Below are positions 1 through 64,000 of a stretch of DNA of 64,000 bases, one piece after another. Source of the DNA: Escherichia phage vB_EcoM_WFK. The translations under genes were made by a program, and so were the position numbers. The stretch lies in the sequence record MK373775.1; one strand, 5' to 3'. Below the pieces are notes generated by a model, which saw nothing but the letters and a program-made list of their open reading frames with translations, did not search any database and was not told the origin of the DNA. The stretch's first letter is position 1. The number at the start of each line of letters is the position of its first letter.

Positions 1-1
1 C

Positions 2-463
2 GTTTTGGAAAAAGCAGTAAGTGACTATATTAAAGAACAAGTCGCAACCAAACAAGCCCTTGGAGAATTAAACCATCCACCTCGTGCAAATGTTGACCCT
101 ATGCAAGCCGCTATCATTATTGAAGATATGTGGTGGAAAGGAAACGATGTATATGGACGTGCTAGAATTATTGAAGGAGACCATGGTCCCGGTGATAAAT
201 TAGCTGCTAATATACGAGCTGGTTGGATTCCAGGTGTTTCCTCTCGTGGTCTTGGTTCTTTAACCGACACCAATAAAGGGTACCGTATCGTGAACGAAGG
301 ATTTAAATTAACCGTCGGCGTAGATGCCGTATGGGGACCTTCTGCTCCAGATGCTTGGGTTACTCCTAAACAAATATCAGAATCAGAAAATTCGGTGGAA
401 ATCACCAAAAACAGTGCTGACGAAGCATTTAAAGCTCTCGCAGAGAGTTTAAAAGCATTATAA
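2..463 (+). CDS. 21: Prohead core protease gp21, C-terminal part (5' end lies outside the window; the track start at 5 is a TTG artefact)
   Basis: 152 aa in frame with no real start; strong similarity to the T4 gp21 C-terminal region; sits immediately upstream of 22-23 as in T4. Confidence 0.85.
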   Translation, partial: VLEKAVSDYIKEQVATKQALGELNHPPRANVDPMQAAIIIEDMWWKGNDVYGRARIIEGDHGPGDKLAANIRAGWIPGVSSRGLGSLTDTNKGYRIVNEGFKLTVGVDAVWGPSAPDAWVTPKQISESENSVEITKNSADEAFKALAESLKAL

Positions 464-466
464 ATA
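459..466 (+). promoter_or_regulatory. T4-type late promoter (TATAAATA) upstream of gene 22
   Basis: Exact TATAAATA octamer 31 nt upstream of the gene 22 ATG, overlapping the gene 21 stop. Confidence 0.5.
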
Positions 467-496
467 ATAATGTAATCTAAACCACAGGACACTAAA

Positions 497-1309
497 ATGA
501 TCAAAGAACAACTTTTGAAAGAAGCTCAGAACATCGAGACTTCAGTTGCTCTTAATAGTGTTTTCGAATCAGTAGAACTGTCTCCGGACGTTAAAGCTAA
601 TTTCAGCACTGTATTCGAAGCCACCGTTAAGCAGGAAGCAGTCAAACTTGCTGAATCTCATATCAAAGCCATCGCCGAAAAGGCCGAAGAAGAAGTTGAA
701 AAGGCTAAAGAAGATGCTGAAGAGAAAGCTGATAAAAAATTGGCTGAACAAGCTTCTAAATTCCTAGACCATCTTGCAAAAGAATGGCTCGCAGAAAACC
801 AAATCGCAGTTGATAAAGGCATTAAAGCTGATTTGTTCGAATCCATGCTTGGTGGTCTGAAAGAACTGTTTGTTGAACATAACGTTGTTGTTCCAGAAGA
901 ATCTGTAGATGTTGTAGCAGAAATGGAAGAAGAGCTGGCCGAACATAAAGAAGAAACCGCTCGTTTGTTCGAAGAAGTTACCAAACGTGATGCATATATC
1001 AATTACGTTCAGCGTGAAACCGCTATTAATGAAAGCGTAAAAGACCTGACTGAATCTCAGAAAGAAAAAGTTATTGGCCTGGTTGAAGGTATGGATTATT
1101 CTGACGCATTTGGTACTAAGTTAACTGCTATTGTAGAAATGGTTAAAGGTTCTACTAAAGAAGAAGCCGCTATTACCGAAAGTATAAATACAGTTGACAA
1201 TGACGCTGCCGGTCTTAATTTTGTTGCCGAAGCAGTTGACACTACCACAACTCAGGTAGAACAGAATTCTAATGTAAGTTTATATGCGAAAGTCGCATCT
1301 CGTTTCTAA
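497..1309 (+). CDS. 22: Prohead core scaffold protein gp22
   Basis: 270 aa, acidic and Ala/Glu/Lys-rich coiled-coil-like protein between 21 and 23; size matches T4 gp22. Confidence 0.85.
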   Translation: MIKEQLLKEAQNIETSVALNSVFESVELSPDVKANFSTVFEATVKQEAVKLAESHIKAIAEKAEEEVEKAKEDAEEKADKKLAEQASKFLDHLAKEWLAENQIAVDKGIKADLFESMLGGLKELFVEHNVVVPEESVDVVAEMEEELAEHKEETARLFEEVTKRDAYINYVQRETAINESVKDLTESQKEKVIGLVEGMDYSDAFGTKLTAIVEMVKGSTKEEAAITESINTVDNDAAGLNFVAEAVDTTTTQVEQNSNVSLYAKVASRF

Positions 1310-1326
1310 TTTAAAGGTTAACACAA

Positions 1327-2895
1327 ATGACTACTATCAAAACTAAAGCTCAGCTCGTAGACAAATGGAAAGAACTGCTGGAAGGTGAAGGCCTGCCGGA
1401 AATCGCTAATAGCAAGCAGGCTATTATCGCTAAAATCTTCGAAAACCAGGAAAAAGATTTCGAAGTATCCCCTGAATATAAAGACGAGAAAATCGCTCAG
1501 GCATTTGGTTCTTTCTTGACCGAAGCTGAAATTGGCGGTGACCACGGTTATAACGCTCAGAACATCGCAGCAGGTCAAACCTCTGGTGCAGTAACCCAAA
1601 TTGGGCCGGCAGTTATGGGTATGGTTCGTCGTGCTATTCCTAATCTGATCGCTTTTGATATTTGTGGTGTTCAGCCTATGAACAGCCCTACCGGTCAGGT
1701 ATTTGCTCTCCGTGCAGTATATGGTAAAGACCCTATCGCTGCCGGCGCTAAAGAAGCTTTCCATCCGATGTATGCTCCAGATGCGATGTTCTCTGGTCAG
1801 GGTGCTGCTAAGAAATTCCCAGCTCTGGCTGCTAGCACACAAACCACAGTAGGTGATATCTATACTCACTTCTTCCAAGAAACTGGTACTGTATATCTGC
1901 AAGCTTCTGCTGTCGTAACACTTGATTCTGGTGCAACTGATGCAGCTAAATTAGATGCAGAAGTTAAGAAACAAATGGAAGCTGGTGCACTGGTAGAAAT
2001 CGCTGAAGGTATGGCTACTTCTATCGCTGAACTCCAGGAAGGTTTCAACGGTTCTACCGATAACCCATGGAATGAAATGGGCTTCCGTATCGATAAACAA
2101 GTTATCGAAGCTAAATCTCGCCAGCTGAAAGCTGCTTACTCTATCGAATTAGCACAAGACCTCCGTGCAGTACACGGTATGGATGCTGATGCTGAATTGA
2201 GTGGTATTCTGGCTACAGAAATTATGCTAGAAATCAACCGTGAAGTTGTTGATTGGATTAACTACTCTGCACAGGTTGGTAAATCTGGTATGACCCTGAC
2301 TCCGGGTTCTAAAGCTGGTGTATTTGACTTCCAGGACCCGATTGATATCCGTGGTGCTCGTTGGGCCGGTGAAAGCTTTAAATCTCTGTTGTTCCAGATT
2401 GATAAAGAAGCAGTTGAAATTGCTCGTCAAACCGGTCGCGGTGAAGGTAACTTCATTATCGCTTCCCGTAACGTAGTTAACGTACTGGCTTCAGTTGATA
2501 CTGGTATTTCTTACGCTGCACAGGGTCTGGCTTCTGGTTTTAATACCGACACTACTAAGTCTGTATTTGCCGGTGTCCTTGGTGGTAAATACCGCGTATA
2601 CATCGACCAGTATGCTAAACAGGATTACTTCACCGTTGGTTACAAAGGCGCTAACGAAATGGATGCAGGTATCTACTATGCTCCTTACGTTGCACTTACC
2701 CCGCTGCGTGGTTCCGATCCTAAGAACTTCCAGCCGGTAATGGGCTTTAAAACTCGTTACGGTATCGGTGTTAACCCGTTTGCTGAAAGTTCCCTGCAGG
2801 CTCCAGGTGCTCGCATCCAGTCCGGTATGCCGTCTATCCTGAACAGCCTTGGTAAGAACGCTTACTTTAGACGCGTCTACGTTAAAGGAATTTAA
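1327..2895 (+). CDS. 23: Major capsid protein gp23
   Basis: 522 aa; near-identity to the T4 gp23 sequence as recalled; ATG start preceded by a Shine-Dalgarno sequence. Confidence 0.97.
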   Translation: MTTIKTKAQLVDKWKELLEGEGLPEIANSKQAIIAKIFENQEKDFEVSPEYKDEKIAQAFGSFLTEAEIGGDHGYNAQNIAAGQTSGAVTQIGPAVMGMVRRAIPNLIAFDICGVQPMNSPTGQVFALRAVYGKDPIAAGAKEAFHPMYAPDAMFSGQGAAKKFPALAASTQTTVGDIYTHFFQETGTVYLQASAVVTLDSGATDAAKLDAEVKKQMEAGALVEIAEGMATSIAELQEGFNGSTDNPWNEMGFRIDKQVIEAKSRQLKAAYSIELAQDLRAVHGMDADAELSGILATEIMLEINREVVDWINYSAQVGKSGMTLTPGSKAGVFDFQDPIDIRGARWAGESFKSLLFQIDKEAVEIARQTGRGEGNFIIASRNVVNVLASVDTGISYAAQGLASGFNTDTTKSVFAGVLGGKYRVYIDQYAKQDYFTVGYKGANEMDAGIYYAPYVALTPLRGSDPKNFQPVMGFKTRYGIGVNPFAESSLQAPGARIQSGMPSILNSLGKNAYFRRVYVKGI

Positions 2896-2924
2896 TGCTT
2901 TAACGTTAAAATACATAACCTTAT

Positions 2925-2954
2925 GGGAGACTTCGGTCTCCCATTTTTGGTTTT
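2925..2954 (+). terminator. Rho-independent terminator after gene 23 (GGGAGAC-UUCG-GUCUCCC hairpin followed by a T-run)
   Basis: Perfect 7-bp stem with a UUCG tetraloop followed by ATTTTTGGTTTT. Confidence 0.6.
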
Positions 2955-3222
2955 ATTTCTGTGCAATTTCGATGTAAGTTTTCAAAATATTTTGCCAATT
3001 AGGCATACCTTCTTGGGCATATGCCGGAGAACCATCTTTGTTTTTGAATGATGCAAGTTTATCAGTGGCCCAATAACCTTTAGCTCGAGCTTCAGAATCA
3101 ACTTTCATCCATACTTTGTTGAAGGCATTACCATTAACTTTTGCACCATATTTTTCTACTAACTTAACTGCTTCAGCTTCCAGAACTTTTAAAGTATCTC
3201 GTAAGAAACGTGCTTTAGTCAT
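2953..3222 (-). CDS. Hypothetical 89-aa protein on the opposite strand between genes 23 and 24 (the position T4 uses for segD)
   Basis: ORF with its own upstream early-type promoter (3251..3283); no recognisable motif. Confidence 0.4.
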   Translation of the reverse strand: MTKARFLRDTLKVLEAEAVKLVEKYGAKVNGNAFNKVWMKVDSEARAKGYWATDKLASFKNKDGSPAYAQEGMPNWQNILKTYIEIAQK

Positions 3223-3250
3223 TTTGTTTACTCCTCTGTAGTTGATAAGT

Positions 3251-3283
3251 CTATAGTATCACATACCAAATACGTTGTAAACA
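3251..3283 (-). promoter_or_regulatory. T4 early-type sigma70 promoter (GTTTACA-N17-TACTAT) reading into the 89-aa ORF
   Basis: Minus strand reads TGTTTACA, a 17-nt spacer, then TACTATAG. Confidence 0.45.
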
Positions 3284-3288
3284 ATCTT

Positions 3289-3296
3289 TATAAATA
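3289..3296 (+). promoter_or_regulatory. T4-type late promoter (TATAAATA) upstream of gene 24
   Basis: Exact TATAAATA 28 nt upstream of the gene 24 ATG. Confidence 0.5.
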
Positions 3297-3323
3297 ATCT
3301 ATATCACATAAGGAAAAAATGCA

Positions 3324-4607
3324 ATGAGTAAAATCCAAAAATTATTGCGTGAATCTACAACGTCTACTAGCAACTCAATTGGTCGCCCAAATCTCGTTGC
3401 TTTGACTCGCGCTACGACTAAATTAATATATTCTGACATTGTAGCAACACAAAGAACTAATCAACCTGTTGCTGCTTTTTATGGTATCAAATATCTTAAC
3501 CCAGATAACGAATTCACATTTAAAACTGGCGCTACTTATGCTGGTGAAGCTGGATACGTAGACCGAGAAAAAATTACTGAGCTCACAGAAGAATCAAAAG
3601 TCACACTAAATAAAGGCGATTTTTTCAAATATAATAATATCGTCTATAAAGTGTTAGAAGATACACCATTTGCAGATATTCAAGAAAGTGATCTAGAATT
3701 AGCTCTTCAGATTGCAGTCGTTCATTTAAAGGTACGGTTATTTTCAGATGCAGCGGTAACAAGCAAATTTGAAAGCTCTGATAGCGAAATTTCTGATGCA
3801 AGATTCCAGATTAATAAATGGCAAACTTCAGTCAAATCTCGTAAACTTAAAACTGGTCTCACGGTTGAATTAGCGCAAGATTTGGAAGCGAATGGATTTG
3901 ATGCCCCTAACTTCTTAGAAGATTTGCTTGCTACTGAAATGGCAGATGAAATTAATAAAGATATTCTTCAGTCTTTAATTACTGTATCGAAACGTTATAA
4001 AGTTACTGGAATTACTGACACCGGATTTATTGACTTGAGCTATGCATCCGCTCCAGAAGCAGGTCGTTCGTTATATCGAATGGTGTGTGAAATGGTATCA
4101 CACATCCAAAAAGAGACAACTTATACTGCAACGTTTTGTGTAGCCTCAGCTCGTGCAGCTGCTATTCTTGCTGCTTCCGGTTGGTTAAAACATAAGCCAG
4201 AAGATGACAAGTATCTTTCACAAAATGCTTATGGATTCTTGGCAAATGGATTACCTCTTTACTGCGATACCAACAGCCCGTTAGATTATGTTATTGTGGG
4301 TGTTGTAGAAAATCTCGGCGAAAAAGAAATTGTAGGGTCCATCTTTTATGCTCCATACACTGAAGGAGTGGATTTAGATGACCCGGAACATGTCGGTGCA
4401 TTTAAAGTTGTAGTTGATCCGGAAAGCTTGCAACCGTCTATTGGATTATTGGTTAGATATGCTTTATCAGCAAATCCTTACACAGTAGCAAAAGATGAAA
4501 AAGAAGCGAGAGTAATTGATGGCGGGGACATGGATAAAATGGCGGGACGTTCAGACTTGTCTGTTTTACTCGGTGTTAAATTGCCTAAAATTATTATAGA
4601 TGAATAA
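3324..4607 (+). CDS. 24: Capsid vertex protein gp24
   Basis: 427 aa; strong similarity to T4 gp24 and paralogous to gp23. Confidence 0.95.
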   Translation: MSKIQKLLRESTTSTSNSIGRPNLVALTRATTKLIYSDIVATQRTNQPVAAFYGIKYLNPDNEFTFKTGATYAGEAGYVDREKITELTEESKVTLNKGDFFKYNNIVYKVLEDTPFADIQESDLELALQIAVVHLKVRLFSDAAVTSKFESSDSEISDARFQINKWQTSVKSRKLKTGLTVELAQDLEANGFDAPNFLEDLLATEMADEINKDILQSLITVSKRYKVTGITDTGFIDLSYASAPEAGRSLYRMVCEMVSHIQKETTYTATFCVASARAAAILAASGWLKHKPEDDKYLSQNAYGFLANGLPLYCDTNSPLDYVIVGVVENLGEKEIVGSIFYAPYTEGVDLDDPEHVGAFKVVVDPESLQPSIGLLVRYALSANPYTVAKDEKEARVIDGGDMDKMAGRSDLSVLLGVKLPKIIIDE

Positions 4608-4643
4608 ACAAAAAAAAAGGGACCGTAAGGTCCCTTTTTTTCG
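4608..4643. terminator. Bidirectional terminator between convergent genes 24 and rnlB (A-run, GGGACC-GUAA-GGUCCC hairpin, T-run)
   Basis: AAAAAAAAA, a perfect 6-bp hairpin, then TTTTTTT; works as hairpin plus U-run on both strands. Confidence 0.65.
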
Positions 4644-5642
4644 TTATGATACTAATTCAATCCATGCAGGACGCAGAACATCTTGCACCATTCGGACTAA
4701 TTCTTTCTTAACAAGATTCGGATTATCAGATGATGTTAATACAATACCTTCACGAGAAGTTTCTTCCAGAATATCTTGAACAGTCAATCCCATCACTTTG
4801 CCAAAAGATTTTGGCGTTACAGCCCCAATCTTAGAAATAACATTATTAACACGATTTAATGTAACATAACAAGCTAGAACATCAAGCAAGTTTTTGTCAA
4901 TTTCGGTTAATGGAACCTGAGTTTTAATAGGCTTATCAGACTTTTTCTTTTCACTGAATTTAGAGTTCTTGCACTTAATAGCTACACGAGTACCGTTTGG
5001 CAGCCATTTAGGGAAACAAGGCTTCAGAACATAACCTTCTGCCGTATTATCGCCAATAACATTAGCATCAAATACACAATTATTTGCTTCGACAAGGTCT
5101 TCTGACGCAGTAGCATTATAAGCGGCTAAGACGGAATCAAGGTCATTTGGAATCATGATAAGAGAATCAAATGTTCCACGACCAAGCATTGGTGCCATTT
5201 TAAAACCGAATTCATTACAGAAATCTTGCATTTCGTAATCGGTCAAATACGTATTATCACCACTTTCTGTATTGATAAGGATATCGAACACATAAAAATC
5301 TTTTTCACCGTAGTCAACACCTTTCTGGATTCCACCACCAGCAAATTCACCGAATACTTGATATGATACGGCTCGAGCTGTGTACATGAATTCCTGAACG
5401 GCTTTAATAGCTTTATCATACTTCTTGAGTACGATTTCATAACCATAAAAATCTTCTGCTGGAAGAATAGGGCCTGTGCGCTTGGCGCATGTGACGTTGC
5501 CACGTTCAATTATTAACGAGAAGTTGGTCCCATGGATTTTCTCACGTGCTACCCAAACACCAGTAGTCAAACCATTAGTGTAGAGTTTTTCAATAAACTT
5601 AGAGTTGTAGTGGTTTTCAAGACTGCTGTATTTCTTAAACAT
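4644..5642 (-). CDS. rnlB: RNA ligase 2 (Rnl2)
   Basis: 332 aa; KIHGTN nucleotidyltransferase lysine motif near the N-terminus; collinear similarity to T4 Rnl2. Confidence 0.95.
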
Positions 5643-5761
5643 AAATCACCATTATAAATAATAATATCAAAATAATTAGCAGAGACTCTATCTCTGACCG
5701 GATGTTTAATTTGAATGGATAGAACCTAGATTCATTATACCATCAAAAAATGTAAAGCATA

Positions 5762-6013
5762 CTAGAACTTGATTTCTATCCAGTGCCCATCACGCTGGTC
5801 GTGATTAATTTTGTACTGAAAGCCGTTATCACGAAGCCATTGACCGACTTGTTCAGTTATAGTTAAATCGTTCTTTGACGGGTAGTACGTGAATTGTGTC
5901 TGGCCTTTATCAGCGGCTTTCTCTGCTATCACAGAGAAGTTAGTAATAAAATCACTCAACAAATTAGCTTTAGCGGCCAGAGCCCTTTCTCTTAATTCCT
6001 GTGCAAAACTCAT
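5762..6013 (-). CDS. Hypothetical protein (position of T4 24.2)
   Basis: 83-aa ORF, synteny only. Confidence 0.45.
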   Translation of the reverse strand: MSFAQELRERALAAKANLLSDFITNFSVIAEKAADKGQTQFTYYPSKNDLTITEQVGQWLRDNGFQYKINHDQRDGHWIEIKF

Positions 6014-6210
6014 TTCTTCACCTTTTTGTTAATCAAACGTTTACGGTATACAACTTTTTCTTTTGCTTTAAACTTTGACCGAGCTGTCTCGGCTTTAGTC
6101 CATAGTAATCCAACTTCTTTAGGTTGTAAACCAATTTTTTGAGCAATTTCTACGAATGAAAATCCCGCCTCATGTAATGTATAAACTTCAACTTCAGCTC
6201 TCATAATCAA
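6010..6210 (-). CDS. Hypothetical small basic protein (position of T4 24.3)
   Basis: 66-aa ORF with a 4-nt overlap to the downstream gene; Lys/Arg-rich C-terminus. Confidence 0.45.
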   Translation of the reverse strand: MIMRAEVEVYTLHEAGFSFVEIAQKIGLQPKEVGLLWTKAETARSKFKAKEKVVYRKRLINKKVKK

Positions 6211-6284
6211 TCCCGTATTATTTGGTTTGTGCCATTATATACATCAATCTCAAGATGTGTTTTGTATGCTTTAAAAACGAAGAA

Positions 6285-6300
6285 AGGGGCCGAAGCCCCT
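6285..6300 (-). terminator. UUCG-tetraloop hairpin with T-run downstream of hoc (minus strand)
   Basis: Minus strand reads AGGGGC-UUCG-GCCCCU followed by TTCTTCGTTTTT. Confidence 0.5.
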
Positions 6301-6303
6301 TGA

Positions 6304-6798
6304 TTATGGATATGTATAGATGATACCAGTTTCCAAAGCAGTTTTATGGATGATGTATCCATTACGTGATTCTTGAACATCAACTTCTGGATAGTCTTTC
6401 ATCATCTTCTGAAGCGTATAACGATGCAAGTAATACTTACTATCTGGATCTTCAGTTTTCCAATCTTTACCTTCTTCAGTCATTTTTTGGATTTCATCCA
6501 TAACCCACCAACCGCACCAGATGTAAGCTGAAGTACGATGTGGAAGAGGATGAACATAAGGTAATTCACCTTCTGGAACTGTATTTGTTGCAACTACTTT
6601 AATAGTCTTTTGACCGGCAGGTCCTTTTAGTACATAACTAAAAGTTGCTTCAGCTCCATCTTGCGGAACATCATCTACAGACCAAGCATATGTAATAGTT
6701 CCACCTCCAGTTTCACCACCGGGAGTAGCAGTAAACTGCTTAGTCTCATCTATAACTCCAGTAGGTGTTTTAGGAGTTATATCAACTGTAAAAGCCAT
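6304..6798 (-). CDS. hoc: Head outer capsid protein Hoc, short form (one Ig-like domain plus the capsid-binding domain)
   Basis: 164 aa; the N-terminal ~75 aa and C-terminal ~85 aa match T4 Hoc domain 1 and the capsid-binding domain; the middle Ig domains are missing. Confidence 0.8.
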   Translation of the reverse strand: MAFTVDITPKTPTGVIDETKQFTATPGGETGGGTITYAWSVDDVPQDGAEATFSYVLKGPAGQKTIKVVATNTVPEGELPYVHPLPHRTSAYIWCGWWVMDEIQKMTEEGKDWKTEDPDSKYYLHRYTLQKMMKDYPEVDVQESRNGYIIHKTALETGIIYTYP

Positions 6799-6807
6799 AA
6801 GTTATCC

Positions 6808-7476
6808 TTATTTTAATGTTACGAAAGAAGAATTACGAGTTTCACGAATTAGAACTGATCCATCGCGATTAATATAATAAATTAAGCTAAATAATGTTTG
6901 GTGAGCAGAAGCGTGCACAAAACTGGTTGGGCGAGATTTCCAATCTGGGGTTTCGGCTATCCATTGATAAATCCACCAAGGAACAGTAACATATCCTGGG
7001 CCTTTGCCTAATTTAATGAGTGTAGGACTAAAATTTTCAGGCAGAACAAATTTTACTTCTTTATTTACCTCTGGATCAGGCTCTTTTTCAGATTCAACAA
7101 CCTGAGTAATTGCTTCTTCGAATTTATCATGGTCGAATTCTTTTTCTTGTTCGACAACTTCTAATACTTCAACTTGTTCTGTTGGAGAATCAAACAACAG
7201 AATAGCTTCTTCTTTAACTTCTTCGTTGGTGAAATTAACACCGTCCACATCATCTGCGGCAGTAATTAAATCGGTGATAGATAATCCATCGGTTTCAGGT
7301 AATGGTTCATCAGCCAGTGCGTTAAGAGCTTCTTCGATATCAATAACAATATTATCGAATGATTTTGTTTTCTTAACACTAATGCCAAATTGTTTCGCAT
7401 ATTCGAACAGTTTAGCTTTGGCTTCCTTTTTATCAGAAAGAGCACGTAACTCTTCAATATAGTCTTTATCGATCAT
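6808..7476 (-). CDS. inh: Inh-like protein (inhibitor of prohead protease), acidic
   Basis: 222 aa, highly acidic, in the hoc-inh position; T4 Inh is of similar size. Confidence 0.5.
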   Translation of the reverse strand: MIDKDYIEELRALSDKKEAKAKLFEYAKQFGISVKKTKSFDNIVIDIEEALNALADEPLPETDGLSITDLITAADDVDGVNFTNEEVKEEAILLFDSPTEQVEVLEVVEQEKEFDHDKFEEAITQVVESEKEPDPEVNKEVKFVLPENFSPTLIKLGKGPGYVTVPWWIYQWIAETPDWKSRPTSFVHASAHQTLFSLIYYINRDGSVLIRETRNSSFVTLK

Positions 7477-7489
7477 GGTATTTCCTCAT

Positions 7490-7497
7490 TATAAATA
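7490..7497 (+). promoter_or_regulatory. T4-type late promoter (TATAAATA) upstream of uvsW
   Basis: Exact TATAAATA about 30 nt upstream of the uvsW ATG. Confidence 0.45.
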
Positions 7498-7526
7498 TAA
7501 CTATATTTATTACATGGTAATTTGAC

Positions 7527-9041
7527 ATGACTGACATTAAAGTACATTTTTATGATTTTAGTCACGTGCGCATTGAATGCGACGAAAGTACGTTTTACGA
7601 ACTTCGTGACTTTTTTAGCTTTGAAGCTGACGGGTATAAATTTAACCCAAAATATCGCTATGGGAACTGGGATGGTAGAATTCGACTTTTAGATTACAAC
7701 CGTTTGTTACCATATGGACTTGTAGGACAAATAAAAAAGTTCTGTAGCAATATGAGTTATTCTGTATGGATTGACCCTAAAATCTTTGAGACCGAAGACC
7801 TTACCAGAGAAGATTTTGACGCATGGCTTTCTAAACAAGAAATTTATTCAGGCAACGCCAAAATCGAACCACATTGGTATCAAAAAGATGCAGTATATGA
7901 AGGACTAGTTAATCGTCGTCGAATTTTAAACCTTCCGACATCAGCAGGTAAATCACTAATCCAAGCACTTTTAGCTCGATATTATCTAGAGAATTATGAA
8001 GGTAAAATTCTCATTATCGTCCCTACAACAGCATTGACAACCCAGATGGCTAATGATTTTGTTGATTATCGCTTGTTTAGTCATTCGATGATTAAGAAAA
8101 TTGGCGGTGGTGCTGATAAAGCAGACAAATCTAAAAACGACGCTCCAATTATTGTTGGCACATGGCAAACAGTAGTTAAGCAGCCTAAAGAATGGTTCTC
8201 TCAGTTCGGTATGATGATGAACGATGAATGCCACTTAGCAACAGGCAAAAGTATTTCTTCAATCATCGCAGGATTAAATAATTGTATGTTTAAATTCGGT
8301 TTATCTGGCTCATTAAGAGACGGAAAAGCCAATGTAATGCAGTACGTAGGTATGTTCGGCGAAATCTTCCGTCCTGTTAGCACGTCTAAATTAATGGAAG
8401 ACGGACAGGTAACTGAGCTTAAGATTAACAGTATTTTCCTTCGTTATCCGGACGAATTCACCGTTAAATTAAAAGGTAAAACATACCAAGAAGAAGTTAA
8501 AATTATTACCGGACTAAAACGACGTACAAAGTGGATTGCTCAACTTTCAGTCAAATTGGCTAAGAAAGACGAGAACGCCTTTGTAATGTTTAAACACGTT
8601 ACACATGGTAAAGAAATATTTGAAGCTATTAAAGAGCTTGGATACGAAAAAGTTTATTACGTATCGGGTGAAGTTGATACTGAAACACGTAACGCGCTTA
8701 AAGTCATGGCAGAAAATGGTAAAGGCATTATTATTGTCGCATCATATGGAGTATTCTCTACTGGTATTTCAGTCAAGAATCTTCATCATGTTATTTTCGC
8801 TCATGGTGTTAAATCAAAAATTATCGTACTTCAAACCGTAGGTCGCGTACTTCGTAAGCATGGTTCTAAAGCTGTTGCTACAGTTTGGGATCTCATCGAT
8901 GACGCAGGTGTAAAACCTAAATCATTAAATACTAAAAAGAAGTATACTCATCTTAATTACTTGTTAAAACACGGTATTGATCGTATCCAACGTTACGCTG
9001 ATGAGAAATTTAACTATGTAATGAAAACAATTAATTTATAA
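7527..9041 (+). CDS. uvsW: UvsW DNA/RNA helicase (SF2, recombination-repair)
   Basis: 504 aa; N-terminus nearly identical to T4 UvsW; Walker A LPTSAGKS and a DECH box. Confidence 0.95.
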   Translation: MTDIKVHFYDFSHVRIECDESTFYELRDFFSFEADGYKFNPKYRYGNWDGRIRLLDYNRLLPYGLVGQIKKFCSNMSYSVWIDPKIFETEDLTREDFDAWLSKQEIYSGNAKIEPHWYQKDAVYEGLVNRRRILNLPTSAGKSLIQALLARYYLENYEGKILIIVPTTALTTQMANDFVDYRLFSHSMIKKIGGGADKADKSKNDAPIIVGTWQTVVKQPKEWFSQFGMMMNDECHLATGKSISSIIAGLNNCMFKFGLSGSLRDGKANVMQYVGMFGEIFRPVSTSKLMEDGQVTELKINSIFLRYPDEFTVKLKGKTYQEEVKIITGLKRRTKWIAQLSVKLAKKDENAFVMFKHVTHGKEIFEAIKELGYEKVYYVSGEVDTETRNALKVMAENGKGIIIVASYGVFSTGISVKNLHHVIFAHGVKSKIIVLQTVGRVLRKHGSKAVATVWDLIDDAGVKPKSLNTKKKYTHLNYLLKHGIDRIQRYADEKFNYVMKTINL

Positions 9042-9066
9042 GGGCTTCGGCCCTTAGGAGATAAAA

Positions 9067-9300
9067 ATGGTACTTGAATTTAAACAATTTTTATACGAAG
9101 CATCTATTGACGAATTCATGGGTAAAATTGCTAGTTGTCATACCTTAGAAGGGCTTGAAGAATTGGAAGCTTATTATAAGAAACGTATAAAAGAAACGGA
9201 ATTAAAAGATACAGATGATATTTCTGTCAGGGATGCCTTAGCAGGTAAGCGTGCCGAACTTGAAGGCGACGATGATGAGGATGAGGAAGAAGACTTCTAA
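9067..9300 (+). CDS. uvsW.1: UvsW.1 small acidic protein
   Basis: 77 aa directly downstream of uvsW, acidic C-terminal tail; size and position as in T4. Confidence 0.75.
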   Translation: MVLEFKQFLYEASIDEFMGKIASCHTLEGLEELEAYYKKRIKETELKDTDDISVRDALAGKRAELEGDDDEDEEEDF

Positions 9301-9357
9301 TTAAAAAAAGGCCCTTCCAAAAAGGTCGGGCCAAAACCATAGGCAAAAAAGGTAACA

Positions 9358-9525
9358 CTATAGTAAAAGTTTGGTTTCGTTCAATTGCTCTTCTGAACTT
9401 TCTGAAACCGGCATTTGTTGGACATAATTATAACAAGGCCCAGGATGTGCTGGACCTTTGTCTGTTTCAACAACCAATACAGAATCGATTGGAGTTTTAC
9501 AGACAACACAAATCTTATCTGACAT
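9358..9525 (-). CDS. Hypothetical small protein (uvsY.-2 position); start set to the internal ATG
   Basis: The track ORF begins at a non-ATG codon; the internal ATG is preceded by AAAGGAGA. Confidence 0.45.
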   Translation of the reverse strand: MSDKICVVCKTPIDSVLVVETDKGPAHPGPCYNYVQQMPVSESSEEQLNETKLLL

Positions 9526-9648
9526 GATTGTCTCCTTTTGAATATAGTAATATTTATAAACCCATTTTAATCCGCATTTCTTGTACACGGATTAAGCAAG
9601 CTTCCATCTCTGCTAATAGTCGAAATACTTCTTTATAATCTGTCATAT

Positions 9649-9876
9649 TTACCCCATATCTCTCATATGCATATCAATGCCCATATCTTTTGTATAAAAA
9701 TACTCGTCGATGTACCCAGCAAACTTCCCTTTAATATAAAGGACGTCTTCACCACAGGGGTGGTCTGCCAGGATACGAATATCCTGACGTCGTAGACGAT
9801 ACTTTTCCATTAAGAATTTAATTTCAGTTTCAAATTCTTCATCATTATTAAAGGCATCTTCAATTGAATAACGCAT
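9649..9876 (-). CDS. Hypothetical protein (uvsY.-1 position)
   Basis: 75-aa ORF whose start overlaps the uvsY stop. Confidence 0.5.
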   Translation of the reverse strand: MRYSIEDAFNNDEEFETEIKFLMEKYRLRRQDIRILADHPCGEDVLYIKGKFAGYIDEYFYTKDMGIDMHMRDMG

Positions 9877-10289
9877 TATTGTCCCGCTTCAAATTCTCGC
9901 ATATCTTGAATATGTTTAAGTGCAAAACTACGAGACTTGACTGCATCAAGTGCACCACTACAGAACTCAAGTAAAATTCCCCAGTATTGTAAAGTAGTCT
10001 CTATTTTAAGCACATCTTTATCTGCGGCCAGGACAGTTTTCATTTCAGATTTCTCATATCGGTCCATACTGAATTCATCACCGTCACCTCGTCCCGAGTA
10101 GTAGTCTAATCTTGCTTTTAGAGCAGTTTTCTTCTGAGTCTCTATACGCAACATTTCTTTACGAATAAATGAGTGCTTACGTAGCCATTTGCTGTATAAC
10201 TTAACATTATTCGCCGTCTCGTATTGCAACTTTGTCGTATCAATAGCTAAGTCTGCGTCTAACTCTTCCTGTAAATCTTCCAGCTTCAT
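9876..10289 (-). CDS. uvsY: UvsY recombination mediator protein
   Basis: 137 aa from the internal ATG (MKLEDLQEEL...), near-identical to T4 UvsY; the track's 27-aa N-terminal extension is not supported. Confidence 0.9.
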   Translation of the reverse strand: MKLEDLQEELDADLAIDTTKLQYETANNVKLYSKWLRKHSFIRKEMLRIETQKKTALKARLDYYSGRGDGDEFSMDRYEKSEMKTVLAADKDVLKIETTLQYWGILLEFCSGALDAVKSRSFALKHIQDMREFEAGQ

Positions 10290-10369
10290 AATGTTCTCTC
10301 TTTTAACTAATAATCTCCCGGCTGTATCGGAAGGACCTAAAACCATTATACATAGGTTGCCTTGAAGCA

Positions 10370-10768
10370 TTACACTCTATTGCTTGAAGCCAACTGAAGT
10401 TTAATTTGTTCAATATCGTCAGGGTTGTCTACGACCGAAAATCTAATCTCTACTATAACCGTATAGTCATCATATACTGGCGTTACACTTACAGAAAGTT
10501 TGTCGATGCGTGGCTCATAGTTACGAACAGCTGCCTGGATATTACGCTCAATCGTATCGGCTGTAAGTGGTGTCATGTTCTCGAAAAGTTCATCGACCAA
10601 ATCACATCCAAATTCAGGGTCGAAGGGGCGTGAGCCTTTTCTAGTTGTCACTATGCCAAGAAGACTATTTTTAATAGAACGAAGTCCTACAGAACGAGCA
10701 ACGTCCTTGTTCCAATCCATACGCATTTCTGGGTCGATATCTGAATAAAGTTTATTGATATTAGACAT
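10370..10768 (-). CDS. 25: Baseplate wedge protein gp25
   Basis: 132 aa, near-identical to T4 gp25. Confidence 0.95.
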   Translation of the reverse strand: MSNINKLYSDIDPEMRMDWNKDVARSVGLRSIKNSLLGIVTTRKGSRPFDPEFGCDLVDELFENMTPLTADTIERNIQAAVRNYEPRIDKLSVSVTPVYDDYTVIVEIRFSVVDNPDDIEQIKLQLASSNRV

Positions 10769-11394
10769 TATAGTAACTCAAAGAATTCTTTGAGGCCTCG
10801 TATTGTGTGAACGTGTGACGCCCCACATTTGGGACATTTAATAGGGGTTGCTAGATAAATTGACGGTGATACTAAAAGATTTTTAATATTGATCATGTCA
10901 TCTTCCGTTATAAGGCCATAAAGGTCGTTTATTTCTGCTTCAGTTAAATCTTCAACAGGGATGGACTCTCCATTGACAAAAACGGCCTCAATACATGAAG
11001 CAATCATTAATGCGATATTTTTATCGTCAAATAATTTAGGTTGACGGAACTTAATTTTAATACCACTGAACGAATACCAGGGATCGGCCTGTTCATCTAA
11101 TTGAGTGTGCAATAAATTCATATAGACTTGAAATGAATGCCCACAGGAACAATTCCAGGTGTGTTCTTGATTCACTTCACCTAATGAATGGGCCCACAGA
11201 TTTACCAACAATAACTCGGCTTCTTGTTTAGTCAAGTTTTTAGCGTTAGAACAATTAGTGATAATATTGTTCACTGCGGATTCAATAGTACCGGTAGCCC
11301 GCGCACCTATGAGTCCTAAATATTCTTTTAAAGTAAAGGCTCTACAATTCACTTCTTTATCGCCTAAACGTACGGTAAACGTATATTTGTACAT
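10768..11394 (-). CDS. 26: Baseplate hub protein gp26
   Basis: 208 aa, same length and position as T4 gp26, divergent from 51. Confidence 0.8.
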   Translation of the reverse strand: MYKYTFTVRLGDKEVNCRAFTLKEYLGLIGARATGTIESAVNNIITNCSNAKNLTKQEAELLLVNLWAHSLGEVNQEHTWNCSCGHSFQVYMNLLHTQLDEQADPWYSFSGIKIKFRQPKLFDDKNIALMIASCIEAVFVNGESIPVEDLTEAEINDLYGLITEDDMINIKNLLVSPSIYLATPIKCPKCGASHVHTIRGLKEFFELL

Positions 11395-11412
11395 GTTAAC
11401 TCCTTTATTGTG

Positions 11413-11424
11413 TATTTATAAATA
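11413..11424. promoter_or_regulatory. Overlapping divergent late promoters (TATTTATAAATA) between genes 26 and 51
   Basis: TATAAATA on the plus strand (11417..11424) overlaps its reverse complement (11413..11420) in the 47-bp divergent intergenic region. Confidence 0.5.
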
Positions 11425-11441
11425 ATAGAAAAGGAGTAATT

Positions 11442-12194
11442 ATGGCTAATATAATTCGTTGTAAATTACCGGATGGTGTTCATCGTTTTAAGCCGTTCAC
11501 CGTGGCGGATTATAGAGACTTTTTACTAGTTAGAAATGATATCGAACATCGTTCGCCACAAGAACAAAAAGAAATAATTGCCGATCTGATTGATGATTAT
11601 TTTGGCGAGTACCCTAAAACATGGCAACCATTTATATTCCTGCAAGTTTTTGCAGGCTCTATAGGCAAAACAAAAGTTCCCGTTATTTTCACTTGCCCTA
11701 AATGCTCTAAAGAAAAAACTGCGCCATTTGAGATATATCAAAAAGAACTAGTCGAACCTGAACTTGATGTTGCTGGTATAAAAATACGTTTTTCTTTCCC
11801 TGAAAAGTTTTATGACAACAAAGCATTAATGATAAGTGAAAACATAAAAGAAATATATTATAATGATGAATGGTACCCATGGAATGATTTGACTGAAGAG
11901 AACCAAATCCAAGTAATAGAAGCAATAGACATTGACTCACTCGAGAAGGTTATTGCTTCTATGAACCCTATTAATTTGACCCTTAGATTAGGTTGTTGTG
12001 AACGTCATGTTAAAACATATACTGATATCTTAGAGGTTTTTAAATTGTTAGTTAACCCTGATGAGATTTTTACATTCTATCAGATAAACCATTCACTAGT
12101 AAAGAGTCAATACACATTGGATTCTATTATGCAAATGATTCCTGTTGAACGTGGTATTGCTTTAACATTAGTAGAAAAGGACCATAAAAAATGA
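11442..12194 (+). CDS. 51: Baseplate hub assembly catalyst gp51
   Basis: 250 aa; position and size as T4 gp51. Confidence 0.8.
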
Positions 12195-13363
12195 CAGTAT
12201 TCCAACGTCCAGGATATCCTAACTTAAGCGTTAAATTATACCAAGATTATTCAGCTTGGCAAGAAAATAGATACGTTGAACTCGCGGCAACAATAACAAC
12301 TTTAACCATGCGAGATTCGTTATATGGAAGAAATGAAGGGATTCTTCAATTTTATGACACTAAAAACATCCACACTAAAATGGATGGTAGACAGATAGTC
12401 CAAATCTCTGTTTCAAATTCAAACACACCTCTCCAAGTTAGAACTCGAATTTACGGATGCAGACATTATTCTGTGTCTGTGGACTCAAAAGGTGACAATA
12501 TTATTGCAATTGAGCTTGGAACAATACATTCTATAGAGAACCTTAAATTTGGGCGTCCATTCTTCCCGGATGCAGGCGAATCTATACGTGAAATGTTAGG
12601 TGTCATATACAAAGACCGTGCGTTAATTACTCCGCCAATAAACACTATTAATGCTTATGTTCCTGATATCCCTTGGACAAGCACATTTGATGATTATTTG
12701 GCATATGTCAGAGAATTAGGACTTGCTACAGCGAGTGATAAGTTCGTATTCGTATGGCAAGATATTTTAGGCGTAAACATGATTGACTACGATACTCTTA
12801 TTGGTCAGGAAGGCATTAAGATGATTGTAGGTGAGCCAAATACTGTAGGTCAGTATATTCAAGAGCTTGAGTATCCATTAGTATGGGATTTTACCTGGAT
12901 GACTAAAGCCAACCAATTTACAAGAGACCCTATTAAAAACGCCACGATATTCGCTCATTCATTTTTAGATACATCTATTCCGGTTATTGTTACAGGCGAT
13001 GGTGATAATGCTATTCTTGTGTCAAGATCCGGTGGATATTCCGAAATGACCTATCGTAATGGATTTGAAGAAGCAAGTCGTCTTCAGACAATGGCTCAAT
13101 ATGACGGATATGCTAAATGCACTACTACAGGCAATTTTAACATAACGCCTGCTACTAAAATTATATTTGTTGACCAAAAGAACCAATTCAAATCCGAATT
13201 TTACGTAGATGAAGTTATTCATGAGTTATCAAATAACAACTCACAAACTCATCTGTACATGTTTACCAACTCAATGGTGTTAGAACCTGTTAACCCAGTT
13301 AAGGTTAAAAATGAACTTAAATCTGATTCTACCTCTAAAGAAAATAATTCTACCACAGTCTAA
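12191..13363 (+). CDS. 27: Baseplate hub protein gp27
   Basis: 390 aa; ATGA start/stop overlap with 51; size as T4 gp27. Confidence 0.88.
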
Positions 13364-13844
13364 TAAAAAGGTAATGATTCCTAAATTAGGGCTCAAACAT
13401 TATAATCTTTTAAAGGACGTTAAAGGCCCTGATGAAAACATGAAAATCTTAGCTGATTCTATTTGTAAAAATATGAGTCCCGCAGATTTTGATTTTGCAT
13501 GTCTACACATATTGGAATTTAATAACAAACTTAAGTCTGAAGTTGAAAAAGATGGATTCACTTATAAACTAGATGACGTCTATGTATGCCAACGAACAGA
13601 ATTCCAATTCCAAGGTAATACTTTTTATTTTAGACCCCCAGGCAAATTTGAACAATTCGCTACAATCAGTGAAATGCTATCAAATTGCTTAATAAAAGTT
13701 AATGACGAAGAGAAAGAAATTTCTTTCCTTGAGATGCCTGCTTTTGTAATCAAATGGGCAGAAGACCTTTCGACAACTATTGCTATTCCAGGCCCTAATG
13801 GTCCTATTAAGGGTATAGCAGAAATTATTGGATTGCTTGAATGA
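13311..13844 (+). CDS. 28: Baseplate hub distal subunit gp28
   Basis: 177 aa, same length as T4 gp28; overlaps the 3' end of gene 27. Confidence 0.75.
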
Positions 13845-15613
13845 AACCTGAAGAAATGAAATCCATGCGTAGAAATAAGGTCATTGCCGATAATAAACCA
13901 CAAAAAGTAGCTGCAACAGCAGCTACCGATTCATTAGAAGCATTGAATGACATTTCATCAAAACTAGACGATGTCCAAGCCGCGTCTGAACTCACATCAC
14001 AAAGTGTAGAAGATAAAGGCAATGGAATTATTGAATCAATTGGAGACTTAAAGAATTCGACAGATAATACTGCTGAAGGCACAGAGCTTATCGCAGAAGT
14101 TATTGAAAAACAAACTGAAGTCACTAAAAGTATAAACGAAGTTTCTAGTGCAATAAGCTCTAAGTTAGACCGATTAGCTACATTATTAGAGCAAAAATTA
14201 CAAACATCTACCGCTATTCAAAATACAGGAGGCACCTCTCTTGAAGTAATTGAGAACGCAATACCTGTTAAAGTTGTTGAGAATGAAACTTCTGATGAGC
14301 TGTTTAAAGCATTCCCTACACCTGAAAAGATTGATAATAAGCCAGACGAAGATTTCTTCCCAGCACCGGTTCAAGAAAGTGCTAATTCTACTTCTGATTC
14401 TAAAGGCGGAATTAGCTTTAAATTGAGCGATAAAATTGCAATGCTCACCAAAACAGTTCAAGCCGGGTTTAATAAATCAATATCAATTTCAGACAGAATT
14501 GCTGGAATGCTTTTCAAATACACTATAACGGCTGCTATTGAAGCAGCAAAAATGGCCGCACTTATTCTTGGTATTGTTATCGGTATTGATTTATTGATAG
14601 TCCATTTCAAATATTGGACAGACAAGTTCACTTCTGCCTGGGATTTATTTGATGAAAACTTTACTAAATTCTCTGATGAAGCTAAAGAGTGGGGTAAATT
14701 CTTAAGTGATATATTCACTTCTATTGACTCTATAAAACAATTGTGGGAAGCTGGAGACTGGGGTGGTTTAACCGTTGCTATTGTCAAAGGTGTAGGAACA
14801 GCATTAATGAACTTAGGTGAACTAATTCAATTAGGAATGGCTAAACTCTCTGCGTCTATATTGCGTGCTATAGGTTTTGGCGATACCGCGGACGAAATAG
14901 AAGGACGTGCTTTAGAAGGATTCCAAGAAACTACTGGGAACAAATTAAAGAAAGAAGACCAAGAGAAAGTCGCTAAATATCAAATGAAACGTGACGATGG
15001 GGAATTAGGAACCGTTTCTAAAGGTCTTGATATGTTACAACGCGGCAAAACATTCGTTACTAACTGGGTTCGTGGTAATGACAATAAAGAAGAGTTTAGT
15101 ACAAGCGATGAGCGTGCTGCGGAATCAGCAAAATTAAAAGAGTTACCTGAAGAGGAGCGTAAAGAGGCGTATATAAAAGCTAATGAAACTCGTGCGGCAC
15201 TGGTTAGATTTGAGGATTATATCGATAAAATCGATATGACTAACCCAGAAAATGCTAAAAACGTCGAGAAGTCTTATGCTGATTTAAGTAAACTTATTAA
15301 AGACCCTGAACTTAATAAAACTCCTGCTGTTAAAAAGGAAATAGATGCTAGATTTGAAAAGCTAAATAATAAAATGGCTGAAGCCAAAAAGGCTCAGACA
15401 ACAGTTAAGCCTGAATCTTCGTCTAAATCTCCGGAAGCAAAACAAGTTCAGTCAATAGAGAAAGGACGTGCTTCTGAATCTAAACAACAGCAACCGGTAG
15501 CGGCGATTAGTAACACAAATAATGTCGTCAAAAAGAATACCGTAGTCCAGAATATGACCCCTGTAACAAGTACAACGGCTCCTGGAATTTTCCATGCCAC
15601 CGGTGTTAATTAA
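13841..15613 (+). CDS. 29: Tail tube length determinant (tape measure) gp29
   Basis: 590 aa, same length as T4 gp29; long helical, low-complexity protein. Confidence 0.85.
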   Translation: MKPEEMKSMRRNKVIADNKPQKVAATAATDSLEALNDISSKLDDVQAASELTSQSVEDKGNGIIESIGDLKNSTDNTAEGTELIAEVIEKQTEVTKSINEVSSAISSKLDRLATLLEQKLQTSTAIQNTGGTSLEVIENAIPVKVVENETSDELFKAFPTPEKIDNKPDEDFFPAPVQESANSTSDSKGGISFKLSDKIAMLTKTVQAGFNKSISISDRIAGMLFKYTITAAIEAAKMAALILGIVIGIDLLIVHFKYWTDKFTSAWDLFDENFTKFSDEAKEWGKFLSDIFTSIDSIKQLWEAGDWGGLTVAIVKGVGTALMNLGELIQLGMAKLSASILRAIGFGDTADEIEGRALEGFQETTGNKLKKEDQEKVAKYQMKRDDGELGTVSKGLDMLQRGKTFVTNWVRGNDNKEEFSTSDERAAESAKLKELPEEERKEAYIKANETRAALVRFEDYIDKIDMTNPENAKNVEKSYADLSKLIKDPELNKTPAVKKEIDARFEKLNNKMAEAKKAQTTVKPESSSKSPEAKQVQSIEKGRASESKQQQPVAAISNTNNVVKKNTVVQNMTPVTSTTAPGIFHATGVN

Positions 15614-15621
15614 GGATTATT

Positions 15622-16731
15622 ATGATTAGTGTAAAAGAAATAGTAGTAGATGCAAAGGATTTAAATAAAGCGATACCAGTCACAGAAAGTGCTGGGCAAA
15701 GCACTAAAACCGAAACAACTACTAAAACTTATGTTGCTCAATTTCCTACAGGAAGAGCAGCCGGAAATGACTCCACAGGAGACTTCCAGGTAACAGACCT
15801 TTATAAGAATGGATTATTATTTACCGCGTACAATATGTCTGCACGCGATTCAGGATCCCTCAGGAATTTACGTCCGGCGTATGCCGGGACTTCATCTAAT
15901 GGTATCATATCAGATTTAACTGATAACGTGAAAGATGCAGTGACTAAATTCTCAAATGGCTTGCTTCCTGCCGGAGCTAATAAGTCTACTATAAACAAAA
16001 CTCCTGTTGCTAATATACTTTTGCCACGTTCCAAATCTGATGTTGATACAACTTCACATCGTTTTAATGATATCGGTGATAGCCTTATTACTAAAGGTGG
16101 AGGTACTGCTACGGGTGTTTTAAGTAACATTGCTTCTACTGCAGTTTTTGGTGCATTAGATTCTATTACTCAAGGGCTTATGGCTGATAATAACGAACAG
16201 ATTTATACGACTTCTCGTAGTATGTATGGCGGTGCTGAGAACCGTACTAAAGTCTTTACATGGGATTTAACTCCACGTTCAACTGAAGACCTTATGGCTA
16301 TTATAAACATTTACCAGTATTTTAACTATTTCTCATATGGTGAGACCGGTAAATCACAGTACGCCCAAGAGATTAAAAGTTATTTAGACGAATGGTACCG
16401 TTCAACGTTTATTGAGCCTATGACGCCAGATGATGCAGTAAAAAATAAGACATTGTTTGAAAAGATTACTGCGTCATTAACAAATGTATTAGTTGTAAGC
16501 AACCCTACAATTTGGATGGTTAAAAACTTTGGTTATACGTCTAAATTTGATGGATTAACTGACGTATTTGGTCCATGCCAAATTCAAAGCGTACGTTTTG
16601 ATAAAACTCCAAATGGACAATTTAATGGTCTTGCTGTTGCTCCTAACTTACCATCAACATTTACGTTAGAGATAACAATGCGAGAAATTATTACATTAAA
16701 CCGTTCTTCACTTTATGCGGGGACTTTCTAA
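15622..16731 (+). CDS. 48: Baseplate-tail tube junction protein gp48
   Basis: 369 aa, in the T4 gp48 position. Confidence 0.85.
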   Translation: MISVKEIVVDAKDLNKAIPVTESAGQSTKTETTTKTYVAQFPTGRAAGNDSTGDFQVTDLYKNGLLFTAYNMSARDSGSLRNLRPAYAGTSSNGIISDLTDNVKDAVTKFSNGLLPAGANKSTINKTPVANILLPRSKSDVDTTSHRFNDIGDSLITKGGGTATGVLSNIASTAVFGALDSITQGLMADNNEQIYTTSRSMYGGAENRTKVFTWDLTPRSTEDLMAIINIYQYFNYFSYGETGKSQYAQEIKSYLDEWYRSTFIEPMTPDDAVKNKTLFEKITASLTNVLVVSNPTIWMVKNFGYTSKFDGLTDVFGPCQIQSVRFDKTPNGQFNGLAVAPNLPSTFTLEITMREIITLNRSSLYAGTF

Positions 16732-17693
16732 TGTACTCTTTAGAAGAATTTAATAACCAAGCTATAAATGCAGATTTCCAACGAAACAATATGTTTAGTT
16801 GTGTATTTGCTACTACACCATCAACCAAATCGTCTTCACTAATTTCGTCAATTGGTAGTTTTGCTTATAATAACTTAGGGTTGGATTCAGATTGGCTAGG
16901 ATTGTCTCAAGGTGATATCAATCAGGGCGTAACAACCCTGATTACAGCAGGAACACAGAAATTAATTCGAAAATCAGGTATAAGTAAATATCTGATTGGA
17001 GCAATGAGTCAACGTACGGTACAAAGCTTGTTAGGTGAGTTCACAGTAGGAGCTTATCTGATAGACTTCTTCAATATGGCATATAATAATACAGGTTTAA
17101 TGATTTATTCTGTAAAAATGCCTGAGAACCGATTATCTTATGAAACGGATTTCAACTATAACTCACCGAACATCCGAATTACCGGCCGTGAAATGGACCC
17201 GTTAGTAATAAGCTTTAGAATGGATTCCGAAGCATCTAACTTTAGAGCAATGCAAGACTGGGTAAACTCAGTCCAAGACCCTGTAACAGGTCTTCGCGCT
17301 TTACCACAAGACGTCGAAGCAGATATTCAGGTTAATTTACATGCACGAAATGGTTTACCACATACCGCTGTCATGTTCACTGGATGTATTCCTGTTAGTG
17401 TCTCTTCTCCTGAGTTAACGTATGATGGTGATAATCAGATAACAGTTTTTGACGTAACATTTGCCTATCGCGTTATGCAATCAGGTGCTGTAAATAGACA
17501 GGCTGCTTTAGAATGGCTGGAATCAGGACTTATTAGTAGTGTTTCAGGAATGTTTGGAAATAATCAGAATGATTCTGGACTAGGAAGTGCAGTATCAAGA
17601 CTTTCTAGATTAGGTGGGACTGCTGGTGGTGTGTCTAATATAAACACATTGACAGGTGTGGTGAATTCTGCGTCAAGAGTTTTAGGACTATAA
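16731..17693 (+). CDS. 54: Baseplate-tail tube initiator gp54
   Basis: 320 aa, same length as T4 gp54. Confidence 0.85.
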   Translation: MYSLEEFNNQAINADFQRNNMFSCVFATTPSTKSSSLISSIGSFAYNNLGLDSDWLGLSQGDINQGVTTLITAGTQKLIRKSGISKYLIGAMSQRTVQSLLGEFTVGAYLIDFFNMAYNNTGLMIYSVKMPENRLSYETDFNYNSPNIRITGREMDPLVISFRMDSEASNFRAMQDWVNSVQDPVTGLRALPQDVEADIQVNLHARNGLPHTAVMFTGCIPVSVSSPELTYDGDNQITVFDVTFAYRVMQSGAVNRQAALEWLESGLISSVSGMFGNNQNDSGLGSAVSRLSRLGGTAGGVSNINTLTGVVNSASRVLGL

Positions 17694-17699
17694 GAAAAA

Positions 17700-17725
17700 G
17701 GGAGACGTTGTCTCCCTTTAGGGGT
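17700..17725. terminator. Bidirectional hairpin terminator between gene 54 and the convergent minus-strand ORF
   Basis: GGGAGAC-GUUG-GUCUCCC stem flanked by T-runs on both strands. Confidence 0.55.
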
Positions 17726-18019
17726 TTATTTACGGAATGAAAGGAATGCTGGTGCTCGGAATGGAGTATCATCTTTAGAGTATTTAACTAATACGACCAT
17801 TGGTACCTCTGTTTCTAAATGACCTGTCACTACACCGACAAAAATTTGATCAGTGTGCTCAGGGTCACGAAAGTTTTTAAGAGGTTCCATAGCAATATGG
17901 AATGCACCTGGGAATACTCGATTCAATTCGTCAATCACAGCTTCGTTAAAAACATCATCTGCCGGGATAGCATCTTCAACTACTAGTTCTTGACCATTAA
18001 AGCGAAGCATAGATTTCAT
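17726..18019 (-). CDS. Hypothetical 97-aa early protein downstream of alt; start set to the internal ATG
   Basis: Internal ATG preceded by GAGGAAA and by an early promoter at 18049..18078; the track start at 18091 lies upstream of that promoter. Confidence 0.5.
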   Translation of the reverse strand: MKSMLRFNGQELVVEDAIPADDVFNEAVIDELNRVFPGAFHIAMEPLKNFRDPEHTDQIFVGVVTGHLETEVPMVVLVKYSKDDTPFRAPAFLSFRK

Positions 18020-18048
18020 AACGTTTTCCTCATGTTGTTGATAGGATA

Positions 18049-18078
18049 ATAGTATCACACATCCATGTGTTTGTAAAC
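18049..18078 (-). promoter_or_regulatory. T4 early-type promoter (GTTTACA-N17-TACTAT) with a conserved leader
   Basis: Minus strand reads GTTTACA, 17 nt, TACTAT, then ATCAACAACATGAGGAAA before the ATG. Confidence 0.45.
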
Positions 18079-20165
18079 TATCCTTGGACAAATTTAAACG
18101 GAACTGATTCTAAATCCATTAAAGATGCTAACAATTTCAAACCTTTAGGTGCACTAGTTTTTTCTACAAATGAAGAGAACGATACCGGCTCATCCGATTC
18201 GATTTCACCCGTCATAGCAACCACCTCGCCTGTTTCCATGAGAACATCACCATCGTAAATGACAGCTTCATCCAACTGGTCTGAGGACATGACTTCAGCT
18301 TGAATAAATTTAAGGTTAGATTCTAAACCTGCACCAGTGTCAGATGACGCATCTGTAATTTTATTTATCTGCAAGAGAATGCCTCTAGGCAAAATAATTT
18401 CTTGCTCATTAGGGTGATTACTCAACTGTCCTGGATAAATCACGTTAACTTTATGGGCGCCGTCAATAGCCCATCCAACGTTAACACGGATTTGTTCTGG
18501 CGCATGCATAGCGGTACGCACCAGACTAGGAGAAATAGTAACACCTTCATCATTATTGTCAATGTTAAGCTCTTTGCGAACTTCTTCAGGAGCAAGTCCA
18601 AGGGCAACGTTCTCTTTAAACCCACCGAAAATAATAGGAGCTAGTGAAGTGGAAACATAGTTTCTGAAGTAGAATACCTTATTTTTAACCATTGCTTCGT
18701 AAATAGGCATTCTGATAGACTGAGCTCTATATAACGTTAGTCCTTCAGGTAAACGGTCTCCATTTAAAAACGCCGAATCAAGACCATCAATAGCGCGTTT
18801 AACTTCATCTTCATCTGCAACATCGTAAAAATCTGGTTTATAACGACCTAACAACATATTATTGATATCGGTATACGCAGAAGAGGCATATTCACGAATA
18901 GCTCGTTTTTCAGCAACAGAGTATTGTTTAGGGTCCCGATTCATTGTTATATTAAAGGTGCCTCTAGCCGATTCTCGTGCATAAGTATACATCACACTAG
19001 ACAAGAACGCTGATTTACGTTGTTTCCAAGTTTTTTCAGATACTTCAGCTAAAACATCGTCGGCCAGTTGGAAATTATCACGTCTAAAATCTTCAAACCA
19101 TTCGTCTTTAATAGAGTCCGCAATTTCGTTTGCAGCTTCAACAAAAGCAGCTAATGCTTTAACAGATGTTGTTTTTTCAGTTTTAATTTTCTTAGCAAAC
19201 TTTTCTAAAGTTGGCTTAATAACACTACCATAAGAAACTTCATCAGCAAATCTAAAGGATTCATCAATACGATTATAAATCTTATTTTCGATATCAGCAA
19301 CTAAAGTGCCTTTTGCTGTGGATGATGCTTGGGCTAGTACGATTTCATATGCTTCAGGAAGTAATTCGGCTGTAGCCGGGCCACTAACTTCTTTAGCAGA
19401 ATTTTCGTATTTCTGGAATAACTCACCTTCTTGGCGGTCAGCTTCTAAAGATTGGCTTGCGGCAATAGCACGACGAGAAATTTTAGTACGAGCAATAACA
19501 GGCTTATCTTTACGTTTTTCTTCTACAGCAGCAATAGAACCGGCGATAGCCGTTTCTTTGGTGACCTTTTCGCCAGTCTTTTTACTCACATAAACTTCGC
19601 CAACATCAGAATCTACTTTCGCGTACAACTCTGTGTTAATGTTAGGGATGCCTTTAATATCTTCAATGTTGGCATTTTTACGAACCATCATCACATAGGT
19701 GTGTTTACCTGTGAATTGATACATTGCCGACAATACTTTAAAACGACCACCGGTTTTAGTAGAAACTAAACGAGCAAGAAGAGTTTGAAGCTGCTGTCCA
19801 CGTCCTTTCAATTTCTTGGTAGGGAATCGGAATAGAACCGCATCCATACGAAGAGCTTTAACCTGTTCATATACTGTATTGAAAATGGTGTTGATTGCAT
19901 CAATAGGAGCAGGACCAAGGCCATTTTTCAATTCAGCGAGATTACCCTTTTCAGACAGACTCATAATAACAACATGAGCGTATTTGTCGCCAAGTTTAAC
20001 TTGTTTTACAGCGTCGCCTTCGGAAAGGTAAGAGAATAAACGAACTACGATGTTTGTATCAACATCACCAATTTTCCAGACTTGTGGAACTTTAGCTTTA
20101 GGGTTCAAATTGACGACAGGAAGACTGCCTTCAGATTCAAACACTTCATTTAATTGTTCAGACAT
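18078..20165 (-). CDS. alt: Alt ADP-ribosyltransferase (injected with the virion, modifies host RNA polymerase)
   Basis: 695 aa; position next to gene 30 and size as T4 Alt. Confidence 0.9.
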   Translation of the reverse strand: MSEQLNEVFESEGSLPVVNLNPKAKVPQVWKIGDVDTNIVVRLFSYLSEGDAVKQVKLGDKYAHVVIMSLSEKGNLAELKNGLGPAPIDAINTIFNTVYEQVKALRMDAVLFRFPTKKLKGRGQQLQTLLARLVSTKTGGRFKVLSAMYQFTGKHTYVMMVRKNANIEDIKGIPNINTELYAKVDSDVGEVYVSKKTGEKVTKETAIAGSIAAVEEKRKDKPVIARTKISRRAIAASQSLEADRQEGELFQKYENSAKEVSGPATAELLPEAYEIVLAQASSTAKGTLVADIENKIYNRIDESFRFADEVSYGSVIKPTLEKFAKKIKTEKTTSVKALAAFVEAANEIADSIKDEWFEDFRRDNFQLADDVLAEVSEKTWKQRKSAFLSSVMYTYARESARGTFNITMNRDPKQYSVAEKRAIREYASSAYTDINNMLLGRYKPDFYDVADEDEVKRAIDGLDSAFLNGDRLPEGLTLYRAQSIRMPIYEAMVKNKVFYFRNYVSTSLAPIIFGGFKENVALGLAPEEVRKELNIDNNDEGVTISPSLVRTAMHAPEQIRVNVGWAIDGAHKVNVIYPGQLSNHPNEQEIILPRGILLQINKITDASSDTGAGLESNLKFIQAEVMSSDQLDEAVIYDGDVLMETGEVVAMTGEIESDEPVSFSSFVEKTSAPKGLKLLASLMDLESVPFKFVQG

Positions 20166-20199
20166 AGTGTTTTCCTTTTAGTAATAATTTATATTTATG

Positions 20200-20220
20200 C
20201 CAAAAAGAGCCCGAAGGCTC
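20200..20220 (-). terminator. Hairpin terminator (GAGCC-UUCG-GGCUC plus T-run) upstream of alt
   Basis: Minus strand: stem with UUCG loop followed by TTTTTGG. Confidence 0.5.
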
Positions 20221-20409
20221 TTAATCCACAATCGGAAGCAAAGTACGATAAACTTCAAAATTAGAGCCTTTTTCGTACTTATCGAAATTGTCCATAAAAA
20301 TATGATAGGAATCGTTATTAGGAAAATCTAATATAATCTGAGAGCAAGAGGTGGAAACATCTCCACCATCCTTCTTAGCTACAATAACTGTTTCTAAATA
20401 AGCTTTCAT
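20221..20409 (-). CDS. Hypothetical 62-aa protein; start set to the ATG that overlaps the gene 30 stop
   Basis: TAATG stop-start overlap with gene 30. Confidence 0.4.
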   Translation of the reverse strand: MKAYLETVIVAKKDGGDVSTSCSQIILDFPNNDSYHIFMDNFDKYEKGSNFEVYRTLLPIVD

Positions 20410-21902
20410 TATAAACCTGTCTGGGACCACGGTCCAAATACGTCTTCAAACGAATCCGCTTCTGTTTTATCAAAACGGAACCCTTTAATAATTGGGAGGA
20501 AAATACCTACAGTGCCTTCACGTCCTTTAGAATGAACCCAACCATTGCATTCACAATCAGCAATACGTCCAATCAATTTACCTTCACGAGCTTCGGTCAT
20601 TAATCGTTCACGGTCCAAATCATGTCGCTCATCTAAAGGAATAAGAACCTTTACACCATCAACTGTTTTATGAGTTGTATCTTTAAACCCTGAACCACAA
20701 TCGGTTGTAATACGACGACAACGTGATACGAGTTCGACACCACCTAATTTGTTAGGGTCTTTAGAGTGTTCATAGTATCCTACAACTTCTAAAGCGATAT
20801 CAATAACTTCTTTAAATTTAATTAGGTTCTTAGAACGTTTGTTTTCCCAATATGAATCACGGTTTTTAAGGATAATACCTTCAAGACCTTGGTCAACATA
20901 TTTTTTATAAACCACTTTAGCTTCGTCAAGATTACGAACTAACTGATTTTCAATTGGCTCAATTCGTTTAAAGCCTTCAGCCATATTTTCAAGAGCAGCA
21001 AAACGAACATCGTATTTCTGACCTTTAATTTTGCCATCAGAATAGACTTCATCTAAAGGAACATAGTCCCAGGCTTGAAGAACCATACCTTCAGCTTCTT
21101 TAGGAGAAATAGTCCCTTGAAGAGATTTATTTGCTAAACCGTTTGAAGTGCTACGGTCCGCAACTTGTACTTCTTCGGATTCTTCATTATCACCAAATAA
21201 GAACGACAGGTCATTTCCTGAGCTCACAGCCTTTTTAATATCAAATGAATGGTAAACTAATTCACCGTCGATTAAAACCCCATTAGGGTGTCTTTCACGA
21301 GCTTCTTTAGTCATTTCCATTAGTTCATCCGCTAATAGAGTAAGACCATGATATTCGTTGCCGGCACGAGAAAAGAATTGAACACCATCATCGCGAACTT
21401 CAGCGAAACAACGAGCACCATCTGCTTTTAATTGGGCAAATGCGGGCCATTTAATATTTTTAGTAATCAATTTCTCGTCATATGCAGATGCTAACATCTG
21501 TGGTTGCAATTGAATAAGTCCAGGCCACACCTTATTCGCGATAGACACTGAAGCACCTACTTCAAGATCGCGCATCATTACACGACGAAGGACTTCTACA
21601 TCATCAGGTTTACCATCAGCGATATAACCCATGAGCTCTTTAATTGCAGCATTACCAGTGAGTTTACGAGTGGCTAATGTGAACTCAATAAAATCCAACA
21701 TGTCATCTAATTCAAGAAGACCATACGCTTGAGACCTTTCACCTGGTCCTGGCCATTTCTTAATATAATACTGGATACCACGTGCATATGTTAAACGATA
21801 CACACGTTCAAGTAATTTGTTGTCCTTATTTTTCTTAAGGATTTCCTGTTTTGTTTTAGTAGAACCAATCGCAGCTATTTGGTTTAAAATATCTAAAATC
21901 AT
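20409..21902 (-). CDS. 30: ATP-dependent DNA ligase gp30
   Basis: 497 aa; adenylation motif KADGAR; collinear with T4 DNA ligase. Confidence 0.95.
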   Translation of the reverse strand: MILDILNQIAAIGSTKTKQEILKKNKDNKLLERVYRLTYARGIQYYIKKWPGPGERSQAYGLLELDDMLDFIEFTLATRKLTGNAAIKELMGYIADGKPDDVEVLRRVMMRDLEVGASVSIANKVWPGLIQLQPQMLASAYDEKLITKNIKWPAFAQLKADGARCFAEVRDDGVQFFSRAGNEYHGLTLLADELMEMTKEARERHPNGVLIDGELVYHSFDIKKAVSSGNDLSFLFGDNEESEEVQVADRSTSNGLANKSLQGTISPKEAEGMVLQAWDYVPLDEVYSDGKIKGQKYDVRFAALENMAEGFKRIEPIENQLVRNLDEAKVVYKKYVDQGLEGIILKNRDSYWENKRSKNLIKFKEVIDIALEVVGYYEHSKDPNKLGGVELVSRCRRITTDCGSGFKDTTHKTVDGVKVLIPLDERHDLDRERLMTEAREGKLIGRIADCECNGWVHSKGREGTVGIFLPIIKGFRFDKTEADSFEDVFGPWSQTGL

Positions 21903-22168
21903 TTGATGTCCTCGATTTTGGTTACGGTTCTATTATAAGCCACTTCATCTAGAAGCGATTTCAGCGTTTTCTGATAAGTTGTAATCCATTTACCGAGTCC
22001 TTCAACATAGTATTCTGAAATGTAGATGAACCCTTGTTCAACACACTCTTTAAATATTTCTGCGTCTTTTACTGAACGAAACAATGGCCAGTCTCGAAAG
22101 AACATGTTAACGTGACCGTAGTCACGTGTGGTATTTTTGCCATCTGTAATATCATGAACTACAAACAT
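21899..22168 (-). CDS. Hypothetical protein (30.1-like)
   Basis: 89 aa; 4-nt overlap with gene 30; synteny. Confidence 0.5.
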   Translation of the reverse strand: MFVVHDITDGKNTTRDYGHVNMFFRDWPLFRSVKDAEIFKECVEQGFIYISEYYVEGLGKWITTYQKTLKSLLDEVAYNRTVTKIEDIK

Positions 22169-22177
22169 AATTAACCC

Positions 22178-23002
22178 TTAACAATTTATAGACCAAGTCC
22201 ATTTAGACGAATCTAAAGGAAAGTTTTGAATCGTCCACCACGGCTGCATATCAGTTGGTCCTGGGGTTCGCCAGGTATATGGAGTACGTGTTGTCGAGGG
22301 GCCACCAATTTGATTAGGCCATGCACCTGGACTTGTTGCACCAGATTCTTTAAGCAAATCCGCCAATCGTTTTAAAAGGTCTTCACGATCTGAATCTGAA
22401 TTATTCTTAGGCAGAACCAAACGAGATTCAATATCATCCCACGTGTGTACACGTTGTGCAGTACGAGGAATGGCATCACGTTCACCACGAGCCAACCAAT
22501 AAATCGGTACATTAAGAATTTCTGCCGCATGGTCACAATGATGAGCTAAATCGTCAACGTAACAAATTACGTTATATTTTGTTTTAGCTAGTTCGAATAA
22601 TTGTTCCTTTGAAGAATCATGACCACACATCATTACTTCAGAGAAAGCGCCTGGGAACAAAGCATTCAAATTAAATTGTCTATTCAATCGAGCATCAATT
22701 GAATCACCTAGCGCCGTCACGGCTACAAAATTATAGTCTTCTTTTAGTTTATTGATAACTCGAAGAGCATCAGAATAAGGCGCTAAGTAACGAATAAAAT
22801 CAGAGCTATTATATTTTTCTATTAATTGTTTACCAAGGTTATCGTCGGTGTTGAACAGTTTACCAGGAGAAATAAATTTTTCGTCCTGAATCATTTTTAA
22901 AATATGTTCTAATGGAAGGTTATATTTTTGGGCAAAATAAGGAAGTCCAGATTGCCAGCTTAAACATACACCATCAATATCAGTCAAAATAGTAGGCTTC
23001 AT
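22178..23002 (-). CDS. Hypothetical protein (30.2-like) with an N-terminal HAD-like DxDG motif
   Basis: 274 aa; N-terminal LTDIDGV resembles HAD phosphatase motif I; size as T4 30.2. Confidence 0.5.
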   Translation of the reverse strand: MKPTILTDIDGVCLSWQSGLPYFAQKYNLPLEHILKMIQDEKFISPGKLFNTDDNLGKQLIEKYNSSDFIRYLAPYSDALRVINKLKEDYNFVAVTALGDSIDARLNRQFNLNALFPGAFSEVMMCGHDSSKEQLFELAKTKYNVICYVDDLAHHCDHAAEILNVPIYWLARGERDAIPRTAQRVHTWDDIESRLVLPKNNSDSDREDLLKRLADLLKESGATSPGAWPNQIGGPSTTRTPYTWRTPGPTDMQPWWTIQNFPLDSSKWTWSINC

Positions 23003-23466
23003 AAAGAGTCTCTTAATAGGTTTAACACGTCAATAAATTCATCTTCAGTTAGTATTGTATCATCTTTTGTTAGGTGGCTGGCCATGCTGTGCTTCAAAAT
23101 TTTTCCTTTAGAGGCTTGTAAGGCATCACGAAACCCCTTGTTTTGGATCGCGGCTTCAAAATATGCATTTGTGTATAATTCTTTCCATGCTTCGGAGTAT
23201 CTTGAAAATGGAACTCCTAACCAGAAGAGAGTCCCACGGTCCTGAGCTCTTGCGTAAGACCTTCCAGCTTGCTGTGCAGCCAATCCAGACAACCAAAATA
23301 TACGTCTTTGTTGTTCAACATTTTTCACCTTACATCCTTGGAGAAATCCTTCAAGACCTCCGAATTGAATACCATCCATAACAAAAGGCCATTGAGCAAA
23401 GTTACTTAATGCACATGACGGCCATTTGAAATTACTTCTTATTTCTAATTCAGACATCTTTAACAC
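22999..23466 (-). CDS. Hypothetical protein (30.3-like)
   Basis: 155 aa; synteny and size. Confidence 0.5.
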   Translation of the reverse strand: MLKMSELEIRSNFKWPSCALSNFAQWPFVMDGIQFGGLEGFLQGCKVKNVEQQRRIFWLSGLAAQQAGRSYARAQDRGTLFWLGVPFSRYSEAWKELYTNAYFEAAIQNKGFRDALQASKGKILKHSMASHLTKDDTILTEDEFIDVLNLLRDSL

Positions 23467-23668
23467 TTATAATTTCAACATCAGCCCAATGTCCGTATCC
23501 AGGTATACGGTCTTCGATAGATAAATTTCTGTCATTTTTAGGCATTTTAATTGACGTAACGTATGGTTCTAAACGGTTTTCCGCGTAATATGGAAAAACG
23601 TCGGTTACACGATAAGTAACTTCAATCATTTCCGTACCAAACAATTTCTGGATTAATTTATTCAACAT
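23450..23668 (-). CDS. Hypothetical protein (30.3'-like)
   Basis: 72-aa ORF, synteny. Confidence 0.4.
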   Translation of the reverse strand: MLNKLIQKLFGTEMIEVTYRVTDVFPYYAENRLEPYVTSIKMPKNDRNLSIEDRIPGYGHWADVEIISVKDV

Positions 23669-23855
23669 GTTTCAACCCTTTAATAGGAGATAACTCTTTA
23701 CCCATACGTATGTCAGAAGTCCCATCAACCCATTGAACAGCATACGCTTCATTGATAATTCCAGCGGCAGTTTTAAATTCGTTGAGAACTTTAAAAATCA
23801 TCCCAGGGATTCCAACACCTTTTAATTGGACTGTTTGTGCTATTAAAAATTTCAT
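23658..23855 (-). CDS. Hypothetical protein (30.4-like)
   Basis: 65-aa ORF, synteny. Confidence 0.4.
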   Translation of the reverse strand: MKFLIAQTVQLKGVGIPGMIFKVLNEFKTAAGIINEAYAVQWVDGTSDIRMGKELSPIKGLKHVE

Positions 23856-23909
23856 ATTTTTCCACTTACTAAAGAAATCATTATACTCTAATCCGTCCTT
23901 GGATGTACA

Positions 23910-24524
23910 CTACTTAATGAAATTAATTTCTACCGGATGAACAACAGGTTGAGCAGTGATATATTGAGTAATTGCTTTCATGACTAGAGCTTCAGAACCA
24001 GGATTTTTCTCAACGAATTCACGTGCTAGGTTATGAGCTTCGAGTTCACTCAATAAACCGGAACGCTGGCATCCACGGTCTTGAGTACCCTGTTCAGATA
24101 AAAGGACTACTACATATTTTTCATCGTCGTAGGGCTTAGCCAGTTGAGCAAATGTTCCTTTACTTCCAAAAGGAGAGTTATGTCGCCACATCACGCCGTG
24201 AGGAGTTTCAACCTTCGTATATTCGTGCGGTCCATTTTTCTTAGTTTCTTGATGTGGAACTTCATAGACTTTAGGGTTAGGACATTCAATAAAATGCTCA
24301 TCTAAATCGGTCGAGAATATTAAAGTAAAACAATTACTGAATTTACCAACACCGGCCTGATAAATTTTACCTTCAGAAGTTCTAATTTCACAAACTGAGC
24401 CGGCATCAGTAACTTCTAAAACTTCAAAAGGCTCAATAAGGTCATATGAGAACATGTTTTTAAGGCGTGGAGTAATATCCCCATTTTTAAAATTCATTTT
24501 ATAAAAAGTATTAACTTTAAACAT
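23910..24524 (-). CDS. Hypothetical 204-aa protein (sits where T4 has 30.5/30.6); start set to the internal ATG
   Basis: Internal ATG preceded by GAGGAAA; the track's N-terminal extension would include the upstream RNA hairpin. Confidence 0.5.
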   Translation of the reverse strand: MFKVNTFYKMNFKNGDITPRLKNMFSYDLIEPFEVLEVTDAGSVCEIRTSEGKIYQAGVGKFSNCFTLIFSTDLDEHFIECPNPKVYEVPHQETKKNGPHEYTKVETPHGVMWRHNSPFGSKGTFAQLAKPYDDEKYVVVLLSEQGTQDRGCQRSGLLSELEAHNLAREFVEKNPGSEALVMKAITQYITAQPVVHPVEINFIK

Positions 24525-24559
24525 AATTTCCTCAGTGGGAGCCGAAGCTCCCAATTAAT

Positions 24560-24925
24560 TTAGATATCAAATTCGTTAAGAACTACATCAAAGATTGCTT
24601 CGAGATGTTCAGGTTTAGCTCGGTTACTCAGGATATGACGAATCCAAGTTTTAACCAGAAGTTTACGATTAACACCATTCCAGCAAGGATGAGTACCTAA
24701 ATCACGCTGACGGAAATCATCATCTAATGCAATTTTAAAATTTGAACCTTCCATCGTGATTGAAACCGTGATACCATTTTCAAATCGCATATAAACGTAA
24801 TTAGGAGTCATGCACTGTTCGATTTCACAAACTGTACCGTTTTCGTGTTTCCATAAGCAAATAACTTCAGAAGAACCAGCAATACCGTTAGAAACATATT
24901 TACGTTCGAAGTTGGTGTAGTTCAT
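24560..24925 (-). CDS. Hypothetical protein (30.7-like)
   Basis: 121 aa, same length as T4 30.7; early promoter upstream. Confidence 0.5.
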   Translation of the reverse strand: MNYTNFERKYVSNGIAGSSEVICLWKHENGTVCEIEQCMTPNYVYMRFENGITVSITMEGSNFKIALDDDFRQRDLGTHPCWNGVNRKLLVKTWIRHILSNRAKPEHLEAIFDVVLNEFDI

Positions 24926-24999
24926 TTTATTCTCCAGATGTTTAAGTTGTTTGTTGGTACAGGTCTATAATAACATAACCTGTACCAAAGTAAACTGTT

Positions 25000-25368
25000 T
25001 TATGCAACTTTAATCCAATTGTCTAAATTTAAAACACCTTTGGCTTTCATTTTTTCTATCAGGTTATCTGCTGTAATGCGTCCATTTTGATACCATGTAA
25101 CATCTTCAGAGTAACCAGTTTCTTCGTCAACATATGTTTCTGAACGAATTTTACCGGTAATAATAGTTTTTAATTCGTATGTGTCACCTGTGAAAAAGTT
25201 TGCTAACACAATTTTCCAAGAGAAATCATCAGAAGGACCTTCAGGGGTCATACAACCTACGAACTCAAATTGCTCTTTGTATAACATCCACTGGAATTCT
25301 TTAATTTCGATAGCTTTATAACCATCGTGGTCTTTACATTTGATGTATGAGTTCAGATTGATTTTCAT
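25000..25368 (-). CDS. Hypothetical protein (30.8-like)
   Basis: 122 aa, same length as T4 30.8; early promoter upstream. Confidence 0.5.
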   Translation of the reverse strand: MKINLNSYIKCKDHDGYKAIEIKEFQWMLYKEQFEFVGCMTPEGPSDDFSWKIVLANFFTGDTYELKTIITGKIRSETYVDEETGYSEDVTWYQNGRITADNLIEKMKAKGVLNLDNWIKVA

Positions 25369-25461
25369 TTTGTTCTCCAGGTTGTTTTATTGATTAGATG
25401 GTACAAGTCTATAGTAACACATCCTACAGGAGAGTAAACATCTTTTTAAACTTTTTCTGCC

Positions 25462-25493
25462 CTAAACGCACAAAAGGGAGACCGAAGTCTCCC
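25462..25493 (-). terminator. Rho-independent terminator (GGGAGAC-UUCG-GUCUCCC plus T-run) after the 59-aa ORF
   Basis: Minus strand: perfect 7-bp stem, UUCG loop, then TTTTGTGCGTTT. Confidence 0.6.
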
Positions 25494-25498
25494 TAAAA

Positions 25499-25678
25499 TT
25501 ATGCAACAACCTTTCCAAAACGAGAAGCATCATCTCGAAGAACTGCACGTGCTCTGCGCATGATCTTCTCAACTGTTTGATTAATACGAGAGTTCGACCC
25601 ACGCTTGTATCCAGCGCGTTTAGAGGTACCATCAACTTTCTTTTCAACTGCTTTCTTTGCTTTAGCTTGTTTTGCCAT
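25499..25678 (-). CDS. Small basic 59-aa protein (30.9-like), below the ORF-track size cutoff
   Basis: ATG ORF MAKQAKAKKAVEKK...; preferred over the overlapping 61-aa track ORF in another frame. Confidence 0.4.
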   Translation of the reverse strand: MAKQAKAKKAVEKKVDGTSKRAGYKRGSNSRINQTVEKIMRRARAVLRDDASRFGKVVA

Positions 25679-25973
25679 TATAAATTCTCTTTAAATGAAA
25701 ATGCAGGACTTATTGACATTGCCTGCGCAAGCCCTCAAGGGGAACATAGGTTTTGGATATTTAACGACAGGATAACCATAAACCCGTCATCATACCAACC
25801 ACGACTTAGACAGATAACCTTTTTCTGACGCGTGATAGTACAAAATACATTCAAGAGGTACACCGTAAAACTGCCGGGGCCTTAAAACTATAATGATTCG
25901 CAAATCATTAATCAGACAGTTCGACGGCTCCTCGATTTTCTAGCCGCACTTAAGGTAGCGAATCACCTAAAAC

Positions 25974-26222
25974 TTATTTAAGGGTAATAACAAAATGACG
26001 TACTGCTTTACGAGCTGCAGAAGCCAAAGGCTTAGCATATTTCAGTTCATCTTTTGCTTCCAGTTCAGAGGCCAAAGCTGCCTGTACCGGGTTCAGATGT
26101 TTGAAATAATGCAGGATTTCCAGTGCTTCGGCTTCAACATCAATCGACGCGCCGTAGTTTTCGTGACCGTTATTCCATGCGTTTCGTTGCAGTTCAAGAG
26201 CGTGTTGTAATTGTTTAATCAT
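25974..26222 (-). CDS. rIII: rIII lysis inhibition accessory protein
   Basis: 82 aa, near-identical to T4 RIII. Confidence 0.9.
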   Translation of the reverse strand: MIKQLQHALELQRNAWNNGHENYGASIDVEAEALEILHYFKHLNPVQAALASELEAKDELKYAKPLASAARKAVRHFVITLK

Positions 26223-26338
26223 TTTAAATTCTCAATTCGAGATAATATTTAGTAGCCACGTTCGTCTGAATTTCACCTTCTTTCGACAAGTCTCTCAGTT
26301 GTAGGCTACCGCTTAGAAGAGTGTTCTCTTCATATAGT

Positions 26339-26346
26339 TATTTATA
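26339..26346 (-). promoter_or_regulatory. Possible late promoter (TATAAATA on the minus strand) between 31 and rIII
   Basis: Plus-strand TATTTATA immediately after the gene 31 stop. Confidence 0.3.
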
Positions 26347-26679
26347 TCACTTATAAAGACACGGAATAGCTTTATAGTGGCATGTTACGAATTTCTGTTT
26401 AATTTCTTTAGGTTGTTTAAGTCCCAAAGCCACAAATGGATGTGGAACATTTCGAATTTGTCCAACTGGTAGTGGAGTCAAATCACCGACTTCAACAAAA
26501 CCTTCAGGAACATCAGGACCTACAGAATGAACTACACATAGTTCAGGAACTTCACCTTGAACACGTTTACCAATCACAAGTCCTGATTCGGTAACTTCTT
26601 CATCACCTGCTTGAGCGGGTTCAGAAACCAGAATGACATATTCACCAACAGCACGAATTGGGAGTTGTACTTCAGACAT
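26347..26679 (-). CDS. 31: Head assembly co-chaperonin gp31 (GroES analogue)
   Basis: 110 aa, near-identical to T4 gp31. Confidence 0.95.
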
Positions 26680-26709
26680 CTTATTTCCTTGTTGTTTGAC
26701 GATAGATTA

Positions 26710-26734
26710 ATAATACCATACTATTCGTAAAGCA
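26710..26734 (-). promoter_or_regulatory. MotA-dependent middle promoter of gene 31 (MotA box TGCTTTA, 12 nt, TATTAT)
   Basis: Minus strand reads ATATGCTTTAC, a 12-nt spacer, then TATTAT about 30 nt upstream of the ATG. Confidence 0.5.
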
Positions 26735-26736
26735 TA

Positions 26737-27045
26737 TTACATAAGAAGCAAACGTTCTACCGGAGTACCATCAACCGAAATTACTTTATCAAGGCGGAAA
26801 GAACGCCACTGACCTAACTTGGTATCGAATGCTCGAACTGATTCACGAGGTTCAGAACGAACTTCTGATGCCGGATTGTTATTTTCATATTTGACTTCAA
26901 GTTCATCGCGAGAAGCAAACATAGTGCGTACCTCACCGTTAGCCTTTTCAAATACAACACAATGAACGCCTACAGACAGAATAGTTTTAATACGTTCACG
27001 AAGAACCATAGTTTCTTGTTCAGTTAAAATCATATTATTCACCAC
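26737..27045 (-). CDS. Hypothetical 102-aa protein between cd and 31
   Basis: ORF overlapping the cd 3' end by 11 nt; no motif recognised. Confidence 0.45.
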   Translation of the reverse strand: MVNNMILTEQETMVLRERIKTILSVGVHCVVFEKANGEVRTMFASRDELEVKYENNNPASEVRSEPRESVRAFDTKLGQWRSFRLDKVISVDGTPVERLLLM

Positions 27046-27616
27046 AAAAGTTTCGGATTTGTTCCCAATTCAGAGAACGAAGATTATTACGAGAGTACTG
27101 AATTACTTCAATACCGGCTTGTTTTAGAATGTCTGCCCAATTTTCAGGAGATCGGTCGTATAATTCTGCATATACAACCTTTTTAATACCTGACTGTGTA
27201 ATAGCTTTAGTGCAATCAGGACACGGAGAAAGCGTCGTATATAACGTAGCACCTTCAATAGAATTACCTTTACGAGCTGCAAATAAAATTGCATTCAGTT
27301 CAGCATGGATTTCATTATTAGCAGACCATGCACTATGAGCGGCCCGATGTTCTTTAGCCAAAACAAAATTATCCACCCGTCCAAATGCTGTAGTGCCTTC
27401 TTTATGCCCAGCAACGATGACCGGGCTTGGTTTATTCTTCAACCAACCGTTTTCGGATGCATGTTCGCAACAGTTTGTACCACCTGAAGGAGAGCCATTA
27501 TAACCTGTAGAAATAATGCGTCCATCTTTTTCAATGACGGCGCCAACTTTCCATGAACAACATTTTGATTCTTGAGAAATCAGATATGCAATCTGAAGGT
27601 ATGTGCTAGCTTTCAT
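27035..27616 (-). CDS. cd: dCMP deaminase
   Basis: 193 aa; zinc-binding HAE...PCxxC deaminase signature (HAELNAI, PCPDC); T4 Cd is the same size. Confidence 0.92.
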   Translation of the reverse strand: MKASTYLQIAYLISQESKCCSWKVGAVIEKDGRIISTGYNGSPSGGTNCCEHASENGWLKNKPSPVIVAGHKEGTTAFGRVDNFVLAKEHRAAHSAWSANNEIHAELNAILFAARKGNSIEGATLYTTLSPCPDCTKAITQSGIKKVVYAELYDRSPENWADILKQAGIEVIQYSRNNLRSLNWEQIRNFCGE

Positions 27617-28608
27617 TATTGAACCTTATTAATATAAGTTAACAGCTCTTTAGTTTGTTCCCAACTGATGCACGCATCGGTAACGGAAACGCCATAGGAC
27701 ATATTATCAGAAATTTTTTGATTTCCTTCATGTAGGAACGATTCTATCATAATTCCTTTGACCAAATCATTAGCTGCTAAATTTTTACCAATACCAATTT
27801 GATTGCTATAATGCCCATCAGCGTTTGCATGGCTACAGTCAACCATTACATAATGATTCAGACCTACTGCCCTTGCTTTGTTAGAAGCTTCTTGAATATC
27901 AGAAGAATGATAGTTCGGGCCGTTGGTCCCGCCACGCAATACGATATGCGTATTCTGATTACCTTCAGCTTCAACAATGCCTACAGTACCATCGACGTCC
28001 ATACCCATATACCGATGAGGCCAGGCGGCACTATACATCGCGTCTATAGCTACTTTAATAGAACCATTGGTTGCGTTCTTGAAGCCTACGCACATCGGTA
28101 GACCTGAAGCAATTTCACGATGTGTCTGACTTTCAGTCGTACGGGCGCCAATAGCAACCCATGAGAAAATACCAGAAAGATACTTAATCGTGAATGGGTC
28201 TAATACTTCAGTTGCTAATGGAAGTCCCATACGTAGAAGTTTACGACACAATGTTCGTGCAACTATAAGACCGTGGTTCATATCAAAACTTCCGTCAAGA
28301 TATGGATCATTTACAAGACCTTTCCAACCTACGGTAGTTCGAGGCTTTTCAAAATAAACGCGCATCACTAACAGAACATTAGGAAGACGAGTTTGAAGTT
28401 CAGCCAGACGTTTGCCGTATTCAACAGCAGCAATAGGGTCATGAATTGAACAAGGACCTACAACGATAAGTTTGCGTGGGTCTTCACCATTCATAATCGA
28501 ATTAACTTGTTCGCGATGAGAAGCCACTTGTGATGCGTAAGCTTCCGACAAAGGAATAATCTCAGCCAGTTCTTTTGGAGAAATAAGTTTTCCGACGACA
28601 GGTAACAT
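27616..28608 (-). CDS. 3-deoxy-D-arabino-heptulosonate 7-phosphate (DAHP) synthase, class I (AroG/AroF/AroH-like)
   Basis: 330 aa; KPRTTVGWKGL motif; metal ligands in conserved context (GPCSIHD, DCSHAN, IESFLHEGNQ, TDAC); collinear with E. coli AroG over almost the full length. Confidence 0.9.
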   Translation of the reverse strand: MLPVVGKLISPKELAEIIPLSEAYASQVASHREQVNSIMNGEDPRKLIVVGPCSIHDPIAAVEYGKRLAELQTRLPNVLLVMRVYFEKPRTTVGWKGLVNDPYLDGSFDMNHGLIVARTLCRKLLRMGLPLATEVLDPFTIKYLSGIFSWVAIGARTTESQTHREIASGLPMCVGFKNATNGSIKVAIDAMYSAAWPHRYMGMDVDGTVGIVEAEGNQNTHIVLRGGTNGPNYHSSDIQEASNKARAVGLNHYVMVDCSHANADGHYSNQIGIGKNLAANDLVKGIMIESFLHEGNQKISDNMSYGVSVTDACISWEQTKELLTYINKVQ

Positions 28609-28616
28609 AACAATCC

Positions 28617-28805
28617 TTAGGAGATATAAACAGATTCTGATTCAACAATACCTTTAACCGGATTAGACAGGCTAAGTTGGTAGTGCTCAGATTTATGACC
28701 ATTCTCGATAGTAATGAGATAGCTCTCATTATAGTGTTCCATATACTCGAGTTGCTTCAACAAGACCATCACTGCATAATTTAAGATTAGTAATTTGGTC
28801 ACCAT
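28617..28805 (-). CDS. Hypothetical small protein
   Basis: 62-aa ORF; the start is uncertain and an internal ATG is possible. Confidence 0.3.
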   Translation of the reverse strand: MVTKLLILNYAVMVLLKQLEYMEHYNESYLITIENGHKSEHYQLSLSNPVKGIVESESVYIS

Positions 28806-28965
28806 CTTTAGGATTAACGATTATGAGAAAAGAACGTGGAGATTCTTGAATAACTCGTAATGTTGCATCTTGGAAACGTTCAGACACTTTATTGATGAGT
28901 GCTTGAGCAAATTCTTTTACTTTAATCTGAAATTCGTGTACTGTAATTGGGTTTTCACTTAGCAT
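28729..28965 (-). CDS. Hypothetical small protein
   Basis: 78-aa ORF with an early promoter upstream. Confidence 0.35.
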   Translation of the reverse strand: MLSENPITVHEFQIKVKEFAQALINKVSERFQDATLRVIQESPRSFLIIVNPKDGDQITNLKLCSDGLVEATRVYGTL

Positions 28966-29025
28966 TTCTATTTCCTCATTTGTTGGTAGAGTTATAGTAT
29001 CACAACTCCACCATGTTGTAAACCA

Positions 29026-29301
29026 TTAAATTGCTTTGCATTCAATTTTTTGTGTACCGAAATTGATATCACATTGGATAACTAAATCGCCGTCAAGATC
29101 AAATACCACGATGACGTGTGCAGACCCAGGGAGAAGAGTAATAGCAATAGAATCTACTTGGTCTGGGAGCAAAGCATTGAGTACATGAGTTACTTGAGCA
29201 TGAACTCTGAGTTCGGCTGCATTATCAAGCACTTCAAACATATTATTAGCAATAATCTGACTGAAGACTACCTTTACAATTTCAGAATAAGTTGGGAACA
29301 T
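29026..29301 (-). CDS. Hypothetical protein
   Basis: 91-aa ORF. Confidence 0.4.
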   Translation of the reverse strand: MFPTYSEIVKVVFSQIIANNMFEVLDNAAELRVHAQVTHVLNALLPDQVDSIAITLLPGSAHVIVVFDLDGDLVIQCDINFGTQKIECKAI

Positions 29302-29308
29302 AATTACC

Positions 29309-29533
29309 TCAGTGCACAGTATTTACTTTAACTCGAACAACAAATCGCTCGGTTGGTTCACCTACAGGAACAAACTCTACATGATATTCACCTTTGTAAC
29401 GAGTATTCAGATCATTACGAATTCCTGCGAGTTTGTTGATTAATGTAGGACTCATATTAAGTCCCACTAGTTTACGAAGCATTTTGTATGCTTCATCTTC
29501 GATTTCATGATGTTTATCGTACATAGTTTTCAT
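29309..29533 (-). CDS. Hypothetical protein
   Basis: 74-aa ORF. Confidence 0.4.
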   Translation of the reverse strand: MKTMYDKHHEIEDEAYKMLRKLVGLNMSPTLINKLAGIRNDLNTRYKGEYHVEFVPVGEPTERFVVRVKVNTVH

Positions 29534-29705
29534 TTAACCATTCAATTGCCTGGTCGACGTTATCAAATATACCGCCGTCCAAACGTTCTTCATGCTCATA
29601 GTCCAGCACATCAATACCGAACTGTCCATTTACTAAAGGCCAGGCAACAAACAAATATTCTTTATGCTGTTCGATGGCCTCAATCACTTCATATAATCGT
29701 TTCAT
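29514..29705 (-). CDS. Hypothetical protein
   Basis: 63-aa ORF; its stop overlaps the next gene's start. Confidence 0.35.
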   Translation of the reverse strand: MKRLYEVIEAIEQHKEYLFVAWPLVNGQFGIDVLDYEHEERLDGGIFDNVDQAIEWLNENYVR

Positions 29706-30792
<1,087 letters not shown>

Positions 30793-30793
<1 letters not shown>

Positions 30794-31092
30794 TATTTGA
30801 TTCCTAAGAAAGCTTCAAGAATACGAATGTTGAGTTCGCGCCGGTCTTTATTAATTTCAGCAACGTTTTTATTAATTGACGTACTTCTAACGTTTGAAGA
30901 AATAAATTTAATCATATGACTTTTGAGTTGTTGCAAATCCAACCCTTTTTCTTTAGCAGCTTTACGAAGAGCTTTACCTGCTTCATCTAGTGCCTTTGCT
31001 GCATCTTTGTCATAATCTACAAGTGTCATTCCACGGCAGATATCAATATACTCATCAGACCGTTTGATGTAATTCTCTAGTAATGTTTTCAT
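30793..31092 (-). CDS. Hypothetical protein
   Basis: 99-aa ORF. Confidence 0.4.
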
Positions 31093-31149
31093 TTAGATTT
31101 CCTCAATTATCCATAGGAGCATTATACTCTGCTCCCGAGAGTTTGTAAA

Positions 31150-31374
31150 CTATTTTACTAAAGATTCAATATACTCATGAAGAGCTTTAGTCGCTACTGC
31201 CCACTTATTCTGATATTCATTTTTCAGATTAGCACGAGACTGAACTAACAAGCGGTCATTAGTCGGAGGCAAAGATTCTAATCGTTGAATCTGGCGTCCA
31301 TAAATCATAGCCGCCATTTCAGATTCATAGATAAGCCCTTTAATGTATTCATGCTGTTCTTTAGTCATTGGCAT
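31150..31374 (-). CDS. Hypothetical protein (pseT.1 position)
   Basis: 74-aa ORF. Confidence 0.4.
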   Translation of the reverse strand: MPMTKEQHEYIKGLIYESEMAAMIYGRQIQRLESLPPTNDRLLVQSRANLKNEYQNKWAVATKALHEYIESLVK

Positions 31375-31655
31375 TTTTCCTCTTTTAAACCACTACGATA
31401 ATAACATAACATAGTCTTCTGGTCATGTATATATCTTTTTACGTCGTTTAACCAGATACGAAATTCTTGAGAGTCTTCAAATGGCATTCCAACCCACGGA
31501 TTACCATCAATAACCTTTACTTGCCATTTCTGGTTGTATTCGGAAATAGGCGTAGGCCATGAAGGATGTAAAGTTTCTTTAGGGCTTACTGGCACATCCT
31601 GAGTACATCCAACTAGGAGACCAATAGATAATACAGCCACAGTTAATTTAATCAT
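31365..31655 (-). CDS. Outer-membrane spanin (o-spanin, Rz1-like lipoprotein; T4 pseT.2 equivalent)
   Basis: 96 aa; signal peptide with lipobox LVGC; adjacent to and overlapping the i-spanin by 4 nt. Confidence 0.6.
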   Translation of the reverse strand: MIKLTVAVLSIGLLVGCTQDVPVSPKETLHPSWPTPISEYNQKWQVKVIDGNPWVGMPFEDSQEFRIWLNDVKRYIHDQKTMLCYYRSGLKEEKCQ

Positions 31656-32008
31656 TCTGAGAGCTTCCTGAGGTCTTCTGCAAAGGAATCGAAGGACCTG
31701 TTGATTTGTTTTTCGACCAATCCTGGCTTACTTGCCACCACGTTCTTCTTCTTCGAATCCTTACGGAGCTTTTCATTTTCAGCCTTAAGTTGGTCAACTA
31801 AAACACGGTTCTTATAAGTCATTTCTTCGATTGACTGATATTGAATCTTGAAGTCGTCTAATACTTTAGCATTGTTTTTAGCAGTCTCTTTAACAGAAGC
31901 CAATTCAGTATTCAGCGAATCGACTTTATGGTTCAGAAATGCTATTGTTACAGTAGCAACAACTGCAAAAGCTGCCACTACAATATATGATGCATTTACT
32001 TTAAGCAT
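31652..32008 (-). CDS. Inner-membrane spanin (i-spanin, Rz-like; T4 pseT.3 equivalent)
   Basis: 118 aa; N-terminal transmembrane helix followed by a coiled-coil-rich periplasmic domain. Confidence 0.6.
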   Translation of the reverse strand: MLKVNASYIVVAAFAVVATVTIAFLNHKVDSLNTELASVKETAKNNAKVLDDFKIQYQSIEEMTYKNRVLVDQLKAENEKLRKDSKKKNVVASKPGLVEKQINRSFDSFAEDLRKLSE

Positions 32009-32496
32009 GTTTGAATAATCTCAATGATTTCGTCTCGGGATAATCCATTGATAAGAACTGTTTTAGGCCCGTCAGTTTGGATTTTGTATGATTCAAACAA
32101 TACACACAACTCTTCTGCTGTATGATATGGGCTTGAGATTCCGAGACGGTTGAATTTGTCGGTAAGAGGGTCGCAAATAATATAGAATTTGATACCTGCG
32201 ATATGTACGTTTGGTTGACTAATATTAATGAACACATTAGCGTCATATTTAGTCAAATTGTTTTGAAGAAATTCTACCATAGAATTAACTGCTTCTGGCA
32301 TCGCTTCGCGTTTCTCTTCAGCGTATCGGGTTGAATACTCTTTTTGTTTTACTTTCTTTTTAAGATTTTTGGCCAGTGTAACACGTAGGTCAGTAAGATA
32401 ACCAACTGGACGTCCTTTCTTAAAGACCCGGATTCCGTCAGTTGTGTCTCCAAAAGCGTTTACGACCATATCGTTAGTAATCAATTGCATATTCAT
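31996..32496 (-). CDS. alc: Alc-like protein (T4 alc position: inhibitor of host transcription on cytosine DNA); start set to the internal ATG
   Basis: 166 aa from the ATG preceded by GAGGAGAAA and an early promoter; assigned by position between rnlA and the spanins, not by sequence recall. Confidence 0.45.
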   Translation of the reverse strand: MNMQLITNDMVVNAFGDTTDGIRVFKKGRPVGYLTDLRVTLAKNLKKKVKQKEYSTRYAEEKREAMPEAVNSMVEFLQNNLTKYDANVFINISQPNVHIAGIKFYIICDPLTDKFNRLGISSPYHTAEELCVLFESYKIQTDGPKTVLINGLSRDEIIEIIQTCLK

Positions 32497-32525
32497 AATT
32501 TTCTCCTCGTGTTGTTGATAAACCC

Positions 32526-32555
32526 ATAGTATCACCATCCTTGGTGTTTGTAAAC
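32526..32555 (-). promoter_or_regulatory. T4 early-type promoter (GTTTACA-N17-TACTAT) for the alc-like gene
   Basis: Minus strand reads GTTTACA, 17 nt, TACTAT, then a leader with GAGGAG. Confidence 0.45.
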
Positions 32556-32557
32556 CG

Positions 32558-33691
<1,134 letters not shown>

Positions 33692-33737
33692 TCAGTTAGT
33701 TTTTTTAAATTGTACCACAATCCTTGTGGTATGTAAA

Positions 33738-34148
33738 CTACTTTTTCTTATGTTGGATATTCCAAGGCGGGTTGAACTTTTTGATAAAAAGTGGTTCTTC
33801 AAGGTCCATTGTTGCGATGGTCATTGAACCAAGTTCGTTGGTGACTGAAAGGTCAAAACATTGGCGGGCCCAGAATTCAACCTTTTTGCCTTGCATTAAG
33901 GCATCCAAAATCATAAGTGATTTTCTTGAATCTGAAGTCTGGTCTTTTCGATTTATGGCTGTTCGATAATAGTTAATGCGTTTCTTTAAATTCTTGGTTT
34001 TACCAATATACACGAGTTCGTCATCTATAGCAATAGCATATATGACATTTTTCTTATTAGGGACATCAACTGTTTTAATTGTTGCATCTTCTAATAGCTC
34101 CAATTCTGTATATTTAATAAAGGAATATTCGGCGGCGATATCTTTCAT
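33738..34148 (-). CDS. denA: Endonuclease II (GIY-YIG family)
   Basis: 136 aa; GIY-YIG-type motif VYIGKT...KRINYY; near-identical to T4 DenA. Confidence 0.92.
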   Translation of the reverse strand: MKDIAAEYSFIKYTELELLEDATIKTVDVPNKKNVIYAIAIDDELVYIGKTKNLKKRINYYRTAINRKDQTSDSRKSLMILDALMQGKKVEFWARQCFDLSVTNELGSMTIATMDLEEPLFIKKFNPPWNIQHKKK

Positions 34149-34174
34149 AATAAAGTGGGACCGAAGTCCCGTCC

Positions 34175-34677
34175 TTAGAAATATTTTTTGTATGAATTGA
34201 TTACATTTTGGTCTACATCATTATCAATTTGTGCGACAAGATAAGAACTGATTTCAACTTCCTGAGGAGCTGCTTGAACTAAATCAGAGTTCAGATATTC
34301 ACGAATCCAAGGATACGGATGCTTGGTCGGAGCATCCGTAATTGGACATGGCAAACCACACTGTTTCATACGAGACACAGTCAAGTAATCAACAAAAGCA
34401 CACATACTCTGCGTATTGATACCTGGACATGTACCATCTTTAAAGAGGTGTGCAGCCCATTCCTTCTCTTGACTATTTACTTCCATAAAAATGTCAACTG
34501 CTTCTTGTTCACATTCTTTAGCAATTTGAACCCACTCATCACCGTCAGTACCAGATTGAAGTTGACGGATAATGTACTGAGTACCCTTGAGATGGAGTTG
34601 TTCGTCACGAGCAATGAACTTCATAATCTTTGCATTGCCTTCCATAATTTCCATATTCTTGTGGAAGTTAAAGGTAC
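34175..34677 (-). CDS. nrdB: Ribonucleotide reductase beta subunit NrdB, exon 2
   Basis: Reading frame continues the NrdB sequence (...TFNFHKNMEIMEGNAKI...); 3' splice site inferred after the intron-terminal G. Confidence 0.8.
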
Positions 34678-35768
34678 CGTTATGTTCGATTGAGCTCGCT
34701 AATTCTCAACCCGTTCTCTTATGAACTGCTACATATTACTATGCAGACCAGACTATATCACAATCCCAGAGGGATTCTCCCCATTTCGAGTCGCTTGACC
34801 CTACGTCCGAAGACTAGTCGTTGAACCTTGCTTTGCAATTGTCGCCGTGCCATCGTTTATATGTTGATGGTGATAAATCTTTCTTATCACAATATGGACA
34901 ATTCAATTGAATTCTATTTGGATTTAATTTACATCTGTCATTATGTTTTAGATAAAATCCAGGACCTTTACCAATGTGACCACAAAAATCACACGTGATT
35001 TCTTTTTGTGCAGGATGGGTCCCGTTCTTAACCATTTCTAATGTTTTTGCTGATGTTCTTTTCTTATGGTCTTCTGATAAGAAATGATGTGAACCGTCAT
35101 TTACCCGTTTTGATTGAGTTTCTGACTGCATTTTACCACCGCAAAATACATGAGTACCTTCTTTTATAGCTGCAATATTGCGTTCTTTAACTTTTGCAAT
35201 ATGCTCAGCTTGTTGAAAATTATGTATACCTAATGCAACTCTATTTAAATTAGATTTACGCTGTATTTCACCGTCTAAAAGATGAAATGTACCATTTTCT
35301 ATCTTAGATTTAATAGAGGCAATATTTTTAGCTCGTACTTCAGGGATATTAAAAATCTGGATTTCTCTAGATTTTGCGGCTTTAGAAGCTAATTCAGAAA
35401 TTTCTTCAGGAGAATATTTCATTCTAAGCTTTATAGCATGACAAGCCTGGTAATCTTTTTGAGCTAAATGTATATCATAATGTTCCTGTATAGAAAGGCA
35501 CATCAAATTATCTAAATCATTATTTTCACGGTTACCGTCTTTATGATGGATTTCATATGTTCTTCCATCAGAATCTTTAGGTATAGGTCCGTTAGCATCT
35601 ATCCAAATTTTTCTATAGTTCAATTGTGCATCCTCTTAAAAGTATAATCATATTTATATTATACTAATTAAAGGTGCAAGCAAAACCTTGGCTGCTAGTT
35701 TTCCTATAAAGGACTTTCCAGCAATTAAAGGAGTTTTCGATAAACGTTACCGTTTAAAGGCGCATTTT
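34678..35768 (-). mobile_element. Group I self-splicing intron in nrdB (about 1.09 kb) carrying a homing endonuclease ORF
   Basis: NrdB frame is interrupted by a stop directly after FYVSFA; joining exon 1 (ends in U) to exon 2 restores ...SFACTFNF..., which aligns without gaps to bacterial NrdB; boundaries are approximate. Confidence 0.7.
34814..35623 (-). CDS. Intron-encoded HNH homing endonuclease, I-TevIII-like, full length
   Basis: 269 aa inside the nrdB intron; HNH motif EIHHKDGNRENNDLDNL; C-terminal zinc-finger-like CxxC pairs. Confidence 0.8.
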   Translation of the reverse strand: MNYRKIWIDANGPIPKDSDGRTYEIHHKDGNRENNDLDNLMCLSIQEHYDIHLAQKDYQACHAIKLRMKYSPEEISELASKAAKSREIQIFNIPEVRAKNIASIKSKIENGTFHLLDGEIQRKSNLNRVALGIHNFQQAEHIAKVKERNIAAIKEGTHVFCGGKMQSETQSKRVNDGSHHFLSEDHKKRTSAKTLEMVKNGTHPAQKEITCDFCGHIGKGPGFYLKHNDRCKLNPNRIQLNCPYCDKKDLSPSTYKRWHGDNCKARFND

Positions 35769-36444
35769 ACGCAAAAGATACATAAAAACGAATAGCTTCT
35801 AAGGCATTAATAACGTGCAAACAGAGGTAAAGAGATTTCATTAGCTCACGCTTCCAATATGTCTCATGCTCAATAGCATCTTCAATAACGTCTTCGTCTG
35901 CATTAATTTCTTTTTGGTATTCGATATCGGCTTTAGCGTTTTCCCAATAACGAGTTTTAACCAGAACATCATCGTAATATTTACCTATTGATTCAGCTCG
36001 TTTCATGATTGCTTCGTCTAATACAATCTCATCAAATACCTTAGATGGGTCTGTATAAAGATTTCGCATAATATGAGTGTACGAACGAGAGTGAATAGTT
36101 TCACTGAATGTCCATGTTGCAACCCATGTATCTAATGAAGGGTCGGAAATCAGTGCCATAAGTACCGCAGATGGGGCCCTGCCTTGGATAGAATCTAATA
36201 ATGATTGATACTTAAGATTGTTTGTAAAGATGTCCTGTTGGAACTGAGGAAGCTTATTGAACTGCGCAGAGTCCAACATCAAGTTTACCTCTTCTGGGCG
36301 CCAGAAAAATGACAATTGCTTTTCAATAAGTTCTTCAAAAACTTTATGTCGCTGAATATCATAACGTGCGAGGCCAAGACCAGAACCAAAGAACATTGGT
36401 TCATTCAAAACATCGACTTGTTGTGTGTTAAAAACTGTACTCAT
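35769..36444 (-). CDS. nrdB: Ribonucleotide reductase beta subunit NrdB, exon 1
   Basis: 225 aa of N-terminal NrdB including the diiron/tyrosyl-radical region; 5' splice site inferred after the U following FYVSFA. Confidence 0.8.
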
Positions 36445-36499
36445 TATATTTTCTCACTTAGTTATTAACTCATCCATGAGTAAATTATAATCAAAAGTC

Positions 36500-38764
36500 T
36501 TAAAGCTTACAAGCAGAACAATCTTCAGCTTTAGGTGTTTCTAATTCATAGTCATCTGTACCTGACCCATCACGAGTGTTATGATAGTAGAGGTTTTTTC
36601 CGCCAAAGTACCAGAAGTAAAGCAGATCGTCAAGCATTACCGACATTGGCACTTTACCTTTCTCAAATACTGCAGGGTCATAGTAAGTATTAGCAGAAGC
36701 AGATTGGCACACCCATTTCAACATGATAGCAACTTGGGTCAAATAAGGTTTATTACCTTTCTTAGCAAGTTTCCACGCGTAGTCGTAAAGACTCATGTTA
36801 TGTTCTATATTAGGAACAACCTGTCGGAAGTTGCCTTCTTTAGATTCTTTAATACTTACTGGACCGCGTGGGGGCTCAATCCCGTTTGTAGAGTTCGATA
36901 CTTGACTGCTTGACTCACAAGGCATGAGTGCAGACAACGTTGAGTTACGAATTCCATGTTCTTTGAGTTCAGCTCGAAGTTCTTCCCAATCACATACGTA
37001 GTTCGGGGCTGCGATTTGGTCAATCTTTTTATTGTACCAGTCGATAGGTAATTCGCCTCTAGACCATTTAGTGTCTGAATAATACTCGCAACATCCTTTT
37101 TCTTTGGCGAGTTTGATTGAAGCTTTGATAAGGCCATATTGCAATCTCTCAAACAATTCATGAGTCAAATCGTTAGCGTCTTCATATGAAGCGAAGTTAG
37201 AAGCTAACCATGCAGCATAGTTCGTAACACCAACACCAAGATTACGACGCTTTTTGGCTTTTAAAGCTTCTGGAACCGGATAATCTTGATAGTCTAACAG
37301 GTTATCAAGTGCACGTACTTGTACTTCAGCAAGTTCATTAATTTTATCTTGGTCTTGCCAATCAAATTTATCTAACACGAATGCAGATAACGTGCATAAA
37401 CCAATTTCAGCATCAGGACCATTCACATCATTAGTTGGAATAGCGATTTCACAACATAAGTTACTCTGACGAATTGGAGCTTTTTCACGAATAAACGGAG
37501 TGTAGTTATTCGTGTTATCAACAAACTGTGGATAAATTCGAGCAGTACCAGAGCGTTCAGTCATGAACAATTCAAAGAGTTCTAGTGCTTTGATTCTTTT
37601 CTTTCTGATTGTTGGGTCTTTTTCAGCTTTCTCATAAAGCTCACGGAATTTATCTTGATCTTCAAAGAACGAGTAGTATAGTTCGCCTGACATTTCGTGA
37701 GGGCTAAATAAAGTAATATAATCATTTTTACCAAGGCGTTCCATCATAAGGTCATTAATCTGAATTCCGTAGTCCATATGTCGAATACGGTTTTCATCCA
37801 CGCCTTTGTTATTTTTCAGAACTAATAGGTTCTCTACTTCTAAGTGCCACATCGGATAATACGCTGTAGCAGCACCACCACGAATACCACCTTGAGAACA
37901 AGATTTTACTGCAGTTTGGAAATGTTTCCAGAATGGAATAACACCCGTATGTCGAACTTCACCCATACCGATCTTAGAACCTTCTGCACGAAGCATACCA
38001 ACGTTGATACCAATACCAGCTCGTTTAGAAATATATTCAATAATTGATGCTGAAGTTTTGTTAATAGATTTTAACGAATCACCGGCTTCAATAACTACAC
38101 AACTAGAGAACTGGCGAGTTGGAGTACGAGCACCTGCCATAATTGGGGTTGGCAATGAAACTTGATGAGTAGAAACGGCATTATAAAAACGAATAATATG
38201 TTTCAAACGGTCATGAGTTTCGTCTTGGTGTAAGGCCATGCCAATAGCCATGATAGCAAACTGGGGAGTTTCATAAATCTTCCCAGTTGTTTTATCTTTA
38301 ACTAGATATTTTTCTTTAAGCTGCATAGCACCAGCATAAGTCAGGTCAAAGTCTCGTTCATGTTTAATCTGTGAATCGAGATAAATGATTTCTTCTGCTG
38401 AATATTGAGACAACAGCTCAGGGTCATATTTGCCTTCATTAACACAATAAGAAATATGGTCGATAAAAGCAGGCGGTTCAAACTGCCCATATACATCTTT
38501 ACGAAGTGCAAACATTAGCCCTTTGGCGGCGACATACTGATAATCAGGTTCTTCGACAGAAATCGAGTTAGCTGCAACTTTAATACAAATCTTCTGGATA
38601 TCTTTGGTGCTCATCCCGTCGACAAGATGGGTCTTAATTTCTTCATACAATTCATATGGGTCAATTTGTGTTCCTTCACATTGCCAAGTTAAGACTTGAA
38701 TAATTTTCTGTGCATCAAAATTTTGGGATACACCTGAATTTTTCACTACTTTAAAATTATACAT
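36500..38764 (-). CDS. nrdA: Ribonucleotide reductase alpha subunit NrdA
   Basis: 754 aa, same length as T4 NrdA; class I RNR large subunit with a C-terminal cysteine pair. Confidence 0.97.
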   Translation of the reverse strand: MYNFKVVKNSGVSQNFDAQKIIQVLTWQCEGTQIDPYELYEEIKTHLVDGMSTKDIQKICIKVAANSISVEEPDYQYVAAKGLMFALRKDVYGQFEPPAFIDHISYCVNEGKYDPELLSQYSAEEIIYLDSQIKHERDFDLTYAGAMQLKEKYLVKDKTTGKIYETPQFAIMAIGMALHQDETHDRLKHIIRFYNAVSTHQVSLPTPIMAGARTPTRQFSSCVVIEAGDSLKSINKTSASIIEYISKRAGIGINVGMLRAEGSKIGMGEVRHTGVIPFWKHFQTAVKSCSQGGIRGGAATAYYPMWHLEVENLLVLKNNKGVDENRIRHMDYGIQINDLMMERLGKNDYITLFSPHEMSGELYYSFFEDQDKFRELYEKAEKDPTIRKKRIKALELFELFMTERSGTARIYPQFVDNTNNYTPFIREKAPIRQSNLCCEIAIPTNDVNGPDAEIGLCTLSAFVLDKFDWQDQDKINELAEVQVRALDNLLDYQDYPVPEALKAKKRRNLGVGVTNYAAWLASNFASYEDANDLTHELFERLQYGLIKASIKLAKEKGCCEYYSDTKWSRGELPIDWYNKKIDQIAAPNYVCDWEELRAELKEHGIRNSTLSALMPCESSSQVSNSTNGIEPPRGPVSIKESKEGNFRQVVPNIEHNMSLYDYAWKLAKKGNKPYLTQVAIMLKWVCQSASANTYYDPAVFEKGKVPMSVMLDDLLYFWYFGGKNLYYHNTRDGSGTDDYELETPKAEDCSACKL

Positions 38765-39404
38765 AATAATTCCATGTTGGATAATTTGATGATTTTAGCC
38801 GGCGTCTAACCGTTTGGGTGCTCATAGATAAAACTATTGACGCTTCATTTAATGTATCATATATTACGTCGTTTATAATTACTTTCTTTGCAAATGGATT
38901 CTTGGCTCCTATCATAGCATTAGAAATAGCTTGCTTAGTTGATTCTTTTAATGGGACTCCTTTAGAAATTTTTGTTTTAATTTTTATATTGTATTGTCCG
39001 CGTTTTTTACCTAATAAAGAATTTCGTATCTTTTCTTTAGTCTCTTCAGATTTAACATGTCCTAGTTTGGAACGAGATATTTTATCTTTTGTTTTTTGGT
39101 CTAATTTTCGCCCTTTAAGCAAATCAACCATTTTTGCTCTAGCCCATCCAAATTCTTTATTATTTCTAGAACTCATTAAATTAACCGCGGTTGCTAAACC
39201 TAAATTGTTCGGATATATTTTTAATAAAAGAAGATGAGCCAAATAATGTTCTGAATATGTTAATTTAACTAGATTGTATGACTCATTGGTGCCACCTAAA
39301 CATTTTGGGATTATATGATGCCATTCACCATCTATATCTTCAAAATTTCTTTCTTTATTTACCAAGTTTTTATATATTTTTAAATAATCCATAGTATAAT
39401 CCAC
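38757..39404 (-). CDS. Free-standing HNH homing endonuclease (Mob/I-HmuI-like) with C-terminal NUMOD-like repeats
   Basis: 215 aa; HNH motif EWHHIIPKCLGGTNESYNLV...HYLAH; repeated K-x-K-I-S/R-x-S-L-xGK motifs; 3' end overlaps the nrdA start by 8 nt. Confidence 0.75.
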   Translation of the reverse strand: MDYTMDYLKIYKNLVNKERNFEDIDGEWHHIIPKCLGGTNESYNLVKLTYSEHYLAHLLLLKIYPNNLGLATAVNLMSSRNNKEFGWARAKMVDLLKGRKLDQKTKDKISRSKLGHVKSEETKEKIRNSLLGKKRGQYNIKIKTKISKGVPLKESTKQAISNAMIGAKNPFAKKVIINDVIYDTLNEASIVLSMSTQTVRRRLKSSNYPTWNYYV

Positions 39405-39467
39405 TTTGTAGTATCAACGGGATAGTATTTATCCCGTTAATTTATTATACACTTTTAAACTGAAGCG

Positions 39468-39722
39468 TTAATTATCCACAGCAATAATTTCTTCATATTC
39501 TTTAGGTGTCAAGACTGTGATATTGAAATAAACCAACGGTTCTTTTTCTATACCGAATCCACCACAAAATTCACGATATTCATAAATTCGTTCATGTGAA
39601 TAGCAAATGAATCGTTCACCTTTAACTGTGATTTCACTATTCGGTGAAGGGATATCTAGTTCGGTAGGATTTTTCATTTCAAAAATTGTGGTGCCATATG
39701 AATTAATAAAACGTAAAATCAT
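39468..39722 (-). CDS. Hypothetical protein (nrdA.1 position)
   Basis: 84-aa ORF immediately downstream of td. Confidence 0.4.
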   Translation of the reverse strand: MILRFINSYGTTIFEMKNPTELDIPSPNSEITVKGERFICYSHERIYEYREFCGGFGIEKEPLVYFNITVLTPKEYEEIIAVDN

Positions 39723-40583
39723 TTATACCGCCATTTTAGCTTTGATAGTTGGATGAGATTCATAATTTTTAAGAACGAAATCAGAATGTGTCATAGTTCC
39801 AGTAACCCAGTCCATTTGGATTTTTGTAGGCCAATTCTCAAAATTACTAGGCCAATTAATTTCAAGAGAACATAACTCTTTAGGTTCACGACGAAGAACT
39901 TCTTTGCATTGTTCTATATGATTGCTGTAGATATGCGTGTTGCCGCCTGAGAACACTAAATCACCTGGGATAAGATTACACATCTTAGCCACAATATGCG
40001 TCAAGGCAGCGTACGAGGCAATGTTGAATGGCAATCCCAAGAAAACATCTACACTGCGTTGATACCATTGTAAATCAAGATGCCCATTACGCACATTAAA
40101 TTGATAGAACATATGACAAGGAGGAAGAGCCATTTGGTCAATTTCGGCCGGGTTCCATGCAGAAACTATTTGACGACGATCATTAGGAAGAGCTTTAATA
40201 CGGTCGATAGTTTTGTCCAATTGGTCTACACCACCAAAATCACGCCATTGCTTACCATAAATAGGACCAAGTTCGCCGCTATGATACCCAAGGTCTTTTG
40301 CCTGATTTTCATAGTTGTCGTCCCAAATAGTTTTACCTTGAATAAGACTACCATGAGTACGAATACGCAAATCATTAACATTGGTAGAACCAGACATGAA
40401 CCACAGTAACTCGGCAATACAAGCTTTCCACGCTAATTTCTTAGTTGTTACCGCAGGGAATCCTTTAGTCAGATCCCAACGTAATTTAGTTCCGAACAGG
40501 GCAATTGTTCCTGTGCCTGTACGGTCGTCTGTTTCGTAGCCATTTTCTAGGATATCATTAATCAGGTATTGGTATTGTTTCAT
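39723..40583 (-). CDS. td: Thymidylate synthase, uninterrupted (no td intron)
   Basis: 286 aa continuous ORF, same length as the spliced T4 Td protein. Confidence 0.96.
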   Translation of the reverse strand: MKQYQYLINDILENGYETDDRTGTGTIALFGTKLRWDLTKGFPAVTTKKLAWKACIAELLWFMSGSTNVNDLRIRTHGSLIQGKTIWDDNYENQAKDLGYHSGELGPIYGKQWRDFGGVDQLDKTIDRIKALPNDRRQIVSAWNPAEIDQMALPPCHMFYQFNVRNGHLDLQWYQRSVDVFLGLPFNIASYAALTHIVAKMCNLIPGDLVFSGGNTHIYSNHIEQCKEVLRREPKELCSLEINWPSNFENWPTKIQMDWVTGTMTHSDFVLKNYESHPTIKAKMAV

Positions 40584-41167
40584 TTATATACGCTCTCAGT
40601 AATTTCGGTGAGTTCATCGATTCTGTAGTAATGAGATTCTACCATAGAACGTTGAAGCATAATATCTTGGACGAAATCTTTATCAAGTTGAACATCGGAA
40701 TTAACACGACATTTCTTAATGATTTTAGTCATCACGATTTCATCGGCATAAGGCAGTGCTTGTTTTAATAGAGCAGGACCGCCGATAACAGATACATTAA
40801 CATGTTCAGTAGAAAGTTTAAACGGTACATCAGTTGCAGGGCTAAACAGGTTAATTTCACCACCTGTTACCAAGGTAATAAATTCAGATTGGGTGATATA
40901 GAACCGTGCAAGTTCATCAGTTTTAGTCCTAGGCAGTTTTCTGGCCATATCAGTGACAACCACATGAGTACGATCTGGGAGTAGACGAGGTAATGATGCA
41001 AAAGTCTTAGCACCCATAACCATTACAGTGTTTTTAGTGCGAGCAACAAAGTTACTCATATCTTGTTTGATATGCTTCCATGGAAGTCCATCACCTAATC
41101 CAAAAGCATATTCCAGTTTATCATCAACTGTTTTAGATGGTGCGCATGCGAATACTAATTTAAGCAT
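40580..41167 (-). CDS. frd: Dihydrofolate reductase
   Basis: 195 aa; 4-nt overlap with td; size and position as T4 Frd. Confidence 0.88.
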   Translation of the reverse strand: MLKLVFACAPSKTVDDKLEYAFGLGDGLPWKHIKQDMSNFVARTKNTVMVMGAKTFASLPRLLPDRTHVVVTDMARKLPRTKTDELARFYITQSEFITLVTGGEINLFSPATDVPFKLSTEHVNVSVIGGPALLKQALPYADEIVMTKIIKKCRVNSDVQLDKDFVQDIMLQRSMVESHYYRIDELTEITESVYK

Positions 41168-41410
41168 TTTTAAGTCCTTTAATAACTTTTTGGATTTGTG
41201 ATTTAGACGAAACTAGTTCTGTCTGAATTTCCAAACCATCGGTTTGGTCAAATGTTGTAACACAAACACGAGGTTTTGTTGTGTATCATCCAGACAAATC
41301 AAATGCATCACCAATGAATTCGGCCAAATCCGGATGGTCTAAATTAACTGAAGTATAAACTTCATATCCGACATCAGCGCCTTGAGAGTATTCAACAACA
41401 ACATTCATAA

Positions 41411-41659
41411 TTATTTCCTCAGATTTTTCTTAACAACTTTCCAATCGGCTTTGAACATTTCAACATCAGAGTGGCAAATCCAGAATCCTGCACTTTCACC
41501 ATCTTCGTAGAGTGGACATCCATCACATTCTTCGTTCCAACCCATTTCGCGTAAAGCTTCTTCAGCTTGTTCAAGGAGTTCAGCATCTTTACCAACGATG
41601 TTGAAGTACCATTTACCTCTAACTTCAGAATCTTTGATGCTCTGTCGTTGCAATCTCAT
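41411..41659 (-). CDS. Hypothetical protein (frd.x position); start set to the internal ATG
   Basis: The track ORF begins with GTG; the internal ATG gives 82 aa. Confidence 0.4.
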   Translation of the reverse strand: MRLQRQSIKDSEVRGKWYFNIVGKDAELLEQAEEALREMGWNEECDGCPLYEDGESAGFWICHSDVEMFKADWKVVKKNLRK

Positions 41660-41721
41660 TTTATTCTCCTTCACTTTTGATTTGATAGGGCTACTATAAC
41701 ATAACCCTATCTGATTGTACA

Positions 41722-42114
41722 CTACTTTTTAAAAGTTTTTTGCAAAAGTTCGATGATTTCGTCGACGTTGGTTTCATCTACGATACAATGGATTTTTGTT
41801 ACACCTAAAGCTATACCTTCGTTAGTAGGTTGAGGCTTTACTATATCTACCTCAGTAAAGTATTTGAACTCGTCAGGATAAATCTCAAAATAAGTTTCAA
41901 TTTCACCACCGGCAGAACATACAGTACCATCTTCCATAGTTACACTTACTACGTTTGACGTATCGCTATCATAATCAGGTTCCATTCCGTTTACAACAAA
42001 ACTAGGCCCGTGAAGTTCAATCAATTTTAACATCTTAGCGTTATTGTGTGGTGCTTCTTGAACAAAGTCATCTTTAAATAAAGGGTTAATGATATAAGAT
42101 TTTCCGATTTCCAT
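41722..42114 (-). CDS. Hypothetical protein (frd.x position)
   Basis: 130 aa; early promoter and conserved leader upstream. Confidence 0.45.
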   Translation of the reverse strand: MEIGKSYIINPLFKDDFVQEAPHNNAKMLKLIELHGPSFVVNGMEPDYDSDTSNVVSVTMEDGTVCSAGGEIETYFEIYPDEFKYFTEVDIVKPQPTNEGIALGVTKIHCIVDETNVDEIIELLQKTFKK

Positions 42115-42143
42115 TTTGATTTCCTCATGTTGTTGATAGGTCT

Positions 42144-42173
42144 ATACTAACACATCCAGGGAAGAAGTAAACA
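42144..42173 (-). promoter_or_regulatory. T4 early-type promoter with a conserved leader upstream of the 130-aa ORF
   Basis: Minus strand reads GTTTAC, 17 nt, TAGTAT, then ATCAACAACATGAGGAAA. Confidence 0.45.
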
Positions 42174-42195
42174 ACTTTTTCGGCAATTTACAGAT

Positions 42196-42222
42196 ACTCA
42201 AAAGGGAGACCGAAGTCTCCCA
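42196..42222 (-). terminator. Rho-independent terminator after gene 32 (GGGAGAC-UUCG-GUCUCCC plus T-run)
   Basis: Perfect hairpin then TTTTGAGTAT on the minus strand. Confidence 0.6.
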
Positions 42223-42227
42223 ATTTA

Positions 42228-43130
42228 TTATAAACCAGCTAACAGGTCATCGAGGTCGCCATCATCAGAGGATGAGGTAGAGCTCATGAAGTCATCTTCA
42301 GTTTTTGCAGAACTAAAGGCTTCCATGTCTTTATCAAAATCGTCAAGGTCAGAAGCAACTTTATCTGCAACAGAAGCTGCTGCGGCTGCTGCACCACCAA
42401 GAGCGGCAGTACCAAGAACCTTAGCGAAAGATTCATTTAATTTTTCAAAGGATTTGAACTGGTCTTTAGCCGTCAAAGTAGTAAGGTCTACCATCTGGTC
42501 ATATAGTTCTTTCTGGAATGCTTCATCATTAATACGAGGAATTTCAGATTGACCCAAGAATTTAGATTCGTCATAGTTGCTAAAACCGGAAACCTGCTTA
42601 GCTTTCAGAACGAAGTTGGCACCTTCAAACGGACAAGTAACATCAACTGGAGTTTCACCCATTTCGGTATCAACAGCAATCATTGCATTGATTTTGTCCC
42701 AAATCTTTTTACCGAAACGATATTTAAATACTTTACCTTCGTTATCTGGAGCTTGAGGGTCTTTAACAACCAGAATATTAGCCCAATAAGAAGTTTTACG
42801 TTTCAGTTGAGAATATTCATTTTTGTTGGTATTGTACAGGTCATTTTTACTAATGTACTGACATACAGGACAAGAGTCATAATCACCATGTGTAGAAGAG
42901 CAATTTTCAATATACCATTTACCATTTTTCTTGAAACCGTGGTTAACAAGAATTGCAAATGGTAGTGCATCATCAGTTTTTGCTGGCAAGAAACGAATTA
43001 CCGCTTGACCATTACCGGATGCATCTAGCTTCAGCTTCCATTCGCCTTTATCTTCTGAAGAGAAACCTTTGTTACCATTCAGTTTAGCCATTTGAGCAGC
43101 GAGGTCAGCAGTAGATTTACGTTTAAACAT
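42228..43130 (-). CDS. 32: Single-stranded DNA-binding protein gp32
   Basis: 300 aa, collinear with T4 gp32, acidic C-terminal tail. Confidence 0.95.
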
Positions 43131-43248
43131 GGATTATTACCTTTTATTTAGATTATTTAATTTATTTACAGTTGGTTGCTACGACACTTATACCTCGTAG
43201 CTGGTATGTTTTATTTATACGGTAATTCTAACACAGATAAAATAAAGC

Positions 43249-43902
43249 TTAATACTTACATGATTTGATTGTTTCTATGAACAATTTCTTAGCAGCATTT
43301 CCATCGATTTGAAGTATTTTTCGATATGCCTTTAATTTGATAGAATAATTTTGCCAGACTAAGTTATCGGTGAGTTCGTCGTGCTTATTTATAATATTCA
43401 AAAACGAGTCCAACAATAAGAAAGTCTCAAATGAAATTATATTGCTTTGTAGCAATTTGAATATGTAGCTCGACTGAACGTTGTTATTATAATCAAATAT
43501 CTCTTGAAGCGCACTAACTTCAACTTTCTTACTGAAATAGTAGATGTTGCGTACGTCTTCAGCAAACGTCTCTTTAGCTTGTTTGAGACGTCCAATATAT
43601 TCCCTATAGAAAACTAATGCATCAGCGTCTGATATCTCACCAATCCATGCGTCTTGGTTAGCAACTAAGTTGCTTATGAATATCAAGGTGAGTTCCTTCA
43701 ATTTATATTTCTCTGCTAGTTTTTCAAAGAAATATTTATCTCGGCGTTTTTGATACGCATTATCCGAAACACGCATGCACCAGTTATATTTGATTACGTC
43801 ATACCGACCATTAAAATGTTGTTTGCACATCAAGTATAGTTTGTATACCGATTTTCCGTTAATATAACGTTCTCCATCAGGAGGCATGCGTATTTTAATC
43901 AT
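43249..43902 (-). CDS. 59: Helicase loader gp59
   Basis: 217 aa, same length as and near-identical to T4 gp59. Confidence 0.93.
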   Translation of the reverse strand: MIKIRMPPDGERYINGKSVYKLYLMCKQHFNGRYDVIKYNWCMRVSDNAYQKRRDKYFFEKLAEKYKLKELTLIFISNLVANQDAWIGEISDADALVFYREYIGRLKQAKETFAEDVRNIYYFSKKVEVSALQEIFDYNNNVQSSYIFKLLQSNIISFETFLLLDSFLNIINKHDELTDNLVWQNYSIKLKAYRKILQIDGNAAKKLFIETIKSCKY

Positions 43903-44237
43903 AATAAGAAATCTAACGTATTAGTTTTTTCACCACGAGCAACTGATGGGCGAAGCATGTTTTCGTCAATTGCTTCGCTTGTAATTTTTTCAACAATTCC
44001 TGTAGGAATAAATTTAGCAAATTGTGTTTCTGGAATAGAATTTTCTTCCAAGAAAGCAGTTGTTGCTTCTAAATAAGACATACCAAATTGTTCAACCATG
44101 GATTCGATAATGAATCCGTTTTCTTGTCGGTCAAGCAATTTAGCGATATCATCTTTATCGTGTTTTACTGCTAATTCTTGTTCAGATAAACCGGCCTCAT
44201 CAACCGGTTTAATATCACTTAGTGAAAACTGTGTCAT
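43899..44237 (-). CDS. 33: Late transcription co-activator gp33
   Basis: 112 aa, same length as T4 gp33; 4-nt overlap with 59. Confidence 0.8.
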   Translation of the reverse strand: MTQFSLSDIKPVDEAGLSEQELAVKHDKDDIAKLLDRQENGFIIESMVEQFGMSYLEATTAFLEENSIPETQFAKFIPTGIVEKITSEAIDENMLRPSVARGEKTNTLDFLL

Positions 44238-44484
44238 AAAGCTCGACTACCTCTTCATTTTCAGCTTCAAATTGATCACGAGCGTCTTTATGATAAAGAG
44301 CTAACAAACGATTAAACATTTTTCCATCGACACCAAGCTCTTCTTTAGCACGAGTACGAATGTCTTTAATCAGTTCATTATAACCAGAAATTTTAAGTTT
44401 GTTATCGGAAGCTTCCTTGACTAGTTTAGCCAGTTCTTCACCGTGCACATCTTGATTAAATTCAACTGCTTCTTTCTTAGCCAT
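44215..44484 (-). CDS. dsbA: DsbA double-stranded DNA-binding protein; start set to the internal ATG
   Basis: 89 aa from MAKKEAVEF, matching the T4 DsbA length. Confidence 0.65.
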   Translation of the reverse strand: MAKKEAVEFNQDVHGEELAKLVKEASDNKLKISGYNELIKDIRTRAKEELGVDGKMFNRLLALYHKDARDQFEAENEEVVELYDTVFTK

Positions 44485-44491
44485 GTTTACC

Positions 44492-45409
44492 TCAGAATTC
44501 ATTAATTACACTTGTTAATTTAGAAAGACCAGATTTTACAAAGTATGAATAAATCTTGCCTTTAGGTTGTTGTTTATATGAGTTATAATACTCTATAATG
44601 GTTGAAGCAATATTATCAGGGATATAATCAAAATCAATGAGAACCAAATTTTCTTGATACCGTTTATATTCTTCAGCACTTAATAATACTTCAGCTTGAG
44701 AACGGTCATTGGCAATTGCTTCAATAATCGATGTTTTCATACTCGGAGTTCGTTCACCATCAACTCTGGTAAACCAGAAGTCGCCACGAACTCGAACAGA
44801 TGCAACACCATCCTTACGGTCACCTTTAAGAATTTTAGTCATGCAATCAATTTCAGCAGAACCATTCTTAATTTTAACCCATTTTTTCTGTGGTGGCGAC
44901 CACTGTTTAACGTTAGGATATTTGTGTAATTGTGTAAAGTCACCATCTGATGCAACAATACATACTTTATGTCCAGCTAATGACAAATATTTAGTTAATA
45001 CACCGATATGGTCATCCGCTTCATACTTGTCAATATCCATTACAACGTATGGCATGTATTTCTTAATCTCATCAACAACTTGATGGAGTGCAGTAAAATA
45101 TCCTTCCCAATCCCACTTTGAAGCTTCACGATCGGTTTTACGATTTTTCTTGTAATAGTAAGCAAAGTCACGACGCCAATAACCCGAAGTAGCATTATCC
45201 ATACACAATACAAATTTTGTATAGCCTTGCTTACGGAACATCACTACGTTTTTACGAATTGAATTCAAGATTACATGGCGAACCATCGGAACGGTAATTT
45301 TATCGCCGTCTTCAAAGTTGTTTAATGCGGCTGCCAATGCAATGTTACTAAAGTCAGCAAGTGCAATACCTTCTTTGTAATCTTCATCCAACATCATTTC
45401 TAAATCCAT
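44492..45409 (-). CDS. rnh: RNase H (5'-3' exonuclease, FEN-1 family)
   Basis: 305 aa, same length as T4 RNase H. Confidence 0.93.
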   Translation of the reverse strand: MDLEMMLDEDYKEGIALADFSNIALAAALNNFEDGDKITVPMVRHVILNSIRKNVVMFRKQGYTKFVLCMDNATSGYWRRDFAYYYKKNRKTDREASKWDWEGYFTALHQVVDEIKKYMPYVVMDIDKYEADDHIGVLTKYLSLAGHKVCIVASDGDFTQLHKYPNVKQWSPPQKKWVKIKNGSAEIDCMTKILKGDRKDGVASVRVRGDFWFTRVDGERTPSMKTSIIEAIANDRSQAEVLLSAEEYKRYQENLVLIDFDYIPDNIASTIIEYYNSYKQQPKGKIYSYFVKSGLSKLTSVINEF

Positions 45410-45486
45410 ATGAACCTCTTGTTCAGTTAGTCAACTTGTCTATAGTAACACACTCATTTGAAAGCGTAAATAGTCTTTTACTCATT

Positions 45487-45494
45487 TATAAATA
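45487..45494 (+). promoter_or_regulatory. T4-type late promoter (TATAAATA) upstream of gene 34
   Basis: Exact TATAAATA 35 nt upstream of the gene 34 ATG. Confidence 0.5.
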
Positions 45495-45528
45495 GTAAAA
45501 TAGAACACATAATGATAAGAGGACTACC

Positions 45529-48500
45529 ATGGTTGACATCAAACGTAAGTTCAGGGCCGAAGATGGTCTTGATGCAGGCGGTGATAAGATAGTTAACGTT
45601 GCGCTTGCCGACCGCACAGTTGGCACCGATGGCGTGAACGTTGACTTTTTGGTGCAAGAAAACACCGTACAGAATTATGACGATACGCGCGCGTATACAA
45701 AAGATTTTATTGTTCTTTATAATAATCGTTTTTATCAAGCTTTAAGCGATATTCCAGCTCCGGCAGGCCCTTTCTCTTTGGTTAAATGGAAGGCAACTCG
45801 TGCAGATGCAGAATGGATTACAGTTCAAGGCGGAGATTTCCAATTATCAGTAGGTAACTCTATTGCGGTTGATACTTCAGCTGGCACTGATATTAATTTC
45901 ACTTTGCCTCAAAATCCTTTAGATGGCGATACAGTTATTTTGTCTGATATTGGCGGTAGAGTAGGCTATGTAAAAGTTCAAATTACGGCAGAGGCTCAAA
46001 GTATTGTAAACTTTAGAGGACAACAGGTTCGTTCAGTTTTAATGACGCACCCAAAATCTAAAATGGTCTTCATTTTTAGCAACCGCCTATGGCAAATGTA
46101 TGTTTCTGATTACGAACGTAATGCAGTCACAGTAACTCCTGCTACGCCATATCAAGCACAACCTAATGATTTTATCATTCGACGTTTTACATCAGCCGCT
46201 CCTATTAATATTACATTGCCTCGTAATGCTAATAATGGCGATATTATTAATTTAGTGGATTTAGACAAATTAAACCCATTATATCACACAATTGTCAAAA
46301 CTTACGATGATACAACTTCTATACGAGAAGCTGGTGTTCATGTAGCAGAAGGACGTAATTTTGCTGATGCTCTTTTTATTTTTGATGCAGCATCTAGTTT
46401 GTGGAGAGTTTGGGAAGGTGACCAGAAATCTCGTTTACGTATAGTTCGTAATGATACTGATTTACGCCCTAATGAAGAAGTTCTTGTTTTTGGAACTGAT
46501 AATAATACAATCTCGACGGTAAATCTTACTTTGCCTACAGATATTTTGTCTGGCGATACTGTTAAAATATCGTTGAATTATATGCGTAAAGGGCAAACTG
46601 TAAAAATTAAAGCTGCTGAAGGCGATACAATTGCTAGCAGTATTTCTTTATTACAGTTCCCAAAACGTTCGGAGTATCCACCTGATGCACAATGGGTTTC
46701 TGTTAGTGAGCTGGAATTTAATGGCGATACTTCGTATGTACCTGTACTTGAGTTAGCTTATATAGAAGATTATTCATCTGAAACAAAATATTGGGTAGTT
46801 CAACAAAACACTGTAACCGTCGAACGAGTCGATGCATCGAGCAATACAACTCGAGCTCGTTTAGGTGTTATTGCTCTTGCTTCTCAAGCGCAAGCAAATG
46901 TTGATTTAGAAAATGCTCCTGGTAAAGAACTGGCTATTACTCCGGAAACATTAGCAAATCGTACAGCAACTGAAACTCGTCGTGGTATTGCTCGTATTGC
47001 AACAACTGCACAAGTTAACCAGAATACCGATTTTGCATTCCAAGACGACTTGATTATTTCTCCTAAGAAATTGAACGAACGTACAGCAACTGAAACCCGT
47101 AGAGGTGTTGCTGAAGTTGCAACTCAGGCTGAAACTAATGCTGGAACAGATGATACCACTATTATTACTCCTAAGAAATTGGATGCCCGTCAAGGTTCTG
47201 AAGTTTTATCTGGTATTGTAAAATACACATCTACGACTGGTACTACAGCTGCTACTATTCGTGGTAATGCTGGGACTAACGTTTATAACAAAGCCGTAGA
47301 TAATTTAACTATTTCTCCAAAGGCCCTTGACCAATATAAAGCTACCCCTACTCAGCAGGGTGCAGTAATTCTTGCTATTGAAAGCGAAGTTATCGCTGGC
47401 GAATCACAAGCTGGTTGGGCTAATGCTGTAGTGACCCCTGAAACTCTGCATAAGAAAACTTCTACTGATGGACGTATTGGTTTAATTGAAATTGCTACGC
47501 AAGCAGAAACTAACACTGGAACTGATTATACTAGAGCAGTAACGCCTAAGACGTTAAATGATAGGAAAGCTACGGAAGGATTATCTGGCATAGCCGAAAT
47601 TGCTACGCAAGTTGAATTTGATACTGGAACTGACGATACTCGTATCTCGTCTCCACTGAAAATTAAAACTCATTTTGATTCTTCTGACCGTACCAGTGTT
47701 AATTCTGATTCCGGACTTATTGAAGAAGGAACCTTGTGGAACCATTATACTCTTGATATTTCTAAAGCAAATGAAACACAACGTGGTACACTTCGTGTAG
47801 CGACCCAAGCTGAATCTAATGCAGGAACTTTAGATGACGTTCTTATTACTCCTAAAAAGCTTTTAGGGACTAAGTCCACTGAAACGTCTGAAGGCGTAAT
47901 TAAGGTTGCTACTCAGGCTGAAACTGTAACAGGAACTTCTGCTAATACTGCTGTATCTCCTAAGAATTTAAAATGGATTGTTCAATCAGAACCATCATGG
48001 ACTGCTACTACGGCAATTCGTGGATTCGTTAAAACTTCATCTGGTTCTATTACATTTGTTGGTAATGATACAGTTGGTTCAACACAATCTTTAGAATCAT
48101 ATGAGAAAAATAGCTATGCGGTATCACCATATGAATTAAACCGTGTACTTGCTAACTACTTACCGTTGAAAGCTAAAGCAGCTGATAGTAATTTGTTAGA
48201 TGGTCTAGATTCTCTTCAGTTCATCCGTAGAGACATCGACCAGACGGTTAATGGTTCTTTAAGTCTTACTAAACAGACCAACCTGAGTGCTCCTTTAGTA
48301 TCTACAAGCACTGCTTCTTTTGGTTCCGAAGCATCTGTTACTCGTAGATTAACTCTTAATGACTCTAGCGGTTCCGAAATATTTTTCACTAAAGGAACCC
48401 AATCTCTTAGTAATAAAGAGAATTTCGTTGTTAGAGCATGGGGCAATAGCGCTACAGATGGTGCCCGTGATACAGTATTTGAAGCGGGTGACGAAACCGG

Positions 48501-49158
48501 ATACCATTTCTATTCTCAGCGCGCTGCTGATAATAAAGTATCATTTAATATTAATGGAACACTTTATTCAACAGGTATTGTTTCTACAAATGGATTAAAT
48601 GTTACAGGTGTTTCTACCTTTACAGGGCCTATTAGTGCTACAGGCGAAATTGTTTCTAGTTCTCCTATTGCATTCAGAGCTATTAATGGTAACTATGGTG
48701 TTATGCTTTATAATGCTGGTAACAGTTCTTATATTGCATTAACTAACTCAGGTGACCAGACCGGGACGTTTAATAACTTACGCCCGATCACGATTAACAA
48801 CGCCACAGGCTTAGTTCGTCTTGACAATGGTGTTCAAATCACGAGTGGTGCAACAATAACTACCGGTGGGTTAACTGTAAATAACAGAATTATTTCTAAC
48901 GGCGTTAAAACCGCCACTGTTTATACCGATAAACCAACAGCTTCTACTGTAGGTTTTTGGTCTATTGACATTAACGATTCTGCTGTATATAGCCAATTCC
49001 CTGGATACTGGACGCGTGATAACAAAGGTAACCGTGACCAAGAAATTAAATATCCTGGTACTTTGACTCAATTCGGCAATAGCTTAGATTCGCTTTATCA
49101 GGATTGGATTTGTTATCCTACAGGTGCAAATGGCGGTAGCATTCGATATACTCGTACC
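45529..49158 (+). CDS. 34: Long tail fibre proximal subunit gp34, 5' portion; the frame then runs into a non-phage insert
   Basis: First 1210 aa are collinear with T4 gp34; after ...GGSIRYTRT the frame enters an adapter sequence and stops at 49179. Confidence 0.9.
49104..49158 (+). repeat. 55-bp direct repeat, copy 1 (left junction of the insert in gene 34)
   Basis: Identical 55-mer TTGGATTTGTTATCC...CGTACC recurs at 49417..49471. Confidence 0.9.
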
Positions 49159-49416
49159 CTGTCTCTTATACACATCTGACGCTGCCGACGACCGATCTAG
49201 TGTAGATCCCGCTGGTCGCCGTATCATTAAAAAAAAAAAAGGGTATGAAGCGGTCACACTAAATATAACTTCGGCTGAAACAGATCATAAGCTGCATACG
49301 ATCGAACGTTGTCACAGAACGTAGTGGTGTACGTAGTATCAAAACTCGAAGCTACCACCACAACAACCTGCGCGACTAGTACACAGAACCACCTGCAAGA
49401 CACGGACGAGCGTAGT
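49159..49416. other. Non-phage insert: Illumina Nextera adapter read-through (Tn5 mosaic end, Read-1 adapter, index-like 8-mer, P5 complement, poly-A) plus about 176 bp of unassigned sequence
   Basis: 49159..49177 is CTGTCTCTTATACACATCT, then GACGCTGCCGACGA, CCGATCTA, a P5 reverse complement with 2 mismatches, and A12; removing 313 bp restores the gp34 frame. Confidence 0.9.
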
Positions 49417-49471
49417 TTGGATTTGTTATCCTACAGGTGCAAATGGCGGTAGCATTCGATATACTCGTACC
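49417..49471 (+). repeat. 55-bp direct repeat, copy 2 (right junction of the insert)
   Basis: Identical to 49104..49158. Confidence 0.9.
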
Positions 49472-49675
49472 TGGCAGAAAAATAAAGATGCTTGGACTTC
49501 ATTTGCAATGGTATTTGATAGTGGCAACCCACCTTCACCTAGCGATGTCGGTGCTATCCCATCTGATAATGCTGTTATTGGAAACCTTACTATTCGAGAC
49601 TTCTTACAATTAGGAAATGTGAGAATTGTTCCAGACCCGGTTAACAAAACAGTTAAATTTATATGGGTTGAATAA
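49418..49675 (+). CDS. 34: gp34 C-terminal portion, resuming in a shifted frame after the insert
   Basis: Translation ...RYTRTWQKNKDAWTSFAMVFDSGNPPSPSDVGAIPSDNAVIGNLTIRDFLQLGNVRIVPDPVNKTVKFIWVE* matches the gp34 C-terminus; no start codon of its own. Confidence 0.85.
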   Translation, partial: WICYPTGANGGSIRYTRTWQKNKDAWTSFAMVFDSGNPPSPSDVGAIPSDNAVIGNLTIRDFLQLGNVRIVPDPVNKTVKFIWVE

Positions 49676-49683
49676 GAGGTTAT

Positions 49684-50808
49684 ATGGAAAAATTTATGGC
49701 AAGGTTTGGACAGGGATACGTCCAAACGCCGTTTTTATCGGAAAGCAATTCAGTTAGATTTAAGCTAAGTATAGCGGGTTCATGCCCGCTTTCAACAACT
49801 AATCCGTATATTTTATTCCAAAATGAGCCTTTAGGGTTGCAGTCTTTTGGTATTGGACTAAATGTTAGGGTGATAAATCCGGAAAATGGAACTATAGTTG
49901 ATAGTAAATTATACAATTTTGCGCCTACAAATAATGCAACTTCAGCTGCATTTATTTCGTTTGTTAATACATACGCAGATAATTTCATTTTCGCATTTAT
50001 TTCCAATAACAAATTTAATTTGCCACCAGAAATAATTGAATGGTTTAAAGCTGCTGGGAGTTCAGTTATACCGTCAATTGAAGTTGCTAGTCTTGTTGAT
50101 ATTTCATATTCAGCGTTTTATGTTTCAGGTAAAAATACTATTGCATTAGAACACATAAAATACAGTAATAAGAAAACAATTTCTGATTACGCAACTCCAT
50201 TAGATATTGTATATGACTCTATTGCTGATATAGGTGCTACCGGCTATCCTAGACGTACATATGAAGCTCTAGAAACGTTTTTATCTCCTGTTGGAGGAAC
50301 TAACAATGAAATAAAAAGGATGCCTACATCATCCCTTGTTACTCCTATCGCAAACTATGGATTAAAGCCTACAGATTTTCTTTATTTGAAATTTCAATTA
50401 ATGGCTGATGAAGCATTACTAGAGGAAGGAACCGCAAGACTTTCAATTCGTTTCTTTAAGACTCCATCTAGCTCTCCTATATCATCTAAAGATATAAACT
50501 TTGATGGAACTGCTGGTGAATGGAAGTTATACGAAGAATATGTTGAAATACCAGCCGAAGCCGATGGCTTTACGGTATATTGTTACCGTACGGCCCCAGT
50601 CGGTCAAGGTGGACTAAGAAATGTTATTTTCACTGAAGTATCATGTAACGGAAGTATAGCAAAACCTGCTGAGTTTGGTATAAACGGTATTCGTGTTAAT
50701 TACATTGATGAATCATTAACCGGTAATGATATAATGGACTTGCCTACTCAGTTATCTAACGACACAGGTAAGGTATTTGGGCAGGAATTTAAAGAGTACA
50801 CAGAATAA
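49684..50808 (+). CDS. 35: Long tail fibre hinge connector gp35
   Basis: 374 aa; size and position as T4 gp35. Confidence 0.9.
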   Translation: MEKFMARFGQGYVQTPFLSESNSVRFKLSIAGSCPLSTTNPYILFQNEPLGLQSFGIGLNVRVINPENGTIVDSKLYNFAPTNNATSAAFISFVNTYADNFIFAFISNNKFNLPPEIIEWFKAAGSSVIPSIEVASLVDISYSAFYVSGKNTIALEHIKYSNKKTISDYATPLDIVYDSIADIGATGYPRRTYEALETFLSPVGGTNNEIKRMPTSSLVTPIANYGLKPTDFLYLKFQLMADEALLEEGTARLSIRFFKTPSSSPISSKDINFDGTAGEWKLYEEYVEIPAEADGFTVYCYRTAPVGQGGLRNVIFTEVSCNGSIAKPAEFGINGIRVNYIDESLTGNDIMDLPTQLSNDTGKVFGQEFKEYTE

Positions 50809-50830
50809 AGGAGACTTCGGTCTCCTTTTC
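50808..50830 (+). terminator. Hairpin terminator after gene 35 (GGAGAC-UUCG-GUCUCC plus T-run)
   Basis: Perfect stem with a UUCG loop followed by TTTT. Confidence 0.55.
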
Positions 50831-50833
50831 GCG

Positions 50834-50841
50834 TATAAATA
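50834..50841 (+). promoter_or_regulatory. T4-type late promoter (TATAAATA) upstream of gene 36
   Basis: Exact TATAAATA 27 nt upstream of the gene 36 ATG. Confidence 0.5.
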
Positions 50842-50867
50842 CTTTAATATTAATAAGGAGACACGAA

Positions 50868-51524
50868 ATGGCCGATTTAAAAGCCGGAAGTACAGTTGGT
50901 GGTTCCGTCATATGGCATCAAGGCAATTTTCCTTTAATGCCAGCTGGCGATGACATCCTATATAAAACATTTAAATTATACACCGAATATAACAAGCCAA
51001 AAGCGGCTGATAACGATTTCGTATCTAAAGCAAATGGTGGGACATATCTCAAAAAGGTAATCTTTAACGAAGGTGTTGCAGTCAAAACAGCAGATGACCA
51101 AACGAATGGCATTTTTTCTGGCGGTGGTGACGCCGCGACATTCGACCAAACAAACATGGATATTGTTTCGTGGTATGGTATTGGGTTTAAATCATCTCAA
51201 GGTACAGGTGAAAGAACTGTTGTAATTGATACTCGCACCGGTAATATAAGTTCTAAAGGCGTTATTGAAGCATCTCAATTCAGAGCCACAACGTTAGCAC
51301 CTTTAAATAATTACGACCTTACTCGCAAAGATTATGTTGATAGTCAAATAAATACAGTTAATGCTAATGCAAACAGTCGTGTACTCCGTTCAGGAGATAC
51401 GATGACCGGCGCGCTAACCGCCCCAAACTTTTTCTCACAGAATCCTGCATCTCAACCCTCGCATGTTCCACGATTTGACCAAATTGTTATTAAGGATTCT
51501 GTTCAAGATTTCGGCTATTATTAA
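50868..51524 (+). CDS. 36: Long tail fibre distal subunit gp36
   Basis: 218 aa; size and position as T4 gp36. Confidence 0.85.
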   Translation: MADLKAGSTVGGSVIWHQGNFPLMPAGDDILYKTFKLYTEYNKPKAADNDFVSKANGGTYLKKVIFNEGVAVKTADDQTNGIFSGGGDAATFDQTNMDIVSWYGIGFKSSQGTGERTVVIDTRTGNISSKGVIEASQFRATTLAPLNNYDLTRKDYVDSQINTVNANANSRVLRSGDTMTGALTAPNFFSQNPASQPSHVPRFDQIVIKDSVQDFGYY

Positions 51525-51532
51525 GAGGACTT

Positions 51533-54500
51533 ATGGCTACTTTAAAACAAATACAATTTAAAAGAAGCAAAACTGCAGGAGCACGTCCTGCCGCTTCAGT
51601 ATTAGCCGAAGGTGAATTGGCTATAAACTTAAAAGACCGTGTACTTTTTACTAAAGATGACCAAGGAAATATTATTGATCTGGGTTTTGCTAAAGGTGGT
51701 AGTATTGACGGGAATGTTATTCATACTGGCAATTATAACCAAACTGGCGATTATACTTTAAATGGCACCTTCACTCAGACAGGTAATTTTAATTTAACCG
51801 GTATTGCTCGAGTAACACGTGATATTATTGCCGCTGGGCAGATTACGACTGAAGGCGGAGAACTTATTACAAAAAGTTCAGGTACAGCACATGTTCGTTT
51901 TCATGATTCGGCTGATCGTGAACGTGGCATTATTTATTCACCGGCTAATGATGGATTAACTACGCAAGTAGTTAATATCCGCGTTAAAGACTACGCCGCT
52001 GGTGATGAAAGCACCTATGCATTTTCGGGCAGTGGACTATTTACTTCACCTGAAGTATCAGCATGGAAATCTATGTCAACTCCTCAGATTTTGACAAATA
52101 GAGTTATTACTAATAATAAATCTACGAGCGATTATGACATTTATTCTATGGCAGACAACGTTCCATTGTCTGAAAGCACTACTGCTATTAATCATCTCCG
52201 TGTTATGCGCAATGCTGTAGGCGCTGGTGTATTCCATGAAGTTAAAGATAATGATGGAATAACTTGGTATACTGGAGATGGCTTAGACACTTATCTTTGG
52301 TCGTTTACCTGGTCCGGTGGATTGAAAGCAGGCCATTCTATTTCTGTTGGTACTCCTGGTGGCAATAAAGGATACTCTGAATTAGGGACTGCTTCAATTT
52401 CTCTTGGTGATAATGATACTGGATTTAAATGGCATCAGGATGGATATTTCCATACAGTAAACAACGGAACAAGAACTTTCATTTACGGTCCTGCGGAAAC
52501 ACAAAGCCTTAGAAAAATGGTTATGGGTTATTCTCCGGATGGTGTTCTTATGACAACGCCACCGACAGAAAACTATGCTTTGGCTACTGTTGTTACTTAC
52601 CATGATAATAATGCATACGGCGATGGTCAAACACTTTTAGGATATTATCAAGGTGGTAATTACCACCACTATTTCCGTGGTAAAGGCACTACAAATATTA
52701 ACACTGCAGGCGGATTGTTAGTTACTCCAGGCAATATTGACGTTATTGGTGGTTCTGTTAATATCGATGGTAGAAATAATTCTTCTACGCTGATGTTTAG
52801 AGGTAACACAACAGGATACAGCTCAGTTGATAATATGGATATTAAAGTTTGGGGTAATACGTTTGTTGATCCAAGCGGAGGTATCCGTAAAAACATTATG
52901 GAAATTTCTGATGCAACTAGCTGGATGAGCTATATTCAAAGACTTACTACTGGCGAAGTAGAAATGAACGTTAATGGTTCATTTGAATCATCTGGTGTTA
53001 CTGCTGGAGATAGAGGAGTTCACACAACAGGTGAAATTTCATCTGGAGCAGTGAATGCTCTTCGTATTTGGAACGCAGATTATGGAGCCATTTTTAGACG
53101 TTCAGAAGGAAGTCTTCATATTATTCCAACTGCTTATGGCGAAGGCAAAGATGGCGATATTGGTCCACTTCGCCCGTTTAGTATGGCTTTAGATACCGGT
53201 AAAGTTACTATTCCAGATTTACAATCAAGTTACAATACGTTTGCTGCTAACGGTTATATTAAATTTGTTGGTCATGGAGCGGGTGCCGGCGGTTATGACA
53301 TTCAATATGCTCAAGCGGCTCCTATTTTCCAGGAAATTGATGATGATGCTGTAAGCAAATATTATCCTATTGTTAAACAGAAGTTTTTAAATGGTAAAGC
53401 TGTTTGGTCTTTAGGTACTGAAATTAGTTCAGGTACATTCGTTATTCATCATCTGAAAGAAGATGGTTCACAAGGCCATACGTCTCGTTTTAATCAAGAC
53501 GGTACTGTTAACTTCCCAGATAACGTTTCTGTCGGCGGCGGTGAAGCTACTATTGCTCGCAATGGTAATATCTGGTCTGATATCTGGAAAACGTTTACTT
53601 CAGCAGGCGACGTAACTAATATTCGCGATGCAATAGCTACTCGTGTTGCTAAAGAAGGTGATACGATGACCGGTAGGTTGACTTTATCTGCTGGAAATGA
53701 TGCCCTTGTTTTAACTGCAGGCACGGGCGCTTCATCGCACATCCGTAGTGATGTAGGTGGTACAAATAATTGGTTTATAGGCAAAGGCGGCGGTGACAAT
53801 AGTATAAGTTTTTACAGTTACATTACACAAGGCGGTGTAAACATAACAAATAACGGCGAAATAGCGCTTTCTCCTCAAGGACAAGGAACATTTAATTTTA
53901 ATAGAGACCGCCTTCATATAAACGGTACACAATGGACCGCACACCAGGCTGGCGATTGGGGAAATCAATGGCGCCAGGAAGCTCCTGTATTTGTGGATTT
54001 TGGTAATGTCGGTAATGATAGTTATTATCCTATTATTAAAGGAAAATCTGGTATTACTAATGAAGGGTATATATCTGGTGTAGATTTTGGTATGCGACGC
54101 ATTCCTAATAACTGGGCACAAGGTATTATTCGTGTAGGTAATCAGGAAAACGGTTCCGACCCACAAGCTATCTTCGAATTCCACCATAATGGAAACATGT
54201 ACGTTCCTGACATGGTTAAAGCTGGAGTAAGAATATCAGCTGGTGGAGGTGACCCTGCATGGACAGGCGCATGTGTTGTTATTGGTGATAATGACACCGG
54301 ATTAGTTCATGGTGGTGACGGCCGAATCAATATGGTTGCCAATGGTATACATATTGCAAACTGGGGAGCAGGCTATCAATCTCATCCTGGGCTTTGGGAT
54401 TCAACCGGTGCTTTTTGGACAGAAGTTGGAAGAGCTATCGTTTCTCATGGGCATCTCGTTCAGGCAAATGATAGTTATTCAACGTTTGTCCGTGATGTTT

Positions 54501-54844
54501 ATGTCCGTTCTGATATTCGTGTTAAAAAAGACCTTGTTAAATTTGAAAATGCTTCTGAGAAGCTTTCAAAAATTAATGGTTACACTTATATGCAGAAGCG
54601 AGGCCTAGATGAAGAAGGTAATCAAAAATGGGAACCTAATGCCGGTTTAATTGCCCAAGAAGTTCAAGCTATTTTACCTGAATTAGTTGAAGGCGATCAG
54701 GATAGTGAAGCTTTACTTCGTTTGAACTATAACGGTGTAATTGGTTTAAATACAGCTGCAATCAATGAGCATACTGCAGAAATTGCAGAACTTAAATCAG
54801 AAATTGAAGAACTTAAAGCATTAGTTAAATCATTGTTAAAATAA
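51533..54844 (+). CDS. 37: Long tail fibre distal subunit gp37 with a C-terminal intramolecular chaperone (Peptidase S74-like) domain
   Basis: 1103 aa; the C-terminal ~110 aa (from SDIRVKKD...) carry the endosialidase-chaperone-type motif pattern (S-D-x-R-x-[17 protein letters not shown]) and a terminal coiled coil. Confidence 0.9.
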
Positions 54845-54848
54845 TAAG

Positions 54849-54864
54849 AGGGGCTTCGGCCCCT
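54849..54864 (+). other. UUCG-tetraloop RNA hairpin between 37 and 38 (no U-run; Shine-Dalgarno sequence immediately downstream)
   Basis: AGGGGC-UUCG-GCCCCU followed by TGGAGG and the gene 38 ATG. Confidence 0.5.
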
Positions 54865-54875
54865 TGGAGGTTTAT

Positions 54876-55670
54876 ATGGCAGTAACAGGACCGTGGGTAG
54901 GATCGTCTGCAGTAGTTAATACAGGACAAAATTGGATGGGCGGCGCGGCCCAACGATTAAGAATGGGTGCTCCATTTTGGATGAGTAATATGATAGGTCG
55001 ATCTGTTGAAGTAATTCACACGCTTGGAGCAGACCATAACTTCAATGGTCAATGGTTCCGAGATAGATGTTTTGAGGCAGGTAGTGCACCTATAGTGTTT
55101 AATATTACTGGAGATTTAGTATCATATTCTAGAGATGTGCCACTTTTCTTTATGTATGGGGATACGCCTAATGAATATGTTGTTCTTAATATTCATGGTG
55201 GTGTTCATATGTGGGGTCGTGGTGGTAATGGTGGATACACTCACTCAGGAGGCGACGGTAACGGTACACAAGGCGGTCATGTTATTCAAAATGATATCGG
55301 TGGACGGCTTCGTATTTGGAACTACGGTGTTATAGCTGCTGGTGGTGGCGGTGGTGGTGGTATTGCATATCGTCCACACTCAGGGGCAAACTGGCAAGAT
55401 ATCGGTGGCGGTGGTGGTCGACCTTTCGGTGGCGCTGGCGGCGGCGGCTATTCTGGCGGTGGAGCTTCTTATGAAGGTCCGGGTGGTGGATATAACTATG
55501 GTAACGCTCACTCTGGGCAGGGTGGCAATGCTGGTGCAGCCGGACAAAACGCGTGGTCTGACGGCGGTAAAGTTCTAAAAGTTGGAGCAGGTGGTGCGTC
55601 TGGTCATGCAGTGTTTGGATCTTCTCCAACTTGGGGTGCTGTTGGAACAATTTACGGACCAAGAGTATAA
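54876..55670 (+). CDS. 38: T2-type receptor-binding adhesin gp38 (glycine-rich motifs with interspersed variable segments)
   Basis: 264 aa from the ATG (the track start is TTG); conserved N-terminal gp37-binding region; C-terminal half has poly-Gly motifs separated by short variable blocks. Confidence 0.85.
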
Positions 55671-55700
55671 TTTGAATAAATATCCTTAAAAGGAGGGTCT

Positions 55701-56357
55701 ATGGCAGCACCTAGAATATCATTTTCGCCCTCTGATATTCTGTTGGGTGTTCTAGATCGCTTGTTCAAAGATAATGCTACCGGGAAAGTTCTTGCTTCCC
55801 GGGTAGCTGTCGTAATTCTTTTGTTTATAATGGCGATTGTTTGGTATAGGGGAGATAGTTTCTTTGAGTACTATAAGCAATCAAAGTATGAAACATACCG
55901 TGAAATTATTGAAAAGGAAAGAAATGCACGCTTTGAATCTGTCGCCCTGGAACAACTCCAGATAGTTCATATATCATCTGAGGCAGACTTTAGTGCGGTG
56001 TATTCTTTCCGCCCTAAAAACTTAAACTATTTTGTTAATATTATAGCATACGAAGGAAAATTACCTTCAACAATAAGTGAAAAATCACTTGGAGGATATC
56101 CTGTTGATAAAACTATGGATGAATATACAGTTCATTTAAATGGACGTCATTATTATTCCAACTCAAAATTTGCTTTTTTACCAACTAAAAAGCCTACTCC
56201 CGAAATAAACTACATGTACAGTTGTCCATATTTTAATTTGGATAATATCTATGCTGGAACAATAACTATGTACTGGTATAGAAATGATCATATAAGTAAT
56301 GACCGCCTTGAATCAATATGTGCTCAGGCGGCCAGAATATTAGGAAGGGCTAAATAA
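55701..56357 (+). CDS. t: Holin T
   Basis: 218 aa, same length as T4 holin; N-terminal transmembrane segment and large periplasmic domain. Confidence 0.93.
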   Translation: MAAPRISFSPSDILLGVLDRLFKDNATGKVLASRVAVVILLFIMAIVWYRGDSFFEYYKQSKYETYREIIEKERNARFESVALEQLQIVHISSEADFSAVYSFRPKNLNYFVNIIAYEGKLPSTISEKSLGGYPVDKTMDEYTVHLNGRHYYSNSKFAFLPTKKPTPEINYMYSCPYFNLDNIYAGTITMYWYRNDHISNDRLESICAQAARILGRAK

Positions 56358-56630
56358 TTATTTGTTCGTATACATCTCTAGATATCGATATACACTCTCA
56401 AACCCCTCGTTGAATTCGTCGATGAGGGTTTTCTTATCTTCTTGAGTTAATTCAGAAACAATTTTACGGAATGAATTCTGATTTAATTTTCTACCTTCAT
56501 GCGTTACTCCAATCTCATTCAGAAATGCAATAAAATTAGCACGATTTTCAACAATATCTTCTCTGGAAAATTTAATCAAAATAGATGCAACAGTAATAAT
56601 TTCACGAACTGTATCAATGTTTTTATTCAT
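56358..56630 (-). CDS. asiA: Anti-sigma70 factor AsiA
   Basis: 90 aa, near-identical to T4 AsiA. Confidence 0.92.
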   Translation of the reverse strand: MNKNIDTVREIITVASILIKFSREDIVENRANFIAFLNEIGVTHEGRKLNQNSFRKIVSELTQEDKKTLIDEFNEGFESVYRYLEMYTNK

Positions 56631-56791
56631 TAACTATACCACTCAATTAGTTGACTTTGTTATAATATCATCAGACACTTGATTTGTAAACTGGTCTGTG
56701 TTATTTTCTTCAAAAATTTTTTCTACGAATTCCTTGAACGACTCACGTTCCTGAGCTGCATTATGCTCGATTACCATTTCAAGATTATGAC

Positions 56792-57070
56792 TCATTCGAA
56801 ATAATCTTCAATTTCGTAATCATGGACATAAATCATTATAGTTTTTAATACATCATCAATACTTTTTCCTGGAGCTGGAATTACGTAAAAATATCCTGCT
56901 TTTGAGAGGTCTTTATAAGTTCCAACCAAGAAATCATTATTCTCGAGATGTAGTTCTTCAACTAATTCATTAACAATTGAGTGGTATAAATTTGGTAGAA
57001 ACTTATATAGCTTTTCTAGAATATCAATTTTGATTGTGTATTGAACCACAGACTGAGAATCAATAATCAT
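56792..57070 (-). CDS. arn: Arn anti-restriction protein (McrBC inhibitor)
   Basis: 92 aa, near-identical to T4 Arn; acidic DNA-mimic-like composition. Confidence 0.85.
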   Translation of the reverse strand: MIIDSQSVVQYTIKIDILEKLYKFLPNLYHSIVNELVEELHLENNDFLVGTYKDLSKAGYFYVIPAPGKSIDDVLKTIMIYVHDYEIEDYFE

Positions 57071-57153
57071 AGACCTTCCCCTTATGTTTCTGTTTGCGAT
57101 TAGATTCTTTAAACGCTTTCTTCTTATCTTTATGAACAGAAGCTTTATTAAAA

Positions 57154-57372
57154 TTATGTTTTGCGACTAAATTGTTCATAGTGCTGAATTACCTCTCTCA
57201 AACATTTGCATGTGAATGAAAACTTTTTAGCTACACCACATTCAAATATATGTTCTCTTAAATCACATGTATCGGTATATCCCATCTCAACAATAAAATG
57301 CCGTATTAGATTTTTATCTTTATCATTGAGAGAATTAAAATAATCAGATTTTGAATTAATTTCCCTGGCCAA
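57154..57372 (-). CDS. Hypothetical protein (arn.x/motA.x region)
   Basis: 72-aa ORF. Confidence 0.35.
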   Translation of the reverse strand: MAREINSKSDYFNSLNDKDKNLIRHFIVEMGYTDTCDLREHIFECGVAKKFSFTCKCLREVIQHYEQFSRKT

Positions 57373-57652
57373 ATTGAATCACCTTCAGTTGACGTTTTAG
57401 TTCTTTTATCATTTCTTCGTTCATCGCAATATAAAGATCGCGTAAAGCAGGTTTTAGCATTCCATTTACCGGAGAACTAAATGGGCATACATAATCTTTT
57501 CCTACGAGCTTTTTAGTGAATTCCATATCACAGAACTGAAATGCCGGTTCATTGGCATAAATTCCCCAATTAGTTGACATCATTTTATTGGCATATTCCA
57601 ACGCCTGGATTTGATTCATAATTCCATCAATTTGAAACTTTTTAATATTCAT
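57356..57652 (-). CDS. Hypothetical protein
   Basis: 98-aa ORF, translationally coupled. Confidence 0.4.
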   Translation of the reverse strand: MNIKKFQIDGIMNQIQALEYANKMMSTNWGIYANEPAFQFCDMEFTKKLVGKDYVCPFSSPVNGMLKPALRDLYIAMNEEMIKELKRQLKVIQFGQGN

Positions 57653-58113
57653 TAATAAAGGTCCTCTGAATAAAGTTCTTTCTCACTTCCACCACGTTCA
57701 ATACGTACCTGTCCAGCATATGTTGCAATAATCATTGCTTCTTCACGCGTCCAGTAATTAGAGTATTGGTCAATAAAACCTTGGTCGTCACCACAAACTT
57801 GTTGCGAGACTAATTGAGGACCAACTATATCAAGTACTTCAGCCATATCTTTAGAGTAATGACGAACTCCAGGAATAATCAGAGTTCCGCCGCTCTTCAA
57901 TTTAAACCTATTAGCTGCACATACTATAACACGTTGAACTTTTTGGTCATTGTTCCAATAGCACGTTTGCCAACAGATTTCAGGAACTTCATTCATTATA
58001 TCATCAGCAGAATAATTATAACCGTAGGACTGGAATTTTTCTGCTAGACTTTCAGGAGTCTCACGAGACAAGGCCAAATCTAATAGCTCTAAACGTTCTT
58101 TAAATGATTTCAT
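57652..58113 (-). CDS. Hypothetical protein
   Basis: 153-aa ORF with a 1-nt overlap on each side. Confidence 0.45.
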
Positions 58114-58439
58114 TTAAACCATTCCTTAATACGTTGCCAAATAGATTTTTGTGCTTGTTTATTTACACCAATCGAACGAATAACCGGTTGTGATTGCTGA
58201 TATTCTTTATAATCTTCTTTATAGATTTCGTAAGCCGCATCAACAAATGAACTGATCGCTGCCATGTAGTTTTTACGAAGGCCAAATGGCGCATCATTAT
58301 TTTCACGAATAACCATATATTGGCCTGCTTTAATCTTTACAATTGTCCCTAAATAAGCCCCGTGGTACCAAATATCCCATCCTTCCTGAGTAGGTTCTGC
58401 ACATTTACGAAGTTCGTTAATAATATTCAGCTTATTCAT
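58110..58439 (-). CDS. Hypothetical protein (motA.1 position)
   Basis: 109-aa ORF. Confidence 0.45.
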
Positions 58440-58449
58440 TATGTATTCC

Positions 58450-59082
58450 TCACAGTACGTTAGTTACAAGGGTAATGATTTCTTTGGACACATTAGGGAA
58501 GTCAATGTAAGTATATTTACCACCGATCTTAATCTTAACATCATTTTCAAGAGAAGTAAACAGCTTTGATTCAGTTTCTGACATGTTGTATGCAAAGATT
58601 CTAAGAGCGCCATCTCGACGAATTTCGATCTGACGAATACCTAGAACTCGTTTTGCAAATCGAACTTCCAAGTTACTACGGTTTTCACCAATTTCCTTAA
58701 CTTCAACTTTATCTTTAATATTTTCAAAAACAAAGTTTGCTAGTTCATGCATTTCAGGAGTAACTCCACGTGCTTTTCTAGTGTTACGTTTCTGAAGAAG
58801 TTCTGGAGCATTTTCTTGAGCAAATAGGTCTGCAGCTTTTTGGATAATATCCATTGCTTCGCCTGTTGCTACAAGTCCATCACCAGATTTTTCGACTAAA
58901 CCTTTCTTAATCAATACACCAATGTTAGAGTTAACAACCGATGCATTGTATTCTGCTTCCAGAGCTTCACGGACATTGGCAGCAGTGGTGAAGTTGTTCT
59001 TAATGATATAAACCATTATTGCAGCAGTTTTTTCATTCAGAACGTTTTCAGAAGCTTTGATGATGTAAGTAACTTTAGACAT
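58450..59082 (-). CDS. motA: MotA activator of middle-mode transcription
   Basis: 210 aa; N-terminus as T4 MotA; early promoter and leader upstream. Confidence 0.9.
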   Translation of the reverse strand: MSKVTYIIKASENVLNEKTAAIMVYIIKNNFTTAANVREALEAEYNASVVNSNIGVLIKKGLVEKSGDGLVATGEAMDIIQKAADLFAQENAPELLQKRNTRKARGVTPEMHELANFVFENIKDKVEVKEIGENRSNLEVRFAKRVLGIRQIEIRRDGALRIFAYNMSETESKLFTSLENDVKIKIGGKYTYIDFPNVSKEIITLVTNVL

Positions 59083-59159
59083 TTTATTTCTCCAATTTGG
59101 TTGTTTTGTTTTGATAGGTCTATAATATCATGTTTTAAGCACATGTAAACTGTTTTGTG

Positions 59160-59186
59160 AGAAAAATGCACAAAAGGGAGCCGAAG
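59160..59186 (-). terminator. Hairpin terminator after gene 52 (GGGAGC-UUCG-GCUCCC plus T-run)
   Basis: Minus-strand hairpin followed by TTTTGTGCATTTTT. Confidence 0.55.
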
Positions 59187-59267
59187 CTCCCTAATCATGC
59201 TTGTCCAACCAATACAGCCAAATCACTAGTGCAGCTATTGCACCGAGAAATCCTAAGGCTAGGGCAC

Positions 59268-60593
59268 TCAAAGTGCCTCCAAGTCTTTAGTGTACTCTGT
59301 CACAACATCAGTAGACTTCCAATACTCATTTTCTTCTTTCTTAGCTTTAGCTTCTTCTGCTAGTTTACGTGCTTCATCGGAAGTGATATGGAAGATGTTA
59401 AGTCCTACCAGTTTATCGACATGTTCTTTATACATTTCGATTTGTGCTAGCTCTTCAGTCAAAGCTTTACGGGTCTTGCCCTGAATCACAATTTCGCCAC
59501 TGATAACTTTTTTGATGAAGTGTGCCTTAGCAAAAGCAAGTTTAAATGCTTTTTCAGATTCAAGGATTTTGTTATCAATACGTTTCTGAACGTAAGTCTT
59601 ACGGACTTCAACAAAATCTTTGATTAAGTCCACTACGTTATCGTAGACCGCTAATTTACCCTTTTCATTAATCACTGTGATGTTTTGTGAACGACGTTCG
59701 ATGAGACTAAAATCTTTCATGATTTTTTCATGACGTAGCTCTTCATCGTCAGGAAGCGAGTACTCTTTACGGAACTTCACCTTAAATCCAAAGCCGTGTT
59801 CACCACAATCATCTTCCCATGAGATTAGACCTTTGTCTTCCAACGGGTCAAGAACCTTACTCACATACGTTTCACGGTCGAATTTATATGGGATTTCAGT
59901 TATCTGCATTTGAGTGCGAGATGTGAACTTATATGTTCCGTGAATCTCATAACGCCCATCAACTTCATGCACTTCACCACGGAATTCCGGGAATTCAACT
60001 TTTGGTTTAGTGACATTTTTACCTTGAAGAGCTTGTAATACAGCCTTTTTGACTGATTTAAAACTATGAGGCAGAATATTTGTTGCGTAACCGGTTGCAA
60101 TACCAGAGACGCCATTCAAAAGAACTGTCGGAATAATAGGAAGATAGAATTTTGGTGGAATGTGTTCTTTATCTTCATGAGCTGGAGCATATTCAGTATC
60201 TTTATATACGTTATAGAAATTTTTACTTACACGAGCAAAAATATAACGAGATGCTGCAGCTTTTTGGACTGTTCGAGAACCAAAGTTGCCTTGGCCATCT
60301 AACAGTGGATAGTTGTTGTTCCATGTGTTAGCCATCAATGCACCTGCATCTTGTGCAGAAGATTCACCATGGTGATAACCTAAATCTGCAACACCGCCTG
60401 CAATTGACGCAAGTTTATGAAATTTTTCTTTATTACCACGAGCCAAATCTAACGCACGATGAACAACAAAACGTTGAACCGGCTTAAATCCATCAATCAT
60501 GTTTGGGATTGCACGGTTTTCAACGGTGTACATCGCATATGCTAAGGCTTCGTTATCAATAATACTTTTTAGATTACGAGAATTCAATTGCAT
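59268..60593 (-). CDS. 52: DNA topoisomerase II medium subunit gp52 (GyrA-like breakage-reunion domain)
   Basis: 441 aa, collinear with T4 gp52. Confidence 0.93.
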   Translation of the reverse strand: MQLNSRNLKSIIDNEALAYAMYTVENRAIPNMIDGFKPVQRFVVHRALDLARGNKEKFHKLASIAGGVADLGYHHGESSAQDAGALMANTWNNNYPLLDGQGNFGSRTVQKAAASRYIFARVSKNFYNVYKDTEYAPAHEDKEHIPPKFYLPIIPTVLLNGVSGIATGYATNILPHSFKSVKKAVLQALQGKNVTKPKVEFPEFRGEVHEVDGRYEIHGTYKFTSRTQMQITEIPYKFDRETYVSKVLDPLEDKGLISWEDDCGEHGFGFKVKFRKEYSLPDDEELRHEKIMKDFSLIERRSQNITVINEKGKLAVYDNVVDLIKDFVEVRKTYVQKRIDNKILESEKAFKLAFAKAHFIKKVISGEIVIQGKTRKALTEELAQIEMYKEHVDKLVGLNIFHITSDEARKLAEEAKAKKEENEYWKSTDVVTEYTKDLEAL

Positions 60594-60597
60594 ATTT

Positions 60598-60738
60598 TCA
60601 CCATATTAATGAACGAATAACCATTATAACATCTGAAATGAAAAGCACTACTTGGATTAGCCCAAACATCACACCGTAGTACAGAACCGTAAGCAACAAC
60701 AAGAGCCCGAAGGCTCCTGCTAAGATTTTCTTAATCAT
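60598..60738 (-). CDS. Small hydrophobic 46-aa protein, below the track cutoff (region where T4 has 52.1/ac/stp)
   Basis: ATG ORF MIKKILAGAFGLLLLLTVLYYGVMFGLIQVVLF..., one or two predicted transmembrane helices; hand-translated. Confidence 0.3.
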   Translation of the reverse strand: MIKKILAGAFGLLLLLTVLYYGVMFGLIQVVLFISDVIMVIRSLIW

Positions 60739-60884
60739 TACTCGCCTTTTAACACGTTAAGAAGAGCTAAGACCGCTAAGGTACCTTGTGATACGGCCTG
60801 TTGAAATACTGTTGTTTCGCCTGTAACTAAAGTGCTAACGAATAAAAACGACCAACACAGCAATGCAATAATCCATGCTACCAT
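60738..60884 (-). CDS. Small hydrophobic 48-aa protein, below the track cutoff
   Basis: ATG ORF MVAWIIALLCWSFLFVSTLV...; stop overlaps the next ATG (TAATG); hand-translated. Confidence 0.3.
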   Translation of the reverse strand: MVAWIIALLCWSFLFVSTLVTGETTVFQQAVSQGTLAVLALLNVLKGE

Positions 60885-60936
60885 TTTAATTACCTCAAAA
60901 ATAAATTAAAGGCCCAACTTAATAGGCCCGTATAAA

Positions 60937-61383
60937 TTAGTAACTCTGCAGAATGAATTTGAAATTATCAGCCAGAAGACGGTTCATTTCAGTGAGTGTT
61001 TGATATTCTGATGTATGGTTGCGAGTGAATGCCAGAGCCAATTGACCTTTACCATAACCAGTGGTCAGTGGTTTCATGTTCTTAGCTGCAACAAAGATTA
61101 CATCATATTCAATATTGTTAGTGCCCATGGTACGGGCTAGTTGCGAACGGCCTTGACGAATGTGAGAAAGAATTGCATCCAACCCTTGTTTAGAACGTTG
61201 ACGTCCTACAAAGAACCGTGCTGCTACTTGTCGCCAATCAGATGAACCTTTAACAAAGAAGTAAAAACCTTCACGAGAACGAAACTCTTTAGAAACTTCG
61301 GAACCGTATTCGCCATTACGAACTACTGCAACAACTTCACCACCAACTGCCAGAAGGTCTTTACGAGTTAAATATTTGGACAT
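60937..61383 (-). CDS. ndd: Ndd nucleoid disruption protein
   Basis: 148 aa; strong similarity to T4 Ndd as recalled (…GFYFxVK…RFxVGxQRSKQG…LSHIRQxRSQLART…). Confidence 0.8.
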
Positions 61384-61459
61384 GCTAATTTCCTCAATTG
61401 ATTAATGTTTTTGTAATCCATGAGAGCATTATACTCTGCTCTCAAGAGTTTGTACAATT

Positions 61460-61660
61460 TTATTCGGCCATATCAGAACGTTCAAAAAGCTCTTCAACAG
61501 TTAAACATTCAGTGTCATCTTCAATAAAGAATCGAGTCCAACACGTTGGGGCGATGCAGTTATGAGTTTGTCCGGCGATAGAAGCTACACGAATAAGCTG
61601 CTGGCCATTATTCAGGACAAATTTTTCACCAATTTCAACATCTTTAAAAAGCTTAGCCAT
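61460..61660 (-). CDS. Hypothetical protein (ndd.x region)
   Basis: 66-aa ORF with an early promoter upstream. Confidence 0.4.
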   Translation of the reverse strand: MAKLFKDVEIGEKFVLNNGQQLIRVASIAGQTHNCIAPTCWTRFFIEDDTECLTVEELFERSDMAE

Positions 61661-61910
61661 TTTGTGTTCCTCGTGTTTTGATAGGACTACTATACCATAA
61701 TCCTACTGTGTTGTAAACAATTAAATTACATTAAAATATGTTAAAGCCAACCATGTTCCAGTGAACGAACATGCGATGTAAAAACCCGTATCACAAATTG
61801 TTCTTAGTACAATAAGAAGTGCATTTTTCATAAGTACCTCAATGCAATTGAAAATATTATACAAATCATAGGGATACTAAGCAACCATATTCCGATCCAC
61901 ATTTTAGAGC

Positions 61911-62174
61911 TCATATCTCAACTTCCACGAGTTCCATATATCCTTTGTTGATAACCTCTTTAAGGTCTTTAGAAAGAATGACATTAAAATGGTCATTCAT
62001 ATGTCCATTAACCAGACGAGTTATTTCGGCTTCAGATGACATATAAGGCACGTCTGAGTCCCAATGAGATAGTCCCAAATGGGTATAAATCATCCCTTCG
62101 TCGTCTGCAGTGTTGTACATTGAAACAAATTCGCCTGTTACTTTATGTTTTGCGTAGAAAAATTTAAATTTCAT
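61911..62174 (-). CDS. Hypothetical protein (ndd.x region)
   Basis: 87-aa ORF with an early promoter upstream. Confidence 0.4.
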   Translation of the reverse strand: MKFKFFYAKHKVTGEFVSMYNTADDEGMIYTHLGLSHWDSDVPYMSSEAEITRLVNGHMNDHFNVILSKDLKEVINKGYMELVEVEI

Positions 62175-62242
62175 AATGTTATCCTCTTTTAGATAGGACT
62201 ACTATATCATAGTCCTACTTAGTTGTAAACACTTTTATGAAA

Positions 62243-62800
62243 TTAAAGATGAAGATACCACCCGTTGTAGTTGCTCTTGCGGACGATTTTCTTTAGGTCT
62301 TCATGGTCTCCCACGAACTTTATAGAATAAGAGAAGACGTCAGGTGAGGTTTCTTTGACATTCAATATAATAATACAGTCAGCGACTCGATGATTAAGGA
62401 AGGGCCCTATGTTGATTCCGTTGCCACCCGGATAATCACCACCGTATCCTGTGGTAACCGAAATCCATTTCGAATCCATCTGATGGGTCTTTACTTCTAC
62501 GCGTAGACCACAGTACTTAGGATGAGCTAACACGTCCCATGCATACGTGTACGGGTCTTCTACATCTTCAATACCTTTATTAACATATCCATCTAGCCAA
62601 TTTGCTACTACATACTCTGCAAAGACTGCAACCTTACAACGTCGAACAACGTCTTCTTTTATTTGACCTGGATCTTGTTTCAACGAGTACCGAGCAGTAT
62701 CAGCAATCTTAACCTTCATTTCGCTAGTCAAAAACTCATTCGACAGGATAAATGTCGGAAGACTCTTCAGCCTCAACAGCCCCAAGTTCGTCTTTACCAT
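62243..62800 (-). CDS. denB: Endonuclease IV (DenB), start set to the internal ATG with AGAGG Shine-Dalgarno
   Basis: 185 aa from MVKTNLG..., matching the T4 DenB length and its position next to rIIB; the start remains ambiguous. Confidence 0.6.
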   Translation of the reverse strand: MVKTNLGLLRLKSLPTFILSNEFLTSEMKVKIADTARYSLKQDPGQIKEDVVRRCKVAVFAEYVVANWLDGYVNKGIEDVEDPYTYAWDVLAHPKYCGLRVEVKTHQMDSKWISVTTGYGGDYPGGNGINIGPFLNHRVADCIIILNVKETSPDVFSYSIKFVGDHEDLKKIVRKSNYNGWYLHL

Positions 62801-63023
62801 AGATACCTCTGATGTGTAGTTCGCCAAAATAAATGCGGTCACCTTCTTCAAGATATTCTGCATCTACCGGTGGGATTTCAATAACAACTTCGTCGCATTC
62901 TAACCAGCCGTAGTGTGCATCACCAGGATGTTTTACCAATTTAGCGCAATAAACTGATTTACACTTATGATGACCACGAAGATTAGCAATTTTGGATTCT
63001 GATACGTCAAATGGATGAATCAT
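62736..63023 (-). CDS. Hypothetical 95-aa protein between rIIB and denB, overlapping the denB 5' end
   Basis: ATG with AGGGG Shine-Dalgarno right after the rIIB terminator; overlaps the denB start in another frame. Confidence 0.4.
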   Translation of the reverse strand: MIHPFDVSESKIANLRGHHKCKSVYCAKLVKHPGDAHYGWLECDEVVIEIPPVDAEYLEEGDRIYFGELHIRGIYGKDELGAVEAEESSDIYPVE

Positions 63024-63029
63024 AATTAC

Positions 63030-63060
63030 CCCTAAAGAAAAAAGGGGACCGAAGTCCCCA
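63030..63060 (-). terminator. Rho-independent terminator after rIIB (GGGGAC-UUCG-GUCCCC plus T-run)
   Basis: Minus-strand hairpin followed by TTTTTTCTTT. Confidence 0.6.
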
Positions 63061-63064
63061 ATTA

Positions 63065-63991
63065 TTATTCTGCAAATAATTCAGTAACGTCTGAAATTAC
63101 TTCGTAACGACAAGTACGCATCTTAGCATCGCCATAGTCAACTGGGATAGATACAACATCACGTGGATGAACTTTAACTTTCACAACTTTATCTGAGCTT
63201 GAACCAAAGTGGCGAATATAAGATTTAGCACAAACGTGGAGACCGCGAGAACAGGTTTGAGTATCATCGTCGTTAACTCGAGTACGAGGCATTGAAACAA
63301 CTTTACCTGGGGAGTTATCAAATGTACCACTATAGCAGTCTAAATAGTCCTTACGAACTACTTTCCACGCATAGAAATGACCATCTTCAGTGATTTCAAT
63401 ATCGTTTGCAACCAAGAAGTCGAATAAACGTTGTACAGCTTTTTCGCTTGGGTTTTCTAACAGGTTTTCAAGGAATGGCAGATAGAATTTAAAGTCTTCA
63501 CCTTTTTCCATAGAATCAATAATACGATTAACCAGGCCAGAACGAATCTCTATACCTTGATAAAATAAACTACCACCTTCAATAACAACATTACCGTCAA
63601 CAAACTTACTAATAGCTTTCTTGATGTTAATAAGTTCGACAGCTTTACTAAGGTTTCCTGCGACCAGATTAGCTTTAATTTCTTCAAAATTTGCATGACT
63701 TGATGGAGTCGCATTGTATGCTACGCGTCCTTCAATAATTGAAATAAATTTAGATGACGCATTCCATACGATTTCAGGACGATGGCCGCCGATAATAGGT
63801 TCATCATTTTCTGGAACTTCTTCAACTTTCGAAGTCTCATCTTCGGCTTTAAAATTCTTAACAATCTTACGAAGAGTATCTGTTGAAATGTAGAAGTAAT
63901 CAGCAATTTCCCGACGGGTCCATTGACCTGATTCAACCAGTCTGTAAGCTTCTAACTGTTCTTCTTTGGACAAGCATTTGATATTGTACAT
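63065..63991 (-). CDS. rIIB: rIIB membrane-associated rapid-lysis protein
   Basis: 308 aa; collinear with T4 RIIB (312 aa). Confidence 0.9.
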   Translation of the reverse strand: MYNIKCLSKEEQLEAYRLVESGQWTRREIADYFYISTDTLRKIVKNFKAEDETSKVEEVPENDEPIIGGHRPEIVWNASSKFISIIEGRVAYNATPSSHANFEEIKANLVAGNLSKAVELINIKKAISKFVDGNVVIEGGSLFYQGIEIRSGLVNRIIDSMEKGEDFKFYLPFLENLLENPSEKAVQRLFDFLVANDIEITEDGHFYAWKVVRKDYLDCYSGTFDNSPGKVVSMPRTRVNDDDTQTCSRGLHVCAKSYIRHFGSSSDKVVKVKVHPRDVVSIPVDYGDAKMRTCRYEVISDVTELFAE

Positions 63992-64000
63992 AATGTTTCC

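Follow-up and report, generated by a model that had tools for sequence, protein, structure and literature searches.

A private in-frame deletion in hoc of Escherichia phages vB_EcoM_WFK and vB_EcoM_WFL6982, with a 7-bp microhomology at its junction, leaves a complete capsid-binding domain and an Ig-like domain without strand G

The window, that is, the whole 64,000-nucleotide stretch of Escherichia phage vB_EcoM_WFK DNA analysed here (MK373775.1), carries an allele of the head decoration gene hoc that has lost its internal Ig-like domains in frame. The open reading frame lies at 6304–6798 on the minus strand, begins with ATG and counts the stop codon in its coordinates; its product, mini-Hoc, has a predicted mass of 18.5 kDa and a pI of 4.9. 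We consider it likely that this is a recent, private allele generated by a microhomology deletion, and that its product is a capsomer-bound stub bearing a crippled Ig remnant. The locus comprises the following features:

6304–6798, minus strand: hoc deletion allele (mini-Hoc), 164 aa plus stop codon, from the ORF list, the match to T4 Hoc and phrog_1149
6571–6798, minus strand: Ig-like domain 1 remnant, codons 1–76, from nucleotide identity to AV111, the AF2 model and alignment
6570–6576, minus strand: deletion junction with the 7-bp microhomology CCAGAAG (hoc nt 223–229; cttctgg on the plus strand), from the breakpoint scan
6307–6570, minus strand: complete C-terminal capsid-binding domain, codons 77–164 (T4 Hoc 289–376), from contact residues and Foldseek
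6284–6301, minus strand: intrinsic terminator-like hairpin AAGGGGCTTCGGCCCCTT plus T-run, from a terminator scan, also annotated in MK373774.1
6805–6809, minus strand: putative Shine–Dalgarno AAGGA, read from the sequence
6808–7476, minus strand: inh, prohead protease inhibitor homologue, 222 aa, from the ORF and the annotation of relatives

A phmmer search against PDB sequences matched mini-Hoc to T4 Hoc (5vf3_Z, 376 aa; E=2.6e-110), aligning residues 1–77 with T4 Hoc 1–77 and residues 71–164 with T4 Hoc 283–376 (204.7 bits), and PHROGs placed it in 'Hoc-like head decoration' (phrog_1149, E=1.4e-75). Together with the synteny of hoc, these matches bear out the preliminary description, made from the sequence alone, which had recognized a 164-residue Hoc and quoted its sequence correctly; only the N-terminus, given as MxFTV, needs qualification, as it reads MTFTV in T4 and MAFTV in mini-Hoc, the latter as in its Mosigvirus relatives. 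Residue by residue, mini-Hoc 1–76 are equivalent to T4 Hoc 1–76 (~92% identity) and 77–164 to T4 Hoc 289–376 (~98% identity), and the in-frame loss, first estimated at about 210 internal residues, is exactly 212 relative to T4 and G2469 (376 − 164). The N-terminal part also matches Ig domains 2 and 3 of T4 Hoc weakly, and these secondary phmmer matches indicate that the three Ig domains of Hoc are paralogous modules. In a Pfam scan, mini-Hoc gave just one sub-threshold match, to DUF4384. Whether strand G is present or not, Pfam misses domain 1 of Hoc (the PKD match in AV111 is domain 2), and it is therefore uninformative on the intactness of the Ig remnant.

Mini-Hoc is 100% identical to a coding sequence of MK373774.1 (QBQ76940.1) that is annotated there as 'hypothetical protein', and the 3.5 kb around hoc are, over the stretch compared, 100% identical to this genome, that of vB_EcoM_WFL6982 (Straboviridae, Tevenvirinae, Mosigvirus; source sewage, Germany). 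For vB_EcoM_WFK, the same 164-aa sequence is on record as QBQ77201.1 (164,590-bp genome); WFK and WFL6982 were isolated in one study and are possibly siblings from a single sample. The paper on the WFL6982 phage (PMC6563267) makes no mention of Hoc. The annotation should read hoc instead of 'hypothetical protein': mini-Hoc has the capsid-binding C-domain, as seen by phmmer, Foldseek, contact residues and PHROGs. It lacks the N-terminal string of complete Ig-like domains with short linkers; its ancestry makes it a hoc allele all the same, although its architecture departs from the canonical one. The WFL6982 genome (164,279 bp) is 5–6 kb smaller than those of most close Mosigvirus relatives (~169–170 kb); since the hoc deletion explains just 0.35–0.64 kb of this, further deletions are to be expected elsewhere in the genome.

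The position of hoc is that found in T4. In the ORF map and by Pfam, rnlB, the 24.2/24.3 homologues, hoc and inh occupy the minus strand, DUF2774/24.x genes are among their neighbours there, and uvsW is encoded by the plus strand; hoc is thereby placed between inh and 24.3/24.2/rnlB, opposite uvsW, and the gene order is identical in mobillu, G2469, AV111 and the loci L028–L031. The inh gene, whose homologous loci carry Pfam Phage_Inh_N/C, is located upstream of hoc in the same transcription unit. The AAGGA motif sits 6 nt upstream of the hoc ATG and overlaps the inh stop codon, and the AAGGGGCTTCGGCCCCTT hairpin, a strong one, is directly 3' of the hoc stop codon. Upstream of inh–hoc on the minus strand, the exact T4 late promoter TATAAATA was not found, and the nearest minus-strand late-promoter-like site facing inh–hoc is the one-mismatch AATAAATA at 7504–7511, upstream of inh. 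The divergent intergenic region between inh and uvsW (7476–7527) contains an exact TATAAATA on the plus strand only (7490–7497), facing uvsW. A sigma-70 promoter scan performed no better than on shuffled sequence. On synteny alone, hoc is presumed to be transcribed.

Comparison with relatives defines the deletion to the nucleotide. The breakpoint scan, run against the hoc alleles of G2469, AV111 and mobillu and then of NicPhage, JS09 and AV110, located the breakpoint at about hoc nt 222–229, where one copy of CCAGAAG is kept. In full-length relatives the heptamer occurs twice, once after '..ATNTVPE' in the context ACA GTT CCA GAA G/CT GAA GCT (..NTVPE/AEAE..) and once in '..APEPEGELP' in the context GAA CCA GAA G/GT GAA TTA (..PEPE/GELP..). 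The DNA spanning the mini-Hoc junction reads ...ACAGTTCCAGAAGGTGAATTA..., and the predicted tryptic peptide across it is VVATNTVPEGELPYVHPLPHR. The deletion amounts to 636 bp (212 codons) relative to 3-Ig alleles and to 354 bp (118 codons) relative to AV111, and it joins non-homologous sites, the F–G loop of domain 1 and the linker from domain 3 to the C-domain. The preliminary description had proposed recombination between repeated Ig modules. This origin is ruled out by the position of the junction, the length of the microhomology and the deleted length: CCAGAAG is a 7-bp match between non-homologous sites, and neither 212 nor 118 codons is a multiple of the 94–96-codon module. Mini-Hoc accordingly shows neither the whole-module indel nor the homologous junction of an in-register module variant.

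We propose that replication slippage or illegitimate recombination between the two CCAGAAG copies may have cut 636 bp from a 3-Ig parent or 354 bp from an AV111-like 2-Ig parent. Such a deletion would have struck a non-essential gene, with the reading frame kept by chance. The N-terminal 229 nt of hoc show no difference from AV111 (2 Ig) and one from NicPhage (3 Ig), and the C-terminal 273 nt show 2–8 differences from the relatives, the closest being AV110 (3 Ig, 2 differences); this closeness of the N-part to AV111 and of the C-part to the relatives points to a recent origin. The hoc region is thus a mosaic, its N-part nearest to a 2-Ig and its C-part nearest to a 3-Ig allele, and the parent could have been of either type. 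All seven differences between mini-hoc and AV111 are synonymous; since these changes may be older than the deletion, they do not show that the mini allele has been under selection.

Our comparison of hoc length across relatives, a check that the preliminary description had proposed, gave 164, 282, 376 and 472 aa within Mosigvirus, among phages that are ~97–98% identical over the flanking 3.5 kb. AV111 Hoc has 282 aa, the Hoc proteins of G2469, JS09, NicPhage, AV110 and most others 376 aa, and that of mobillu 472 aa. The corresponding loci are:

mobillu, L002, 1207–2625: hoc
G2469, L003, 1208–2338: hoc
AV111, L004, 1207–2055: hoc

With 2, 3 or 4 Ig modules in AV111, G2469 and mobillu, respectively, one genus displays a recent polymorphism in fibre copy number. 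Relative to 3-Ig alleles, AV111 carries a 282-bp (94-codon) in-register deletion with the junction motif ACTGC.AC.GATTA.GAT (VTATDYD), placed at the end of strand F in modules 2 and 3, so that a complete hybrid domain results. In mobillu, module 2 has been duplicated in register (288 bp, 96 codons), which yields four Ig domains. Taken with mini-hoc, these alleles show that hoc changes its length in two ways, by recombination of modules in register and by microhomology deletion out of register.

T4 Hoc (PDB 5VF3/8T1X) and the Hoc proteins of G2469, JS09 and NicPhage share with mini-Hoc the gene, the locus and the capsid contacts. Unlike T4 Hoc, mini-Hoc lacks residues 77–288, which comprise strand G, the D1–D2 linker, Ig domains 2 and 3, and most of the D3–D4 linker. 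The 2-Ig 'variant Hoc' proteins of ΦPNJ-9, AV111, KIT06, BYEP01 and EP01 (282–283 aa) are likewise naturally shortened and belong to close relatives, and the domain 1 DNA of AV111 is identical to that of mini-hoc; the 2-Ig alleles, however, have lost exactly one 94-codon module and their remaining Ig domains are complete, whereas mini-Hoc was cut out of register. MUC2 binding has been shown experimentally for the 283-aa 'variant Hoc' of ΦPNJ-9 (PMC11853027). Among IMG/VR relatives, Hoc lengths of 179, 254–282, 367–378, 439–472 and 1107 aa occur, and the published range extends from one Ig domain (PG7, 233 aa) to ten (Muldoon, 1174 aa) (PMC10385173).

The structural consequence of the deletion falls on Ig domain 1. 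The alignment to T4 Hoc confirmed an internal 212-residue deletion, and it also showed that the boundaries are not the clean domain boundaries first described: the cut runs from the F–G loop, after residue 76, to the linker preceding the C-domain. Of the proposed fusion of the first Ig domain to the C-domain, the C-domain is indeed complete, but Ig domain 1 is without strand G and the linkers are lost. The remnant keeps strands A–F, and strand G and the D1–D2 linker are gone. In the AF2 model of AV111 Hoc (mean pLDDT 87; domain 1 blocks 90–97), domain 1 consists of strands A (4–8), A' (13–15), B (19–27), C (34–41), E (52–56), F (62–73) and G (80–91), and the first strand of the C-domain lies at 200–202. 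The deletion removes AV111 residues 77–194, and with them strand G and both linkers; AEAETAEASTTITVQNK is the stretch with strand G that is absent from mini-Hoc. The AF2 model of mini-Hoc (mean pLDDT 77, pTM 0.43) contains strands at 4–8, 19–27, 34–41, 52–56 and 66–73, with residues 1–73 forming a six-stranded sandwich (pLDDT 77–84), and no strand was predicted between F (66–73) and the C-domain, where pLDDT is about 47–59 over residues ~71–91. As the alignments behind the two models differed in depth (17 and 30 sequences), the drop in pLDDT from AV111 to mini-Hoc is only suggestive; AF2 is no predictor of stability, and with a six-stranded sandwich still modelled the remnant may yet fold. In Foldseek, the N-terminal part of mini-Hoc gave marginal Ig matches (E ~0.1), and the AV111 model gave 717 matches at E ≤ 0.001. 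The Ig remnant without strand G is probably destabilised.

Whether a single, truncated Ig domain might nevertheless serve as a short adhesive fibre is best judged against Hoc proteins that naturally carry one. Such proteins exist in Thanatos-1 (Shewanella; 179 aa), in PS49 (Aeromonas; 185 aa) and in the IMG/VR locus L024 (179 aa), and also as the short Hoc of the Enterobacter phage PG7 (233 aa) and as metagenomic forms of 177–198 aa. We aligned 16 natural one-Ig homologues of 177–198 aa, including those of Thanatos-1 and PS49. All 16 have the G-strand motif 'ETAExxTxLTV' and a linker before 'LPYVHPLP', and mini-Hoc has neither; the gap from 'KVVATxT' to 'YVHPLP' is 18–38 residues in each of the 16, as compared with 7 (VPEGELP) in mini-Hoc. 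Both the alignment and the AF2 model therefore set mini-Hoc apart from the seven-stranded Ig domain plus linker of the natural one-Ig forms, which are 13–34 residues longer and lineage-wide, whereas mini-Hoc is a private allele.

These comparisons bear on the view that mini-Hoc is a functional, selected one-domain Hoc whose Ig domain folds and projects a short adhesive fibre from each hexamer, a view that we regard as unlikely. It would fit the in-frame deletion with C-domain and expression signals intact, the existence of the one-Ig forms in Thanatos-1, PS49, L024 and PG7, the pLDDT of 77–84 over residues 1–73, and the occurrence of the allele in two isolates; an in-frame allele shared by two isolates is also what selection for a functional short form would be expected to leave. 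In addition, positions 29 and 33 of Hoc domain 1 are critical for MUC2 binding in ΦPNJ-6 (PMC11853027), and mini-Hoc has E29 and G33, presuming that its numbering matches that of ΦPNJ-6. Against this view, mini-Hoc lacks strand G and the whole linker, which all 16 natural one-Ig forms keep, and its junction is private and lies at a chance 7-bp microhomology, at no module boundary. Judging from strand order, moreover, the chain without strand G would exit at the N-terminus end of the domain, making the native head-to-tail geometry impossible.

The capsid-binding half of the protein, by contrast with the Ig remnant, is complete. PMC10385173 attributes capsid interaction to the C-terminal domain of Hoc, and the Hoc residues given there as gp23* contacts or as shaping the binding loop are Y293, H295, H299, R300, Y304, W306, W309, W310, D313, Q354, E355-S356-R357-N358-G359 and Y360 (Fokine et al. 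2023, PMC10385173). All 16 listed contact or structural residues are kept in mini-Hoc, each at the T4 position minus 212. The top Foldseek match is 8t1x_X, the T4 Hoc C-domain on the gp23* capsomer (E=1.4e-11, 96% identity), and the gp23 docking segment G326–R344 is identical in the window phage and T4. The gp23 gene itself lies at 1327–2895 on the plus strand of the window and encodes 522 aa, one residue more than in T4, at the N-terminus. The T4 capsid displays foreign proteins that have been fused to either end of Hoc, N- or C-terminal (PMC3012670), which indicates that docking tolerates large changes elsewhere in Hoc.

Since the 16 contacts and the gp23 docking segment are conserved, mini-Hoc is most likely a capsomer-bound stub. 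According to this preferred reading, mini-Hoc would be made late, along with inh, and would dock via its unchanged C-domain as one copy per gp23* hexamer, so that a short stub would stand in place of the ~180 Å fibre. From the computed net charges (~ −8 for mini-Hoc and ~ −21 for 3-Ig Hoc), each copy would bring ~13 fewer negative charges, and the head surface would be less negative. Ig-mediated adhesion would then be reduced or almost abolished, making the allele hypomorphic or near-null in this respect. Because phage growth does not require Hoc (PMC3012670; PMC10385173), such a deletion allele would be tolerated.

A more drastic outcome would be that mini-Hoc is degraded, aggregates, or is blocked from docking by the abutting Ig remnant, leaving Hoc-less virions and an effectively null allele; we think this distinctly unlikely. 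In mini-Hoc, no more than 7 residues lie between strand F and contact residue Y81, and the junction region has pLDDT <60; this short connection could hinder docking sterically, in which case mini-Hoc would be off the virion. Loss of Hoc is tolerated, and frameshifted or truncated hoc genes are frequent in T-even phages (T6, UPWr_E2, CE1, ACG-C40). However, in native Hoc the linker between the last Ig strand and Y293 exceeds that of mini-Hoc by just ~3 residues, neither the C-domain with its 16 contacts nor the gp23 docking segment has changed, and the T4 capsid displays Hoc with foreign terminal fusions, the C-domain being the capsid binder.

Frameshifted copies of hoc are about as common as in-frame deletion alleles. 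In T6 (P0107), UPWr_E2 (P0100), CE1 (P0106), ACG-C40 (P0112) and P0087, hoc is cut short right after 'SGVKK' in Ig module 2, a position at which mobillu has an A7 run (hoc nt 763 of L002). These truncations represent either a frameshift hot spot that is hit repeatedly, and through which Hoc might be switched on and off, or errors in sequencing the homopolymer.

Other irregular in-frame deletions of hoc were found in assemblies, namely P0019 (182 aa), P0022 (232 aa), P0026, P0028 (133 aa) and P0064 (130 aa). Like mini-Hoc, these alleles keep the start codon and the C-domain, and some have cut Ig domains, but their junctions and lineages differ from those of mini-Hoc and mark them as independent events. 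P0019 (L028, 2501–3049) has the junction ..KTQTTT/YVHPLP.., which keeps strand G, removes the first residues of the C-domain linker and leaves the C-domain intact. In P0028 (L031, 716–1117), domain 1 is cut after strand C and the C-domain is intact. P0064 (L030, 2501–2893; GCA_036930585.1, a 166,205-bp contig labelled E. coli) is a 130-aa Hoc chimera with a JS98/Dhakavirus-like start of 43 residues (96% nt identity to L010) and a T4-like C-domain (98% to L008), joined with an overlap of ~7 nt; the contig is evidently a complete T4-like phage genome within a bacterial assembly.

Counting mini-Hoc together with P0019, P0022, P0026, P0028 and P0064, there are at least six independent in-frame hoc deletions that retain the C-domain, although the search query itself held the C-domain, so that alleles keeping it were preferentially found. 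It is very improbable, in our estimate, that the C-domain has a function of its own, as a plug or mask at the hexamer centre or in tuning surface charge, for which selection would keep an in-frame stub while the fibre is repeatedly shed; given this bias and the similar frequency of frameshifted copies, the six alleles speak neither for nor against it.

The deletion junction is private to this allele. A 67-nt junction-centred query was recovered full-length and in one piece only in MK373774.1, 1 of 663 hoc-bearing phage records; seven further records are 2-Ig alleles. A degenerate 35-nt junction pattern was absent from IMG/VR, the JGI metagenome contigs and the GTDB representative genomes. The identical proteins of WFK and WFL6982, possibly siblings, suggest that the allele was present before isolation, and the occurrence of the same protein in a second isolate further argues that it is not an assembly artefact. 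Collapse of the Ig repeats by an assembler, or another sequencing artefact, is conceivable in that hoc does contain paralogous Ig modules, but is very unlikely: the junction shares only 7 bp and its flanks are otherwise unrelated, the modules are too divergent (at the protein level domain 1 matches 2 and 3 weakly), the deletion is in frame, and the independently assembled WFK genome encodes the identical 164-aa protein.

Mini-Hoc is thus a private deletion allele of a known protein and not a new kind of protein; its architecture and the allele itself are undescribed, and shortened Hocs and a variation from 1 to 10 domains have already been published. It leaves known Hoc biology unchanged; its value to specialists is less as a surprise than as a natural reagent. 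Both WFL6982 and WFK are viable phages from nature, and their Hoc consists of the capsid anchor and a six-stranded Ig remnant. With AV111 (2 Ig), G2469, JS09 and NicPhage (3 Ig) and mobillu (4 Ig), the stub of WFL6982 and WFK forms a natural series that could be used to test the role of fibre length and Ig content in mucus adherence, pH-dependent clustering and immunogenicity. The same series could test the minimal N-terminal appendage on the Hoc anchor, which bears on T4 display and vaccine platforms.

Follow-up and report, generated by a model that had tools for sequence, protein, structure and literature searches.

The DAHP synthase locus

The window, the whole 64,000-nucleotide stretch of Escherichia phage vB_EcoM_WFK (MK373775.1) that was analysed, is a typical Mosigvirus segment extending from gene 21 to rIIB. 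A 330-aa open reading frame (ORF) on the minus strand lies between cd and the homologue of cd.2, and upstream of it are homologues of cd.2, cd.3, cd.4 and pseT, ordered as in annotated relatives. A first-pass annotation made from the sequence alone had placed this ORF in the slot where T4 has small cd.x ORFs, and this placement held: T4 has cd.1 at this point and here the slot is filled by the DAHP synthase gene and a 120-nt leader. The genes and flanking features are listed below.

27035..27616, minus strand: cd, dCMP deaminase, 193 aa, downstream gene
27607..27619, minus strand: 13-nt repeat ATAATGAAAGCTA
27614..27618, minus strand: TAATG, the DAHP synthase stop TAA (27618..27616) overlapping the cd ATG (27616..27614)
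27616..28608, minus strand: DAHP synthase coding sequence, 330 aa, type I-alpha, phage-specific subfamily (profile matches, alignment, fold)
28609..28728, minus strand: 120-nt leader between cd.2 and DAHP synthase
28614..28618, minus strand: Shine-Dalgarno sequence AAGGA, 5 nt 5' of the DAHP synthase ATG (sequence reading)
28720..28732, minus strand: 13-nt repeat ATAATGAGAGCTA, partner of ATAATGAAAGCTA
28729..28965, minus strand: cd.2 homologue, 78 aa, upstream gene
28994..29022, minus strand: sigma-70-like promoter match TTTACA-17-TACTAT with TG, in the cd.3/cd.2 gap (consensus match only)

The ATG at 28608 was the first start codon past the in-frame stop in the ORF call. A longer upstream start was considered and rejected, as this ATG is already the first one and the MLPVV-type N-terminus is common to the clade of phage proteins described below.

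The predicted protein matches type I-alpha DAHP synthases throughout

Identification of the ORF as a DAHP synthase was confirmed by profile searches, alignment and the predicted fold. The protein matched Pfam PF00793 (DAHP_synth_1) with E=6e-76 and 255.3 bits (cut-off 25.5), spanning positions 8-269 of the 270 in the profile, and, across residues 6-327, the TIGR00034 aroFGH equivalog with 430.6 bits (cut-off 173.2); such matches are not expected by chance. Among the narrower profiles it passed PRK12755 (NF009395, the generic DAHP synthase subfamily nearest AroF) with 456.4 bits against a cut-off of 343, and it did not reach the cut-offs of the AroG equivalog NF006723 (365 against 568) or the AroH subfamily NF009396 (388.8 against 463). 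[quoted passage not shown]

Conservation of the active site was assessed in an alignment of 25 phage-clade proteins (53-100% mutual identity) and 98 cellular homologues that included AroF, AroG and AroH. Collinearity with AroG, proposed earlier, holds over the full length and extends to AroF and AroH, except for three short indels close to the C-terminal third; the phage C-terminus is also shorter than that of the three E. coli enzymes. The KPRTTVGWKGL motif and the four metal ligands, also proposed earlier, were located as follows.

28315..28347, minus strand: KPRTTVGWKGL, residues 88-98, PEP/E4P phosphate-binding loop (alignment)
28450..28452, minus strand: metal ligand C53 (AroG C61; alignment)
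27829-27831, minus strand: metal ligand H260 (AroG H268; alignment)
27742-27744, minus strand: metal ligand E289 (AroG E302; alignment)
27676-27678, minus strand: metal ligand D311 (AroG D326; alignment)

All four metal ligands are kept and are invariant in the 123 aligned homologues, in which the K, R and T of the KPRT motif are likewise unchanged (123 of 123). The PEP- and E4P-binding residues (R92, K97, R99, T100, G163-A164-R165, K186 and R234 in AroG numbering) are all retained, KPRT included. The phage protein therefore has the same metal ligands, KPRT loop and PEP-binding Arg and Lys residues as AroF, AroG and AroH.

An AlphaFold2 model built from a 47-sequence alignment had a pLDDT of 91 and a pTM of 0.91. 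Compared by Foldseek with 1KFL, 1QR7, 4HSN and 5DCB, the model gave a TM score of 0.95 and an rmsd of 1.5-1.7 A, the superposed type I-alpha DAH7PS structures including those from N. meningitidis and E. coli. The model retains the (beta/alpha)8 barrel, the N-terminal helices including alpha0, and the beta6a/6b hairpin (strands 198-203 and 209-214). The phage protein is thus alike E. coli AroF (6AGM/6AGL), AroG (1KFL) and AroH in family, fold, length class and active site. Together these comparisons indicate that the DAHP synthase encoded at 27616..28608 is of class I (type I-alpha) and intact.

Distribution among T4-like phages

The first-pass annotation could not tell whether the gene is common among T-even relatives. 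Our survey found it to be common in T4-like phages of Enterobacterales and already annotated there. Megablast detected the gene in 145 phage records, 139 of them with a full-length identity of at least 95%, and the copy in Escherichia phage vB_EcoM_WFL6982 is 100% identical. The near-identical genes in the 139 Mosigvirus-type records carry the labels DAHP synthase, aroF or AroG. Those of Mosigvirus JS09, PhAPEC2, HX01, phiC120 and Shf125875 (95-100% identity) share the position of the WFK gene and the inhibitor-pocket signature described below. With tblastn the gene was found in 212 of 50,697 phage records, and copies of 55-77% identity were present in T4-like phages of Klebsiella, Serratia, Erwinia, Enterobacter, Edwardsiella, Proteus and Providencia.

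Five or more phage genera have the gene at this same place, between pseT and cd. In Marfavirus, Winklervirus, Bragavirus and Kanagawavirus it lies 3' of pseT and the small cd.x genes and 5' of cd, and in the first three of these four genera one or two small ORFs (a cd.1-like gene) separate it from cd. The copies in these four genera (55-77% identity) have the same pocket signature as the WFK protein but lack the 120-nt leader. Two divergent metagenomic members were found on T4-like contigs, one of which shows the order frd-td-rnlA-alc-pseT-DAHPS-cd. Because complete phage genomes carry it with cd, cd.2 and pseT on its flanks, the gene is not host contamination and qualifies in this respect as an auxiliary metabolic gene (AMG). 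It is already known: besides the annotations in relatives, a phage DAHP synthase gene is mentioned in passing in PMC8022965, and the DAHP synthase of a Klebsiella Kanagawavirus has been proposed as an amino-acid AMG (PMC11845039). No biochemical study of the activity or inhibition of any phage DAHP synthase was found in the literature searched.

The gene is absent from T4, where cd.1 (112 aa) lies between cd and cd.2, and from RB69, the type Mosigvirus, in which cd.2 is joined directly to cd. The Mosigvirus-type cd gene was present in about 150 records and the synthase in 139, with RB69 and about 10 others lacking it, so that phages can do without the gene in at least some conditions.

An alternative is that the phage enzyme has shifted its substrate and product, for instance to PEP plus arabinose-5-phosphate or some other sugar phosphate, and feeds the sugar-nucleotide chemistry of DNA hypermodification instead of the shikimate pathway; Mosigvirus DNA carries arabinosylated cytosine derivatives. 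The homology between DAHP synthase and KDO8P synthase speaks for this alternative. Several phage groups that bear the gene have been reported to carry putative arabinose-5-phosphate isomerase genes (PMC8056088; PMC13326640), which would fit such a shift. However, the E4P-phosphate motif KPRT and all substrate and metal residues are those of bona fide DAHP synthases, the reaction would consume a sugar phosphate rather than produce one, and the gene is absent from RB69, where arabinosylation was first discovered. The DNA-modification literature examined, including PMC8056088 and PMC13326640, does not mention the DAHP synthase gene. We consider a substrate shift very unlikely, and a link to arabinosyl-cytosine DNA modification was rejected, given arabinosylated DNA in RB69 without the gene and the true DAHP synthase substrate residues.

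Origin of the gene and the RB69 junction

The closest cellular homologues of the phage protein were merely 52-55% identical and were spread over many phyla. In a neighbour-joining tree, 29 phage sequences (the 25 above and four derived from the locus) formed one clade that contained no cellular member, a subfamily confined to T4-like phages, and midpoint rooting placed no single paralogue as its sister. The GC content of the gene (41%) and its GC3 (30%) are like those of the neighbouring phage genes, compared to 52% GC for host aroF. Recent capture from the host is ruled out by the low best cellular identity, the diversity of phyla and the phage-like base composition; the same comparisons indicate that the DAHP synthase has long resided in T4-like genomes.

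Compared with the window, RB69 is missing 1113 bp, and the missing segment is bounded by the 13-nt repeats ATAATGAGAGCTA and ATAATGAAAGCTA, both of which include a stop/start overlap of the form TAATG. In view of the conserved gene order in other genera, deletion of the DAHP synthase segment between the two repeats in the RB69 line is the simpler reading. In RB69 the same TAATG junction joins cd.2 to cd. The overlap is present in WFK as the first-pass annotation had stated when it described the synthase as translationally coupled to cd, but it is no special adaptation: RB69 has it without the gene, so the overlap is an inherited trait of the cd start, one that is older than the synthase cassette or has outlasted it, and did not evolve for the synthase.

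Absence from RB69 and T4 also bears on whether the gene has an enzymatic role at all. It could be a passenger, either a decaying acquisition or a non-catalytic protein that, for example, forms mixed oligomers with the host isozymes, and its dispensability in these two phages would agree with this. The dN/dS values within Mosigvirus (0.3-0.9) come from only 4-12 differences per pair and are uninformative, which leaves room for such a reading. Against it, intact ORFs occur in 212 phage records, the catalytic residues are all invariant over 53-100% identity, different genera share the gene order, and the base composition has ameliorated completely. We regard a passenger as highly improbable, the least probable of the explanations considered.

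Expression context

The sigma-70-like match at 29022..28994 sits where T4 has the early promoter Pe133295. No terminator-like site was found on the minus strand between this match and the DAHP synthase gene. A search for MotA boxes gave one match inside the DAHP synthase gene (28105-28113, minus strand) and none in the 120-nt leader. Judged by the promoter-like match, the absence of a terminator-like site, the Shine-Dalgarno sequence and the TAATG overlap, the DAHP synthase gene probably shares an early transcript with cd.2 and cd that starts upstream of cd.2.

The 120-nt leader is specific to Mosigvirus. A regulatory RNA in the leader was considered and rejected: no Rfam match at E<=1 was obtained across 26500-30000, and the leader fold had a z-score of -1.2. 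The leader may hold a small ORF.

The N-terminus and the inhibitor pocket are altered across the phage clade

The first-pass annotation had the protein starting 15-20 residues later than AroG and guessed that feedback inhibition could be altered or lost as a result. The alignment gave a smaller difference. Residue L8 of the phage protein aligns with AroG L16 and AroF L17, so that the protein is 8 and 9 residues shorter at the N-terminus than AroG and AroF, respectively. All 25 phage-clade proteins begin 5-9 residues before the position of AroG L16, compared to at least 13 for the cellular enzymes, and the conserved N-terminal (D/N)(D/N/E)(L/V/I) segment is absent from all 25. The regulatory residues lost with it include the equivalents of AroG D6/D7 and AroF N8. 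Shumilin et al. (2002) reportedly described contacts made by AroG D6/D7 and a contribution of the N-terminus to the inhibitor site, and Jossek et al. (2001) are said to have described a role of the AroF N-terminus in inhibition by Tyr.

All 330 positions were scanned for residues fixed in at least 95% of the phage proteins and fixed to another residue in at least 90% of the cellular ones. Exactly six positions were switched (AroG numbering): P150I, Q151K, D155G, S180P, F209Y and T223A. Their locations in the window are given below.

28183..28188, minus strand: I141-K142 in place of cellular P-Q (AroG P150-Q151; AroF P151-Q152), inhibitor pocket
28171..28173, minus strand: G146 in place of conserved Asp (AroG D155)
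28096..28098, minus strand: P171 in place of conserved Ser (AroG S180 / AroF S181)
28009..28011, minus strand: Y200 in place of conserved Phe (AroG F209)
27967-27969, minus strand: A214 in place of conserved Thr (AroG T223)

The changes Q to K, S to P, P to I, F to Y and D155 to G were present in all or in 24 of the 25 phage-clade members, and the six switches could date from one ancestral branch, in which case they count as six events and not as 25 x 6 independent observations. The switched positions were compared with a list of 14 positions that we had compiled in this analysis from published inhibitor-site and feedback-resistance residues and set before the comparison. Five of the six (P150I, Q151K, D155G, S180P and F209Y) belong to the list, an overlap with a hypergeometric P of 4e-7 over all positions and 9e-6 when only the 102 positions that are conserved in phages and cells alike are counted, and the sixth, T223A, lies two residues from the listed position V221. 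Compared to AroF and AroG, therefore, the phage protein lacks the first 8-9 residues and has six residues of the inhibitor pocket swapped. The intact pocket of the feedback-regulated isozymes (D6, D7/N8, Gln151, Ser180, P150 and F209) was not found in the phage protein. At the AroG S211 position it retains the Gly of Tyr-type enzymes. The earlier guess of lost feedback was thus strengthened by pocket replacements across the clade, while the truncation on which it had been based was overestimated.

Several of the switched positions are known from work on cellular enzymes. The side chains of Q151/Q152 and S180/S181 hold the main chain of bound Phe or Tyr, and AroG D155 stabilises the inhibitor region (PMC9529685). 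AroG P150L confers full Phe resistance and AroG S180F, F209A and F209S are feedback-resistant, while in C. glutamicum AroF the changes Q159A and S188F allow escape from 50 uM Tyr but make the enzyme less active or less stable (PMC9529685). Engineered or selected feedback-resistant variants of AroG (P150L, S180F, F209A/S, D146N) and of C. glutamicum AroF (Q159A, S188F, P155L/I) are altered at the pocket positions that the phage clade has switched. Laboratory variants carry one or two changes, often with a loss of activity or stability, whereas the phage enzyme has six changes together with the N-terminal truncation, naturally kept across several phage genera. Because single substitutions in C. 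glutamicum AroF lowered activity or stability, the predicted effect of the combined substitutions is uncertain.

Within the phage clade, 11 of the 14 listed positions were at least 95% conserved compared to a background of 41% (P=0.004). Such strong conservation suggests that the site has not simply decayed and fits a retained role, either in the structure of the dimer interface or in binding a ligand. The enzyme could therefore be active and still allosteric, the rebuilt pocket binding a different effector, such as a metabolite relevant to the phage, or an aromatic amino acid in a new pose. Near invariance of the changed residues (Lys142, Tyr200, Pro171, Gly146, Ile141 and Ala214) across a clade of 53-100% identity would be expected of such an enzyme, as would the pocket conservation just described, the beta6a/6b hairpin and helix alpha0 of the regulatory site still seen in the model, and the Tyr-type Gly at the AroG S211 position. 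However, the phage proteins have lost both polar anchors of the inhibitor backbone as well as the acidic residues of the N-terminus, location at the tight-dimer interface explains the pocket conservation equally well, and none of the results indicates a candidate ligand. We consider retained allostery possible but on the whole unlikely. That the pocket was rebuilt under selection (I-K-G-P-Y-A with the N-terminal truncation) for an infection-specific ligand appears quite unlikely. If pocket retargeting were true, entry into the shikimate pathway would be coupled to the metabolic state of the phage and not to host aromatic amino-acid pools.

Predicted role in infection

We consider it likely, reading from sequence and model, that the gene encodes an active, early-expressed DAHP synthase that is insensitive to the aromatic amino acids and feeds the shikimate pathway. 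Transcribed early with its neighbours from the predicted promoter upstream of cd.2, the gene would supply an enzyme that converts PEP and erythrose-4-phosphate to DAHP and Pi. Cellular enzymes of this type are shut off by Phe, Tyr or Trp through a pocket to which one subunit contributes its N-terminus and the partner subunit its alpha4, beta5 and beta6a-6b region. In the phage enzyme the N-terminal segment of this pocket is missing, the two residues that hold the inhibitor backbone are swapped (Gln to Lys and Ser to Pro) and three neighbouring pocket residues are replaced as well. With the N-terminal segment lost and the pocket residues replaced, carbon would enter the shikimate pathway regardless of the aromatic amino-acid pool. 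The flow of PEP and E4P into the pathway could then continue after host gene expression stops. The phage would be expected to benefit from aromatic amino acids for virion proteins, and possibly from chorismate-derived cofactors such as folate, which is used by the neighbouring thymidylate and hydroxymethylase chemistry.

The gene alone is of little consequence: most Mosigvirus genomes and several other T4-like genera have it as a standard part that is already annotated. The present analysis adds the rewiring of the regulatory pocket across the phage clade, which gives a sharp, testable prediction. Should the enzyme prove active and unaffected by Phe, Tyr and Trp, it would represent a phage strategy by which the committed step of aromatic biosynthesis is deregulated in the infected cell, and metabolic engineers would gain a naturally optimised feedback-resistant enzyme. 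Laboratory mutations made singly at these positions often reduce activity or stability (PMC9529685). Like the T4 nucleotide-metabolism cluster (cd, td, frd, nrdAB), the DAHP synthase is a host-type metabolic enzyme encoded in the early region, presumably to relieve a bottleneck in infection; unlike those AMGs, it would act on the supply of amino-acid and cofactor precursors.

Distribution and boundaries of the DAHP synthase cassette

We compared window positions 27035-28608, which hold the DAHP synthase gene and the adjacent dCMP deaminase gene cd, with phage records. Among Mosigvirus records the synthase gene was far more uniform than its neighbor, with at least 99% nucleotide identity in 105 records, whereas cd reached at least 99% in only 7 and was 90-99% identical in most. 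This comparison suggests that the cassette either spread recently through recombination or is under unusually strong constraint. The window was also compared to the corresponding locus of RB69, a Mosigvirus without the synthase, and the synthase region was found to be bounded by direct repeats.

27607-27619 and 28720-28732, minus strand: 13-nt direct repeat ATAATGA(A/G)AGCTA (RB69 counterpart at 8237-8255 of locus L005)

The 1113 bp between the two repeats is exactly the segment absent from RB69, and both copies contain the TAATG stop/start overlap. It appears from this comparison that the DAHP synthase cassette was deleted (or inserted) via microhomology at the cd start.

Several annotation oddities were evident in the public records (KP869101, KP869104, KP869111, MG589383 and NC_054940). 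In several O157 typing phages and in phi25-307, the cd gene is named 'ribD riboflavin biosynthesis protein'. Shigella phage JK45 is filed as Tequatrovirus, although in the cd/DAHP synthase region it shares 99% identity with this Mosigvirus window.

Putative leader ORF and MotA-box-like motifs

The 120-nt leader between cd.2 and the synthase gene is missing from other genera. A putative small ORF was detected inside and just upstream of it.

28617-28805, minus strand: putative small ORF

If translation began at the first ATG, this ORF would encode 62 aa; a start at the ATG at 28742 would give 41 aa. Its TAA stop overlaps the ribosome-binding site of the synthase. A 50-aa CDS is annotated at this position in JK45; none is annotated there in PhAPEC2.

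The MotA-box-like motif WWTGCTTYA occurred 25 times in the whole window as compared to about 10 expected, and 0 of 100 shuffles reached 25. This excess is consistent with T4-type middle promoters. Examples include the following two copies.

26728-26736, minus strand: MotA-box-like copy just upstream of the gene 31 homologue
28105-28113, minus strand: MotA-box-like copy within the synthase coding region

A distant homologue in Aeromonas phage HJ05

A distant DAHP synthase homologue was detected in Aeromonas phage HJ05, a 79 kb phage that is not T4-like.

3899-5062 of the HJ05 locus (L009): 387 aa, 38% identical, annotated as hypothetical

This protein retains all four metal ligands. Five of the six pocket positions (AroG P150, Q151, D155, S180, F209 and T223) are non-canonical (A-H-P-P-V) with Thr kept at the sixth. 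This may be a phage enzyme whose regulatory site was altered independently.

Follow-up and report, generated by a model that had tools for sequence, protein, structure and literature searches.

A probable full-length RB3-type group I intron with its I-TevIII gene in nrdB of a Mosigvirus

Introduction

In Escherichia phage vB_EcoM_WFK (MK373775.1), the reading frame of nrdB breaks off and is taken up again further downstream, and a reading frame for an HNH endonuclease lies in between. Such an arrangement raises the question whether nrdB is split into two genes, interrupted by an intron that is spliced out, or inactivated, and whether the endonuclease still functions in homing. Over the 64,000 nucleotides analysed (the window), the sequence is 100% identical to that of Escherichia phage vB_EcoM_WFL6982 (Mosigvirus, MK373774.1). 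Judged from sequence comparison and RNA modelling, the insert, here within nrdB of a Mosigvirus, is almost certainly the T-even nrdB group I intron of the "RB3 type", which is full-length and endonuclease-proficient. The intron, the enzyme, its regulation and its mobility have already been published, and the element itself is ordinary, with the full-length nrdB intron being found in about 84 GenBank phage records. The first-pass annotation, made from the sequence alone, was silent on the full-length version being well described and common in sequenced T4-like phages.

The nrdB gene and its splice boundaries

The frame of exon 1 appears as an open reading frame of 225 amino acids (36444..35767) that reads ...AIRFYVSFA and then TAA, and the frame of exon 2 as one running from a methionine at 34654 to 34175. 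The Pfam family Ribonuc_red_sm is found in two halves, with positions 9–141 in the first frame and 177–271 in the second. The first-pass annotation had placed the resumption about 1.09 kb after the break and had joined a U to the GTACC that follows an intron-terminal G. Both points were borne out: the insert measures exactly 1091 nt on the minus strand, and joining U35769 to G34677 gives ...SFA-C-TFNFHKNMEIMEGNAKI... in an NrdB of 392 amino acids, with the terminal nucleotide of the intron (G34678) lying directly 5' of exon 2.

Removal of the 1091 nt in silico leaves a gene of 1179 nt, of which bases 1–1179 match intron-less Mosigvirus nrdB in a single ungapped alignment at 98.0–98.4% identity. 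Because the spliced gene aligns without gaps to these intron-less alleles, the exon/intron boundaries can be regarded as fixed. No stop codon interrupts either exon, and NrdB as encoded here is 100% identical to that of the intron-less phage G53. Aligned with E. coli NrdB (E = 6e-128, residues 3–388), it is unbroken across the junction, but a gap of one residue occurs 8 residues downstream of it. The gapless alignment proposed earlier thus holds for the intron-less phage genes and not for the bacterial protein. NrdB, the beta subunit of class Ia ribonucleotide reductase, is continuous once the insert is removed.

Table 1. Features of the nrdB locus in window coordinates (MFE, minimum free energy fold)
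Feature	Coordinates	Strand	Evidence and remarks
nrdB exon 1, 676 nt	36444..35769	minus	codons 1–225 and first base of Cys226
Upstream co-conversion tract, exon 1	35769..35826	minus	at least -58..-1; outer end between -58 and -76
Group I intron (predicted IA2-type), 1091 nt, terminal G34678	35768..34678	minus	1085/1091 identical to RB3 nrdB intron
P1, exon GCGU (35772..35769) with intron GCGC (35763..35760)	35760..35772	minus	invariant, 6/6; in MFE fold
P2 hairpin	35741..35756	minus	compensatory changes in 3/6 pairs
5' strands of P3 (35733..35728) and P6 (35692..35690)	35690..35733	minus	structure, Rfam homologue alignment
P4	35723..35718 with 35698..35693	minus	structure, Rfam homologue alignment
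P5	35713..35710 with 35705..35702	minus	one compensatory pair; Rfam homologue alignment
Putative operator-like homing-site copy TTTTGCTTGCACCTTTAA	35668..35685	minus	local alignment
Hairpin in P6 loop burying the I-TevIII Shine-Dalgarno AAGAGGA (35637..35631)	35627..35678	minus	predicted fold
Candidate T4-type late promoter box TATAAATA	35651..35658	minus	exact motif match only
I-TevIII gene, 269 aa, TTG start	35623..34814	minus	268/269 identical to RB3 I-TevIII
3' core	34751..34837	minus	Rfam match, pair counts
P6a' and P6' (3' core)	34837..34828 and 34827..34825	minus	Rfam match, pair counts
P7	34819..34815 with 34755..34751	minus	Rfam match, pair counts
P7.1, UUCG loop	34814..34805	minus	Rfam match, pair counts
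P7.2	34801..34788	minus	one compensatory pair
P3' and P8	34782..34777 and 34775..34763	minus	Rfam match, pair counts
P9	34746..34729	minus	peripheral (34688..34746); one compensatory pair; MFE fold
P9.1	34726..34713	minus	peripheral; MFE fold
P9.2	34711..34688	minus	peripheral; two compensatory pairs; MFE fold
nrdB exon 2, 503 nt including stop codon	34677..34175	minus	Pfam Ribonuc_red_sm positions 177–271
Downstream co-conversion tract, exon 2	34658..34677	minus	+1..+20; ends before +23
Terminator-like intrinsic hairpin 3' of the nrdB stop codon	34157..34170	minus	hairpin scan; terminator annotation in MK373774.1

Structure of the intron RNA

A region-limited search with the Rfam family RF00028 (gathering score 50 bits) identified the 3' core of the insert as a partial match at 34729..34969 with 34 bits and E = 1.4e-6, corresponding to E = 6.3e-5 across the whole window. 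At the gathering threshold, Rfam gave no match over the whole window, and the whole-window search by E-value returned this one group I signal only and no further introns. The score below the gathering value is likely due to the 785-nt loop in P6 that holds the open reading frame and breaks the Rfam model. Copies of the nrdB intron without the reading frame reach 68.6 bits in PD112, 74.1 bits in DCP80 and 57.9 bits in a third copy, and the PD112 intron is 99.4% identical to that of the window over the shared parts. The Rfam alignment of such an ORF-less homologue assigns P3, P4, P5, P6, P7, P8 and P9.

In the hand-drawn structure from P1 to P9.2, 98.3% of the 88 pairs were formed and nine were compensatory, compared with none in shifted control structures, the sample for covariation consisting of six closely related sequences only. 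Every helix of the core from P3 to P8, including the P3/P7 pseudoknot, is present and 100% paired in the six homologues. An independent minimum free energy fold (z = -2.4) recovered all helices except the P7 pseudoknot. At the 5' splice site, U35769 and G35763 form the U.G wobble, which is unchanged among the homologues. These findings support the group I intron that the first-pass annotation had proposed.

Extra helices between P7 and P3', named P7.1 and P7.2, are typical of subgroup IA, a trait reportedly set out by Michel and Westhof in 1990. Both are present here, in line with a putative IA2-type subgroup.

The intron-encoded endonuclease

The I-TevIII reading frame is located in the P6 loop, flanked by the two strands of P6a, and its last approximately 10 codons and the stop codon overlap P6a', P6', J6/7 and P7. 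It matched Pfam HNH_3 with 48.7 bits (cut-off 24.8) and phrog_12324 at positions 1–269 of 269 (E = 1.9e-193). In the N-terminal HNH domain, H26, H27, N39 and H48 are all present, and an alanine at any of these positions abolishes cleavage by I-TevIII (PMC1865063). The pairs of CxxC noted earlier at the C-terminus do exist as cysteine clusters but are described more exactly as two zinc fingers, which read C211-x2-C214-x12-H227-x3-C231 and C242-x2-C245-x13-H259-x3-C263 in the translation. This motif, CX2CX12-13HX3C, belongs to the C-terminal DNA-binding and dimerisation domain of I-TevIII (PMC1865063). With all 269 codons open and every published catalytic and zinc-finger residue kept (compared with PMC1865063), the view that an HNH protein of this size represents a full-length I-TevIII was upheld. 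In one other record, the reading frame is annotated in a shorter form that starts at Met41.

Expression signals within the intron

The hairpin predicted to cover the ribosome-binding site of I-TevIII in the full-length pre-mRNA folds with -14.9 kcal/mol (z = -3.2) and contains one compensatory pair, with A-U replaced by G-C in SG1. The inner hairpin folded alone was insignificant (-4.4 kcal/mol, z = -0.75), and the longer form including the arm that covers the ribosome-binding site is the relevant one. RNA beginning downstream of the late promoter has practically no structure (-0.7 kcal/mol). The promoter box lies in the loop of the hairpin and precedes the TTG start codon by 27 nt. An arrangement with a hairpin sequestering the ribosome-binding site has been published for I-TevIII, and late or middle promoters of T4 intron reading frames were mapped experimentally (PMC2988022). 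A scan of the region for sigma-70 promoters yielded 8 hits, compared with 9.9 expected from shuffled sequence, and was left unused.

The repeat TTTTGCTTGCACCTTTAA is identical in 16 of 18 positions to the exon junction TTTTGCG|TGTACCTTTAA, a score that was equalled in 4 of 2000 shuffles. It may represent an operator for I-TevIII, as a putative autorepression operator has been proposed (PMC2988022).

Following the published work on T4 and RB3, the nrdB pre-mRNA would self-splice with guanosine, join U35769 to G34677 and give an mRNA for the 392-amino acid NrdB. The ribosome-binding site of I-TevIII would be buried in the hairpin in early transcripts, whereas late transcripts beginning at TATAAATA inside the hairpin would leave it free, and the enzyme would then be made late in infection. 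This HNH enzyme with its two zinc fingers is expected to act as a dimer, and double-strand-break repair off the intron-bearing allele would copy the intron, along with exon sequence close to it, into an intron-less phage infecting the same cell.

Co-conversion tract and past homing

Upstream of the intron, 12 clustered synonymous differences separate exon 1 from the intron-less Mosigvirus phages G53 and NicPhage, and all of them correspond to RB3 and T4. Downstream, position +20 is as in RB3 and T4 and unlike G53, whereas from +23 on the sequence is as in G53 and unlike RB3. All changes between -58 and +20 are synonymous, with alleles as in intron-bearing Tequatrovirus, and outside this tract nrdB is near-identical to intron-less Mosigvirus nrdB. 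The tract looks fresh and has the cleavage and insertion site at its centre (cleavage positions taken from PMC1865063), which shows that the intron arrived in this lineage by homing. As the ends of the tract vary among intron-bearing phages, repeated homing events are indicated. The Tequatrovirus-type synonymous tract of 78–97 nt in exons of Mosigvirus type is a clean natural footprint of cross-genus homing.

Relation to other introns of T-even phages

The full-length version of the intron was reportedly described in RB3 (Eddy and Gold 1991, Genes Dev 5:1032). The RB3 intron shares the insertion site and the length of 1091 nt with that of the window, and 99.5% of positions are identical; the six differences include one non-synonymous change (D23Y). 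I-TevIII has the same length and intron-relative coordinates in both, and the late-promoter box, the hairpin over the ribosome-binding site and the operator-like repeat are the same. The host gene of RB3 is of Tequatrovirus and that of the window of Mosigvirus, and the exons are only 79% (536/676) and 80% (400/503) identical, with about 79–80% outside the co-conversion tract. Unlike RB3, the window has no mobE between nrdA and nrdB. That the RB3 intron homes was shown by Robbins et al. in 2007 (PMC1865063).

The nrdB intron of T4 (598 nt), in which I-TevIII is defective, has the same insertion site and RNA core and is approximately 98% identical over the shared parts, but lacks 491 nt encoding the HNH domain and has two further deletions of 1 nt. 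The C-terminal 97 amino acids of the window reading frame match the I-TevIII remnant of T4 (phrog_27406), and the truncation in T4 stated in the first-pass annotation was confirmed. On its own, the T4 intron is non-mobile, and it is mobilised in trans by MobE (PMC2790892). In vB_vPM_PD112 and DCP80, core and insertion site are as in the window, but the entire reading frame is absent, excised exactly between two ACAATTG repeats, which leaves introns of about 304–309 nt that pass RF00028, in contrast to the ORF-bearing copy.

The introns in td (I-TevI) and nrdD (I-TevII) of T4 are of the same structural group I type and also reside in genes of nucleotide metabolism. Their endonucleases are likewise controlled by a late or middle promoter and a hairpin at the ribosome-binding site (PMC2988022), but are GIY-YIG enzymes, whereas I-TevIII of the window is an HNH enzyme. 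The td intron is absent from the window: td (40583..39723) is an uninterrupted reading frame of 286 amino acids with the thymidylate synthase profile covered from 1 to 266 of 266, as had been stated earlier.

Alternative explanations and annotation

In Aeromonas phage Aeh1, nrdA is split by mobE, and nrdB could by analogy be truly split here, with two fragments translated separately around a free-standing HNH endonuclease gene and no splicing. An in-frame ATG is available to the second fragment at 34654, and the GenBank record of the phage, like those of many relatives, lists nrdB as two separate genes, with I-TevIII given as a hypothetical protein (in relatives as a separate endonuclease or hypothetical protein). 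However, the insert breaks the codon of Cys226 after its first base (U|GU), a restart at Met234 would drop eight conserved residues (CTFNFHKN), the insert has the whole group I core, with covarying pairs, and in the parts common to both it shows 98% identity to the intron of T4, which is described as self-splicing (PMC2790892). The split gene was rejected on the grounds of the broken codon, the group I core and the likeness to T4, and hardly any credence is left for it. It is just as improbable that the intron is defective in splicing, with nrdB a pseudogene and the phage dependent on the ribonucleotide reductase of its host. Such a defect might be suspected from an insertion of 1 nt relative to T4, located 3 nt before the terminal G; yet the same AACG 3' end is shared with the mobile intron of RB3 and with many further phages, no core pair is broken, and the two open exons encode the very protein of an intron-less relative. 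With nrdB read as a spliced gene, the significance of the locus lies mostly in its correct annotation: the minus-strand gene should be given as join(36444..35769, 34677..34175) and I-TevIII as encoded within the intron, and many related records are likewise wrong.

The intron might also splice while I-TevIII is inactive for homing, owing to D23Y or to poor expression from TTG, and persist as a passenger or with an autorepressing or otherwise non-cleaving protein. Residue 23, the sole difference from RB3 I-TevIII, lies three residues before the catalytic H26/H27 and departs from the only enzyme tested. Homing of RB3 is itself modest, at 4.3% per recipient (PMC1865063), and decay of the reading frame is common, with T4-type truncations and ORF-less copies making up 44 of 128 intron-bearing records (about one third). 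These points are set against a survey that combined megablast searches, run with queries of 63 nt, with translations made directly from fetched loci, and in which Tyr23 was found in all seven other phages translated from outside the RB3 group. They represent four named genera and include S16, whose nrdB intron is only 89% identical. Asp23 was limited to the near-identical isolates RB3/5/6/7/9/10. With Tyr as the common state, D23Y was rejected as an unlikely inactivating change. Together with the open frame, the preserved mutationally defined residues and the fresh-looking tract at the cleavage site, which shows homing to be the route into this lineage, this makes an inactive I-TevIII very unlikely. 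Exact-pattern scans of IMG/VR for codons 18–28 in the Tyr23 and Asp23 versions gave zero matches and are uninformative on the frequency of the variants.

The only biochemically characterised I-TevIII carries Asp23. On the reading of an active, homing-proficient enzyme, the natural consensus form with Tyr23 may even exceed the Asp23 variant of the RB3 group in activity, although this is a speculative and rather unlikely idea. If it were the case, it could explain the large amounts of protein that RB3 I-TevIII needed for cleavage as well as the modest homing, and the Tyr23 form would be the driver of the repeated spread between genera to which the co-conversion tracts attest.

Identity and distribution of the nrdB element

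The nrdB interruption is an RB3-type intron carrying I-TevIII, an element described before. The first-pass annotation, which had read it as a group I intron with an intact I-TevIII-like endonuclease and compared it to T4, was correct in both observation and interpretation. The element is not new, since the RB3 type is known and this very sequence is in a public record: the queried 2.4 kb are 100% identical to those of Escherichia phage vB_EcoM_WFL6982 (MK373774.1, Straboviridae, Mosigvirus). Of the 128 phage records in which the intron was found, 84 reach 80% coverage or more of the 1091-nt query, and all full-coverage copies that were retrieved or seen annotated carry the ORF. The other 44 include introns with the T4-type deletion (56% coverage) or with other partial deletions, copies of about 300 nt that lack the ORF, and a single short match in an unrelated phage. 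Full-length copies are spread over Tequatrovirus, Mosigvirus, Dhakavirus and Gelderlandvirus, plus one Klebsiella phage; a similar nrdB is present in about 670 records, mostly without intron. Several records already label the intron ORF I-TevIII or 'intron-like DNA endonuclease'. The MK373774.1 record splits nrdB into two independent CDSs and calls I-TevIII a 'hypothetical protein'; this record needs correcting, as do the many related ones that are annotated likewise. In the WilhelmHis record, the endonuclease ORF was begun at Met41, by which half of the HNH motif is lost.

Features of the nrdB region (window positions)
Feature	Position	Strand	Remark
td	40583..39723	minus	first in local gene order
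DUF5496 ORF		minus	between td and free-standing HNH ORF
Free-standing HNH ORF	39404..38757	minus	215 aa, homing-endonuclease-like
nrdA	38764..36500	minus	
nrdA-nrdB spacer	36445..36499		55 nt
nrdB	36444..34175	minus	
nrdB exon 1	36444..35769	minus	
nrdB intron	35768..34678	minus	1091 nt
Homing-site repeat	35685..35668		
RBS hairpin	35678..35627		
Late-promoter box	35658..35651	minus	
ACAATTG repeats	35627..35621, 34841..34835		
I-TevIII ORF	35623..34814	minus	TTG start, 269 aa
RF00028 match	34729..34969	minus	
nrdB exon 2	34677..34175	minus	
denA	34148..33738	minus	
rnlA		minus	after denA

Exons and intron boundaries

As had been noticed from the reading frame, nrdB runs into a TAA stop immediately after ...AIRFYVSFA and picks up again downstream; Pfam Ribonuc_red_sm covers the piece before the stop with its N-terminal half (profile positions 9-141) and the later piece with its C-terminal half (177-271). 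Excision of the intron joins U35769 to G34677, so that UGU (Cys226) is complete again and the frame encodes 392 amino acids. The nrdB gene spliced in silico (1179 nt) aligned to intron-less Mosigvirus nrdB in a single ungapped stretch from base 1 to 1179, with 98.0-98.4% identity to NicPhage, G53, AV110 and other intron-less alleles of this genus, and the spliced protein is identical to G53 NrdB. E. coli NrdB was matched over residues 3-388 (E = 6e-128); the gapless alignment to bacterial NrdB that had been claimed is continuous over the junction but has a one-residue gap 8 residues downstream. Because intron-less alleles, the G53 protein and E. coli NrdB support them, the boundaries are independent of any splicing model.

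Group I structure

An Rfam search of the window at the gathering threshold gave no match. With E-value thresholds, nothing but RF00028 came up across all 64 kb; it scored 34 bits (gathering score 50 bits), with E = 1.4e-6 in the search of the region and 6.3e-5 in that of the window, and the match takes in P6'/J6/7/P7/P3'/P8/P7'/P9. The low score is probably due to a loop of about 785 nt that carries the ORF and lies inside P6. The same intron without ORF in PD112 (304 nt, 99.4% identity over shared parts) scored 68.6 bits, the ORF-less intron of DCP80 74.1 bits and the partially deleted intron of SG1 57.9 bits, all three over the gathering score.

ORF-deleted cores of six introns (window, PD112, DCP80, SG1, S16 and T4) were aligned and helices drawn by hand: P1, P2, P3, P4, P5, P6, P6a, an ORF-loop hairpin, P7 (pseudoknot with P3), P7.1, P7.2, P8, P9, P9.1 and P9.2. 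Standard pairs occupy 98.3% of cells. Both-sided changes were found in nine pairs, in P2 (three), P5, the ORF-loop hairpin, P7.2, P9 and P9.2 (two), in a sample that is small and closely related; control structures with one strand slid by 1-3 columns had none in every case, with pairing of 38-44%. An independent minimum free energy fold of the ORF-deleted RNA (-82.8 kcal/mol, z = -2.4) recovered all helices except the pseudoknotted P7. The 5' splice site is a U.G wobble in P1 (U35769 with G35763), and the last intron nucleotide is G34678. Despite the small sample, the proposed group I intron with a P1-P9.2 fold is a safe conclusion because of the slid controls and the Rfam matches, and the intron presumably splices in this phage.

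The last 89 nt at the 3' end of the intron (P9.1/P9.2 region) have an 86.5% match in the unrelated marine Pseudoalteromonas phage pYD6-A (NC_020849.1, 16993-17079), within what is annotated as an 'ATPase' gene; a further group I intron whose 3' domain is related to this one may lie there.

The I-TevIII endonuclease

The intron ORF is identical to RB3 I-TevIII at 268 of 269 residues and matches the full-length PHROG over 1-269 (E = 1.9e-193); the family of the 97-aa T4 remnant matches residues 173-269, and Pfam HNH_3 residues 4-48. RB3 I-TevIII is a 30.8-kDa protein that works as a dimer (Robbins et al. 2007, PMC1865063). Its cleavage is abolished by each of H26A, H27A, N39A and H48A; DNA binding requires two CX2CX12-13HX3C zinc fingers, which include C211/C214 and C242/C245; and it homes at 4.3% per recipient, more than 40-fold over a T4 intron donor (PMC1865063). 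Every residue so defined and both finger spacings are kept in the window, no sign of decay was seen in its I-TevIII, and the intact HNH ORF that had been proposed would be expected to cleave. The sole difference to RB3 is D23Y. WilhelmHis, HY03, FL31, AV111, Bp7 and the diverged S16 have Tyr23 (TAC or TAT), and Asp (GAC) is in the RB3 sequence only; a 63-nt search recovered the exact RB3 version only from the near-identical RB3/5/6/7/9/10 isolates, most other records being one base off. The enzyme in the window is thus of the common form.

The T4 intron is the same but shorter (598 nt), through a 491-nt internal deletion and two of 1 nt. The large deletion takes out the N-terminal part of the ORF, and the T4 record lists a defective I-TevIII, in line with the truncation in T4 and intactness here that had been pointed out. 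In PD112 and DCP80, the ORF is exactly deleted between two ACAATTG direct repeats, of which one lies over the TTG start and the other about 20 nt before the stop. Such bounds suggest that the ORF was lost via short-repeat recombination or, conversely, that it first invaded the intron here.

By motif match, the loop of a hairpin (-14.9 kcal/mol, z = -3.2, one compensatory pair) was found to hold TATAAATA, a T4 late-promoter box; the Shine-Dalgarno AAGAGGA of I-TevIII lies in the 3' arm of this hairpin, and RNA starting right downstream of the box is near-unstructured (-0.7 kcal/mol). Translation of T4's three intron endonucleases is blocked on early read-through transcripts and permitted on late ones (PMC2988022), a scheme that box and hairpin appear to match. 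A short way upstream of the box lies a repeat of the homing site that spans the exon junction, with 16 of 18 positions the same (score equalled in only 4/2000 shuffles), and this repeat may correspond to the putative autorepression operator proposed in that review (PMC2988022). The final ORF codons and stop overlap P6a', P6', J6/7 and the P7 5' strand.

Probable footprint of homing

The RB3 and window introns are identical at 1085 of 1091 positions, whereas their exons share only 79% (536/676) and 80% (400/503). Outside a short tract, the window exons are virtually identical to intron-less G53 and NicPhage (most 50-nt bins 100%); versus RB3, the same bins show 48% to 88%. Fourteen of the 20 differences to G53 nrdB cluster from -58 to +20 around the insertion site; all 14 are synonymous, and 13 carry the RB3/T4 base. 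The tract, with its upstream end between -58 and -76 and its downstream end between +20 and +23, spans the published I-TevIII cleavage positions and offers a clean case of co-conversion in nature. Upstream conversion reaches only about -30 in WilhelmHis and HY03, downstream conversion extends to at least +47 in AV111, and FL31 is RB3-like past -110. Such differing ends would be the expected trace of repeated, independent homing with exon co-conversion, agree with the homing mechanism reviewed in PMC2988022, and provide good though indirect evidence that the full-length element has been mobile in nature, including between genera. Within the tract, 34661 (exon 2 +17) is a synonymous C, common to Salmonella phage S16, versus T in G53, NicPhage, RB3 and T4; it may be either a private mutation or a sign of a donor that was not RB3-like there.

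Neighbouring genes

The td intron is absent from the window, unlike T4, as had been stated. T4 and RB3 carry mobE between nrdA and nrdB, whereas neither mobE nor nrdB.1 was found in the nrdA-nrdB spacer of the window; the MobE-driven trans-homing route of T4 therefore cannot run from this genome. The free-standing HNH ORF overlaps the nrdA start by 8 nt and has the DUF5496 ORF on its td side. Over its N-terminal 77 aa it shares 47% identity with RB3 MobE, NUMOD3 and a DNA-binding domain of the I-TevI type lie at its C-terminus, and it matches phrog_655 'homing endonuclease'. The equivalent position in T4 is occupied by nrdA.1 and nrdA.2.

Follow-up and report, generated by a model that had tools for sequence, protein, structure and literature searches.

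The nrdA.2–nrdA slot of the analysed window (the whole 64,000-nt stretch of DNA) is occupied by an intact gene that, by homology, belongs to the T4 Mob family of free-standing HNH homing endonucleases. With a probability of roughly three in four, this gene entered an RB69-type empty nrdA.2–nrdA site in a Mosigvirus ancestor, brought ten foreign nrdA codons with it, and homes at that site.

Identity and start of the endonuclease gene

The window was identified as Escherichia phage vB_EcoM_WFL6982 (Mosigvirus), a T4-like coliphage. The gene is as follows:

38757..39392, minus strand: free-standing HNH homing-endonuclease gene (putative), 211 aa from ATG (ORF list; GenBank CDS QBQ76990.1)

The ORF finder returned 38757..39404 on the minus strand, overlapping nrdA at 38757..38764, so that both the existence of the ORF and its 8-nt overlap were confirmed as given in the first-pass annotation. 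The length of 215 aa stated there holds for a reading from the GTG at 39404, which adds four codons. The true start is most likely, to judge from sequence conservation, the ATG at 39392, because GenBank QBQ76990.1 has the same start and the consensus MNYxKIY, drawn from 69 homologues, aligns with MDYLKIY. PHROG 655 (“homing endonuclease”) matched with an E value of 1.7e-45, and the ORF is therefore no chance reading frame. BLASTP against T4 MobE gave 33% identity over 177 aa (E 1e-23), and the tblastn matches of the ORF carry the annotations mobE and mobD.

The Mob family is defined by an N-terminal domain homologous to those of MobA–E, combined with a family-specific C-terminal domain (PMC2790892). 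The N-terminal domain of the ORF protein is homologous to that of MobE, and the earlier assignment to the Mob-type free-standing endonucleases agrees with the PHROG and MobE matches, the lack of an Rfam intron and the completeness of the neighbouring genes. The ORF adds a member to a known class and carries an existing annotation as homing endonuclease. In each of the 8 carrier genomes examined, the ORF is intact, having neither frameshifts nor stops and retaining all catalytic residues; its variable codons among these carriers comprise 6 synonymous and 4 nonsynonymous ones.

Domain architecture of the protein

Three regions were delineated in the protein:

39222..39332, minus strand: HNH catalytic core, aa 21–57, DGEWHHIIPKCLGGTNESYNLVKLTYSEHYLAH (invariant residues, AF2 topology, profile alignment)
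38904..39101, minus strand: three NUMOD3-like helical DNA-binding repeats, aa 98–163 (Pfam NUMOD3; AF2 helices)
38766..38915, minus strand: predicted C-terminal I-TevI/Seg-type helix-turn-helix DNA-binding domain, aa 160–209

Residues H25, H26, P29, G34, N40, E48, H49 and H53 are invariant in the 69 homologues. The Pfam HNH models, including PF01844, did not match the ORF protein, and this was resolved with a family profile built from the 69 sequences, which aligned to the HNH motifs of McrA (6ghc, E 0.001), of a group II intron maturase (6me0, E 0.0018) and of Cas8f-HNH (8ydb, E 0.0075). The AlphaFold model (pLDDT 86.8) places strands at residues 23–26 and 41–44, followed by a helix at 46–59, and so reproduces the ββα topology of a two-strand hairpin and a subsequent metal-ligand helix. 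By alignment and predicted fold, the protein is a member of the HNH (ββα-metal) nuclease superfamily; the motif first noticed is real, and the absence of its key residues, named at that stage as grounds for rejection, is contradicted by their invariance. Structural searches with the small HNH core gave weak, non-significant matches only, and phmmer of the ORF protein against the PDB gave no significant match.

The NUMOD-like modules of the first description were likewise recovered, with a Pfam NUMOD3 score of 25.4 bits (cutoff 20.4) and three repeats at aa 98–111, 115–129 and 148–163, over which AF2 predicts helices at 99–109, 116–127 and 150–160. The repeats are followed by the I-TevI-type C-terminal helix-turn-helix, for which the I-TevI_DNA-bd score was marginal (25.2 bits versus a cutoff of 27). 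The best Foldseek structural match for the DNA-binding module was 1i3j_A (probability 1.00), and cluster P0001, 98% identical to the ORF protein, has a precomputed PF20987 match.

Insertion site and boundaries

The surroundings of the gene comprise:

38735..39415, minus strand: whole allele-specific segment of ~681 bp, comprising the ORF, its 5' leader and the recoded nrdA 5' end (alignment to phage mogra, SNP table)
36500..38764, minus strand: nrdA, 754 aa, downstream neighbour and presumed target of the endonuclease (Pfam: ATP-cone; N and C domains of the RNR large subunit)
39468..39722, minus strand: nrdA.2 homologue, 84 aa, DUF5496, upstream neighbour (RB69 annotation nrdA.2; T4 NrdA.2 match)
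39416..39440, minus strand: conserved RNA hairpin at the left insertion edge, loop GATAAATACTAT (folding scan; common to empty alleles)

A comparison of the junction with ORF-less relatives, as the first-pass annotation had proposed, yielded the bounds of the insertion: in the alignment to mogra, the segment takes the place of 56 bp of the empty allele. The hairpin, contained in a leader of 101 nt (z = −4.1), is identical in mogra as far as the last stem base. Both neighbours of the ORF, nrdA.2 and nrdA, are complete; the former had been taken for nrdA.1, a designation that the RB69 annotation and the T4 match correct. The nrdA–nrdB gap of this genome measures 55 nt and is empty.

The ends at 38735 and 39415 were inspected for transposon-like features, and no meaningful direct or inverted repeats were found. 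Over 33500..41500, no Rfam family reached its gathering score and no intron was detected, and the empty-site sequence was not found within the 64-kb window. From the sequence of the site and its neighbours, the ORF is free-standing and not intron-encoded.

Distribution and signs of movement

The nrdA.2–nrdA slot of Mosigvirus occurs in three alternative states, with the ORF, empty, or with nrdA.1 (JK42). The ORF was found in 11 phage records, at 97–100% DNA identity and always at the same site, with origins in Germany, Denmark, Russia, Turkey and China, versus at least 116 records, RB69 included, in which the junction is intact and empty at an identity of no less than 97%. The ORF is thus far from universal at this position, in keeping with the mobility first claimed for it. 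The third state with nrdA.1, the joint replacement of ten nrdA codons with the ORF, and nrdA.2 as the upstream gene had all been absent from the first-pass annotation.

By tblastn, the carrier-type NrdA N-terminus was restricted to 11 of the 1091 phage records with a NrdA N-terminus match, and these are the 11 carriers. A donor search of IMG/VR, in which the carrier-type N-terminus of nrdA was encoded as a degenerate pattern, returned no match, closer relatives of the ORF or a donor lineage were not found (the next-best matches are at most 47% identical and lie at other loci), and alignment of 7 empty alleles revealed no trace of the ORF. Mutual exclusion with MobE was considered and rejected: all carriers lack a gene between nrdA and nrdB, but so do 6 of the 7 non-carriers examined.

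A detailed comparison of 8 carriers with 7 non-carriers was based on an SNP table. All fixed differences between the two groups fell within 38735..39415, save one at 40035, adjoining the td intron site, which is the only one in ~2.8 kb upstream; ~3 kb downstream contained none. The flanks of WFL6982 are 98.5–99.5% identical to those of the non-carriers mogra, UKE1 and AV110, and less so (96.4–98.7%) to those of other carriers. Flank SNPs are unlinked to ORF presence, and several flank haplotypes carry the element. Nucleotide diversity (π) among carriers is 0.007 in the insert versus 0.027–0.042 in the adjacent 250-nt flanks, i.e. 4–6 times lower. Taken together, the unlinked flanks and the low insert diversity form a pattern in the aligned genomes that fits horizontal spread, and part of the low π could come from constraint. 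Long co-conversion tracts are typical of T4 homing. Carrier flanks were examined for a corresponding trough, and such tracts are not visible here because flank diversity is not reduced; either the conversion tracts were short or later recombination erased them.

We consider it unlikely that the ORF is instead ancestral to Mosigvirus and was deleted in most lineages, i.e. that its distribution reflects loss, not invasion, of a gene that need not be mobile now. Presence and absence alone give no direction, and the missing co-conversion signature in carrier flanks would suit this explanation, but a simple deletion could not leave 56 bp of unrelated sequence in place of 681 bp. Moreover, the nrdA start ATGCAAGTAACTAAG after a GAGGA Shine–Dalgarno is common to the RB69-type empty and JK42 nrdA.1 alleles, and the T4 start ATGCAATTAATT, also after GAGGA, is related to it, which leaves the divergent start limited to carriers. 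The reduced insert diversity likewise speaks against ancestral loss, as does the finding that the flanks of carriers are not closest to those of other carriers.

The nrdA start and its expression

Three features bear on nrdA expression:

38757..38764, minus strand: 8-nt overlap ATGTATAA, with the nrdA start codon within the last codons and stop of the ORF (ORF finder)
38735..38764, minus strand: first ten nrdA codons, carrier form MYNFKVVKNS versus MQVTKSS; proposed immunity determinant (mogra alignment, SNP table)
39444..39471, minus strand: promoter-like site GCTTCA-N11-TATAAT, T4 middle-promoter-like, which predates the insertion (sequence scan)

The nrdA Shine–Dalgarno GAGGAA of the empty allele is replaced by a weak GGA in carriers, with the pairing to the anti-Shine–Dalgarno falling from −6.1 to −3.3 kcal/mol. 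Together with the overlap, this substantiates the earlier view that the insertion re-shapes the nrdA initiation region. With GAGGAA lost, nrdA is probably translationally coupled to the ORF, and we propose that it would be translated largely through coupling to ORF termination. Transcription from the site at 39444..39471 would cover both the endonuclease gene and nrdA. Other promoter-like sites were not found on the coding strand within the ORF, and a search of the ORF for nrdA promoters, such as mobE has for nrdB, likewise found none. The insert contains no promoter for the ORF, which directly follows the 5' hairpin belonging to the nrdA promoter region and would be co-transcribed with nrdA.

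This entanglement could also be expected of a decaying or domesticated relic, that is, a DNA-binding protein devoid of homing, e.g. a regulator of the nrdA region, which is retained as nrdA translation needs the ORF. The overlap and the weak nrdA Shine–Dalgarno would disfavour its deletion, an I-TevI-type DNA-binding domain is present, and a repressor role, including autorepression, is established for I-TevI (PMC2790892). The relic nevertheless has little likelihood, given that every one of the 8 copies preserves all catalytic residues, that the reading frames are free of frameshifts and stops, and that the element occurs on several flank haplotypes.

Proposed mechanism and remaining alternatives

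The evidence is best accounted for by a mobile Mob-family gene. The ORF most likely encodes an intronless-homing endonuclease (predicted), with a target overlapping the region of the nrdA start in empty alleles. Both target and immunity determinant are expected within the ~56 bp around the nrdA start, because the nearby kilobases lack consistent differences between carriers and non-carriers, bar the one at 40035. In a mixed infection, the ORF protein would bind the conserved nrdA translation-start region of an ORF-less genome and nick or cut there, as MobE does in nrdB, whereupon T4-type recombination-dependent repair would transfer a copy of the ORF to that genome. Carrier genomes would be spared, as the 56 bp with the site are swapped for the ORF and the recoded nrdA codons, the latter of which would give self-immunity. 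There is precedent in MobE, which nicks the adjacent nrdB gene in its 5' portion; local polymorphisms are believed to shield the allele of its own host, and no in vitro activity has ever been shown for this enzyme (PMC2790892).

More tentatively, the segment may act as a single cassette, in which the enzyme recognises or cleaves empty genomes at the ribosome-binding site and initial ten codons of nrdA, immunity rests on the recoded codons alone, and NrdA expression is made dependent on translation of the endonuclease through the 8-nt overlap that replaces the nrdA Shine–Dalgarno. We regard this extension as possible though doubtful; if true, the host phage could neither silence nor cleanly delete the element.

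It is quite improbable that the protein is an active site-specific nuclease serving mainly inter-phage competition, through marker exclusion or cutting elsewhere, and not its own homing. Marker exclusion driven by homing endonuclease genes is established in T-even phages (PMC2790892), but the insertion holds the only carrier-specific sequence over several kb, so the discriminating site is most simply placed there, and cutting at that point would necessarily mobilise the ORF.

Finally, an intron-encoded enzyme, as the WFL6982 product name “group I intron endonuclease” and a weak TIGR01453 match would have it, is refuted as far as sequence can tell and has next to no probability, given that this match (31.8 bits) falls far below the cutoff of 56.05 and is confined to the DNA-binding part (aa 39–209) of a protein that has neither a GIY-YIG motif nor a GIY-YIG catalytic domain, hence outside that class, and that the site has complete flanking genes, an intergenic spacer and no uninterrupted gene in empty alleles, and no match to an Rfam intron model.

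The T-even nrd/td cluster is a classic hotspot of homing endonucleases, to which the nrdA.2–nrdA slot adds one more occupied site. To our knowledge, target sites have been mapped for few enzymes of the Mob family, and the present gene would be a convenient system to follow how an HNH nick leads to homing, how self-immunity originates and how a selfish gene becomes entangled with host-gene expression. The general picture is unchanged, and this mobile DNA is a real but fairly ordinary example.

Comparison with known systems

The closest parallel is T4 MobE, with which the ORF protein shares a homologous N-terminal HNH domain and a NUMOD-like linker. Both genes are free-standing in the nrd cluster and overlap a neighbouring nrd gene, both would rely on nrdA promoters, and each probably targets the nrd gene downstream of it in its 5' portion, with local polymorphism shielding the host (PMC2790892). 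As the first-pass annotation stated, however, the T4 gene lies on the other side of nrdA, between nrdA and nrdB, whereas the ORF is upstream of nrdA. The C-terminus of MobE is of the Cys/His type, in contrast to the I-TevI-type helix-turn-helix of the ORF protein, and the alignment of the two stops at aa 166. The ORF is also the upstream overlap partner, so that nrdA would be coupled to the ORF and not the ORF to nrdA, and the scan flagged no U-tract terminator on the ORF coding strand. With its upstream position, the empty nrdA–nrdB gap and the different C-terminus, the ORF is not a MobE orthologue; this domain difference and an identity of only 33% uphold the earlier claim of an independent insertion as opposed to a relocated mobE.

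I-HmuI, the HNH nicking endonuclease of Bacillus phage SPO1 (PDB 1U3E), differs in being intron-encoded, and its similarity to the ORF protein is undetectable by phmmer. GIY-YIG enzymes of the I-TevI/Seg type resemble the ORF protein in NUMOD3 and the C-terminal helix-turn-helix, with 36% identity between the C-terminus of a Seg-like homing endonuclease of phage SSE1 and the ORF protein, but their catalytic domain is GIY-YIG instead of HNH. The “genes in pieces” of Aeh1 (MobE) and AV111 (a Mob-like gene, 48% identical to the N-terminus of the ORF protein) likewise associate a Mob-family homing endonuclease gene with nrdA; those genes split nrdA, whereas the ORF leaves it whole and alters only its first ten codons and ribosome-binding site.

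Locus and reading frame

All genes of the region are encoded on the minus strand and run, in the direction of transcription, frd, td (intron-less), an 84-aa DUF5496 gene, the putative HNH homing-endonuclease ORF, nrdA and nrdB. The first-pass annotation had mistaken the upstream neighbour for nrdA.1; the DUF5496 gene is the homologue of T4 and RB69 nrdA.2. The 8-nt overlap that it had reported between the ORF end and the nrdA start was confirmed.

38757..39404, minus strand: HNH ORF (ORF finder), 215 aa from a GTG
36500..38764, minus strand: nrdA (ORF finder)
38757..38764, minus strand: ORF/nrdA overlap, reading ATGTATAA, with the nrdA ATG followed by the TAA of the ORF

The GenBank start is the ATG at 39392 (211 aa; residues are numbered from it), which is likelier than the GTG because the consensus of 69 homologues opens with MNYxKIY, aligning to MDYLKIY of the ORF. 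The window was represented in comparisons by Escherichia phage vB_EcoM_WFL6982 (MK373774.1; Straboviridae, Mosigvirus), which is 100% identical to it.

Protein family and domains

The ORF product was assigned to PHROGs family 655, "homing endonuclease" (E 1.7e-45), and matched Pfam NUMOD3 (25.4 bits vs a cutoff of 20.4), with the I-TevI DNA-binding domain (25.2 bits) under its cutoff of 27. As no Pfam HNH model matched the product, the proposed HNH motif was tested with a family alignment, a profile and a structure model. A database search retrieved 254 homologues, 69 of which were aligned, with invariant columns at H25, H26, P29, G34, N40, E48, H49, H53, L55 and L56. The profile aligned the pattern E-HH-I-P..GG...N-L-V-L....H to HNH motifs in solved McrA (E 0.001), in a group II intron maturase (E 0.0018) and in Cas8f-HNH fusions (E 0.0075). 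In the AlphaFold2 model (mean pLDDT 86.8), helix 46-59 comes after strands 23-26 and 41-44 in a predicted beta-beta-alpha arrangement bearing the conserved residues. Fold searches gave weak support for the small HNH core on its own, and the assignment is carried by the sequence evidence, which upheld the motif. Helices 99-109, 116-127 and 150-160 match three NUMOD3-like repeats, in keeping with the NUMOD-like modules originally proposed, and precede a compact C-terminal domain.

BLASTP aligned residues 1-166 with T4 MobE (33% identity, E 1e-23), the N-terminus with that of an nrdA-splitting Mob-like gene of phage AV111 (48%) and the C-terminal 110 residues with the C-terminus encoded by a Seg-like GIY-YIG gene in phage SSE1 (36%). 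The product is therefore best described as a predicted Mob-family HNH nuclease joined to the NUMOD3/HTH module for DNA binding that is more familiar from I-TevI and Seg proteins. This architecture is not new, since many database homologues share the Pfam combination. Its placement among Mob-type free-standing endonucleases stood, given PHROG 655, the MobE homology and a position between complete genes. An intron-encoded reading was rejected, with complete genes on both sides and no intron found at the locus by Rfam models, as was the GenBank name "group I intron endonuclease", for which TIGR01453 scored 31.8 bits (cutoff 56) over the DNA-binding part only.

Distribution and states of the slot

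Megablast with 38300..40000 matched 303 phage records, 11 of which (the carriers) aligned along the full query at 97-100% identity; among the matches listed, the remaining close relatives aligned through the flanks only, in two pieces. The same 11 records were recovered by tblastn of the protein (98.6-100% identity), adjacent to nrdA in every case. The other 1064 tblastn records lay below 60% identity, with a single exception at 60-80%; the ones examined were at different loci, adjacent to uvsW or topoisomerase genes or at the mobE and mobD positions. A 150-nt query across the mogra junction, which lacks the ORF (the empty allele), found it uninterrupted in 116 records at >=97% identity (89 of them at >=99%), including RB69, the reference Mosigvirus. 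The sporadic presence expected of a mobile gene was borne out, with 11 carriers against these 116 junctions. In about 25 further records, only the nrdA part of the query matched; the one opened, JK42 (L017 2213-2518, own coordinates as for all L-numbered loci), holds a T4-like nrdA.1 overlapping the nrdA start by 10 nt. The nrdA.2-nrdA slot of Mosigvirus therefore has three states.

38735..39467, in the window: three-state slot; empty (mogra, L002 5396-5545) in at least 116 records, nrdA.1 in up to about 25 (by subtraction, with JK42 alone opened), HNH gene in 11

Boundaries of the replaced segment

Upstream of the ORF, the sequence matches mogra perfectly as far as the final base of a conserved hairpin (39416..39440), and the match picks up again at GGTGTATCC, in nrdA codon 11.

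38735..39415, minus strand: carrier-specific segment of ~681 bp, comprising a 23-nt leader, the ORF and the altered first ten nrdA codons

These codons encode MYNFKVVKNS, a form present in exactly the 11 carriers among 1091 phage records matching the NrdA N-terminus. The empty-allele counterpart is 56 bp, TTGGAGTAATGTCTATCAACCTATACTGAGGAATATATGCAAGTAACTAAGAGCAGT, encoding MQVTKSS, and its nrdA start is common to the nrdA.1 allele of JK42; the carrier start is the derived form. Comparison with ORF-less relatives thus defines the insertion site as 38735..39415 vs 56 bp in mogra, and since 681 bp, changed nrdA codons included, stand in place of 56 bp, the event was a replacement rather than a simple insertion. 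No terminal repeats were found at the segment ends.

Evidence on mobility

Eight carrier and seven non-carrier loci were compared in detail. WFL6982 equals mogra from 39762 to 37853, the replaced segment excepted, and its flanks are nearest to non-carriers (mogra, 98.9% upstream; AV110, 99.5% across nrdA), with lower identity to other carriers (96.4-98.7%). Fixed differences between the two groups in the site-by-site table all fall inside 38735..39415; none occurs through nrdA and nrdB exon 1, and the one in the 2.8 kb upstream, at position 40035, adjoins the site where the td intron inserts and probably stems from an alignment edge. Flank SNPs sort independently of the ORF, and nucleotide diversity among carriers is 0.007 within the segment vs 0.027-0.042 in adjoining 250-nt blocks. 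Taken together, the comparisons indicate that the common ancestor of the segment is younger than the surrounding DNA and that the segment occupies several backgrounds, a pattern expected from horizontal spread by homing or recombination. Ancestral presence followed by repeated loss, which would also leave carriers and non-carriers side by side, is hard to reconcile with this pattern. The ORF is intact in 8/8 copies, with ten variable codons (six synonymous) and unaffected catalytic positions, and the carrier isolates are from Germany, Denmark, Russia, Turkey and China. The expected co-conversion signature was missing: flank diversity is no lower in carriers than in non-carriers, which leaves no long tracts visible; the tracts were either short or wiped out by later recombination.

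Expression and nrdA initiation

39416..39471, minus strand: promoter-like site and stable hairpin, conserved in carrier and empty alleles

Upstream of the hairpin, GCTTCA-N11-TATAAT (39466..39444), also present in empty alleles, is similar to T4 MotA-dependent middle promoters. The hairpin loop, GATAAATACTAT, matches 7/8 of the T4 late-promoter core. Site and hairpin are absent from the nrdA.1 allele of JK42. In T4, promoters of early, middle and late type are located upstream of nrdA (PMC2790892). The insertion starts at the first base past the hairpin stem and, as no promoter-like site was found within the ORF on the coding strand, ORF and nrdA presumably share one transcript, on which the ORF would be the cistron next to the hairpin. 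The expected re-shaping of nrdA initiation was observed: at the ribosome-binding site, a bare GGA (-3.3 kcal/mol with the anti-SD) in carriers takes the place of GAGGAA (-6.1 kcal/mol), and the start codon falls within the last codons of the ORF. Translational coupling is likely, and nrdA translation appears tied to the element. The overlap parallels that of nrdA.1 with nrdA in T4 and JK42.

Neighbouring elements

The related loci hold introns in td that carry I-TevI-like genes, introns in nrdB whose I-TevIII-like genes are full or truncated, a T4-type MobE, a Mob-like gene splitting nrdA, and Seg-like genes at gene 59, all assorting independently of the ORF in the loci compared. In the window, nrdB (34175..36444, minus strand) is split into exon 1 (35767..36444) and exon 2 (~34175..34645) around a 269-aa HNH_3 ORF (34814..35623; PHROG 12324, "intron-like DNA endonuclease", matched over its full length at E 1.9e-193). 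The ORF is of the full-length I-TevIII type, as in RB3; the T4 copy is truncated, and AV116 and AV114 carry a 285-nt truncated version. No group I intron model was detected at the split in the Rfam gathering scan.

The td gene (39723..40583, minus strand) is intron-less here and interrupted in a20 (L003 7424-9300). Because the intron, with its 245-aa I-TevI-like gene, occurs in carriers a20, NRG-P0074, AV114 and AV116 and in non-carrier AV110, it assorts independently of the HNH gene, which lies 400 bp from it. AV111, an E. coli Mosigvirus (L013 3297-6456), has nrdA in two ORFs (1425 + 990 nt) with a 236-aa Mob-like HNH gene between them (4276-4986), resembling the "genes in pieces" of Aeromonas phage Aeh1. 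In mogra, a MobE between nrdA and nrdB (L002 2503-3201) shares 229/232 residues with T4 MobE, although nrdA and the flanks are otherwise Mosigvirus-like, which looks like a recent transfer of mobE between genera. In SSE1 (L004 11611-12294), AV114 and AV110, the Seg-like gene and the end of the helicase-loader gene 59 overlap; with its C-terminal similarity to the ORF, it exemplifies one DNA-binding module on two different nuclease domains in a single phage.

Proposed mechanism and comparison with known systems

Homing activity, target and immunity are wholly inferred. By analogy with MobE, the ORF protein would most likely bind, then nick or cut, genomes without the ORF, and recombination-dependent repair would copy it into the cut genome. 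Any homing enzyme must spare its own genome. Over several kb, the replaced segment alone sets carriers apart, and the discriminating nucleotides should therefore fall within the empty allele's 56 bp. Of these, the ~34 bp between the GAGGA Shine-Dalgarno and nrdA codon 10, both included, are the best candidate, being common to empty and nrdA.1 alleles; the stretch is highly conserved among potential recipients (150-nt junction query) and absent from the 64-kb window. Conserved residues in the ten carrier codons are recoded (Lys AAG to AAA; Ser AGT to TCA). Natural variation thus leaves a few dozen bp at the nrdA start as the candidate region for the determinants of target and immunity.

Endonuclease genes are known to cluster in the nrd/td region as a hotspot (PMC2790892; PMC2988022), which the elements of the related loci illustrate clearly. 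Several records annotate the gene as a homing endonuclease, and a literature search found no published characterisation; it is a new representative of a known type of gene. As first noted, the T4 gene lies on the far side of nrdA: MobE sits between nrdA and nrdB, whereas the ORF is upstream of nrdA and has another C-terminal domain, which rules out a MobE orthologue. MobE is preferentially inherited, requires an intact HNH motif and nicks neighbouring nrdB in its 5' part, and the authors of that work proposed that local polymorphism protects the host allele (PMC2790892); the nrdA recoding described here is similar to that polymorphism. Judged by sequence and analogy, the ORF falls within the Mob family of T4, whose members are free-standing HNH homing endonucleases, and is predicted to work alike.

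Follow-up and report, generated by a model that had tools for sequence, protein, structure and literature searches.

Gene 34 encodes the proximal subunit of the long tail fibre. In the window, by which we mean the whole 64,000-nt stretch of DNA analysed here, its reading frame runs out of phage sequence and into a block, within 49104-49471, where a sequencing adapter and further non-phage bases stand between two copies of one 55-mer. The region is that of a Mosigvirus, an RB69-like T-even phage. The locus therefore raises the question of whether the block is part of the phage genome or was made while that genome was being assembled and finished and, if the latter, by which route.

Layout of the block

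By scripted comparison, positions 49104-49158 and 49417-49471 form an exact 55-nt direct repeat, both copies consisting of genuine gene 34 sequence, the second also by alignment to the closest relative, MK373774.1. The identity stops abruptly, with not one extra base on either side: the left flanks read TTTATCAGGA versus CGAGCGTAGT and the right flanks CTGTCTCTTA versus TGGCAGAAAA. An independent repeat search found this pair to be the sole exact direct repeat of at least 35 nt in the 64-kb window. Copy 1 abuts the adapter directly at 49158/49159, and 258 nt of non-phage DNA (49159-49416) separate it from copy 2; the bases leading up to 49416 read GACGAGCGTAGT, and the phage sequence resuming at 49417 reads TTGGATTTGTTATCC.

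The non-phage DNA opens, on the plus strand, with the Tn5/Nextera mosaic end CTGTCTCTTATACACATCT (49159-49177, 19/19 positions). It continues with GACGCTGCCGACGA (49178-49191, 14/14), the reverse complement of the Nextera Read-1 primer segment TCGTCGGCAGCGTC, then with an 8-nt i5 index slot, CCGATCTA (49192-49199), and with the reverse complement of the P5 flow-cell sequence (49200-49228, 27/29, mismatches at 49209 and 49212). A run of 12 A residues (49229-49240) and 176 nt without assignment (49241-49416), which we read as base calls past the end of the template, complete it. Taken together, 49159-49228 matches the reverse complement of the full Nextera i5-side adapter at 67/70 positions. The fixed spacing of a library molecule is kept, with GACGCTGCCGACGA, an 8-nt index and then GTGTAGATCTCGGTGGTCGCCGTATCATT (27/29), a layout also seen in 27 other phage records. 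Nowhere else in the window, on either strand, is the mosaic end matched, even at two mismatches, and it was absent from all 100 dinucleotide-preserving shuffles of the window; chance origin is no issue. All of these elements had been picked out by an earlier sequence-only reading, namely an exact 55-bp repeat around the insert, an exact mosaic end from 49159, the Read-1 adapter in reverse complement, an 8-mer where an i5 index would sit, P5 with two mismatches, 12 A residues and then about 176 bp, and direct comparison found each of them at the same coordinates.

The orientation of 49159-49240 is that of a Read-2 read-through of the i5-side adapter followed by an A run, the latter presumably a read of the poly-T linker on the surface-grafted P5 oligo. 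The index differs by one mismatch from GCGATCTA, which occupies the same position in an adapter remnant of Bacillus phage Maceta (MH538296.1) and which we take to be the reverse complement of index N501/S501, TAGATCGC. All three adapter errors fall within the distal 37 nt, which fits a single read of falling quality and not a consensus of many reads.

Effect on gene 34

As assembled, gene 34 spans 45529..49179 on the plus strand in the ORF list, a stretch annotated in relatives as the long tail fibre proximal subunit or gp34. Its 1216-aa product consists of 1210 native residues followed by LSLIHI from the adapter, which also supplies the stop codon, so that the translation ends GGSIRYTRTLSLIHI*. 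The orphaned end of the gene, identified from the repaired ORF, lies at 49472..49675 on the plus strand and comprises 67 codons and a stop (WQKNKD...VKFIWVE*). Deleting 49159-49471 (313 nt) yields an ORF of 3834 nt encoding 1277 aa and identical at 3834/3834 nt to the CDS at 146121..149954 of MK373774.1 (product QBQ77002.1). The earlier proposals that gene 34 is falsely truncated, at 1216 rather than 1277 aa, and that removing 313 bp rejoins it in frame are thus borne out base for base.

Two further claims about this gene need amending. Two spurious ORFs had been ascribed to the insert. One of them, a 66-aa ORF at 49124..49324 on the plus strand that runs through the adapter into the noise, is insert-made: it is absent from MK373774.1, and its product matched no Pfam family. 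The other, at 49426..49725 on the minus strand, is already present unchanged in MK373774.1, including its stop codon within repeat copy 2, and is an antisense ORF whose existence does not depend on the insert. Gene 34 had also been called the main receptor-binding fibre gene, which it is not; gp34 makes up the proximal half of the fibre, the receptor-binding parts being gp37 and gp38. In T4, gp34 is an essential fibre protein.

Comparison with relatives

A megablast search with 48400-50200 matched 80 phage records, 43 of which span the query with 86% of it covered in two pieces; such coverage means that these 43 records join the flanks without the block. The best match, at 100% identity, is Escherichia phage vB_EcoM_WFL6982 (MK373774.1). 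The query contains 1488 phage bases, comprising the 3' end of gene 34 and the start of gene 35, over which RB69 shows about 98% nucleotide identity.

We then aligned the whole window to the 100000-164279 stretch of MK373774.1. It matches 100591..164279 in two blocks of 49158 and 14584 nt at an identity of at least 99.97%, with window 1-49158 corresponding to 100591-149750 and window 49417-64000 to 149696-164279. On MK373774.1 these blocks share exactly 55 nt, so that this relative carries one copy of the 55-mer and no insert at all. Beyond the 313-nt block, the window differs from it at three small sites: 2 nt are deleted, there is a single SNP, and a 5-nt block is substituted. Window position 64000 corresponds to base 164279, the final base of the MK373774.1 record, so the source of the window must have been laid out in the same arbitrary linear order; this shared layout fits a re-sequenced stock of WFL6982 or a sibling arranged after it.

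Apart from the insert, coding differences from MK373774.1 are confined to the distal fibre. In gp37 (51533-54844), a SNP at 53873 changes Thr to Pro in GEIALS[T/P]QGQ. In the gp38 adhesin gene (54876-55670), 55449-55453 reads TATTC versus GTACG in MK373774.1, changing Val-Arg to Tyr-Ser within the glycine-rich stretch GGGG[YS]GGGAS of the Pfam GP38 domain. The window's gp37 and gp38 variant alleles are absent from all other phage records, and its gp38 is absent from the protein collection. These differences could mark a host-range variant of WFL6982, or could be errors of the same unpolished assembly. The 2-nt deletion, at 24963/24964 relative to MK373774.1 125554-125555 (TCTC to TC), is intergenic and lies about 39 nt upstream of a minus-strand gp30.7-like gene; it may reflect dinucleotide slippage or an assembly error.

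The 176-nt stretch

The bases between the A run and copy 2 resemble neither the phage nor anything else that we searched. Their G+C content is 48%, versus 38% for the window, with near-even composition and homopolymers of at most 4 nt; five of six frames contain stops, and the remaining frame lacks a start codon. A blastn search (word size 11, E<=10) of 50,697 phage records, 5,426 complete E. coli genomes and 72,556 plasmids returned no significant match, only chance matches of 19-43 nt at E>=2; PhiX should presumably be among the phage records searched. The database search of 49241..49416 that the earlier reading had called for thus found nothing in phages, E. coli or plasmids, in keeping with its statement that these bases could be assigned to no phage gene. 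Five 24-41-mers drawn from the stretch gave no exact match in IMG/VR, the GTDB species genomes or JGI metagenomes, GTDB being scanned with two different 24-mers and the JGI metagenomes with two different 24-26-mers. Such exact-word scans tolerate no error, and a noisy copy of a real sequence could escape them in these three collections, whereas blastn would catch a noisy copy of phage, E. coli or plasmid DNA. The insert likewise had no Rfam match at E<=1.

We also compared the 176 nt with the post-adapter tails of Maceta, JSF5, TAC1 and one IMG/VR contig, contaminated records that are described below. Alignment scores were within the range of shuffles in all four comparisons, and the best shared word, a 10-mer with Maceta, was equalled by 6 of 300 shuffles. 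A fixed junk sequence common to contaminated records is rejected on these local alignments. We interpret the stretch as having the appearance that base calls made after the end of the template should have.

Origin of the block

Judged from the sequence and its relatives, the block is almost certainly an artefact of assembly or finishing and not phage DNA. The earlier reading had proposed just this, an adapter artefact flanked by a duplication, and the identity of the adapter, the insert-free relatives and the exact repair of the gene all agree with it.

How the artefact arose is a separate matter, on which the history of the nearest relative is informative. WFL6982 was sequenced from Nextera libraries on a MiSeq v3 600-cycle run and assembled with SPAdes at "55kmer", and the circularly permuted contigs of T4-like phages were put into the order of published relatives (PMC6563267). 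For the window, k=55 and rotation are inferred by analogy, being borrowed from the paper on this near-identical phage (PMC6563267).

On that footing, we consider it likely that the whole chain of events ran as follows. One library fragment would have carried a very short insert ending at 49158, and its Read 2 would have continued past the insert, across the entire adapter and into the flow-cell oligo, which would account for the A run, before yielding about 176 meaningless calls. The 258 non-phage bases fit one 300/301-cycle MiSeq read, leaving 42-43 nt of insert. In a k=55 de Bruijn graph, such a read would form a dead-end branch off the 55-mer node at 49104-49158. A circularly permuted genome would give a circular graph, and the assembler may have cut the circle at the branching node, so that the contig started with the 55-mer, circled the genome and ended with the same 55-mer plus the dead end. 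In these terms, 49104-49158 would be the 3' terminal overlap of the original contig and 49417-49471 its 5' terminal overlap. Rotation to the gene order of a published relative would then have pasted the old end (49416) to the old start (49417) untrimmed, and the result would be a 55-mer, adapter, noise and a 55-mer inside gene 34. A chain of this kind would account for three features that a generic chimeric read leaves unexplained, namely the length of the duplication (exactly 55 nt), its end right at the adapter, and the direct passage from noise to clean phage sequence.

Two steps of this chain deserve comment. With k=55 alone, attaching the branch needs a read of at least 313 nt (55 phage bases plus 258), which is more than a 301-cycle read provides; smaller k values (21, 33) run first, or longer reads, would solve the problem. 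In addition, SPAdes normally clips short, low-coverage dead ends, and the survival of this one is not obvious; contaminated public records show that dead ends often do survive.

Other routes to the same sequence have to be weighed against this one. The earlier reading had favoured a chimeric or untrimmed read incorporated into a contig, and its adapter read-through stands. Its account of the right junction fares less well: a read that has passed the end of its template cannot re-enter phage DNA, and 49416/49417 is therefore more likely to be a contig end joined to a contig start. For the artefact to have arisen wholly during assembly, one read, chimeric or untrimmed, running from phage through adapter and noise back to phage would have had to be taken up as a loop or bulge, with neither a contig end nor a rotation involved. 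The two junctions are 258 nt apart, close enough for a single 300-nt read to span both, and internal adapter insertions without a contig-end signature do exist, as in the P22H1 terminase gene (33 nt). However, the template is exhausted after P5 and the A run and offers no way back to the same 55-mer, the adapter lies at contig ends in nearly all other assemblies, and a duplication that has the documented k as its length and starts just k bases ahead of the adapter is what a graph node would give, whereas a chimeric read leaves it unexplained. We therefore regard this route as unlikely. A slim chance attaches to the window being an edited or simulated copy of MK373774.1, to which the artefact and small changes were added after assembly by hand, by script or for a test set. 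Such a copy would account for a window that equals MK373774.1 save for the 313-nt block, a 2-nt deletion, a SNP and a 5-nt substitution, for variant alleles private to the window, for 176 nt of near-even composition, and for the fact that the truncated gp34, the window's gp38, the phage-adapter junction 30-mer and the noise are on record in no collection searched. That absence would be explained equally well by a newly deposited sibling or re-sequenced stock, the collections being dated 2025. The duplication matches the real k of the laboratory that sequenced WFL6982, the errors are confined to the distal part of the adapter, and an A run followed by noise is the pattern of real contaminated records; the agreement in k and the realistic errors favour a real assembly. 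Even if right, this reading is not biology.

A genuine insertion with a target-site duplication, whether a mobile element, an intron, a Tn5 mini-transposon or an engineered cassette, has next to no chance of being correct. Perfect direct-repeat flanks and one Tn5 mosaic end are what might suggest it, but the index, P5 and A run follow the mosaic end in the exact order of a library molecule, the block is absent from every relative spanning the region, no RNA family and no protein family was matched, the 176 nt are crossed by no open frame that has a start codon, and the insertion would remove the last 67 residues of gp34. A Tn5 insertion is rejected on two further counts, as there is one mosaic end with its inverted partner absent even at two mismatches, and the duplication is 55 bp as opposed to the 9-bp target-site duplication expected of Tn5 transposition. 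A group I intron or homing endonuclease is likewise rejected, with no Rfam match at E<=1, no Pfam match and none of the 43 spanning records carrying the block. It is hardly conceivable, too, that the 258-nt block, or at least its 176 nt, is physically present in some DNA molecule of the stock, which could be the case if, for example, a library-derived or engineered fragment had recombined into gene 34 or the bases came from an organism absent from the databases.

Other features of the window

Two observations elsewhere in the window bear on its annotation. At about 34175-36444 (MK373774.1 134767-137036), the reference annotation divides the ribonucleotide reductase beta subunit between two CDSs, which are separated by an 810-nt 'hypothetical protein' CDS that has the look of an intervening mobile element. 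Next to nrdA, the same annotation has a second CDS named 'group I intron endonuclease'. At the Rfam gathering threshold, the whole window gave no match to any RNA family, group I introns included. Separately, a 46-nt motif, TTTCATAACGTTTTCCTCATGTTGTTGATAGG...TAGTATCACA, occurs in three copies (18014-18059, 32491-32536 and 42109-42154) that are 76-78% identical to one another. In minus-strand orientation, the motif resembles a conserved block of promoter, ribosome-binding site and start codon of minus-strand genes.

Consequences for the record

The value of these results is in curation only, as the block is contamination of a well-known kind and not a real feature. As assembled, the record carries a gp34 of 1216 and not 1277 aa, an orphaned 3' end and a junk ORF, and the block could be mistaken for a pseudogene, split gene or new insertion, be it by automatic annotation or in comparative work on tail fibres. 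Deleting 49159-49471 repairs the record: gene 34 then becomes 45529..49675 minus the block and encodes 1277 aa. The combination of adapter, A run and noise, bracketed by a repeat of k-mer length, is a signature that can be screened for.

The same adapter in other public assemblies

With 49159-49240 as query against the phage collection, we found the same Nextera adapter in at least 27 GenBank/RefSeq phage records besides the window, mostly at record ends and in some cases internally. The loci include MZ092003.1 at about 49150-49424, LR595870.1 / NC_049386.1 at 1295-1329, NC_049948.1 at 50020-50099 and KY883634.1 at 131943-132142. In IMG/VR, an exact 33-nt adapter core occurs in at least 120 contigs, many of them from one metagenome, 3300045988. 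Among the matches listed, 120 of 121 occurrences (120 loci) point outward and are at most 87 nt away from the end of the locus DNA, and the single internal occurrence abuts an NN scaffold gap. As a rule, then, the Nextera i5-side adapter marks a contig end. We looked in the literature for a paper devoted to adapter contamination of public assemblies and found nothing specific.

Several of these records resemble the window in detail. A runs follow the adapter in Maceta (A16), TAC1 (A10) and two IMG/VR contigs (A11 and A16), and Vibrio phage JSF5 (KY883634.1) has a long A-rich run. In Maceta, the adapter lies 23 nt from the record start and points outward, with index GCGATCTA, one P5 error, A16 and 18 random-like bases. 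In JSF5, which is declared circular, the adapter has one P5 error, and the A-rich run and about 66 random-like bases then complete the record. Paenibacillus phage Pd_22F carries adapters of the P5 side and of the P7 side in a back-to-back arrangement, separated by poly-G and poly-C; this looks like two joined contig ends. The 33-nt piece inside the P22H1 terminase gene is without a contig-end signature. CDSs have been annotated across the adapter in TAC1 (the split tail-fibre gene), P22H1 (the 3' end of terminase) and ev017 (a 'hypothetical protein').

The window's block can be placed among these cases by what it shares with them and what it does not. In JSF5, Maceta and at least 120 IMG/VR contigs, the same adapter is found in the same phage-to-adapter outward orientation, and in JSF5 and Maceta it comes with occasional P5 errors, an A run and random-like bases; the circular declaration of JSF5 moreover joins such a tail to the start of the record. 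In all of these, however, the tail is still terminal, whereas in the window the tail and the k-mer overlap lie mid-gene, as would follow from rotation. SPAdes contigs of circular genomes offer a second parallel. A terminal overlap of k-mer length is a general property of such contigs, in which, as we propose for the window, an exact direct repeat of the largest-k length marks the point at which the graph was cut; there, though, the copies stand at the contig ends and one is trimmed, whereas the window keeps both, with what we take to be a 258-nt dead end between them.

The closest internal counterpart is Acinetobacter phage TAC1 (MK170160.1), in which the adapter at 22591-22670 lies inside a tail-fibre gene that is annotated as two 'tail fiber protein' CDSs, TAC_0042 and TAC_0043. 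Like the window, TAC1 combines i5-side adapter read-through in a tail-fibre gene with an A run and an exact flanking direct repeat of phage sequence. Unlike the window, its repeat is 25 nt long and not 55, and it returns to phage sequence via a forward copy of the adapter (index, Read-1 primer and mosaic end), where the window does so after 176 nt of noise.
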